A DNA stretch of 43,711 nucleotides from Rhizaria sp. SCN 62-66. Its lineage: Eukaryota. Within the stretch, counting starts at the first letter, position 1. Each line of letters opens with the position of its first letter. The stretch is from NCBI GenBank assembly GCA_001724265.1, contig MEDY01000260.1, forward strand, positions 1-43,711. The letters run 5' to 3'. Positions 1 to 43,711 of the stretch are shown one piece after another. The notes beneath the pieces were generated by a model. The model made no database searches. It saw only the letters and a list, made by a program, of their open reading frames with translations, and was not told where the DNA came from. Both the position numbers and the translations under genes were made by a program.

Positions 1-3000
1 GGCCACGGCCGCGGCGGACGCGGCCGCGGCGGCGCCCGCGGTCGCGGCCGCGGCGGAGGTCTTGCCGGGCGGCGCGGGGGCGGCAGCGACGGCCGCGGCG
101 CCGGCGGCGGAGGCCGAGGCCGCGGCGGAGGCCGTCAGCGCGGACAGCAGCGGGGGCAGGCCGGCACCGGCTGGGGTCGCGTCGTTGCGGGCCGCAAGCG
201 CAGATGCGGACGCAGAGGCGGAGGCGGCGGCAGCGGCGGCAGCGGCGGCGCGGGCGCGGGCGGCAGCCGAGTTCGCGTTGCTGTTGTTGCTGTTGCTGGC
301 GGCGGGCGAAGGTGCCAGAGCCGGAGCCGCCGGCGTGGCGGCCACGGAGCCCGCGCCGCGGCCCTTCTGCCCGGTAGCGGCGGCGGCGGCGTCGCTGCAG
401 GCGAACGCTGCGGCCGCGGGGGGCGCGGGCAGGTGCACGACGGCGGTGACGCCGACCGTCGCGGCGGCAGCCGTGGCGGCGGCGGCGGCGGCGGGCGCCT
501 CAGCCTCGGCGGCGGCCTCCGCGGCGGCCTCTGCGGCGGCAGTGGCGAGCGCCTGATTGGGCCAGGGCGTGGGCGGCAGCGCGCCGTCGGTGGCCGCAAA
601 CAGCGCCGCCGCCGTGGCCGCAGCGGCCGCCGCCGCGGGCGTGCCCTGGACGAAGACCGAGACGAGCCCGGCCGCGGCCTGCGCGCGTGCGAGCGCGGCG
701 AGCAGGGCCTTGACGCTCATGCCCGTGGCCGTGGTGATGGTGTGAGCCGTGTGCGGGCAGCAGCGCACGCAGCAGAAGCGCGACAGCGCCAGCGGCACCG
801 CCACGGCCGCGAACGCCTTGGCCACTGCGAGCGAAGTCAGGCCGCGGCGCGGCGCAGAGGAGGCGGGCGCGACGGAAACTAAGCCGCCCGCCAGAGCGCT
901 GCCGCCACTATTACTGTTACTGTTGGAGCTGAGAGAACTGTTGCTGTTGCTGTTGCTGGAGTTATTGCTACTGTAGTCCCCGGCGAAGAAGGGCGAGGCC
1001 GCCGAGGGGTGCGCGAGCCCGTGAGCGAGCGATGATAGTGCGGGCAGCCGCGCGCGGCCGGCCTCGGCGCGCAGCGCAGTCGCGCCGCGGCGGTCGCAGC
1101 CGCGGCGGCCGCTGCAGCGGCGCGTGGTGGCTGCAGCGGTGGCCGTGTTGGCGGCAGTGCCCGCGGTGCGCGTGGCGAGCGCCCAGGGAAAAGCCGAGCC
1201 CGCGGCGGTCATCACCACGGCCGCGGCCACGCTGGACCCCGCGCCCGCGCCCGCGCCGGAGCCAGCGCCAGCGCCGGAGCCGGAGCCCACGCTCGCAGCG
1301 GAGGCCGAGACGGAGGCCGCGGAGGCGAGCGGCGTGGGCGCGAGGGCGGCCAGGCCGCTGCCGGCGCCGCTGCCGCCGCTGCTGCTGCTGTTGCTGTATG
1401 AGTTGGCCGAGTGGGACGGCGGGAGCAGCCCCAGCGCGGCGAGCGCGGCGGCCGCGGCGGCGGGGCCCGTGCCCGCGGCGGCCGCGCCGGGGACCGGGTA
1501 CACCGCGGCGGCCGCGGCGGCCGCTCCGGGGCCCGCCGTGGCAGTGGCGGCACGCGAGAGACGCGGCGTGGGCAGCCCCGAGGCCGAAAGAGGCAGCCCG
1601 CCTTGGGAGAGGAACTGCGACTGCGAGGGCGCGAGAGTTGGCAGCGCGATGGACAGCGACGCGAGCGGCGTCGCGGGGGCGCGGCGGCCGCTGACGCGCA
1701 CGTTGCTGTTGCTGTTGCTGCTGGCGCTGGCGCTGGTGCTAGCGCGGGCGGGCGTGGCGGCCACGAGCACCGGACCGTCGCTGCCGCTGCCGCTGCCGCT
1801 GACGGCGTCGTCCTCGTCCTCGTCGCTAGCGGCGTCACTGTCGTCGTCGTCCTCGTCTTCGTCGTAGTCGTCGCTGTCGTTGGAGCCAGACGCGGCGTCG
1901 CTGCCGCTGTTGTCCGAGTCAGCGTCGCTGCCGTCCTCGTCCTCGTCCTGGTCCTCATCATCGTCGTCGTCGTCGCCGCCGCTGACGTCGGAGCCGTCGG
2001 CAGAGTCGGCGTCAGAGTTTGAGCCCGAGACCGAGGCGCTCACGTCCTCAGCCTCCTCCGCAGCCGCAGCCGCAACGGCCGCAGCCTCCGCCTCGGCCTC
2101 GGCCTCCTCGGCGGCGGCCTCCGCAGCGGCGACCGCGCCGGCGTAGGCGACCCGGACGCACTCGGCGCGGCCGCCACGGCCGGATCTGGCGCGGCGCACC
2201 CAATCCACAGGCCAGCCCTTGCGGCCCACGCCGCCGCGCCGCGCGAGCCGCAGCAGCACGCGCCGCGGCAGGGCGCGGGCCGCCGCGGCAGCCGCGGTGG
2301 CCGGCGCGACGTAGCAGTGCTCGCGCCAGAGCGGCACGCGCGCGTGCGAGTGCAGCAGCGCGGCGGGCAGCGCGGCGGCGGCGCGCGGCGGCAGCAGCGA
2401 GGCGGCCGTGGCAAGCGCGAGCGCCCAGCAGGCCGCGGCGTGCGGACGCACCGGGCTGGCGTACGCGCACGCGGCCGCGGCGGCCACGAAGACGGAGCGC
2501 ACGTCGTCGAGCAGCGCCGGGAAAGAGCGGTACTGCAGGCAGCGCGCAGCCACGGCCGCCAGACTGCGGCTCTGCACGGCGGCCGCCGCGGCCGTGCAGG
2601 CCGTGCCCGTCGGCGGCGGCCAGTAGGGCGCCAGCGCGGGCGCCGCGTCCAGCCGCGCCATGAGCGCCGCGCAGAGCAGCTGCGTGCGCGTCAGGCTCGC
2701 CAGCGGGGACACCGCAGCGTTACCACCTCCTGCACTGGCACTGGCACCCGCCCCACTGGCCGCAGCGGCGGGGGCGCGGGGACGGCGCGTGAGTGCGAGC
2801 GCGAGCGCGGCGGCGAGCGGCGCGGCGGCGGGCAGCGGGGGCGCAATTGGCGGCACGGGCGGCACGTAGTAGCAGCTCGTGCCGCCGCCACCGCCAGCGC
2901 CGCTGCTACCAACACCGCCGCCGCTGCTGCTGCTGATGTAGCTGTAGCCGAGGCGGATGTAAGGGTGCAGCGGCGCGGGCGCCTGCGTGCGCATGAAGCA

Positions 3001-6000
3001 GGGCGCGCGGCCGCGCCAGCTGCTGGCGGCGAGCACGCTGCCGCTCACGAGCGGGCTGTGTGTGTACGTGTGCGCGTGCGCGTGCAGCGTCTGGTGCTGC
3101 TGTGAATGCGGGTGGCTCGCGTAGGAGAACAGCGCGCCGCCGGGCCGGCGCAGCGCCTGCGCGGGGGCGCTCGGCTGCGGCAGCGACAGCACCAGCTGCG
3201 ACGGCGACGACGTGATGGAACCCGTGGCCGACGCAGACGCGGACGCAGACGCTGACGCAGACGCGGAGACAGAGGCAGCGAGGGCGGTGCCGGCGGCGAC
3301 GTCGGACATGAGCTTGACGCTGATGCCGCTGGCGGCAGCGGTCGCGGCCGTGGCGGCGGCAGCGGCGGCGGCTGCGGCGACGGCAGCAGCGGTGATGACC
3401 GCGGCGGCGGCGGCGGCGGCGGCACGGCCGGCCTTGGGGCGGTGGCCGCCCGAGCGAGGCAGCGGCAGCGGCAGCAGCAGCGGGGTCGTGGCGCCCGCCG
3501 ACGACGCCGCGGCGGCCGCCAAGAGCGACAACGACGAGAGCGCGGTCAGCGGGGCCGGGGTGGCGGCCGCCGCGGTAGCCAGGACGCCCAGCAGCGACGC
3601 CGGCGTGGCGTGGCCGCTGGCGCTGACGCCGACGCTGCTGCTGGTGCTGGCGCTGCTGGAGTGGAACGGCAGCGAGAGCAGCGCGGGGTCAACCAAAGTC
3701 AAGCCGTAGAAAAGCGCCGGCAGCGCGCACGCGTCCCCGGCCTCGTCGCCGCGGGCGTCAGCCTCGTCGCTGTCCGCCATCGCGCGCCTCTGCTGCTGCT
3801 GCTGCTGCTGCTTCTTATTAGAGTCAGCACTGCCGGGGGCGGCAGCGGCGGCAACGGGAAGCGGCTTGACGAGGGGCAGTCTGGCGCCAGTGGGCGCGTC
3901 CGTGGCGAGCACGGGCTCCAGCCACACGCCCGCCGCCACCGCGCTGCCCGCGGACGCGCTTGCGGCACCAACAGCGGCGGAGGAGTCGGCCGAGTACTCG
4001 TGCTTGAGCTCCAGCTTGACCGCGTTTAGCGGCTCCAGCTTCACGTCAAAGCCGTCCCCGTCCGCCGCGGCCGCAAAGTGACTGTGGCCGTGGCCGTGGC
4101 CGTCGCTGTGGGGCTCGAGCTTGACTCTGCCGTGTGTGGCGTCCGCGCCGTCGTCGCGGGCGCTGGCGGCGGCGTGCGGGTGGCGCGATCGGGACCGCGC
4201 GCGGCCGCCACTAGCGGCACCAGCGCCAGCGCGAGCCCCGCTCGCCGCAGTGCTCGCGCTTGACCGGGCGGCGCCAGTCTTGGCGGGCTCGGCGGGCCGG
4301 CGGGCGGGGGCCAGAGAGGGCGACTGCGACGCCGCGTCTGCGGTGACGGCGGCGACGGCGGCGGTGGCGGTGGCGGGATGGGCAGGAACCCAGAAGCTGG
4401 CGGCGCCGCTGCCGCTGCGGGGGACGGAGCCCGACTCGGACTTGACGGCAGCGTGACCGTCGTCGTCCTCGTCCTCGTCTTCCTCCTCGGCGTCGCTGTT
4501 ATCGACGTCGGCGTCACTGTCAGCGGCGTCATCGTCGCCGTCACCATTATCGTCATCATCGTCGCTGTCGACAATGACGCAGTCGCTGTCGTCGCTCTGC
4601 TCGTCCTCGTCATCGTCATCGTCGTCGCCGTCGCAGTCGCCGTTGCCGTCGCCGTTCTGGACGTCTTCGTCGCCCATGATCAGCACGACGGAGCGCTTGC
4701 TCTTGCTCTTTCTGCCCGCGGCCGGCGCCAGCTTGCCAGTGGCAACCACACGCGCAGCGCTAGCGTGAGAGCTAGAACTAGAGCTGGAGCGGGCAGGAGA
4801 CTTCGCGCTCTTGCTACGGGAAGCGGAAGCAGCAGCAGTCACGGCGCCGGCCTTCGCGCTCCTGCTCGCAGTCGCGGTCCCGGCCGCAGCTGAAGCGGCG
4901 GCAGCACCGCGCTTGGAGTCGGCGGCGGTGCGCTTCGCGGCCGCAGCCTCGGTCTTGACGGCGGACTTGGCAGCAGCGTGCTTGTCAGACTTGCTGTGTG
5001 TACTCTTCCCAGCAGCAGTAGTGGAGGTCTTGCCCTCAGTTTTAACAGCACTGGTATTCGCGGTGGTGTTGCCGGCAGCGGTGCAGAGCCTGTAGGTGCG
5101 CAGAAGCCAGAAGCGGCCGCTCTCGAGCAGCAGCAGCGGCGCGCGCACGTCCACATGACTGTGAGCAGCCGCCGAGTGACCGTGAGCAGAAGCGGTGGGG
5201 AGCACGGGGAAGAAGACGCTGCTCACGGTCGCGCCTGCGGCCACTGCGGCGGCGGCGGCGGCGCGCTCGCGGGCCACGGCGCCGCGGCTGTGGGCGGCCG
5301 CAGCGGCGGCGGCGCGCGCGGCCGCCTCAGCCTCAGCGGCGGCAGCAGCAGCAGCAGCGGCGGCGGCGGCGGCTGCCTTGCTCTCAGACTTGACAACGCG
5401 CTTGGAGCCTGAGGTCGACGCACTGGGCGCAGGGGCCGCGGGGGCCGGCAGCAGCGCCAGCGCGGGGCGCGGGGCGGCGGCCAGCAGCTGCGACGCTTGC
5501 CCGGCGGGCAGCTTCACCTGCGCAGTCAAGCAGTACATGCCACTTACACCTGCACTCGCACTAGAGCTAGAGCTCGGCGCCAGCAGCGCAGAGCCGTCGG
5601 CCGCAGCGGAGCCCGCGAGCGCGAGAGGATGCCAGCGCAGCGCGGCCGCGGGCAGGCTGAGCGGCGAGAGATACAGCGCGGCGAAAGACGGCGCCGAGGA
5701 CACGGCCGCGAGCGCCGCGGCGGGCGCCACGGTCACGCCGGCGACGGCGACGGGCGCAGGGGTGGGGCCGGCGCCCGCGCCGGTGAGGCTCGCGGACAGC
5801 CCCGCTGCGGCCGCGGCGGCGTTGGCGGCCGCGGTTGCGTTGGCCGCAAGCAGCGGCGCGGGCGGCGGCGGCAGCAGCAGCGCGGGGGCCGCGGCGGCGG
5901 CGGCGACGGCCAGCGAGGCCAGCGGGGGCACGGCGCCCGTCGCGGCGGCCGCGGCGACGGTGGCCGCAGCGGCCGCGGTGGCCGCGGCGGCGGGATCGGC

Positions 6001-6625
6001 CACGCGCGGCAGCTGGCGATATTCCCACAGCAGACGCTTGTTGCGGCCCAGTTGCGCCGCGAGACTGGCCTCGATGCCGCTGAGCCCGAAGTACGGCGTG
6101 TCGGCGGCCGCGGCGTCGGCGTCGTCCCCAGCGGCCGAGTCCGCGGCGGCCGCGGCCGATGCGGCGGCGGAAGCGGCCTGCAGCCCCACGGCGCGGAGCC
6201 CCACAAAGCGGCCCGGCGTGAAGCCGCCGTTGCCGCAGCCGGCCAACGCGGCGGCTGCGGCGGCGGAGGAAGCGGCGGCCGCAGCGGCGACGACGGCCGA
6301 GGCGGACGCAGGCGACGACGACGGGAGCCGCCCGAAGCCGCCAGTCGCGCTGTTGCCGATGCCGCTGCCGCTGCCGCCAGTCGCGTTGCTGTTACTGTTG
6401 TTGCCGTTGCCGCTGGTGTTGTTTCCTGAGGAGCCACGACCGCGGCCCCGGCCCCTGCCGCGCCCGCGCCCGCGTCCGCGGCCGGAGCCAGAGCCAGAGC
6501 CAGAGCCAGTGCGGGCGCTCACAGACGCGGTCGCAGTCGCCGCGTCTCCGTCGCCGTCGCCCTCGCCGTCGGCATCACCCTCGCCGTCGCCGTCGTTGTT
6601 GTCTTGATCTTCGTCGTCGTCGCCC

Positions 6626-6657
<32 letters not shown>

Positions 6658-6819
6658 ATCAGCGTCAGCGTCAGCGTCGGTGTTGGCGTCGGACTCGGCC
6701 GCAGCGGCGGCGGCGCGGGCGGCGGCGACGGCCTTGGCCTTGGCTGCGGCGGCCGCGGTGGCCGTAGCCGTGTTTCTCTTACCTTTCTTCCCGCCCTTCT
6801 TGGCCGCGGTCGCCGCAGC

Positions 6820-6857
<38 letters not shown>

Positions 6858-7406
6858 CACTGTCGGCGCTCTTAGTGAAGCGGCCGAGGGGACCGCGCGC
6901 GCCGGCGCTGGCGGCTGCCACAGGCGAGTCGTCGTCCTCATCGTCTTGATCTTCGTCGTCATCATTGTCAGTGCCGTCTTCGTCGTCGTCATCGTCGTCG
7001 TTGTCGCCGTCGAAGTCGGAGTGCGACTGCGAGCTCGACTGAGAGCGCAGCGAGAATGGGTCGCTGTCCTCCTCATCGTCATCGCCGTTGGTGCTGACAG
7101 CGTCATCGTCATCGCCGTCGCTCACTATCACAACGTCATCGTCGTCGCCGTCATCGTCAGAGCTGGAGCCGTACAGCAGCGAGCTACTCTTGCCGCCCTT
7201 GGGGGCGGCCTTGCTGGCGGCGCCCTTGCCGTGCTGAACGGCCTTGCCCTTCTGCTTGCTGTGACTCGCAGCTGCCGCAGCAGCTGAGCTCTTGCCGCCG
7301 CTCTTGTGCTTGTGACTGTTGCTGTTGCTGTTGCTGTTGCCTTGCTTCGCAGCAGTCGCGGGCGCGGGCTTGGAGCCCGACACGGCAGTCTTGGGACGCG
7401 GGCGCG

Positions 7407-7450
<44 letters not shown>

Positions 7451-7698
7451 GCGGGCCCGCGGACCGGCGAGGGGGGCGCGAACGCGGCCGAGACCGACGG
7501 CAGGCGGGGGCCGAAGAGCATGTCGGGTGACATGGCAGACGGTCGCGCCGCGGATGACGACGGGCGGCGCGCGGCGGCGGCGGCGGCGGCGGAGGCCGAA
7601 GCTGAGGAGAAGGTCGACTGGGGGTGGGAGGCAGACTGCGCAGAGGTCGGAGAAACGGGGGCGTCACCGCTGAAGAGACCAAGAATGGAGCGCAGCAT
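1..7698 (-). CDS. Giant low-complexity putative nuclear/chromatin protein, 3'-partial (>2566 aa), with a degenerate bromodomain-like segment
   Basis: ATG at 7698 (MLRSILGLFSGDAPVSP...) lies just inside an in-frame TGA at 7702-7704. The ORF track lists no minus-strand ORF ending in this frame between 1 and 7701, and spot translations show no stop, so the frame is open to the window edge. Contains acidic tracts, Lys-rich NLS-like tracts, an RG repeat (~6435-6482) and a bromodomain-like block at ~2395-2700 (LCAALMARLDAAPALAPYWPPP...SLAAVAARCLQYRSFPALLDDVRSVF...SPVRPHAAAC). Confidence 0.85.
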
Positions 7699-8900
7699 CC
7701 GTCAGGAAGAAGCGGTGGCTCGCGGCGCGCGGCAGCGGCGGCGGGAAACACGCGCGAGCTGACGGGCGGGCGGGCACGGGGGCGCAAGAGGCCGGAAGTG
7801 CGGGGGCGAGAAGGGACGACTTGAAAAGTCGGGATATGCGCGCCTTAGGAGACTATAGCGGAGCGGAAGTGCTGGGTGTGGAAAATATAGTAAAGGTCGA
7901 GCGCCAAAAAGCAAAAGAACCTCACTAAAAAAGCACAGGGAGAGAACAGTGAGGGTGTGTTGTGAGGGAATAATGAACAAGGTTGTTGTTGGGAGGGGGG
8001 TGGAGCGGTTATGACAAATGCGACTTGCGCACTGAAGCAGCTCTTGCTATAAGGGCCAAATAAGATGCGTTAGAGAGTGGGCAATAGAATAAAAATGGCA
8101 CATTCAAATAAAAATGTCAAAGGCTACTGATATAGTCCCGCGCAGCCAAGGTTGACATAAGAGAAGATACGAGTCGCGGTGCATAAAGAGACGTTTGAAG
8201 AGCTAGCGTGCCGGTATGATAATCCCAAGTTGTAAGCACTTGTCTGGGGCTATATCCGCCAGAAAGGTTCTTAACGCGCATGGTTACATAGTTGCTGTTG
8301 CTTCAGAGCCCCCAAGATTAGTGTGAAACTGAACATAGTGCTCCTGCCAATCGCCTCCTCAGAGTCCGAAGATGTGCCAGCAGCGCGCCGTTTCATCGAC
8401 AGAAAGAAAATAACGAGTTGAAATAGTCGCATAATTTGCTGTGCAATATACTCGTAATTTCGTCGCTTCAAATCTCAACAACCGGCCGGTATGGGCTCGA
8501 ATTTGCGTGAAACGGTCTCCCTAGCCCAACCCCAGTGAGCTCCCGGGGGGTAGCGTCAGGGCTCTGATCACACTGAGCGTCTTTAGTTCGGCATTTAAAT
8601 ACGCCAAATAATGTAAAATGTTGTCGCAAGCCTTACTTCTGAAAGCAGTCAAACTGTGGCTTTAAAACAGGCGCAGAAGTTTCCACTCGCAAAAAGTGTT
8701 TGTCGCCTGATTTTTTGCGAACCTGACTAGGCTGGGGGATGACCGTGGGCAGGGGAGAGCGACGAGGGCATGGGACGAACTATCCAGAGTGTTTTCAAAA
8801 GTGAGAATATCACTAAAGACCTTAAAAATACGTGCATCCACAATTTAAACATACGTTCTGTATAGACATTGTAGTTTAATTGTCACAATCGCTAAGAAAT

Positions 8901-9230
8901 GTTCAGCTGCTGGTCTGCGACTGGGCGGTGCACGCGTCGGCCGCGTTTCGGCGCTGGTGCTTCTTCCACAACAGGGTGACGCTGCTCTTCATTTCGGCGA
9001 ACAGCGCCGGGCTGCTCAAGCCAGTCAACTTTGCGTCAGTGTTTAGGCCGGAGACGTTTCCCGCGCGCGCGTTGTGCGTTTATGACTGCCATCAGCAGGC
9101 GGAGGAAGATAAAGATCTGGTAGCTGTCTCAAATGACGTTGTCAAGAGAACGCACGCTGCGCTGGCTGCGCCGCGCGGCATCCGCGCGCAGTGCGTGATC
9201 AAGGGCTTCAGGAAGATGCTCGATCTAGAC
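8901..9230 (+). mobile_element. Degenerate pogo/Tigger-type (DDE_1) transposase fragment
   Basis: Translation LLVCDWAVHASAAFRRWCFFHNRVTLLFISANSAGLLKPVNFASVFRP...IRAQCVIKGFRK follows the DDE_1 pattern LLxxD..sH......c..n.v.l.f.P.n.T..LQPLD..vF.p...I..gF.k, with QPLD decayed to KPVN. No N-terminal HTH and no TIRs seen. Confidence 0.6.
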
Positions 9231-9439
9231 GAGGAACATGAGCATGAGTGTAGTGCACAAGATGTGAAGTTATTTATCTTGAGTGGCCGAAAAACGCAAA
9301 ATCAGATAGATGTAGTAGAATAAAGAAAAGTCATATGTATGGATTTATATATCTTCTTGTTAATTGTTCAGCTCTGCACATCTTCAGCCTGTAATCGCGG
9401 CATCGATATGTAGTGGTTGGCGTGTCCTTTTCGAGCAAA

Positions 9440-12400
9440 TTACTCCATCTGGTCCCACAGCGAGCCCTTGACCGGGGCCACGACATGGGCCGACGGCGCG
9501 AGCAAACGTCCTCCACTGCTGCTGGAGTCGCTGCCTGTGACAGTGGTCGCAGTGCTGACGCCGCCAACGGCAGCGCATTCCCTGCTATCGTGAGCAGTAG
9601 CCGCAGGGCCAGTCTCTTCGTCATCAGGACCGCAGCCAATACCAATTCCACCAACGCCAACGCCAGCGCCAGCCCCTACACTGGTGCCAGCGTCTTCAGC
9701 CGCAGCCTCTGTCTTGGAGTCGGCACTAGAGTTACTCGCGGCAGCGCTGCTCGCGGGAACGCTACTCGCGAGCATGCGGCGGTTGTCCTCACCGGCCTTT
9801 GCAATCGCGACAGCGGCCGCGGAGGGCGCGATCGTGCGCTCGCGCGGGCCCTCGTCCTCAGCGAACTCGCACGCCTCTGCGCGAGAGCTCACGCCAGTCG
9901 CGCCGGCGCGCGCGGTCGCAGCGGTCGCGGCAGTGGCGGCAGCGGCGGCAGCGAACTCGGCCGCCGCGTTGCTGCTCGCAACTCCACTAGTACTGCCGCT
10001 GTTGTTTGACTTAAAGCGGCCGATGAGGGCCTCGTAGGCGGTGTGCGCGGCCGCGGCTGAGAGAGCCTGCGACGCGGCGCCGGGACGCGCGTCGCCGCTC
10101 ACGGTCACCGAGACGGGGCCCACGGTCACAGACACAGAAGTTAAGCCGTCGTCGTCAGCGGCAGTAGCTGCGGCAGCAGTGTCGGCGGCGGCCGTGGTCT
10201 TCGCGGCTGCGGGCGCCATGCTGGCAGTGACTGCAGACGCAGCGCTGCTGACAGCGGGAGCGGCGCTGGCAGCTGGGACTGCGGCCGCGGGACGGAAAGC
10301 GTTGAAGTCGTTTGCAGATGAGTCGACGTGGGTGTTCATGATCCAGTCGTCGTCCTCATCCTCGTCCTCGTCGTAGTCGTCCTCGTCACTGAAGCCGTCA
10401 TCTTCGTCGCCAGATGCATCGGCATCAGCGTCGTCGGCCGCGTCAGCGTCAACAATCGTGGTGGTGGCGGCAACAAAGAGCGCGGCATCGGAGACAGCGC
10501 CATCGCCAGTGGTGAAAAACGACGCAGAAACACATTCAACGACACTAACACCTCCAGCTCTCGCACTCGCGTTCGAATCAGACTTCGCAGCAGGCTTCTC
10601 GGGAGCGTCGGTCGCGCCGAGCGCGGCCTTGATGACTGTGCGCACCCCCTCCGGCCCCAAAGTCAGGCCGCCATCGCAGCCTTCGTCGAGCGCGCTCTGG
10701 ATCGCGCTGGCGTCCACAGTCGCGCTCGCGGCCGCAGCGGCGACGGCGGCGGCGGCGGCGGAAGCAGCAGCGGCTTTAACTGAGGTTTCCAGATCCTTGG
10801 CCGAGGCATGCGTTTGCGCGGCGGGTTCGGAGTGAATGCTCTGCTTGCTGTCGGCTGCAGCCAAACTTGACCTCGCCTTGGTACCACCTGTGTTAGAGTC
10901 ATTGCTGTTGTTGCTGTTGTTGTTGTTAGCGCTGTCGGTGTCGATCGAGAGTGGGAACGCCGCCTCGCAGAGGTACTGGAACAGCGGGCCCGCGGCAACC
11001 TCGCGGTCGCTGCTGTGGCGCAGCTCCTCCCAAAATGCCTCGTCCTCCACCGGCTCTGCCTCTGCAGCCTCAGCCTCAGCCTCGGTCTCGGTCTCTGACT
11101 TCTCGGGCTTAGCTTCAGTCTCAGTTCCATCGCCCTCAGGCTGAGACGTGGGTTTGCCGGACTTCGAATCGGGCTTGGAGACGGCGCCGTTGATCTCGTA
11201 GAACGTCTTGACGGCGCCCAGTCCGCCCATCTCGGCCACGAGCTGCCCCAGCCAGCCCTCGGCGACTTCCGCGTCGAGGTCGACGTCCACAAGCTTGTCG
11301 CCACCGTCCGCGCTCGCTGTGCTGCCGCTGGCGGACCGCGGGTTCGAGGTCAGCTTGCCGTCGGCGGACAGCGACAGACCGAGCGCGGGCGCGGACTGGG
11401 CGAGGATCTGCCGTAACGCGGTCAGCGGCGACGGCGGCCGGTCGAAGATCGACAACGGGTCCACGGCGTCGGGGAACTCGTGCGGCTCACGGTCACCCGC
11501 GGGGTACTCGTGCTGCTCACAGTCAGGCGCAGGAGCATTGTCACCGCTATTGTTGTTGTCGCCAGCAGTAGACACGCTCTCCGTGCTATCCGTGTCGTCA
11601 TCGGCATTGCTGTTGATACTGCTAGATTGGTTTAGGCGCTCTGAAGGCGGAGCGACCGTGAGCCGTGCCAGCAGACTACGCAGATACGATTGGTCACCGG
11701 CACTGGCGGCAGGATCAACGCTCGCACGCGCACTCGCACTCTCGCTCGCAGTGGCGCTAGTCGCATCGGTAGCTGCAGCGTCGACGTGCTTCTGAGTTTT
11801 GGTGTTCGCTGAGTCAGCGGTCGTCGCTGTCGCAGTCTCCGGCGACGCGAAGAAGTATCGCGCCAGCGCGGGCGAGGTGAAGCCCTCCCTGACCAGCTCC
11901 TGCCCGCGGCCGCCGCCCGCCACGCCGCCCTCCACGCCGCGCAGGGCGCAGAAAGCGGAGGGGAACGCGTAGTCCGCCACGCCCGCGGCCGCGGCGGCAG
12001 ACAGGGACTGCGACAGCGCAGCGGCGGCGGCTGCTGTCCCGCTTCGCGGTTGCGCACAGCGCTCTGGGGACGCAAGCGCGGCGAAACAGCGGCGGTGGCT
12101 CAAGAGCGCGGCGGCGCGGCCGAGCTGTAGCGCCGAGAGCAGGTGCTCACGGTCGCTGAACTGCTCACGGTCACTCTCGTGCTCGAGGTCAAGCCGCATC
12201 GCGAGGTCTAAGACGGACTCACAGTCAACCTCAGTCCCGCTCGCAGTCCCGCTCGCAGTCCCGCTCGCAGTCGCGTTCACAGGCACGGTCGCATCAGAGC
12301 TGGCAGTCACTGCGCCAGCCTTGTCGTAGGAAGAGGTCAGAGCAGCGGCTAAAGACGAGACAGCAGTGTCATTCGCAGCACTCGAGCTAGAGCTAGAGCT

Positions 12401-13696
12401 AGAGCTCACAGGGACGGCTGCGTTGGCAGAGACAGAAACGGGAACTGGAACGGGGACTGTGACGGGGCCGAGTGCGGGCGCGAAAGGGCTCACACCGGCG
12501 GCTGCGAACGCAGCCACGGCCGCCGCAGCGCTCGCAGTCGCGTCATCACCGCTAGCGTTCGCGCCGCCAACGCGGCTGCTGCTGGCGCTGCTGCTGTCAG
12601 TGCTACTAAGGAGAGAGGACGTGTGTTGCAGCACGGTGGCGAGCACTGAGCCCACAGTCATGCTCACAGTCACTGGATTCATGTTAGCAGCGAGGGCAGC
12701 GCCCACAGTGCCGGCACCCGCATCACCCCCATCAGCAGCAGTGCCAGTGCCAGTGCCTTTGATAGCGTTGGTGCGAGAGCAAGTCTTCGTGTTAGTCTCG
12801 CCACTGCACGCGGGAGTCATGGCGGCGATGGCGGCAGCGACGACACCGGCCGCCGCATCGGCCTCGGCCGCCGCCTCCGCTTCGCTGAGACACGCGTCAT
12901 CCGCATCGCCCTCGATGTAATTACCCTGCGTGTCCGTGTAAGTGCCCGCGGCCCCGTCGGCGGAGAGCCTGCCGCCAGCCGCCCGGCGCGTCCGCCACAA
13001 CACCGCGATGGCGGGCGACGCAGACAACGCAGCCGCGGCAGCGGCAGCGGCAGCCGCAGCAGGCTCGCCGGCGCCGGACTCCACGCTCGCGACCGCGGCG
13101 TCCGCGACTGTGAGGGTATTGGCGAGCGTGACTGCGGGCGGGAAGGGGGCAGACTCAACCGCGGCGAGGAGCGTCAGCAGCGTCGCAGTGGGCAGCCGCG
13201 GCGGCAGCAGGGCCAGCAAGTGCGCCGCGGGCCGCAGCGCAAGTGTGGCGCCGCGCTGCTCCAACGCCAGACCAGCGAACGCGGCGCCAGAGTCGGACGC
13301 TGCGGCGGCGGTGCCGGCTGTGAGGACTGAAGGGACTGAGGGGCGCAGCGACGGCGGCAACAGCGGGGCGAGCGAGCCCGCGACGTCGGACAGCAGCAGC
13401 GCCGACACAGCAGCGCCGCCGCCGGCCGCGGCCGCGGCGCCGGGCACGGGCAGGTACGGCGCGGGCAGCGGCGCGGGGCGGCGCAGCGCGGCGGCGAGCG
13501 CGGGCGCGGTAGCGCGAGTACGCCAGTGGGCGCCGTAGGCCAGCAGCGCGGTCAGAGCGCGCGCCGCGGCCGGGGCGGGGTCCGCGCCGGCGGGCAGCGC
13601 GTGCAGCGCGCATGCCAGCTCCAGCAACGGCGTCTGTACCGCGGATACGAAGCCGGCAGTGAGCGGCGCGGCGGCGACGCTCGCAGGGGTTGCCAT
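9440..13696 (-). CDS. Hypothetical protein, 1418 aa, Ala/Ser/Asp-rich, single exon
   Basis: Long uninterrupted ORF; first ATG at 13696 (MATPASVAAAPL) at the AT-to-GC transition; TAA at 9440-9442. Higher-complexity islands are separated by low-complexity tracts. No family recognised. Confidence 0.8.
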   Translation of the reverse strand: MATPASVAAAPLTAGFVSAVQTPLLELACALHALPAGADPAPAAARALTALLAYGAHWRTRATAPALAAALRRPAPLPAPYLPVPGAAAAAGGGAAVSALLLSDVAGSLAPLLPPSLRPSVPSVLTAGTAAAASDSGAAFAGLALEQRGATLALRPAAHLLALLPPRLPTATLLTLLAAVESAPFPPAVTLANTLTVADAAVASVESGAGEPAAAAAAAAAAALSASPAIAVLWRTRRAAGGRLSADGAAGTYTDTQGNYIEGDADDACLSEAEAAAEADAAAGVVAAAIAAMTPACSGETNTKTCSRTNAIKGTGTGTAADGGDAGAGTVGAALAANMNPVTVSMTVGSVLATVLQHTSSLLSSTDSSSASSSRVGGANASGDDATASAAAAVAAFAAAGVSPFAPALGPVTVPVPVPVSVSANAAVPVSSSSSSSSSAANDTAVSSLAAALTSSYDKAGAVTASSDATVPVNATASGTASGTASGTEVDCESVLDLAMRLDLEHESDREQFSDREHLLSALQLGRAAALLSHRRCFAALASPERCAQPRSGTAAAAAALSQSLSAAAAAGVADYAFPSAFCALRGVEGGVAGGGRGQELVREGFTSPALARYFFASPETATATTADSANTKTQKHVDAAATDATSATASESASARASVDPAASAGDQSYLRSLLARLTVAPPSERLNQSSSINSNADDDTDSTESVSTAGDNNNSGDNAPAPDCEQHEYPAGDREPHEFPDAVDPLSIFDRPPSPLTALRQILAQSAPALGLSLSADGKLTSNPRSASGSTASADGGDKLVDVDLDAEVAEGWLGQLVAEMGGLGAVKTFYEINGAVSKPDSKSGKPTSQPEGDGTETEAKPEKSETETEAEAEAAEAEPVEDEAFWEELRHSSDREVAAGPLFQYLCEAAFPLSIDTDSANNNNSNNSNDSNTGGTKARSSLAAADSKQSIHSEPAAQTHASAKDLETSVKAAAASAAAAAVAAAAASATVDASAIQSALDEGCDGGLTLGPEGVRTVIKAALGATDAPEKPAAKSDSNASARAGGVSVVECVSASFFTTGDGAVSDAALFVAATTTIVDADAADDADADASGDEDDGFSDEDDYDEDEDEDDDWIMNTHVDSSANDFNAFRPAAAVPAASAAPAVSSAASAVTASMAPAAAKTTAAADTAAAATAADDDGLTSVSVTVGPVSVTVSGDARPGAASQALSAAAAHTAYEALIGRFKSNNSGSTSGVASSNAAAEFAAAAAATAATAATARAGATGVSSRAEACEFAEDEGPRERTIAPSAAAVAIAKAGEDNRRMLASSVPASSAAASNSSADSKTEAAAEDAGTSVGAGAGVGVGGIGIGCGPDDEETGPAATAHDSRECAAVGGVSTATTVTGSDSSSSGGRLLAPSAHVVAPVKGSLWDQME

Positions 13697-14062
13697 TAGA
13701 GAGTGAGGTTGCGGGGCTGTCGTAAGAAGGGATTTGTGGTTGGATATCCGAGTCTCTTTCAACGGTCCTACAAGTATAAAATAGTTAGTAGAATTAAATG
13801 TAAGTTAAAATTATGATGGCGAAACGGAATCGCTAACAACGGTTATCTAATCGAGATACTGATGTTTTAGTGAACGGTTGTTTCTCTCCCGTTCAAATTT
13901 GTCTCGACCTGCTCGGCGACCCAAACCGTCAAATCCAAATCGTGATCATCTTTCAATCTGCTCGATCTCGGTCATCCCATCGTCAAGTGGAGAATTTCGA
14001 TCATATTAGCTTACCCCACATTCTTTACACTGCTCTCTGTTTATTGCATTTGCACAGGACAC
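13697..14062. promoter_or_regulatory. Short divergent (likely bidirectional) promoter interval
   Basis: 366-bp AT-rich spacer between head-to-head ATGs at 13696 (-) and 14063 (+). Inferred from gene geometry only. Confidence 0.4.
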
Positions 14063-16396
14063 ATGTCTGACGCAGACGGCCCGCTGTCGCGCCGCTCCCG
14101 TCAGTCCTCTTCGCAGGCCGACGCCGAAGATACCGAGGACGCCCTGGTCACACTCCCGTCTCTCCCGACCGAAGAGCAACGCGCCGCGGCCGCCCGCGCC
14201 GCCGCTGCCGCCGCTGTCGCCACCACGGGCTCGTCCGCCGCCGTTTCCTCTGCCGCATCCCTCCGCGCCGCCACCGCCGCCTACCAGACCGCGATTGCAA
14301 GCAACGCCAGCAGCAACGGCAGCGCGGACGACGCCATCGGCGACGGCGCGAGTGCGAGCAGCAGCGACCCGCCGGTGTGCCCGTATCTGAGCACGGTGAA
14401 TCGCGAGCGGCTCGACTTCGACTTCGAGCCCATCTGCAGCGTCTCTCTGTCGCCGCTAAACGTGTACGCGTGCCTCGTGTGCGGCGTCTATTACCAGGGC
14501 AAGGGCAAGCACACGCCCGCGTTCGCGCACTCGGTCGAAGCCGAGCATCACGTGTTCCTGAGCCTCGCCACGCGCCGCATCTTCTGTCTGCCCGACGGCT
14601 ACGAGGTCGTCGACCCCTCGCTGGCGGACATCGCACGCACCCTCGCGCCCACGGTCCCCCCGCAGCTCGCGCTCGCGCTCGACGGCCGCGCCCGCTCCAC
14701 CGCGAGCGCCCGCAGCAGCGCCGCACAGCAGCAGCAGCATCGCGCGGGGCAGGGCCCGGTGTTCGAGGCGGGCGTGGTCGTCATCCCCGCCACTCTCGGC
14801 CCGCAGCAGGCGGCCGTGGCGGCGGCGGCGGCGGCGGGCGGACCCGCGGGCGTGCCGGCCGGGCCCGGGGTACTGGGCAGCGCCAGGGCCTTCGACGGCA
14901 GCTGGTATCTGCCCGGTATTGTCGGTACGTTCTCTCACTCGATCACTCGCGCCACTGTGCTATCTTTCTCCTAACTTAGATTGTTTGCTGTAAAACGCCA
15001 TTGCACAAACTAAACTCATTGATGTTATCTCACCTCGCGTTTCTTTGCTATACGTTATTGTCGTATTTGCTATTCTGTGATTTCCTTGCTTTGTGTCCAC
15101 GCGCAGGTCTGAGCGACCTGCAGCGCTGCGAGTGGTTCGCGGCCTCGGCGCAGCTGCTGCTGCGGGTCGCACCGCTGCGGAACTTCTTCTTCAACCCCGC
15201 CAACTACGAGCTCAGCCCATCGGCGCTCGTGCAGAGCTGGGGCGAGTTTACACGGAAGGTATGCATGCCGCTTAAAATGCACATATAACTTTCCATTGAA
15301 AGCATAAGCACACTCATCATGTCATGTTAGTCCCATATCTGTGTACTCTTGACAAAATAACATTAAACTTGACATTTTAAACTAAATTACAAATATCTTA
15401 CGAATTAATATGGTGTTTCGTAATGTTGTTTTATTTATTGCATATCCGCAGGTTTTTTGGCCGCACCTGTTCCGGCGCCACGTGTCGCCCCACCTGGTGC
15501 TCCAGGCGGTCTCGACGGCCTCCGCGCGCCGCTTCGGCCCCGCCGTGGCCGCGGACCCGTTCGCGTTCTTGCAGTGGTTCCTTAACGCGCTCCACAAGGA
15601 TCTTACCACGCCCGTCGCCGCGAAAGCGACCGCGACTGGCGCTGCCGCGGCTGCTGGGGGCTTGAAGCGACCCGCTGCTGGTGCTGCTGCTGGCACCGCT
15701 GCCGCTGCTGCAGGTGCTGCCGGTGCGGCAGGTGCTAGTGCTGCGTCTGCGGCGTCGATGGTCAGCCTGCTGTTGCGCGGCGAGGTGGCCGTGACTACCG
15801 TGGCCCCCGCCACCGCCTCCCAGCCCCAGACTGAGACCGTGGCGATGTCCGACAGCAGCGCTCGCGCTCACTCCCCGCCGACGACGTCCAAGGTGCCGTG
15901 CCTGTGCCTGTCGCTGCCGCTGCCGGAGCCGAGTCTGGACGAGCTGCAGGAGCACCGCGGCAGCGCGGCGCGGCTGGACCAGCGCGTGCGCGCGCACGTA
16001 GTGCCGCTCGCCAACCTCCTCGCGCGCTTCAACGGGCGCACTGAAATCGTACGTAGATATTCACGCATAAGAAGCCAAAATGAAATTATTCTCTGTAACA
16101 TGTATTGAAGATGTAGATATGTAGTTGCAAATACTAGGTTCACTCCTTTACCAGCTGTTTTGGTCAAAATATCTCACAATCGTCTCTTTTTCTGTTTTTT
16201 CACTCTCTTCGCAACAGACGCGCCCCGACGGCAGCGTGTACACCCAGCAGCTTTCCCGGCTGCCGCGCTACCTCGTCCTTCACTACCAGCGCTTCCGCAC
16301 CAACGAGTTCTTCAAGGAGAAGAACCCCACCTTGGTCTCGTTCCCGCTCACCCACTTAGACCTGGCCCCTTACATGAGCCCCGACGCCGCCGCGCG

Positions 16397-16427
<31 letters not shown>

Positions 16428-17054
16428 GCCGCCGCAGGCGCCTGTCCCGCCGCGTTGGCTGCGCTGTCGGTCTCGGAGCTGCGCGCGCGCATAGCGCACG
16501 CTAACGCCAAGGCCGCCGCGGTAGAAGCTCGCCACGGGCCCGCACGCCCCGTGTCGATGCTTACCGTCACCAAAGCCGCCGCCGCCGCCGCCGCTGCTTC
16601 TGCGTCTGCGTCGTCTGTTGCTGTGGCTGCGGCAGAGGGTGAGGAGGTGCTCGAATGCCCCGGGTACCGCCACGCGTCCCCGCTGAGCACCCATGCGTCC
16701 CCCACGGGTCCCGACGCCGCCACCGGTCTGCGCGGCGCGGTGGAGAAGAGCGACCTGGTGGCCGCGGCGGCCGCGGCGCACCGGCGCTGGGCGGGCGCGC
16801 TGCGGGCCGCCGCGGCAACGCGCTACCGCCTCGTTGCCAACGTAGTGCACGACGGCGCGGCGGGCAGCGGGCGCTTCCGCGCGCTGGTGCGGCACGAAGC
16901 CAGCGGCAAATGGGTCGAGACGCAGGGGCTGCGTGTCGAGGGCGGGGCCGACACCGAGAAGCTGGTGGCGCTGACGCAGGCGTACGTACAGCTGTACGAG
17001 CTCGAGGTCGAGGGCGAGGATGATGACCGCGCCGATGGGCAGGAGAGCGGGTGA
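14063..17054 (+). CDS. USP39: U4/U6.U5 tri-snRNP-associated protein 2 (USP39/Sad1), ZnF-UBP plus inactive USP domain; exons 14063-14924, 15107-15258, 15452-16048, 16218-17054 (815 aa)
   Basis: CPYLSTVNRERLDFDFEPICSVSLSPLNVYACLVCGVYYQGKG..TPAFAHS...HHVFLSL..FCLPDGYEV; YLPGIVGL; FWPHLFRRHVSPH; FLQWFLNALH; LPRYLVLHYQRFRTNEFFKEKNPTLVSFP; YRLVANVVHDG...GKW. Three GT-AG introns join the exons in frame (862+152+597+837=2448 nt). Confidence 0.95.
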
Positions 17055-17544
17055 AGTGTGCGACGTGTGAAATAATTTCTCATTAAGCGAAAGTTTCGAT
17101 ACCTATGAAACAGCCCTGGAGAGGCTGTTTTAGGGCCGTGCACTGTGAATACATTGACTAAATCAAGTGATAAACTTGTTTTCATAAACAAAATTATATC
17201 CGATATCCTTTGGTAACATTTTTAAACGTTCATATATCACTCCTATCTCTAGCAAACGAAGAATTGAGCTCGGCGCGAAATTTGTGGCTGCTCGGGCCGA
17301 GACCGAAACGATGCAGTGAGAACAATCTAGGCACAATGATGTTGAGATAACACATCATAATACGAAATACTCAATTTATAATACTGATTTCAATATGTAA
17401 TTTCTATGGAATGCAAATATTCACAGTCGCGTTAGCTTTGTTTTCAATGCAATATCAACTCAACCGTAATCTCTCTTTCGGCTCCCTGTCGACGTCTCCC
17501 TTTGATGTCCCACCTCTTTCCTTCGTGTCTCGCAGCGGCCTCTC

Positions 17545-19533
17545 ATGCGTCTTACGCCTCTGCTTGTGGCCCTCGCTGCGGTTTTGGCGCTTGCCTCTGC
17601 GGCTTGCTCCTTTACCAAGGACCAGTACTTCGTGGTAAACAACAAGACGCACCCCGTGCGCACCAGCCCTCTGCTCGACTATGTCTTCACGCCCGACGAC
17701 GCGTTCAGCTACTACGACACCGGCAAGGAGTACAAGGGCGTCGGCTGGACGGGTTACCTGCTCAACGTGACCTCGCAGCGTTGGATGGAGGACGTCTCGA
17801 CGCACCCTGTGTGGTGGCACAACGTGCTGGTGATCCGCCCGCACCATCTCAACAACGACACCAACATCGGCGCGCTCTACGTCACCGGCGACAACAACGA
17901 GGAGGGCCGCACGCCCAAGGAGCTCTCCGCGGACGTCATCGTTGCATCCACGCTTGCCGTCGAATCCAACTCCGTCGTCGCGATCCTCTACAACATCCCG
18001 AACCAGAAGATGGCCTTCAAGAAGCCCGACGGCACCTTCACGGACAACCTCAGCGAAGACGGGCTCGTCGCCTACACCTGGGCGCAGTACGTCAACGCCC
18101 CCGCGCGCGCCGAGCAGGTTGTCTACCTCCCTATGGTCAAGTCCGTGTTTGCCACCATGGACGCCGTCACCAACTACACCTCCAACGCTAAGTTCCAGCG
18201 CGACGGTACGTAAATACCACAGATAGACCGCTATTAATCTCTCTTGAGCACTCCAAACGTCTCTTATTATGTATTTTATTGTAATCATTGCGTGTATTTT
18301 AACTTTTTTTGGATCTAATGGCATTATCTCACCCTTTTGATATCACATGGATCTTGCTTCAACTCATGTTTTTAGGTCGCTTCCCGACTCCTCTGACCGA
18401 GTTCATCGTCTCCGGTGCCTCCAAGCGCGGCGCCACGACCTGGCTCACCGGCGTTGCTGACGCCGCGCTGCCCGCGGCGCAGCGCCGCGTTGTGGGCATC
18501 GTGCCCATCGTGTTCGACGTCGTCGACTTCGAGAACTCCGTCAGCCAGATGTTCAAGAACCTCAACGCCTGGTCGTTCGCCTTCAAGGACTACCGCAACC
18601 ACGGCGTCACCAAGCTCATCGCGCAGCCCGAGCGTCTGGAGCGCCTCACATGCGTTATTGACCCTATGAAGTACGAGTCCTTTGACCAGATTGCCCCCGC
18701 CCTCGTCATCTCCGCCACCGGCGACGAGTTCTTCCAGGTACGATATATATTCAATAACACGGCATAGTGGACTTTCGTTACATATATACTTATTTGTAGT
18801 TGTTATAATGAGGAAATATGCACATTTATTTTCAAAACAAGTGTTTCATATCGTCGATGCTAACTTATGCACTCTTGTAACTTTCTTCTTCTTTGTTTTT
18901 CTCTTGTAGCCCTCTGACGACTGGTCTTGGTGGCCGCGCTTCACTAGCAAGTCGTCCCTGCACGGCTCGCGCCACTACCGCCTGCACGTCGCCAACGCCG
19001 AGCACGCCATGGTGACCGGTCTGCTCACTCTGATCGACTCCGTGCGCGGCTTCGTCACCGCGCTGCAGAAGCCGGACCCGGCCGCCGCTCTGCCGGCCGT
19101 CGAGGTGTCGCTGGCCGAGGACGGCACCGTCACCATGACGGCGTCGGTCAAGCCCAGCGAGGTGCGCGTGTGGCACGCCGAGTCGCTGCCGTCGTCGCCG
19201 CTGGGCCGCCGCGACTTCCGCATGATCAAGGGCCACACCCCCGCGGGGCCGTGCATCCCTCCCGCGATCCTGCTCGAGGACATCTGCGTCAACCCTATCA
19301 TCTGGGCCTCGAAGAAGACCGACGCCGTGCAGCGCGCCGACGGCCGCTGGGAGGCGTCCACCGTCGCGGCTAAGCCCGCCGCCGAGGGCGTGTTCGCGGG
19401 CTACTTCCTCGAGATGAAGTTCGCCGCCAAGCCCAAGGACCTCGTCTTTACCTCGCAGGTCGGCATGCAGCCTATGGCCTACCCCTACGAGGGCTGCAAG
19501 ACTGAGGAGCAGTGCCTCGGCGAGCTTGTCTAA
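17545..19533 (+). CDS. Secreted PhoPQ-activated pathogenicity-related (PqaA) / AprA-like alpha/beta hydrolase; exons 17545-18205, 18376-18737, 18910-19533 (548 aa)
   Basis: Signal peptide MRLTPLLVALAAVLALASA; family motifs LLDYV..PD, LNVTSQRW, WWH, IPNQ, SEDGLVAYTW, LPMVKSV..TMD, FIVSGASKRGATTW, WSFAFKDY, IDP, ATGDEFF, NAEH (Ser-Asp-His triad candidates). Introns 18206-18375 and 18738-18909 splice in frame. Confidence 0.9.
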
Positions 19534-20152
19534 GCTCCGCACAGCTTTATGTGGACTGCGATCAGATATTGTATTACTCTTTGTGGGTGACTTAACATCG
19601 CGATCCCTTACGTCCTCTTTCTTCCTCCTGTTCATTTTTTGATTTGTGCATCTCATTATATCTTGTCAGTGGTAAAAATAATAAAGAATCCTGTATTTTT
19701 ATCCTCACTTTAAGCCAGTGTTTTTAAAGTTGAAATGTCATGTTGTATTGAATACAAAGTGTGCTAGGTACTACTGTAATGTTGAAGTTATAAAGTCCAA
19801 CTACAATAGACAAAGATAAACGTTTAAACGGATAGATTGAAACAAAAGAACTATTTTTAAGACACAGAAACATAAAAACTACGTAGCATAATCGTGTTTT
19901 TGAACACAGACATGAAAATAGCAAGCAAGTGTGAATGCCTCAACACTGATATGTTGAGGTCATGACTGAAGCAAGACTTCCAAGTTTGGTGTGATCACTG
20001 ACTGCAGATAAAAGTGTGATGATGAGTAAACGTGCGGAAGACGCAAGGAAACCCAGAGACAGCCATGCATAAAAAGTTGAAAGGAGAATAACCACTTAGA
20101 ACTGACAACGAAACAATATCAAACGCGACTGTAATGCAAACACAGAGGTTGC

Positions 20153-23100
20153 TTAGACCTGTGTTTGTCCCTCGTCCCCAAGCTTGCTCTCGTCACCCAG
20201 CTGACTGTGAGCAGTAGCAGCCGCAGAGGCCGCCGAAGCCATGGCCTCGGCGGACGTGGCCGGGGAGACGGCGGAATCGAACTGGTCGAGGTGGCTGATC
20301 TTGGCCATCAGTACGCCATCGATCGCAACCTGTCCCTCAACGCCATCCTCCTCATCATCGTCCTCGTCTTCGTCGTAGTCCTCGTCCTCGTCCTCATCCT
20401 CATCCTCCTCCTCAGCGGCGGCAGCGGCGGCGGCGGCGGCGGCGGCCTCCGCGGCGGCCGCGGCCTCCTCCTCCTCCTCCTCGAGAATCTCGTCGTACAG
20501 GTCCCTGAGCCGCGAGTACATCACCGCGGCGGTGGGCCGTAGCGACGGCTCCGGATGCCACCCCTGCACGATGAGCTCGGCCAGCACGGGGTGCGTGCCT
20601 GCGGGCAGCGGCGGCCGGTAGTGGCCGTAGGCGATCAGTTCGCGCACCACGTCCGTCGCGGGCCGGTGCGGGCGAGCGGCGGCCGCGGCGGCCTCGGCGG
20701 CCGCGGCCTCGGCGGTCGCCGCTTCGGCAGTCGCGGCTGCCGCGGCAGCGCGCGCGGCAACCGAGGCCACGGAGGCCGCAGAGGGCATCGGGAAGGCAGC
20801 GATGGTGCTGGGGGAGCGCACGAAGTGCGACCGCGACAGCGATTCGGCGCTCGTCTCACCGTTCCCAGTCGCAGTCGCAGTGGGGGCTGTGGCTACGGCT
20901 GTGGATGAAGCTGTGTCCGCGACAACGGGGGCGGCAGTGCCCTCGTCTTGAGTCGCCAGAACGTCGCCACTCGTCGCAGGAGTCGCAGCGTCGCGATCAG
21001 AAGCGTCGGGCGCGGGCGGGGCCGACGGGGGCGGCAGCGGACCCAGTCCACTCTGACCCTGTGAGTCAGCCGCACCCGCAGCCGAAGTGGGGCCGGCAGG
21101 CTTCTTGGCGCCGCCCGAAGCGCCGCCGGTGGAGACGGCCTCTGCGCGCATCGTGACGGGGTTGCGCAGCAGCATCACGGTCGCCTTGCTCTTGCCGTCG
21201 CCCCCCACACCGCTGCTGCCCGCATTATTGGCGTTGGCAGCGTGGGCGTTGCCGTTGGCGGTGCTGGAGCCAACGAGGACGCGGATCGGCGTGCCCGGAG
21301 ACCCGCCGGCGCCCCCCTTCTCAGCACCAGCACCAGCGCCAGCAGCGTGAGCGAAAGCGGCGGCGGCGTTGGCGTCGGCCTGCTTGCCGTACGACTGCTG
21401 GCGCGCGAATCCCGGTCCAAAGAGCCCGCCGTTGCTGGCCACCGCGGCGGCGCCGGAGTGCGGCGACGCGGGCGAACCGGTCGGGCTGGAGCTAAAGCTC
21501 AGGCTACTGCGCGCCGCCACGGCCGCCGCGGTCGCCGCCATCGACGCCGCGGCGGCGGCCTGGACGGCGGCCGCGGCAGAGGCGGTGGCGTTGGCCGCGG
21601 CGGCCACGGCGGCGGCGCCCTCGATCGTCTGCGCGTTGTACAGCTGCTGCTGTTGTTGCTGCGACAGCGAGGACGAGGGAACCTGCACCGAGCCGCGCAT
21701 CTGCTGCTGCATCTGCTGCTGGTACTGTTGCGGCGTAAAGGACGCGGACGCCAGTAGAGCACGGTTGTACTCCGCGCGCGCAGAAGTCGCAGCCGCACGA
21801 CCCGCCGCGGCAGACTGCTTGCCCACACTAGAACCAGCGCCAGCGCCAGCGCCAGAGAGAGAGATCGTGCCGGAGACGAGGACGGGCGAGTGGTTGCTCC
21901 CGGCGGCGCCCGGGGCCACAAGCGACCCGCGCACGGCCGCCGCGGCGGGCTTGGCGTTAAGCGCGGCACCAGTGGCAGAGTAGGACGCGGCGACGGGGGA
22001 GGCCTCGGGGAAAAAGGTTCTCTTGCCTTTGTTGTCGCCCGCAGCGGCGGCGGAAAACCGGCCGTTGGCGTTGCTGCTGCTGCTGCTGCTGTTGGCCGCG
22101 TCTGCGGCGGTGACGTAGGTCGGCGTCGTGATTATCGACATCGAGCCGCCGCCGTAGGACCGCGTGCTCCCGTGGCCGCCGTTGGTGCTGGCGCTGGACA
22201 CAGCGGCACCGGTGAGCCGGGGGTCGACGGTGAGGTCGCGGCGCCGACGCCGGCGCTGCTGTCCGCCAGCGTCCGCAGCCTCGTCGTTGGCAGTGGCGGC
22301 GGCGGCGGCAGAGGTGGCGGCCGCCTGCTGCTGCGAGCGGATCGTGGGCGCGCGCGTCATCACCGGCATCGTCAGCGTCCGCGCGCCGAGCCCTGCACCG
22401 GCACCGGCACCAGCTGCGGTGGCGCTGGCAGCGGCGTGGAGTGCGCTGGGGTCGCGCGAGAGCGCGAAGCCGCCAGCAGATACAGAAGCCGACGCCGAGG
22501 CTGAGGACGAGAGCTGAGGCTGCTGCGAGCCCTGCTGCGAGCCAAGCTGCTGCTGCTGCATCTGGCTGCGCTGCTGCTGCCGCGGGCTCGCCGGGTGCGC
22601 GAGATGAGCGGGATGCGCGGGCGTTTGACTGACGCCGACGCCGAGTGCCGTCTCTGAGCTCGACCGGCCGACGCCCATCGCGCCAGTGGCGCCCGCGGCG
22701 GCGACGGTCGCGGCCGCCGTGGCGGCAGTCGTCACAGTCGTGTCGCCCACAATGTTCGACGACGCCCAGTAGTGAGACTTGGCTTTATCACCGGTTGCGT
22801 TCGCAGCAGTGCTCGACAGAGCTGCAGCAGCGGCGGCCGACGGGGACGCGGGGTACGCAGCACCGCTGTTGTCGGGACTAAGGGGGTACTTAGACGGGAA
22901 CACGGACCCGCGCGGCGCGAGAATGGAGCCGCGTGGCAGCGCACTGTGCATCACACTGCTGCCACCGCCAGAGCCAGCGCCGCCGCCACTGACGCTGCTG
23001 GTGCCGGAAGTTAGGCCGCGCGAGCGCTGACCGGGGGAAAGCACCCCGGATTGCTGCGGCTGCTGCTGCGTGCGGGGGGGGAAGCCCGCGGCTGAGGACG

Positions 23101-26100
23101 AAGCCAGCGACCCTGACGCAGGGACAGAGGCCACAGAGCCGGCGGAGGCCGAGGCGGAGGACGCGGCAGGCGGCGACGGCGCGAACGGACCGTGCAGCCC
23201 GTGACCGAGACCAAGACTTTGGCCGTAAGCGCCGTGGCCGTAGTTGAGTGAGGCGCGCGCGAGGATGAGGTCGACAGTGCGGTGCGCCTCCACTGCGATC
23301 GCGCCGTCGCGCGCGGACATGCCCGGCACGGACACCGCCATCGGCGCCACCACGGGTGCCAGAGCGCGCGCGCGCGGCACCGGCGAGCCTGCCTTGGCCG
23401 CCGCAGCCGCAGACGACGACGGCGCCGGTGCTGTCGCCGCCGCCGCAGCGGCCGCCGCGGAGGCAGCGGCTGCAGCGGCGACGCCGGCGGGGTCTGCGAC
23501 TGCGAGCGCGAGCACGCGTTTGACTGACGCGGGGGTGGCGGCCACCATGCGCGTCGCACGGCCGATCGGTGAGTGCGCGGCCGAGTCCGCCTCGGCGGAA
23601 GCGGCCGCGGCGGCGGCGACGGCGGCCTCGGCCATCACCGCAGCGGCAGCGGCGGCCGAGGCGGCCGTGGCCGTGGGCACCGCGTCGATGACGATGTGCT
23701 GCGGGACCAGACGGCCGCGTGTCGCCGCCGGCGGGGACTTGCCCGCAGCGCTGGCGCCCGCAGTAGCAGTGCCCGTGGCAGAGGCAGTTGAGGTGGCGGG
23801 GGCGGGGGCGGGGGCTGTGGTGTGCGGGCTGGCGATGAGCGCGCCGGGTCTGTTGGCGAGGACGATCGAGAACGACGGCATCCGACCCAGCGCGGACTCC
23901 TCGCCGGCACCACCAGCACCGGCACCGGCCGTCGCATCGCCGCTCTCGCCCGCGCCCGCACCCGCGTCCGTGCCGTCGGCGGCCGCCGCGTCGAGCGACT
24001 GGTCGGGCAGCCTCTCGCCAAAGTAGAACGGCCCCCCCGCCGCCGCGGCCCCGCCCGCCTGCGCATGCGCCGCCGCCTCGGCCTCGGCCGCCGCCGCCGC
24101 CTCCGCGGCCGCGGCCTCGGCGGCCTCTCGCGCGCGCCTCTGCGCGCGCAGCGCGGCGTTGCGGGCCTTGCGCGCAGCGTCGGCGACGACGTCCGCAGCC
24201 TTCTCGTCGGCCTCGACGACGTCGACGAGCTCCTGGAACGGCACCTCGCGCGCGACAATCTCCCATAGTACGCAGGCGAGGGAATACACGTCCGCGGCCG
24301 TGGAAAAGGCCTCGAGGCGCATGAACTCCGGCGCCAGCCAGTTGACGGCCTCGGGAATCGTCAGCGCGCGCCGCCGCGTCCGCAGCTGCTGCCGCAAGCG
24401 CTGCTCCTGGCGCCGGCGCAGGCGCGCGCGCGCGCGGCGGCGCGCCTTGACGGCGAGCGTGCTGCAACATGCGCCGCAGCCGCCGGAGGACGGCTTGGCG
24501 GCCGCGGGGGAGGCGCGGGAGCGGCCGGGTGCCACGGAAGCGCCGGTGCTGCTGCGCTTCATGTTGTTGTTCCCGCCGCCGCCGGAGCTGCGCGGCGACC
24601 GGGCGTTCGCCCCCGCCGTGCCGGTGACGGTGCTGCCGGCGGAGAGGTTGGAGCCGGCGCCGAAGGACCCTTCGGAGCTGAAGCGGTCGAGCTCGCCGTC
24701 GCTGGCATTGCCGGGGGTGTCGTCGTCGTCGCCACTGCTGTCGCTGCCGTCACTTTCACCGCCGCCGCCGCTGTTGTTGTTGCCGTCGTCGCTGCTGCTG
24801 GAGCTGGAGTCCTCCATGCCCAACGCCAGCCGCACGTCCGGCAGAGGCTCCTCCCCGCCCGCGCCGCGGCCGCTCGCGCCGCCGTCGTCGTCGCCGTCGT
24901 CCGCGCGCGCCACACACGGGCAGCAGGAGCAGCGGCGGATGCGGAAGCCGACGCCGCCCCAGAGGTCGCCCGCGCCGCACCACGCGCACGCGCACAGCGA
25001 CGCGAACGCCAACCGGCAATAGGAGCGCGATCCGCAGCAGATGGAGTTCTTGCCAGCGTGGCCACGCTTGCGCTTGAGCTCGTCGCCCCCGCTGTGCAGG
25101 TGGTGGTGGTGGTGGTTCTGCCGCCGGTGGTGCTGCGCGCCGGTGCTGCGCCGCTTACCTCCCGCTGCTTTCCCGCCGTTATTAGCGGTGGTCGCGGTGT
25201 TCTCGCTGGCGTTGCCGGTGGCGCTCTGCACGAGGGCCCCGCTGCTGGTGTTGCCCACCGACGAGCGCCCACCGCCGCCGCCGCCGAGGCCGGTGTTCTG
25301 CCGGCTCTGCGAAGAGGGGTTGCGCCGGTGCCGCGCGCCGCCATTGCTGCCGCCGCGTCTGTGCCCGCCGCCGCCGCCGCCGCCGTTGGTGGTGGTGGCG
25401 GTGCTGGCGCTGCTGAGGTTGCTGCCCGTGCTGTGCAGCGACTGCAGGCCCCCGCCGCCGCCGGTGTGGCCGACGACACCGCTGTTGTGGTCGCCAGCGA
25501 GACCGCTGCCGGCACTGGAGAAGCTGCTGATGTCAGCAGTGGCGGTGCCGGCGCCGGCGGCGGAGGCGGCGCCGGCGGATCGCGCGGGCTCGGGCTCAGT
25601 CGCGACAGCGACGTCTACGTTGACGTCTACAGGCGAGGGTGTCGGCGACGGGGCCTGGGCCAGTGAGTCGGGCGCGGTGGTGGCGAGAGTCGACGCGAAC
25701 TGGACGCGCTGGGAGCCACCACGGGGGCGCGCGCCAGCAGCGGCAGCGGCAGCAGCAGCAGCAGCGCCTGTGTTCGCACCAGCGTTGGCGTTACCGGTCG
25801 TGTTGCTGGTATCGTTGCCGCTATCGTTGCCGTAGCCGTTCGCGCTAGCGCTTGTGTTTGCGACGGTGTTTGACGTGGTGCTCGTATCGAACGAAGGGAC
25901 ACCGAAGAGAGTCGAGCTGAGACTGGAGCTGATGCTGTTGACAAAGCTGTTGTTGACAATGTTCGCGATTAAGCCGGTATTGGCGTTGTTGTTGATGTTC
26001 GCGTTACCGCTCGAGGTCTTGACCGAGACGTGGTTGTCGCTGTCCGAGCCGGTGCTACTCTCGAACTCGCTGCTCTTGGCGTCGACCTCGCTCTCGCTGT

Positions 26101-27762
26101 GAATCGCATCAACGGTGCGACCGTGGCGGTGGCCGTGAGAGCGGGCGCGAGTGCGCGTGCGCGTGTGGGGGATCGTGTTGCCGTCGTTGTCAACGGCATC
26201 GTTGCCTGCATTGCTGGTGACTGTGATGTTGTTCTCCACGTCGGCCTCCGCGTCGGAAACGGCCTCGACCTCCCACTGCCACAGCCCGCTCACACCGCCG
26301 CTGAGGGCGGCGTGTTGTGCGCGGTTGCTGCCGCCGCGCAGCTGGTGACCGTGAGCGCGACTGTAGCCGTGAGCGTGGCCGTGAGCGTGGCCGTGAGCGT
26401 GGCCGTGAGCGTGGCCGTGAGCGTGGCCGTGAGCGTGGCCGTGAGCGTGGCCGTGAGAGTGACCGTGGGCATGCGAGCGCGAGTGAACCGGGCAGTGACC
26501 ATGACCATGACCGTGACCGTGACCGTGACTGTGAGCGTGGTGGTTGTGGGGATGTAACGGCAACGGGGGCGCGGCCAAAGGCCCGCCACGCTTATTGCTG
26601 CTGCTCCTACTCGAGCCCTTATTCTTGTTCTTGCTCTTGTTCGCAGTGTCACTGTCGTCTTCAAGCGCAACGTCGCGCACGAGCGCGTCGCCGGCGCTGC
26701 CCCGGAGGCTGTATCCGTGCGTGTGCCGGTGACCGTGAGCACCACGTGTTCCGCGTGCACCCGCGGCAACGTCGCTGTCGTCGCCCTCATAGGTGCCGTC
26801 CGCGTCCTCGTCCTCGTCCTCGTCATCGTCGTCATAGTCTGCGAGGTCGGCCGTGGCCGCGGCAGCCGCGGCGGCCTCAGCCTCCGCCTCCGCGGCGGCC
26901 TTGGCGGCCGCCACGGCGGCCCGGGCGACGCCACGCGCGCTCAGCCCCGCGGCCGCCGCCGAGGCCGTGGCGGCCGCGACGGCGATCTCGGACTCGCTTG
27001 TCACAGCCGACAGCCCCACGTCGAACATCGCGGCCGTCGCCGTCGCGCTGGCGGCGGCAGCGGCGGCGGCGGCGGCCGAGGAGGAGGACGCCGACGAGCC
27101 GCTGCGGACGAGCGCGAGCGAGCGGCGCGGCAGCGACGGCGACAGCGACGGCGCGCGCCCCTGCTGCAGCTGCTGCTGGTGACCGACGCTGACGAAGCTG
27201 CCACGGCTGCGCCCGCCGAGGCTGAGCCCCAGCGACGGCACGCGCGCGAAGCTACCGTCGCTGCTACTGTGCACGAGAGCGCCGCCGGCCGCGAACGACG
27301 CGCGCCGCGGCCCCAGCGCGGACGGCGTGGCGGCGTCCAGGGGGCCGTGGGCGGTGTTGGTGTAGTTAGCAAGGCTGGAGCCGGGCCCGAAGCTCGGCGC
27401 GCGGGTGCTTGCCGACAGCGACTGCCGCGTGCTCGTGGAGTTGTTGTTCGCTGGAGCCGCGGTATTAGCGGCGACGGTGCGCTTGTTGTTGTTGCTAACA
27501 GCGTTACCAGTGGCGCCGCCGGGGGTGGCGGAGGGCGAGGACGCGGACTGCTGCTTTTGCAGCGACAGCGAGCTCAGCATAGGGCTCGACAAACTCGTCA
27601 CTAGCAAACCGCCGCCGTGGCCGTCGTCGTCGTCGTCATCGTCATCGCGATGGGTGACCCCGTCGAGGTCGATCTCAGCGGAAGCAGTCTTCTTCCCCTT
27701 CGCAGCGGCCTTCGCTGCGGGCTTGGCCGCGCTGGCGTTGGGCCCCAACTGGAGCCACTCGC

Positions 27763-27795
<33 letters not shown>

Positions 27796-30700
27796 CGTGC
27801 CCGACGCCGCCGTGCTTACCAACAGCTCCGGCGCCGTCGTCGTCGTCCTCGCCGTCGCCGCACTCCTCCTCGATGCGGCCGCCGCCGTCCCACCGCTCCG
27901 CGCGCGCCAGCGCCGGGCCCCGCGCCTTCCCGCCGGTCGACGCGTGAGAAGAAGCGGCTGCATTAGCGCCGGGGGCGCTGTGGCTGGGGACGAAGCCGCC
28001 GAGGCTGCTTGCGCTGGAAAGCCGGAAGAAAGCGGACCCGCGCGGCAGTCCCGGCGCACTGGCGCTCGCTACCACCACGCCACCGCCGCCGCTGTTGTTG
28101 TTAGCGTCACTGTGCATCCCGTGACCGTGGGCGGCGCTGTCGGCGTTGAAGTCGTATAAGTTGAGCCCAAGGTTGCTGCCGTCAGCGCCGCCACCAGCAG
28201 CAGCGCCGCTGGCGCTACCGTCGTGGTCGTAAGCCTGGTTGAACTCATTGCACCCGTCGCCGTTACCGCCGCCAAACTCGTCATCGTTGTCGCCGCTGTC
28301 GGGCTGGGGCGCGGGGTACATGTCGCCGTCTTCGTCCATCAGGAACCCGTCGACGCCTAGGTTCGAGTAGCGGTTTTCGCGGTTCAGCAGGAGCACGGCG
28401 GTTTTGGCCGCCGTGGACAGCTGCTCCAGCGCCAGGTAGGGCTGCGGCCACGGCCCCCACTCGCCGTGGTGGAAGACAAGCCGCCCCTCCTCCTCCTCCT
28501 CCTCTTCTTGCTGGTCACCGTCATCGTCAAACTCGTCCTCGTTCTCGTCGGCGTAGTCGTCGCCGTCAGCACTCCAGTCGCCGCCGTTGTCAACACCGGC
28601 GTACTCGTTGTCGTCGCCACCAGCATCGGCATTCTCGTTGTTTTTGTTCTTGTTCTTGTCTCCGAGACCGAGGCCGAGCGTGACGCCGTCCTCTTCTTGC
28701 TCCTCATCCTGGTTGCCACTCTCACTACCAGCATTCGCCTTCGCGGCGGAAGCTTGCTGTTGCTGTTGCTGTTGCTCCTCCATCTCAGCGGCGTTAGCGC
28801 TGGCGATGACACCCCCCTCGTGCCGCTGCGGGCGGCGGACAAACCCACGCCTCTGCCTCTGCGTCGGCCTCTGCGTCATCGCCGCCTCGCCACCGCCGTT
28901 GCCGTTGCCATTAGTGCCGTCAAAACCGCCCTCTTCGTCCGCCTCCGTCACGGTCACCAGCCGGCGAGTGCTTCCGGTCGCGTCCGCCTCCGCCTCCGCC
29001 TCCGATTGCGACTGGAGCTGAAGCTGGAGCTGCGCGTTGGCCGCCGCCGACTCCGCCGCCGCCGTGGCCGCCGCCGCCGCCGCCGCGAGCGCGGCGACGC
29101 GTCCGTGGCGTACCCACTCCGGCGCAAAGGCCGGGTGCCCGTAGAAGCTCAGGTGCTTCGGCGGCCGCGGCGGGACCACGATGGGGGCTGCACTGTGGGT
29201 CGCGCTGTGAGTGGCGCTGTGGGCGATGATCGAGAACTGGGAGGATAGGGACGAGTGGGACCCGCGAGAGGAGCCGGAGCCGGAGCCCAGGGCAGTGTTG
29301 CGGTGGCGTCGGCCCGAGCCAGAGCCCGCGCCCGCGCTCGAACCGGAGCCCTGAAGAGATGCAGCTTCGGCGCTGCCAGAGCCAGAGCAAGAGTGTTTCC
29401 CACCGCTGCCGTTGCTACTGCCGCTGCTGGCGACGCTGCCGCAGCCGCCAGCGCTGCCCTCGGCGGTATTGGGGTTGGAGCCGCGGGACCGCGCGCTGCC
29501 GGTCGAGCCGGCGACGCTGGCGGCGTCGCTGTCGGCCCCCGGCTCGTTACTATGGCGGCCGCCGCCGGCGTTGGCGCCGTTGAGCGGGGCGGGGTAAGGC
29601 ACGATGACTGTGGGCGGGGAGAGCAGGTGCAGGGTGATGTTGCTGCTGTTGCTGGGAAGTGCGAGAGCGTTGCCGCCCGCACAGCCGTCCGCGTTGTTGT
29701 TGACACTGTTGTTGTTGTTGCCATTGTTGTTGTTGACTCTGAGGCCGAGCGAGGACGAGCACACGAGTCCCGTAGCCGTGGCGGCGGCGGCGGGCAGCGG
29801 CACCGCGGTCGACACGCCGACCACAGTGCCCACGTCCACGGTCCCGGCGTCGTCGGCCATGCCCACGCACAGCGCCCCCGCCTCGCCCATGCTAAGGCTG
29901 TGCAGGTGCGAGTGCGAGTGGCCGACGCCGCTCTGGCTGGGCCCCAGGAACGACGCCGAGCCAGAGACAGAGGCCGAGACGGCGGCAGCGGCCAGCGCGC
30001 CGGCGTTCGCGGACGACCGGTCGTCGAAGCTCTGCACATCACTTGCACCAGTATTGTAACTGTTCGCGGCGTCGTCGTTGTTGTAGCCGCTCTGCTGCTG
30101 CTGCTGAATTTGCGACACAAACGATGCTGCGAGAGGCGCGTGAGTGATCGGCGCAACGGAAAACGCGTCCGCGCCCTCGAAATACACCGCACTCGCAGAG
30201 GACGGCATCTCACAGTGCGCCGCTTGACCGCCGAACGGGCCCTGGCTCTGGCCCTGTCCCAGCGCGGCCGCAGACGCCGACGCGGGGCCCGGCAGCGAGC
30301 GCAGAGAGCAGCCCATGACGGAGCCCGTCGCGGACAGCGCGCCGAGGCTGCTTGAGCTGGCGGGCTGGGCAACAGTGCTTCCGACACCGTCGCCGTTCGA
30401 CGCGGCGGCGGCAGTGGCGGAGAGTGTTGAGCTTGACTCGGACATCGACGAGATCGAGGATGCCGTGGGCAGGATGTACGGCCCCGCGGGCGCCTGGACC
30501 AGCGCCACGGACAGCGTGCCGTCACGGCGACCGTGGGCAGCGGAGTGACCGTGGGCAGCAGAGTGACCGTGGGCGGCGGTGCTGGTAACCACCGGCACGG
30601 GGGCTGGGCCCATCACGCTACGCACCTCAGTCGCACTGGAGCTGCTCGCGCCAGAGCCCGCGCCAGAGCTGTCAAAGTTGCTGTTAGTGTTGCCGTCGCC

Positions 30701-33700
30701 GTCGCCGAGCCCGGCCGCGCTCCAGTCGACCTGCGCGGGGTGCTCCAGCGGCGCGCCGAACGCGTGCGCCTGCACCGGCGGCTCGGCAGTCGCACCGTTG
30801 CTGTTGTTGCCGTTGTTGGGGGTGTTCGAGCTGAGGCTGCCGCGGCGCTTGCTCCCGCCGCCAGCCGACGGCAGCGGCGGCTTGTTGTTGCCGTTGATGT
30901 GGTTACTGTTGGTGTTGAGGTTGTTGAGGTTGACAGCGGCCGAGTCCGCCGCGAAGCCCACGGTGACGCCGCCCGCGGTGCGCAGAGCGGGCATGTCGTC
31001 GCTGCCCACGCCCGCCGCGCTCGCCTTGTACACAGCGGCACCACCGCCGCCGCTGCCGAGAGTGTCGCTGCTGAATAGGGCCATGTTGCCGTTGCCAGCG
31101 CCAGCGCCAGCGCCAGCGCCGGTGGGGTTGGGGTAAGCGGTGGCGTCGGTGCTGGCCGTTGTTGTGATCACAGCGTCACTCTGCCGCTGCTGCTGCTGCT
31201 GCTGCTGTTGCTGCTGTTGCTGCTGCTGCTGTTGTTGTTGCTGTTGTTGTTGCTGCTGTTGGGTCGTATTCGCGGGGCTGTTGGCGCCCGCGATGGTGGA
31301 CGCGGAGGCGACGAACCCGGCACCCTGGTTGCGGCACGCCGACGCCGGCACGGGCGCGTTTACGGCCTCGGTCGCAAGCAGGCGCGTCGATAGCTCGAGA
31401 TCGGCCAGCTTGACGATGCCGTCAGTGCCCAGCAGGAAGTTGCCCGACTTGATGTCCAGGTGGACCACGGGTCGGTGGCGGGAGTGTAAGAAAGCCACGC
31501 CGGCGCAGCAGTCGAGCGCCAGGCGCACCTGAGTCCGCAGCGAGAGCGGGACGCGGCAAAACGCGCGCGCTCCGGGCCCGTCCGCCGCCGCGCTCGCGCC
31601 CGCGCCGGAGCCGGCGGCGGCGGCCACGGCGGCCGCGGCCGCGGCGTCGGCTTGGTCGGCCCCCGCGGCGGCCGCGGCGAAGGTCGGCGCCGGGGCCGCG
31701 GCGGCCAGCGCGGCGGCCGTGTCCGACGGCAACAGGGAGAAAGGCTCCGACGGCGGGGGGCTGCCCGCCGCTGAGCCCGTGGAAGTTAAGCCGCCGCCAG
31801 TTAAGCCGCGTTTGCGTGAGGTGCCGGCTGTGGATGTCGCCGCCGCTGCCCCACTGGCGTTATTATTGTTGTTGTCGACGTCGTCCACGGTCACAGTCTC
31901 ATCACCATTGTGACCGTGACTGAGTGCAGTGCGATTGTTATTGTTATTAGCGCCGAGAGTCGCCATCTCGATCTCGGCACCGCTACCAGTCTCCTTCGAC
32001 TCGTCGTCGTTATCAATCGCAGAAACGGCAGCATGAGACTTTTTGTTCTTACGCTTGCCTTTCTTTCTCCCGCTCTTAACAACAGCTGCACCAGCAGCAG
32101 CAGCAGCAGTAGCATCAGCAGCAGCAGTATGAGCGTCTGCGTCAGCAACATGCTTGTCCTTCTGCTTCTTCCCACCTCCGAAGCACGGCAGACACCCAGA
32201 GTCAGAGCCGGCGGCACTGTCCCTGCCCCCCGCCTTCGTCCCTGAGGTCGGCGAGGCGACCGTGAGCGCGCCTGCTCCACCGGCGCCCTCTCCGCCGCCG
32301 TGGTCGCCGCTGCGGCCACTGCGGCCCCACCCGCGGCCGCGCCCCTTGGCCTCCGCCGCCGCGGCCTCGGCCTCGGCCTTGCGCTGCGCCGCCAGCCTGA
32401 TGGCGTGATCCACAGCGGCGACGGCGTCCTCTCCCTTGCCGTGGACGATTGCGAAGAGGGACGTCGCGCACAGCTCCATGACCATCGCCACGGCGGGCGG
32501 CATCACGCAGATGCCCTCAACGCCCACTACGTAGCGCGATCGTAGCGACCCCAACGCCGCGGCCTCGCGGTACAAGGAGTGCACGAGCCCGGCCGTGAGC
32601 TCCATCGCGTAGATGAGCTTGATTGCAACCGGCTTGCCCTTGTACCGGCCCTTGTACACGCGCGCAAAGCTGCCCTGGCCCAGCAGCTTCAGTCCGCCAC
32701 CACCGCCGCCACTAGAGCTAGAGCTTGAGGCAGCGTTTTCGTCGCCGTTGCTGTCGCCCTGCTGCTGCTGCTTGGAGTCGTCCGAGTCGATGATGAGCGC
32801 GTTGAAGTTGACCAGCGGCAGTCCCAGCGAGTCGGCGTGCGCGACGGTGGCCGCAACCGACGGCGCCATGGGGTTCTCCTCGAGCACTTCGGCGATGCGG
32901 CCCTTCTCGCCCGCCATGCCGACGTTGACGAAGCCGCGCATGTGGGCGTTGGTGGCGTCGTAGAGCGCGATGTTGACGGCGCCCTGCCAGTAGAGCGAGT
33001 CATCGCAGCACGCCTTGAAGATGGCCCAGGGCGACAGCGCGAGGAACAGGATCGACGAGGCGAAGGAGAAGCAGTAAGCCGAGTCGATGTTGCCGAAGCG
33101 GAGCAGCGTGGCGACTAGGTCGACGGTGTAGATGAAGGTCCAGTACGCGGCGTAGGGCCGCGCGGCGGGGCGGCGGAAGAGGCGCTTGTTGTCGGGGTAG
33201 AGCCAGACGACGAGGTAGAAGGTGCCAAAGATGAAGCTGTTGATGGACATAAACACGGTCGCCAACAGGTACTCGTCGTCGTCATTCACGTCGACGTAGT
33301 ACACGTACAGAAAGCGCATCGTGCTGTTGACGAGCCCCATGACGGTGGCACCCTTCATCGAGCGGATGTACGTCTTGCGGCCCGCGCCCTGCGACATGAG
33401 CACCAGGACCGTGGCGTCGAAGCAGAACTGGCGGAAAAAGCTCGCCACAGCCTCGGCCACTGCGGGCCCCGCGGTGTTGTCGTAGATGATACTGTAGGGC
33501 CAGATCTGCGAGATGACCAGCGCGATGGACAGAAAGATGCAGGTAAGCCACATGAGCCGTGAGTAGAGCGGCAGCAGCAGCGGCGTCGGCTTCGCGTCTT
33601 CGAGCCACCCGTTGGCCTCCCACCGCCGCTGCGCCCGGCGCGCGCGCAGCGCGGAGACGATGTTTAAGAGCGCGAGGAGGCCGAACTGGATAAAGTAGAC

Positions 33701-33787
33701 GAACAGCACAATCGTGCCCTGCTCAGGGTTCGACCGCACGGAGTCACCCGTGTAAAGCCGGCGGCACCGGCCGGCCACGGTCGACAT
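20153..33787 (-). CDS. 7-transmembrane receptor fused to a TKL-like protein kinase with huge low-complexity insertions (4544 aa, single exon)
   Basis: Seven hydrophobic helices in aa ~25-265 ending DSLYWQG. Kinase motifs in order: LGQGSFARVYKG..VAIK, REAAAL, MVMELC (~32443-32690); LALDCCAGVAFLH..VVHLDIKSGNFL..VKLADLE (~31390-31550); NWLAPE..ADVYSLACVLWEI...PF (~24235-24362); RPPLP..LAELIVQGW..EPSLRPT (~20490-20660). Confidence 0.92.
26366..26461. repeat. 12-bp tandem repeat GCCGTGAGCGTG (7 perfect copies plus 1 variant) encoding (HAHG)n on the - strand
   Basis: Read directly in the sequence; lies within a larger His-rich tract of the kinase ORF. Confidence 0.95.
31187..31261. repeat. CAG/CAA microsatellite encoding a 25-Gln tract in the kinase
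   Basis: 75 nt of CTG/TTG triplets on the + strand, about 45 codons after the DLE motif. Confidence 0.95.
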
Positions 33788-34551
33788 GTCGGGAGACAGA
33801 GAGAGTCCTACTTACGACCTGGCGGCGGCGGCGACGGCGGCGGCGGCGGCGCTGAAAGAGCGACGACGACTGCGGCGGCGCAACGTGGTAAGGATTGACC
33901 GGGCTGTGTGTAAGTGAGCGCGTGCGCTGTGCGACGGTGTGAAGCGACGCGACGACGAGTTAAGAAGAGTTCGCTCTTGCGTGATTAGTGTTCGAGTGCT
34001 CTGTCAGTCAGTCGCAGAAGCGAGAAGCAAGAGTTGTGTGAGGTCTGGGATAAACCGGAGGAGCGCTCGGATAGAGACGCTGCTGTGGTTGTGATGGGTG
34101 TCGCAAGAAAATCACAACAAGTGGGTTGTAAGCGGCGAGATCAGGGGAGGAAGGCGGGAGTGGAGAGGGATGTTACTCAAGTAGCGTCAGAGTCAACGTT
34201 CGGAGGTCAGCTGGTAGCCTTAACAGTAACATATAGAAACATAATTAAAGAATTAAATAAACATGCTCCTCTTATATCAGGGATAACTTCCTATTTTAAA
34301 ATATGACACTCAAATCTTGAGAAAATCTTACCCAAAAAAAGTCATCGATTTCTCCTCAAAGCCCCATCCTCCGCAGCCGGCTGGGCGAGGGCAAGGGTCG
34401 CTCCAAGGCTTGATCAGGACCAGAATAGAATTGTTTTTCTTTCTGCAATAAGCTCGTAGAATACGACCGCGGTTGAATTTTCAGCTGCAGTTTGATCTTG
34501 CTTTTTGGTCTCTTTGGTTTTACTCGACACAGTACAACCAACTTCGTCACG
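33788..34551. promoter_or_regulatory. Divergent promoter / 5'UTR interval
   Basis: 764-bp spacer between head-to-head ATGs at 33787 (-) and 34552 (+), with an AT-rich core at ~34220-34350. Confidence 0.35.
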
Positions 34552-37500
34552 ATGTACGCTTCTAAGCTTTCCCGTGCTGTGAGCGGCGCCGCCCGCGTGC
34601 AGACGACCCGCGCGGCCCGCGCCCTCTTCTCCACGGCTTCCCCGTCGCTGTCCACGGCGTCTTCGCGCCTGTCCGCCTTTGCGGCCACCCGCGCCGCCCG
34701 CGCAGCCCCTGCGGCGGCGCGTGGCGCGATCGACTGGACCATCGACGTCGCGTCGCCCGTTCCCCCTCCCGGCGACCTGCCCGCGCTGCGCGTCAAGGCC
34801 GCCAAGGAGACGGACCGCCTCGCGGAGGTCGTCCAGGCTAAGGCCTTTGCCACCTGGCTTGCTGCGCAGACCGCGACCGCGGACCCGGCCGCCAAGGCCC
34901 GCATCGAGGCCCTGGGCCTCAGCAACGAGGATATCAAGGTTGGACTGAAGGCCGCCATGATGACCTTCCTCCTCCACGTCGAGGTACGCTCTTTAACCAC
35001 TGTGCATTTTCACGATTGTGATTTCTACCTAGATAGATTCTCTCTTTATTTGATCATTTTTTATCTTTTTATCTCTTAGACTTTCAGTTCAATGCTCCAT
35101 AAATCTCCTAATCGCACTTCTCCCGCCCACACTCACAAAATGCAACTTTCCTCGGATCTTTGCTCTCCTCGCTCTCTCGCGCTACCACCTTGCAGTCCCG
35201 CGTCTCGTCCGCGGTGGGTCAGGGCTACTACACGATTGGTCCGTGCGGCGAGGAGCTCATGGGTGCCGTGGCGCTCGCCGTGCGCGACACCGACTCACTG
35301 GCGCTGCACTACCGCCATTTGGCCGTGCAGGTCGTGCGCCAGCTCCGCGCGGGCCGCGCCACCGAGGCCGTGCTGTTGGACCGCGCGCGCGGCCACACGG
35401 TTGCCGCCGCGGACCCCGTGACGGGCGGCGCGCACTGCGCCATCGGCGGCGGCGAGCTCGACTTCTTGGTCACGTCCACGCTCGCCTCGCAGGCGTGCCC
35501 CGCGGTGGGCCGCGCCATGGGCAACGGGCTCGCACAATACCTGGCCACCACCACGCCCGGCTTCAAGCCGCTGTTCGAGAAGGACATGGTGTCGTTTGTG
35601 TCCCTGGGCGACGGCTCGGTGAACAACGGGCACTTCCTTTCCGCGGTCAACCTGGCCGAGTACGCCGCCTTCCGCAAGTTCAAGTGCCCCACCGTCTTCA
35701 CCGTGACCGACAACGATCTGTCCATCTCGCTGCGCGGCTACGGCTACCTGCGCAAGCAGTGGCTCAAGCGGCTGCAGATGCCGCTCTTCACGGCCAAGGG
35801 CAGCGACTTCCTCTCCATCTACGAGGCCACACAGCAGGCCATGGCCTCCGCGCGCTCCAAGGGGGCGCCCGCGTTCCTGTACATCGACGGCATCGCGCGC
35901 CGCTTCGGACACGCCGCCACCGACCGCCAGGTGCGTCATTCGACATATCTCCGCAATCCCTCCACTTTATAGAATTACACTTTGATATCTGTGCTTATTT
36001 TAGTATTTTTCAAGTGCATTATTTGTTTTACTTCTTGAGGCTGACATATACCTCTTCAATTCTATCTATCTTTGTTTCAGGCCGCGTACCTGACCCCGCA
36101 GGAGATCGCCGCCTCGGCGTCGACGAACCCGATCGAGTCGCTCTCGAAGCTGGCCGCGGACACCGGCATCCTCTCCTACGCCGAGCAGTCGGCGCTGTTC
36201 GCCGAGCTCTGGGCCCAGACGCAGACAGCGTTCAACGCCGCGGCCGCCGAGCCCAAGATCGGCTCGCGCCAGTCCATGCTGGACCGCCTGGCCGTGCCCG
36301 TCGCGCCGCTGCCCGCCGCCGCGACGCCCGCCGCGGGCGCGGACGGCGCCATCCCCGTTCCCGCTGCGGCTGACGCCAAGGCCACGCTTGCGGTCAGCGA
36401 GTTCAACGGCACTCTGACCGCGCCGGGGCTCGTCCCCGCCCCCGCGGCCGGGCTGGCCAACACCGCGCCCGTAGCGGAGCGCGCGCAGTGGAGCAACGTG
36501 CAGACGCGCGTGGCGGCCGCGCTGGCGATTCCGCGCGTCGAGGCCGCCGTGGCTGCCGAGGCGGCGACGGGCACGCGCGACGTGATGCGCAAGCACATGA
36601 CCCGCGTGTTCGATGAGCTGATGACGGCGTACCCCAACATGGCCTACCTGGGCGAGGATGTTATCCACGGCGGCTACTACCTCGTCACCGAGGGGCTCGC
36701 GACCAAGTACCCGCAGCGCGTGCGCGACTTCCCCCCCGACGAGACCTCGCTCGTCGGCGCAGGCATGGGCTTCGCGCAGACCGGCCTCCTGCCCGTCGTG
36801 GAGATCCCCTACGCCAAGTACCTCGACTGCGCCGCTGACATGTTCTACGAGCTCGCGTTGTCGTCCTGGCTTTCCAACACCAAGCAGCCCAACGGCATGA
36901 TCGTCCGGCTCCAGGGCTTCGGCAAGGGCGTCTTCGGCGGCAACTTCCACACCCATAACACGCTCTACCTGCCCCCCGGCATCGACACCGTACGTAGAAA
37001 ATGTCCAACACAAAAATATTTCTCAGATTTTCAGAAATGAACTTATGTATAACTGTTTGTTTTAAAAGATAATAATTTCTTAATGTGTTGATATTCATCA
37101 ACATCCTTCTCAATTCCTTTAAACTCAACACACACTGGCTTTCTTCTCTTGCTTGCTTGCTTGCGCCCGTCCAGGTCTGCTACTCGAACGGCGCGGACTA
37201 CGCGATGGGCATGCGCTACGCGGCGCTGCAGGCGTCCCGCGGGCGCGTGGTGATGTCGGTCGACTCGACGCACCTGCTGAACCTGCGCCACGTCGACGTC
37301 GACGACGACGCCTGGCGCAAGCCCTACACCAGCGCCACCCAGTACATGGACTTCGACCAGGTCCGCACCTACGCGCCCCCCGCCGCCCCCGCCTCGGCCC
37401 ATAGTAGCGCCAAGAAGAAGGTCGCGGTTGTGACGTACGGCGAGGGCGTGGTGACTGCGCTGCAGACGCGCGCCAAGCTCGCCGCGCGCGGGCTCCCTGA

Positions 37501-37789
37501 CGCCGCGGGCTTCGAGCTCACGGTCATCGACTGCCCGCTGCTCTCCCGCGTCCCCGAGGGGCTCCGCGCCGCGCTCGCCGACGGCGGATTTGACGCCGTG
37601 CTCTTCGCGGACCCGTGCAAGGAGGGCCAGAACCCTCTGGCGGGCCACATCGCGCGGCTCCAGCTCGAGGGCAGGCTGCCCGCCCAGTGGCAGTCTGTCG
37701 CCGCGCAGGCCACCTACAACCCGCTGGGCTCGACTCTCACGTTTCTCTCGCCCGAGGACATTGTCGCCGCGCTCGCCAAGATGTGCTAA
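34552..37789 (+). CDS. Mitochondrial fused E1-alpha/E1-beta ThDP-dependent 2-oxoacid dehydrogenase (BCKDH/PDH-like); exons 34552-34983, 35196-35930, 36081-36989, 37175-37789 (896 aa)
   Basis: Arg/Ser/Ala-rich, acid-free N-terminus (MYASKLSRAVSGAARVQTTRAARALFSTAS). E1-alpha motifs YYTIGPCGEE, LHYRH, STLASQ, GDG...DN, RRFGH. E1-beta motifs YLGEDV.HGGYY.VT.GL, RVRDFPPDE..LVGAGMGFA..GL.PVVEI.YAKYL, GG.FHTHN, VAVVTYG. All three introns are phase 0 GT-AG. Confidence 0.9.
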
Positions 37790-38438
37790 GCGAGCGAGAG
37801 ATGACGTGCGATGCGATAGGCACTGGAACTTAAGCTTTGTACATGTGCATGCCTCTTAAGATGTATACGGAGGCATTTGTGCTGAGTCTAAACTGCGATT
37901 TGCGAATCAACGAGTCGATGGGAGATCTAAGTTGCAACACTCAGAAAGATGAGCTTGAGCACTGCGTCTGTCTTGTCTTTCCCTGTTTGCAACGAAGATC
38001 CTGCGTTTTTTATTGAGAGTAACACGACACTGTGATGGTGTGGCTGTTATGGTGGAGGAATGGTGTTGAATTGGTAGGGGGAAGGATTTAGTCGACTATG
38101 ATAATAATTATAACCTATATTTAATGTGTGCGTCTCTGAATGTTCGATGTTCTGTTTGAATACGCGTGTCTGTAACAAGTAATGTCACCGTTTACGTGAT
38201 GCAGTATTCACATTACAACGACGATGTAACACTTATGACGCTGTTGGATGGAGAATAATTTATAACAATAAAGAATCAAATATACGCAAATATTAATGTT
38301 TTTATTATGAATCAAAACTAATGTATTATCCTTAAAAGCTATGTAAATATGTCGATTTAGTATAAACTTGCACATGAGGTACTGCAACTCAACAGTCAAA
38401 CTTCTTGCGCACAGTAGGTCTCGGCCGTTCGAGATAGT

Positions 38439-41400
38439 TTAGAGATAGTGCGCAACAACAAGCGCAATCACGGTCGCAACGGGCACCTTAAAGCTGTCCC
38501 TGGCAAGCCCCGCAAAAAGCGCCTCGTTCCCGCGCGCGCAGTCACTGCCGTAGCATACAGCGTGCTCCAGCGCGCCCTCCGCCAGCAGACACACAGCCGC
38601 GGTCACGGCGCGGGACGCGGGGCGCTGCGCCGCGCACTGCAGCGGCCGGCGCAGACGCCACAGACGCTCAGACTCGTCAGGTTTCAGCTGCTGTAGCTGT
38701 TGCTGATGCTGAGGCGTCGCAGCTGCAGCTTCTGCGGCAGTGGCGGCGGTTGACTCGGCGGCGAGTGCGGCGCGCAACGCTGCAACTGCACTGCGCAAGT
38801 GTAAGTACTCACGGGTATCACCGCTAAGTACCTTGTCACTGGTAGTAAGTGGCGCAGCGGAGGCAGACCATGGCAGCCAACCACACTCGAAGTTGTTGGC
38901 AGTGTTATCACAACGCGACTGTCTTGGAAAGAAAAGAGCTGAAACAGCAGTGTAATCAGCGGCGGCAGCAGCGGCGGCGGCAGAGAAAACGGTGCTTTGG
39001 TCACACTTCGCGCCATCAATCGCGGGATTTATGCCATTTGCAGGAGAAATCAATCCATTTCGGTTGGCAATGAAGAGTCTGACGATATCAGTCAGCACCG
39101 CAGGGCCGTCAACTCCAGTGCAAACCCGCGAGTCTGACTCTAAATGCAAGTTCGAGGGCGAGCCTGAGTGTGAATGTGAGTGTGTCTCTGCTGTCGGCGA
39201 GCGCCAACGCAGCCCCAGCGCCTGCTCCCACTGCCCCTCGCTCACTGGCGCGTCCCACAGCAACGCACCGCTGACCAAGCGCTCCTTGGCCACAACAGCC
39301 GGCAACACGTACACATCAGCGCCCTCACCAGCGCCCGCCGCGGCCACGGCCGCCGCCGCGCGCATAGCGCCGATGACGCGTTTGGGGTGATGCCGCGGCA
39401 TCAGCGCCCGCCACGCGCGCGCCTGCGCCAGCGCCAGCGCCGCGGCCGCGCTCGACACCACGAAGCGGCGGCGACACAGCTCGGACGCGGCCGCAACCGC
39501 AGCGCTGGCTGCCGTGACGGCGCTCTGAGCTGGATCTGCGGCCGCGACTGTCGCCGGCGATGTGGCCGTCATTGCGGTGGCAGCGGCGGCCGCGGCGGTG
39601 GCCTCAGCCTTGGCCCATGTGTCGGTGACTGCAGCGGCAACGAGCAGAGAGGCGTCGGTCGCGGCGGACACCAGCCAGCTCTGCGGCGGCGCCAGCGCAC
39701 GCGCCGCAGCGAGTGCGCGCTCGGCCTGCCGCAGCAGCAGCAGCGACGGGGGCACCACCGACGACAAGAACTGCCGAGTCACGCCCTCGGCCTCGGCCTC
39801 AGCCTCAGCCTCAGCAACAACGCTCGAGTTGCCACCGTGACCGCTGTGGCGGTGACTGAGACTGCGGAAGACACTCGCGTTGAAGACGGGTCTGGGGGTT
39901 CTACGGAGCGCGGTGGCGCGGCCGCGCAGCGGGGCGATGGCTGCGGTGTCGAACTGAGTCAGCAGCGGAAACACCGCCAGGAACGGGAAAGTTAAGCCGC
40001 ACGCGTTGCACGCGAACACGGGTTCCGGCGGCGCTGTCGCTGCTGTTTTCGCAGTCACTGCGGTTGTTGCTTTCGCTGTCGCTTTCACTGTCACAGTTGT
40101 CACTGCGATGGTGGGGTATCCGAGGCGGGGGGAAAGCACTCCGTGACAGCCTGGCGACCTTGCAGCCGTACTTAGACCTCGAGCCGTACTTGGACCGCCA
40201 CCACTGAGCGCACTAACGCCCGCCTTGTGGTGTGACGCAGCAACAACAGCGGCGCCCCGGGCCTGCGCGGATGCCGCCCATCCGGCGACCGCGGGCGCAA
40301 GCTCGCTCAGGGCGACGACCGTGAGCGCGGTGTCGCGGAGGGCGCGCGTCTCCCTACTGACGCCGAGACCGTCGCCAAGCAACGGTGAGCAGCTGCCGCC
40401 CCCCGTTGCTCCCTGCACAGCGCCGCTCGCGCTGCTAGTCTGCGTCTCGCTGTCGCTGTTGTTGTTGTTGTTGTTGTTGTTGTTGGATATAGACCGTAGA
40501 AGCGAGGTGAACCCGTCGCACCAGACGCTCTGCATCAGTGTATCCGCGGCCTTGCCAGTCGCTTCGGCTTCCGCGGCGTCGGCACACGCGCGCGCACTGC
40601 ACTGCTTTTGCTCTACAGCACCAGCGACAAGCAACTGCGACTCCGACGGCGACTGCGGCTGTGGACACTGCGGCGACTGCGCGCATTCTGACTGCGGACA
40701 CTGCTGCAAAAGCGACTGTGCGCGGTCGAAGTAGATGCGCGCAGGCGACTCTGCATACGCGCCGGGGTCCCTCGCGGCCTTCGCGGTGACGTCCTCGCCC
40801 AGCAACGCCGCCACCGCGGCGGTAGTTACACGCTCACCACTCGCAGACTCAACAGCAACATGGACAGCACGAGCACTATTGCCCGCATCGCCACTCACAG
40901 TGTTGCTGTTACTGCTAACAGTGCGTGCATTTGCGTTTGTGGTGGCGTCAGTGTATGCCTGGCAGCGCGCGCAGGCGCAGTAGAACCGATGCGAGCGCGC
41001 CAGGTGCTGCCCACGGCGCTGCGGCGGGAGCGCGATGTCCGAGTAGGCAACAGTGAGCTGCTCCCCGCGGCGCACCGCGCGCGTCGTCCGCAGTTGCAGC
41101 CGCGTCGCAGCGCCAGCGCCAGAGCCAGCGCCAGCGGCAACGACGGGGCTCCAGGCGCAGTTGGGCCAGCACGAGTGGTTCACGAGCGACATCGACACAA
41201 AGACACCGCGGCCCTGGCCCCCCGGCTGCGGCAGCGTCCGCGCCCCATCACTAGCACTCGCACCGGTCGCAGCTGCAGTCATCGCAGCTGCAGTCATTGC
41301 AGTCGCAGTCGCTGAGGCAGTCGCTGAGGCAGTCGCTGAGGCAGTCGCAGTCATCGAAGCTGCAGTCATGGCAGTCACAGTGACGTCTGCTGCTCCTGAT

Positions 41401-42101
41401 GTTGCTGGCGTTGCTGTCGGGAGCGCAAGTTGGAAGGCGTTATACGCGCACGCAAGCGCAATCTTGACCATTTCCTTGGGCGCCAGCTCCGGGCACTGCG
41501 GCGCCAGGTGGGCCAATAACGCCAAGGTCCGCGCGACGGAGTCTGGCGGCAGCGCGGCGTCGTCGGGGGTGCCGGCCGAGGCGGTGGCGACGGCGGCCGA
41601 GAGCAGCGTATTCAGCGGCGCGGACACCTCCGCGGCGGCGGCAGCGGCAGCGTCACCGTCACCGTCAGCGTTTGCGTTGCTATTGAGACTGTTGTTGTTG
41701 TAGTCGCGTGCTAGTTCGGGCAAGTGGCGTGTGTGGTCGAGGAGGTACGCCGCGGCGGCGCCGCGGCGCGGGAAGACGAGCGCGTCGTAGAGGCGCTCCT
41801 CCTCGGTCTGGTCAAGCTGCGCGCGCGCAAAGCGGAGGTAGAGGGCCTCGAAGTCGGCCCCCAGTGGGCATAGCTCGGTCAGCAGACGGCGCCGCAACTC
41901 AGGATCGCGGTTCGCCGCCAGACACGCCGCAGTGACCAGAGACGGGGGCTTAGGCAGCATAAGGCTAAATGCGGGCGCGGGGGGGCTCCATACCTCGACG
42001 GCGGCGCGCTCCTCGTAGCACAGGGCGCCCGCGGAGATGTCGCGCGTGGCAAACAAGCCGCGGCCCGCGCCTGGGACGCTGCGAACTTCGAACATCGGCA
42101 T
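38439..42101 (-). CDS. SMYD-like SET-domain lysine methyltransferase (1220 aa, single exon)
   Basis: GAGRGLFATRDISAG; YNAF; GVFVSMSLVNHSCWPNC; LRTTRAVRRGEQLTVAY; post-SET RGQHLARSHRFYCACARC; later CHG..FACNACG and C-terminal helical HHP / CYGSD elements typical of SMYD proteins. Confidence 0.9.
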   Translation of the reverse strand: MPMFEVRSVPGAGRGLFATRDISAGALCYEERAAVEVWSPPAPAFSLMLPKPPSLVTAACLAANRDPELRRRLLTELCPLGADFEALYLRFARAQLDQTEEERLYDALVFPRRGAAAAYLLDHTRHLPELARDYNNNSLNSNANADGDGDAAAAAAAEVSAPLNTLLSAAVATASAGTPDDAALPPDSVARTLALLAHLAPQCPELAPKEMVKIALACAYNAFQLALPTATPATSGAADVTVTAMTAASMTATASATASATASATATAMTAAAMTAAATGASASDGARTLPQPGGQGRGVFVSMSLVNHSCWPNCAWSPVVAAGAGSGAGAATRLQLRTTRAVRRGEQLTVAYSDIALPPQRRGQHLARSHRFYCACARCQAYTDATTNANARTVSSNSNTVSGDAGNSARAVHVAVESASGERVTTAAVAALLGEDVTAKAARDPGAYAESPARIYFDRAQSLLQQCPQSECAQSPQCPQPQSPSESQLLVAGAVEQKQCSARACADAAEAEATGKAADTLMQSVWCDGFTSLLRSISNNNNNNNNNSDSETQTSSASGAVQGATGGGSCSPLLGDGLGVSRETRALRDTALTVVALSELAPAVAGWAASAQARGAAVVAASHHKAGVSALSGGGPSTARGLSTAARSPGCHGVLSPRLGYPTIAVTTVTVKATAKATTAVTAKTAATAPPEPVFACNACGLTFPFLAVFPLLTQFDTAAIAPLRGRATALRRTPRPVFNASVFRSLSHRHSGHGGNSSVVAEAEAEAEAEGVTRQFLSSVVPPSLLLLRQAERALAAARALAPPQSWLVSAATDASLLVAAAVTDTWAKAEATAAAAAATAMTATSPATVAAADPAQSAVTAASAAVAAASELCRRRFVVSSAAAALALAQARAWRALMPRHHPKRVIGAMRAAAAVAAAGAGEGADVYVLPAVVAKERLVSGALLWDAPVSEGQWEQALGLRWRSPTAETHSHSHSGSPSNLHLESDSRVCTGVDGPAVLTDIVRLFIANRNGLISPANGINPAIDGAKCDQSTVFSAAAAAAAADYTAVSALFFPRQSRCDNTANNFECGWLPWSASAAPLTTSDKVLSGDTREYLHLRSAVAALRAALAAESTAATAAEAAAATPQHQQQLQQLKPDESERLWRLRRPLQCAAQRPASRAVTAAVCLLAEGALEHAVCYGSDCARGNEALFAGLARDSFKVPVATVIALVVAHYL

Positions 42102-43222
42102 AAATAAATGTGTGTTCCTGCTTCCTAAAATCCGTCAAATAGAAAACGGGGAAATAAAACGATAATTTAAAGTAAGTTTCCTTCTTTTTTCCTTAATTAT
42201 ACTTTGATTGAATTTGAATAGAAAGTAGGGTCTACAAATTGAGCTAGCTCACTTTGACTGGTGTTTATCCAGTCGAGTGTGATGCAGTAACGGTTGCCTC
42301 CATGCGTGTAATGAGTCTCCATTGGTGCTCTAAGCACAACGCTCAGTTGATTTAAGTGTTTTGGCAACTGTCTCTGCTACAGGCCGCGATTTTAGCACTA
42401 GTTCAAAGCTCTAACCATGAAGCTATGGCCACTCTGTGTCATAACGGCTATCTTGACAAACATCATAAATTCAACTTCTGTTGCAGTAATGCGAGTGAGT
42501 GCAGTAAATCGCTGTCTTAAACGAAAACCAAAGTTTAAAATGTTTGTGATTTTTGTATTGTGAAGTTGGTTGTGCAAGTTTGTCTCCGGGTCTGCGCCCA
42601 CAGAACTCAACAGCAAGCTTTGATGTACTGTGCTGAGAACAGTCCGAGCACAATTATAACTGAATAACAATGCAACAACGGTGACAGTGTTTATAATCTA
42701 CTATATTAACGCAAGTATGACAAAATCATACTCTCGACGACACGTGTGCACGCCATGACGAGTGCCTGTGACTTGAAGAAAGTTGATATGTACATGTAAG
42801 CTTATTAATATCCGTCATAACGTCACCGGTACTTGAGGGAAGATGGTGAACCTATGGAGACAATACATAATATGAAATCTATTGCGGCGCTCGCCCTAAC
42901 TGCGACGACTTTGCTGGTCTCATCATATGAACTTTGTCGTTAATAATCGATGTGGGCGAGGATGAGCTCGAGATTACACATGGATCTCATGGGGTTAAAA
43001 GCCAAGTCACTCGGTACAAAATATTATACAGCTAAACAAGTGCTTAATTTAAAAAAAAATCTGTCGAGAAATCGTCCCCTCAGTTTTTTCTGAAGATCGT
43101 TGTTCAATAAAAAGTGATTGAAGTTCGGAAAAGACAATGACTGTCACGTAGCCCTATCAAATGCGGAAATAATTTATAATGTTAGATTAAAGTATAGGAT
43201 TGGGGTTAAAATGTCATGAAAC

Positions 43223-43295
43223 AGTTCTATAGCTCAGTGGTATGAGCATTGGTCTAATAAGCCAATGGTCCTGGGTTCGACCCCCAGTAGGACTA
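43223..43295 (+). tRNA. tRNA-Ile, anticodon AAT
   Basis: Cloverleaf: acceptor AGTTCTA/TAGGACT, D arm GCTC-AGTGGTAT-GAGC, anticodon arm TTGGT-CTAATAA-GCCAA, T arm CTGGG-TTCGACC-CCCAG, discriminator A; no intron. Confidence 0.95.
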
Positions 43296-43303
43296 TTTTT
43301 TTT
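43296..43303 (+). terminator. RNA polymerase III oligo-T terminator
   Basis: T8 run immediately after the tRNA discriminator base. Confidence 0.85.
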
Positions 43304-43711
43304 GTCTCCGCGTTCCCGCGCAGCGAGCTGTGATCCGCTGTTTTTTTTTGCTTCCCCCGCCTCTGTCCCAACAACGGGCGCCATCTACAGCGACAATGAT
43401 TGTGTTGTGTGGCGTCCACTAACGCTGCATTGTCCTTCTTCCTGCGCAGCCACGTCACGCAACCTCGTCATATGCTAGGACTGCTGTCTGCTCCGGATCT
43501 CGGGCGCATGCACTGCGGTCGGTCGGTGTCGCAGTCGAAGTACTACTAGTAGTAAGCTTACTAGTATTCATCCATACACTTGAGTGCTAACGTACGTAAC
43601 GCCGTGTGCTATTAATAACCCCTATGTAGCGTCAACTAAAAAACGCCAAAAACGCAGTTTTCGGCAGGTAACTTCCACAATAGAAATCTCTGTGAAATAA
43701 TCGTCAAAGCT

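What the first reader, a model, noticed from the sequence alone, without database searches (positions are those of the whole stretch)
20490..32690. 'Exploded' protein kinase: one catalytic domain spread over ~4000 residues with a ~2340-aa activation segment
Seen: the kinase subdomains occur in correct order but in four blocks. The N-lobe (~32443-32690) is followed by a ~300-aa insert, then alphaE-HLD-DLE (~31390-31550), a ~2340-aa insert between DLE (31394-31402) and the P+1/APE region (~24326-24362), alphaF, a ~1190-aa insert, and finally alphaG-I (~20490-20660). The frame has no stop over 13.6 kb. The inserts are GC-rich and codon-structured, unlike the 150-212-nt AT-rich introns elsewhere in this window. 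The catalytic Lys, alphaC Glu, D-x-K-x-x-N, Mg-binding Asp, APE, alphaF Asp and subdomain XI Arg are all retained. Established: activation segments are normally ~20-40 aa. Inference: a possibly active enzyme folding across multi-kilo-residue disordered loops (scaffold or condensate tether), or else inserts removed by an unrecognised RNA- or protein-level processing step.
Basis: partly seen in the sequence, partly recalled or inferred. Interest (0 to 1): 0.85.

Follow-up and report, generated by a model that had tools for sequence, protein, structure and literature searches.

The report
Membrane kinase with giant disordered loop inserts
One uninterrupted 4,544-codon gene encodes a seven-helix membrane protein whose kinase domain is split into four pieces by three huge low-complexity inserts, an extreme case of a known habit of kinases, not a new kind of processing.

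Summary
Window 20153-33787 (minus strand) is one open frame of 4,544 codons. It encodes a multi-pass membrane domain followed by a TKL-type kinase domain in four collinear blocks: residues 362-452, 739-821, 3123-3253 and 4374-4435. The blocks are separated by inserts of about 290, 2,300 and 1,120 residues.

The inserts look translated, not spliced:
- They have 0 in-frame stops, against 3-66 in each other frame.
- Their codon usage matches the gene's core.
- They contain no AT-rich intron-like stretch, no Rfam match and no intein.
- PolyA-RNA-library contigs lie inside them, and no credible splice joint was seen.

Relatives form a widespread membrane-domain-plus-TKL family in which short members have an ordinary 25-40-residue activation segment. 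Two close relatives, of 1,966 and 2,069 aa, already carry 750-810-residue activation segments. They share short conserved islands inside the inserts with this protein, and every spacer between those islands is longer here.

My verdict is lineage-specific inflation of three surface loops by low-complexity sequence. This is the same phenomenon as Greatwall/MASTL (548 aa) and Plasmodium kinases, taken about four-fold further. Catalytic activity and the mature protein's state were not tested. Interest is moderate.

The parts
20153..33787 (-). Single open reading frame of 4,544 codons plus the stop (protein P0001). No intron candidate lies inside it.
33002..33730 (-). N-terminal multi-pass membrane domain (about residues 20-262). 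It is homologous to the seven-helix bundle of the family.
   Evidence: HMMER gives homology to P0008 over residues 33-451. The AlphaFold model of P0008 has 7 long helices in residues 5-257. Hydropathy alone gives 4 segments above 1.6 in P0001. No Pfam family matches.
32432..32704 (-). Kinase block 1 (residues 362-452): N-lobe with the Gly-loop GQGSFA, VAIK Lys390, alphaC Glu408 and the hinge.
31574..32431 (-). Insert 1 (residues about 453-738), rich in Ala/Gly/Ser. It sits in the alphaD-alphaE loop.
   Evidence: It maps to P0008 residues 412-417, between helices 407-413 and 420-439.
31325..31573 (-). Kinase block 2 (residues 739-821): alphaE, catalytic loop HLDIKSGN, DLE in place of DFG, and about 23 conserved residues of the activation-segment start.
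   Evidence: 78% identical to P0002 over 83 residues..
24422..31324 (-). Insert 2 (residues 822-3122, about 2,300 aa), inside the activation segment. It is low-complexity sequence rich in A/G/S/N/Q, with a poly-Gln run, a His-Gly/His-Ala repeat and conserved islands.
29096..29170 (-). Conserved island A in insert 2 (residues 1540-1564). Its core is GHPAFAPEWVRHGRV.
   Evidence: 72% identical to P0002 and 80% to P0180. The motif is present in 3 of 3 clade members.
28313..28486 (-). Conserved island B in insert 2 (residues 1768-1825).
   Evidence: 72% identical to P0002 over 58 aa (E 1.7e-22) and 65% to P0180 over 60 aa
24893..25027 (-). Cys-rich patch in insert 2 (residues about 2921-2965). It is weakly conserved.
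   Evidence: HSP to P0002 at E 0.003. The [RG].YC.LA motif is present in 3 of 3 clade members.
24029..24421 (-). Kinase block 3 (residues 3123-3253): a basic stretch, P+1 loop, APE, alphaF (Asp3166) and a following helical stretch.
   Evidence: 61% identical to P0002 over 132 aa, and 93% over the 42-aa core..
20669..24028 (-). Insert 3 (residues 3254-4373, about 1,120 aa), rich in Ala/Ser/Gly/Pro, in the alphaF-alphaG loop. It carries three short conserved motifs at residues 3363, 3419 and 4251.
   Evidence: It maps to P0008 residues 530-585, where pLDDT is below 50 at 561-581. Motifs are; composition.
20483..20668 (-). Kinase block 4 (residues 4374-4435): alphaG to alphaI with the subdomain XI Arg4417.
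   Evidence: 71-76% identical to P0002 and P0180..
20156..20482 (-). Acidic, Ala-rich C-terminal tail (residues 4436-4544). P0002 has no such tail.

Best explanation
This is an intron-less gene of an unidentified GC-rich microbial eukaryote. It encodes a member of a widespread family of receptor-like proteins: a seven-helix membrane domain fused to a TKL-group protein kinase.

In this lineage, three surface loops of the kinase domain have been inflated by low-complexity, presumably disordered sequence that is translated together with the core. The loops are alphaD-alphaE, the middle of the activation segment, and alphaF-alphaG. The inflation is diffuse. Every spacer between conserved anchor motifs is 1.6 to 4.3 times longer than in the two nearest relatives, as in-frame slippage-type growth would give. 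It is not one inserted module.

The roughly 370 conserved residues still carry all the catalytic residues and can pack into one kinase fold. The inserts contain a few short conserved islands that probably serve as docking or regulatory motifs.

Shown: the anatomy, the open frame, the coding character of the inserts, the family series and the conserved islands. Inferred: that the inserts stay in the mature protein, that they are disordered, and that the enzyme is active.
For: (1) Coding character of the inserts.
- They have 0 in-frame stops. Codon-position-preserving shuffles give means of 2.8, 26.0 and 10.4 stops, with minima over 200 shuffles of 0, 13 and 3. The other five frames hold 3-66 stops per insert.
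- Synonymous-codon usage in frame 0 correlates at 0.65/0.88/0.92 with the gene's conserved parts and at 0.84/0.89/0.89 with the neighbouring SET gene. The off-frames give 0.35-0.69.
- GC3 is 0.72-0.84.

(2) No intron signature.
- No 120-nt window below 48% GC lies between 20210 and 34133, while the neighbouring genes have many.
- None of the 17 AT-rich GT..AG-type candidates lies in the ORF.
- Rfam gives 0 matches.
- Pfam finds only the kinase families in the protein, and 0 of 7 long alternative-frame ORFs in the inserts match anything.

(3) RNA.
- A polyA metatranscriptome run (X1) yields contigs identical to the window inside the inserts: 21067-21466, 22532-22808, 24447-24743, 24825-25104, 27103-27340 and 29933-30352. 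That is 6 of the 8 X1 pieces listed, each with 0 differences.
- All 15 listed joints have at most 23 letters on the shorter side and none has CT..AC ends.

(4) Family.
- HMMER over 1.84 billion representatives gives 4,063 hits at E<=1e-3 and 25 at E<=1e-30.
- Short members (P0008 655 aa, P0006 729 aa, P0009 721 aa) have DLE/DFE-to-APE distances of 25-39 residues.
- P0003, P0004 and P0007 have 112-236, P0002 has 750 and this protein 2,356.
- P0004 is one uninterrupted ORF in a 52% GC contig.

(5) Constraint.
- Against P0002 the blocks are 51-93% identical, and two islands inside insert 2 are 72% identical, while the rest does not align.
- A third relative, P0180, shows the same.
- Seven anchor motifs are collinear in 3 of 3 proteins.

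(6) Fold.
- The AlphaFold model of P0008 (30-sequence alignment) has pLDDT 84.7 and pTM 0.82. It shows seven membrane helices plus a kinase domain that matches TNNI3K, CTR1 and B-Raf at TM 0.79-0.86, normalised to the target.
- The three insert sites fall in loops of that model.
- The four blocks of this protein, given as separate chains, were placed together with block 4 against alphaE and alphaF. The score was 0.75 and the best of 3 controls 0.32. That mark was reached by 51 of 78 solved complexes and 2 of 108 mismatched pairs. The runs agree in at least 96% of contacts and the partner's pLDDT is at least 83.
- Many kinase folds are solved, so this pass shows likeness to a kinase C-lobe. It does not show that this copy folds.

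(7) Genome habit. Neighbouring ORFs are also full of Ala-rich low-complexity runs.
Against: - No listed RNA contig bridges a block/insert boundary by 31 letters, and contigs cannot show a full-length transcript.
- The RNA library could contain DNA.
- For insert 1 the stop-codon argument is weak: the position-preserving shuffles also reach 0 stops.
- The exact lengths of the low-complexity stretches rest on one assembly that I could not re-map. No listed contig spans the stretch.
- The DFG glycine is Glu (DLE) and the HRD arginine is Leu (HLD). Activity is therefore not guaranteed, although DLE/DFE/DME is common across the family.
- A rough Gaussian-chain estimate from general polymer theory, my own inference, puts the extra loop-closure cost of the three inserts near 10 kcal/mol. 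That raises doubt that the domain folds unaided.
- The 14 variant sites seen inside the ORF in the laid contigs all fall in the inserts, 9 non-synonymous and 5 synonymous. This fits weak constraint on most of the insert sequence and says nothing for function.
Confidence: 0.75

Rival explanations
1. Pseudokinase or scaffold. The protein is made with its inserts, but the kinase core no longer catalyses, or no longer folds as one domain. The blocks would be conserved for binding or allosteric roles, and the protein would act mainly as a very large disordered membrane-anchored scaffold.
For: - DLE replaces DFG and HLD replaces HRD.
- The third Gly of the Gly-loop is Ala.
- My rough estimate gives a large entropic cost of closing three giant loops (inference).
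- The central alphaF helix emerges from the ribosome thousands of residues after the N-lobe, which follows from the sequence order.
Against: - Lys390, Glu408, Asp778, Lys780, Asn783, Asp796, APE, Asp3166 and Arg4417 are all kept.
- D[LFM]E is common across the family, including short members that model as normal kinases.
- The blocks are 71-93% identical to relatives.
- Human Greatwall is active despite a roughly 500-residue activation-segment insert, and remains active when that insert is removed (PMC5342071, passages read).
Confidence: 0.2
2. Some or all inserts are removed from the mRNA as unconventional GC-rich in-frame introns ('exitrons'). On this view the open frame is kept only because part of the transcripts retain them.
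For: The inserts begin and end in poorly conserved sequence. Contigs cannot exclude minority spliced forms.
Against: - The genome's recognisable introns are AT-rich and 141-355 nt long, and none lies here.
- The inserts show coding codon usage and no stops over about 3,700 codons.
- Conserved peptide islands lie inside the inserts in three species.
- Contigs from the RNA library lie inside the inserts, and no joint has 30 or more flanking letters or CT..AC ends.
Confidence: 0.05
3. Assembly artefact. Low-complexity repeats were mis-assembled, which inflated or mis-joined the inserts.
For: The laid contigs break at many repeat positions, and none of the listed pieces spans the gene. The sequence is rich in GCN-type cryptic repeats.
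Against: - The order of seven anchor motifs is the same as in two independently assembled relatives.
- There are no long high-identity duplications. The repeat families are 60-78% alike apart from one 12-nt tandem array.
- One frame stays open throughout, which random mis-joins would break two times in three.
- Listed contigs of two runs match the window with 0-6 differing letters over 238-610 laid nt.
Confidence: 0.05
4. Protein-level processing. The inserts are cut out or cleaved after translation, by proteolysis or protein splicing, and the core pieces stay together non-covalently.
For: The four blocks given as separate chains are modelled as one C-lobe/N-lobe assembly: score 0.75, best control 0.32, a mark reached by 51 of 78 solved complexes and 2 of 108 mismatched pairs. 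Cleavage of extensions has been suggested for a Plasmodium kinase (PMC526369, passage read).
Against: No Hint/intein or protease domain appears in Pfam at E<=1. No conserved junction motifs were seen at the insert borders. The complex model probably reflects memory of kinase folds.
Confidence: 0.04

Closest known systems
Greatwall / MASTL (AGC kinase with a 'non-conserved middle region')
   Same: A large, poorly conserved insert sits between the DFG-position motif and APE, splitting the N- and C-lobes. In human MASTL it is 548 residues, the longest human kinase domain at 801 aa (PMC6930252, passages read). It is dispensable for activity in vitro (PMC5342071, passages read).
   Different: It belongs to a different kinase group (AGC, not TKL), so the resemblance is an analogy and not homology. 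The insert here is about 4 times longer, is one of three, is mostly low-complexity, and carries islands conserved among three relatives.
Kinases with alphaD-alphaE inserts (RPS6KC1; PDGFR/VEGFR/KIT 'split kinase domain')
   Same: Insert 1 sits at the same loop. RPS6KC1 has 480 residues there (PMC6930252, passage read). The 'split kinase domain' of PDGFR-type receptors I saw only in search listings; the rest is recalled.
   Different: Those are single inserts in otherwise compact domains of animal kinases. Here the insert accompanies two far larger ones.
Plasmodium falciparum kinases with low-complexity insertions in the catalytic domain
   Same: Charged, polar or repetitive inserts lie within the catalytic domain. 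They are attributed to a genome-wide habit, have unknown function, and are thought to sit in loops so that folding is spared (PMC526369, passages read).
   Different: That genome is AT-rich with Asn/Lys-type repeats, whereas this one is GC-rich with Ala/Gly/Ser-type repeats. I found no report there of an insert of thousands of residues (full texts not read beyond the passages).
Seven-transmembrane TKL kinases (Capsaspora CAOG_04937 'TKL protein kinase'; Dictyostelium 7TMK1)
   Same: The architecture is the same: an N-terminal multi-helix membrane domain followed by a TKL kinase. CAOG_04937 (P0013) is a direct HMMER hit (E 2.1e-37; name). Other members come from Diphylleia, Bigelowiella and Amorphochlora.
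   Different: Those members are 630-800 aa long with ordinary loops.
CTR1 / TNNI3K / B-Raf / RIPK (TKL-group kinase structures)
   Same: These are the best sequence and fold matches of the core.
   Different: They have DFG and HRD motifs, compact loops and no membrane domain.

Membership tests
Eukaryotic protein kinase superfamily (Pfam PF07714 / PF00069), TKL-like | Profile score above Pfam's gathering cut-off | tested here: met
   87.2 bits against 23.1, and 85 bits against 31.7
Eukaryotic protein kinase superfamily (Pfam PF07714 / PF00069), TKL-like | All subdomains present in canonical order (N-lobe, alphaE/catalytic loop, P+1/APE/alphaF, alphaG-I) | tested here: met
   Four collinear stretches cover CTR1 residues 44-297
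Eukaryotic protein kinase superfamily (Pfam PF07714 / PF00069), TKL-like | Catalytic residues: beta3 Lys, alphaC Glu, catalytic Asp, Asn, metal-binding Asp | tested here: met
   K390, E408, D778, N783 and D796 align to the CTR1 equivalents
Eukaryotic protein kinase superfamily (Pfam PF07714 / PF00069), TKL-like | Canonical HRD and DFG triplets | tested here: not met
   The triplets are HLD and DLE. D[LFM]E is common in the family. These triplets are typical of the superfamily but not strictly required of it.
Eukaryotic protein kinase superfamily (Pfam PF07714 / PF00069), TKL-like | Phosphotransfer activity | not testable with these tools
   Needs an enzyme assay
Seven-helix-membrane-domain + TKL kinase family (P0002-P0010, Capsaspora CAOG_04937) | Homology over both the membrane domain and the kinase N-lobe | tested here: met
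   P0002 at E 8.7e-172 over residues 5-528, P0008 at 1.5e-41 over 33-451, P0013 at 2.1e-37
Seven-helix-membrane-domain + TKL kinase family (P0002-P0010, Capsaspora CAOG_04937) | Seven transmembrane helices | tested here: inconclusive
   Seven long helices appear in the model of relative P0008. In this protein hydropathy alone gives 4 clear segments. No model of this protein itself was made.
TPRA1/GPR175-like membrane proteins (Pfam PF10160 Tmemb_40) | Match to the Pfam profile | tested here: not met
   The language-model look-alike score is 0.94 (a lead only). Pfam gives no hit for the N-terminal 345 aa, and 0 of 30 family members match PF10160.
Greatwall/MASTL family | AGC-group kinase core with C-terminal tail/hydrophobic motif | tested here: not met
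   The best matches are TKL kinases (CTR1, TNNI3K, MLK, B-Raf). No AGC kinase appears among the 60 PDB sequences listed. The protein works like Greatwall only in having an activation-segment insert.
Intein-containing proteins | Hint/intein splicing domain bordering the insert | tested here: not met
   Only the kinase families were found by Pfam at E<=1 over the whole 4,544 aa
Spliceosomal or self-splicing introns as the nature of the inserts | Intron-like composition and boundaries, or group I/II RNA structure | tested here: not met
   Searches give 0 of 17 candidates in the ORF. One search gives 0 Rfam matches. One search shows no credible joint.

The most novel reading that the evidence does not exclude
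The protein is a catalytically competent kinase whose activation segment is about 2,350 residues long, several-fold beyond the longest I found documented. The conserved islands inside that segment (GHPAFAPEW..., the 58-residue island B, the Cys-rich patch) would be docking or autoregulatory modules. The activation loop itself would then have become a membrane-tethered signalling scaffold whose occupancy gates the P+1 site. Folding of such a core, with alphaF made minutes after the N-lobe, would be a natural test case for how far a single domain can be 'exploded' and still assemble.
Probability: 0.3. Interest if true: 0.6.

Novelty: new variant of a known kind. Interest (0 to 1): 0.4.

Why it matters
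This may be the most stretched protein-kinase domain described. About 370 conserved residues are spread over about 4,070, and the activation segment is about four times that of Greatwall/MASTL. I found none longer, but my search was limited.

If the enzyme is active, it sets a practical upper bound for loop insertions that a kinase fold tolerates. It also offers a natural series of relatives (25, 112-236, 750-810 and 2,356 residues) for studying loop-length effects on folding and regulation.

The finding is also a reminder for annotation pipelines. Domain callers reported only fragments: Pfam gave 3 stretches. Gene callers could be tempted to invent introns here.

If the enzyme is not active, this is one more example of low-complexity inflation in a repeat-prone genome.

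Tried and rejected
- **Word-index protein searches.** Searches with the N-terminal 480 aa and with region 1-480 among long proteins found nothing. The full HMMER scan was needed.
- **Metagenome-contig scan.** It returned only 2 loci (L001, L002), both the distant P0004 type at 36% identity. The contigs of the close relatives P0002 and P0180 were not retrievable, so no dN/dS could be computed.
- **Whole genome.** None is held for this window, so I could not ask whether other kinases of this organism are equally inflated.
- **AlphaFold on residues 1535-1830 (islands A and B, 3-sequence alignment).** Mean pLDDT was 51.5 and pTM 0.27. Only an Ala-rich helix was confident. This gives no conclusion on whether the islands fold.
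- **Atlas look-alike of the membrane domain to TPRA1/GPR175.** Pfam did not confirm it, so I keep it as a lead only.
- **RNA cover at the flanks.** X1 has depth 0 at 19900-20380 and 0.26 at 33849-34300, where X2 has 5.6 and 3.8.
- **The many short joints and loose ends.** Their sides are at most 23 letters and they sit at repeats. I read them as cross-matches of low-complexity sequence, not as splicing.
- **Variant sites in the laid contigs (9 non-synonymous, 5 synonymous, all in inserts).** There are too few, at depths mostly under 8, to measure selection.
- **Alternative-frame and antisense ORFs inside the inserts.** 0 of 7 have a Pfam match, so a nested or mobile gene is rejected.
- **Island A as a second 'APE' motif from a partial duplication of the P+1 loop.** I considered this. 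Only the short AFAPEW string resembles it and nothing else of the C-lobe follows, so it stays a curiosity.
- **Paper supplements.** These are closed. The Dictyostelium kinome's domain drawings and tables (PMC1420674, Figure S3 and Table S1) could bear on whether 7TMK1 has the same membrane domain, but I did not see them.

Full report
**What is there.** The minus strand of window 20153-33787 is a single ATG-to-stop frame of 4,544 codons. Measured stop to stop it is 4,552 codons, and no other frame overlapping it exceeds 619. Pfam finds only protein-kinase families in the product: PK_Tyr_Ser-Thr at 87.2 bits (cut-off 23.1) and Pkinase at 85 bits, each in three stretches.

phmmer against all PDB chains aligns four collinear pieces to TKL-group kinases. 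Against Arabidopsis CTR1 (3ppz) they are residues 368-452, 745-806, 3148-3187 and 4387-4431, matching chain residues 44-129, 131-191, 203-242 and 253-297. TNNI3K aligns the same way.

**Are the inserts coding?** Four lines of evidence say so.
- Frame 0 has no stop in any insert. The other five frames have 3-15 stops in insert 1, 12-66 in insert 2 and 11-19 in insert 3.
- Shuffles that keep the composition of each codon position expect 2.8, 26.0 and 10.4 stops. The minima over 200 shuffles are 0, 13 and 3. The argument is strong for inserts 2 and 3 and weak for insert 1.
- Synonymous codon usage of the inserts in frame 0 correlates at 0.65/0.88/0.92 with the conserved parts of the gene and at 0.84-0.89 with the neighbouring SET-domain gene. 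The two off-frames give 0.35-0.69.
- GC3 is 0.72-0.84.

The inserts are Ala/Gly/Ser-rich. They have 10-15% hydrophobic residues against 37-41% in the blocks, and 61-69% of 25-residue windows are of low entropy against 0% in the blocks. Only a small part is true tandem repeat. The dispersed repeat families are GCN-type cryptic repeats at 60-78% identity whose spacings are mostly multiples of three, plus one 12-nt His-rich array. There are no long near-identical duplications.

**Are they introns or other removable elements?** The neighbouring genes show many AT-rich dips. One clear intron starts AAG|GTATGC at 15259/15260. A crude scan finds 17 AT-rich GT..AG- or CT..AC-bounded candidates of 141-355 nt in the window, and none in 20153-33787. 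No 120-nt window between 20210 and 34133 falls below 48% GC. Rfam gives no match, so no group I or II intron. Pfam gives no intein or other domain. None of the 7 longest alternative-frame ORFs inside the inserts matches anything.

**RNA.** Two public runs hold parts of the gene. When they were laid on 19900-34300, the polyA metatranscriptome run X1 gave contigs identical to the window that lie wholly inside the inserts. These are 6 of its 8 listed pieces: 21067-21466, 22532-22808, 24447-24743, 24825-25104, 27103-27340 and 29933-30352.

No listed joint has more than 23 letters on its shorter side or the CT..AC ends expected of a minus-strand GT-AG intron. These are contigs. They show presence in an RNA library, not a full-length transcript, and no listed piece bridges a block/insert border.

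**Relatives.** Word-index searches failed. A full HMMER scan with residues 1-810 found 4,063 proteins at E<=1e-3 and 25 at E<=1e-30. The top hits share both the N-terminal membrane domain and the kinase. Named members come from Capsaspora (CAOG_04937, 'TKL protein kinase'), Diphylleia, Bigelowiella and Amorphochlora. The family is therefore widespread among eukaryotes.

A motif-based measure over the 155 proteins in hand shows a graded series:
- DLE/DFE-to-APE distances are 25-39 in short members (P0008, P0006, P0009).
- They are 112-236 in P0003, P0004 and P0007.
- The distance is 750 in P0002 and 2,356 here.

D[LFM]E in place of DFG is common in the family, and HLD marks the closest subgroup. 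P0004 is one uninterrupted 1,201-codon ORF in a 52% GC contig, where chance open frames are short.

**Structure.** An AlphaFold model of P0008 (655 aa, 30-sequence alignment) is confident, with pLDDT 84.7 and pTM 0.82. It shows seven long helices in residues 5-257 followed by a kinase domain. That domain matches TNNI3K, CTR1, B-Raf and RIPK structures at target-normalised TM 0.79-0.86.

Alignment of this protein to P0008 places the three inserts as follows:
- Insert 1 lies between P0008 residues 412 and 417, the alphaD-alphaE loop.
- Insert 2 lies at residues 483/484, the middle of the activation segment, just before the P+1 loop.
- Insert 3 lies in residues 530-585, the alphaF-alphaG region. 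This is already a 56-residue, partly unmodelled loop in P0008.

**Conserved islands.** Against the nearest relative, P0002 (1,966 aa), the alignable segments are collinear:
- residues 4-463, 51% identical
- residues 739-821, 78%
- island A, 1540-1564, 72%
- island B, 1768-1825, 72%
- a Cys-rich patch, 2921-3021, weak at E 0.003
- residues 3123-3253, 61%, with 93% over the APE/alphaF core
- residues 4376-4434, 71%

A search with the island region found a third member, P0180 (2,069 aa), with the same islands. Seven anchor motifs occur in the same order in all three proteins.

From the positions, every spacer between anchors is longer here than in P0002 or P0180. Island A to island B is 210 residues against 96 and 108. 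Island B to the Cys motif is 1,100 against 255 and 363. PASV to PPP is 825 against 265 and 258. This is diffuse inflation and not the insertion of one element.

The islands are as conserved as the catalytic core, which argues that the insert is translated and partly functional. A model of residues 1535-1830 was of low confidence (pLDDT 51.5), so the nature of the islands is open.

**Can the pieces make one domain?** The four blocks were given as separate chains. Block 4 was placed against alphaE (residues 747-769) and alphaF (3161-3192) with a score of 0.75, against 0.32 for the best of 3 controls. That mark was reached by 51 of 78 solved complexes and 2 of 108 mismatched pairs. The runs agree in at least 96% of contacts and the partner's pLDDT is at least 83. 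Kinase structures are abundant, so this shows that the blocks still look like complementary parts of a kinase. It does not show that they fold in the cell.

**How it most likely works.** The protein is a membrane-anchored, receptor-like TKL kinase. Three of its surface loops have grown by in-frame low-complexity expansion in a genome prone to it. The neighbouring ORFs show the same Ala-rich runs.

The core is probably assembled after translation, with the loops extruded as disordered chains. The conserved islands are candidates for docking or autoregulatory motifs. HLD makes it a non-RD kinase. From general knowledge, such kinases often do not depend on activation-loop phosphorylation, which would make a giant activation loop easier to tolerate (inference).

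Two further inferences of mine come from general knowledge, not from any call. A Gaussian-chain estimate puts the extra loop-closure cost near 10 kcal/mol in total. At a few residues per second, the ribosome makes alphaF several minutes after the N-lobe. Both leave room for the pseudokinase/scaffold rival.

**Comparison with what is known.** Large inserts at exactly these positions are documented.
- Human MASTL/Greatwall has 548 residues in the activation loop and is the longest human kinase domain at 801 aa. RPS6KC1 has 480 residues between alphaD and alphaE (PMC6930252, passages read).
- The Greatwall insert is dispensable for activity (PMC5342071, passages read).
- Plasmodium kinases carry low-complexity inserts within the catalytic domain (PMC526369, passages read).
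- Kinases fused to seven transmembrane helices were noted in Dictyostelium (PMC1420674, passages read).

In my literature searches I found no kinase with an activation segment of thousands of residues. These searches cover open-access text only, and supplements were closed.

**Verdict.** The feature is real. It is a new, extreme variant of a known kind. Interest is moderate at 0.4. It would rise if activity of the full-length protein were shown.

Noticed in passing
window 38439-42101 (minus strand): This is a 1,220-aa SET-domain protein. Pfam matches only residues 300-353 to the C-terminal half of the SET profile (positions 62-104 of 105). A GRGLFATRDI-type start lies near residue 12, and Thr/Ala-rich low-complexity runs lie between. 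A second domain in this window may therefore be stretched by inserts.
   Followed up: partly
window 1-7698 (minus strand, open at the window edge): This ORF of more than 2,566 codons at 71-79% GC has only a sub-threshold TFIIA-like low-complexity match (27.9 bits against a cut-off of 36.2). It is another giant low-complexity protein next door.
   Followed up: no
window 26366-26540: A 12-nt tandem array (8.5 copies, 97% matches) encodes a His-Gly/His-Ala repeat of about 50 residues inside insert 2. Its high copy identity suggests recent expansion. It may bind metal.
   Followed up: no
window 31181-31258: A run of 26 CTG (CAG on the coding strand) gives a poly-Gln tract about 45 residues after the DLE motif.
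   Followed up: no
window 29096-29170 (residues 1540-1564): Island A contains AFAPEW, which resembles the kinase P+1/APE motif found 1,600 residues downstream. This could be chance, a relic of a partial duplication, or a pseudo-P+1 element. It is conserved in 3 of 3 clade members.
   Followed up: partly
window 14000-19500 and 34400-37200: The neighbouring genes have GC-rich exons (GC3 near 0.9 in this gene's core) interrupted by sharply AT-rich GT..AG introns of roughly 150-270 nt. Exons and introns therefore contrast unusually strongly in composition.
   Followed up: partly
family-wide (P0002-P0151): Many members replace the DFG glycine with Glu (DLE/DFE/DME). Some members have what looks like another domain inserted after the catalytic loop, for example HMDLKSSNFL followed by a W..RDVQ.WL-type stretch in P0031, P0032, P0088 and others. 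This was seen in the regex output and not analysed.
   Followed up: no
N-terminal 345 aa (window 32753-33787): The membrane domain has no Pfam family. A language-model look-alike points to TPRA1/GPR175 (Tmemb_40) at 0.94. It may be a distant GPCR-like fold that is uncatalogued as a kinase partner.
   Followed up: partly
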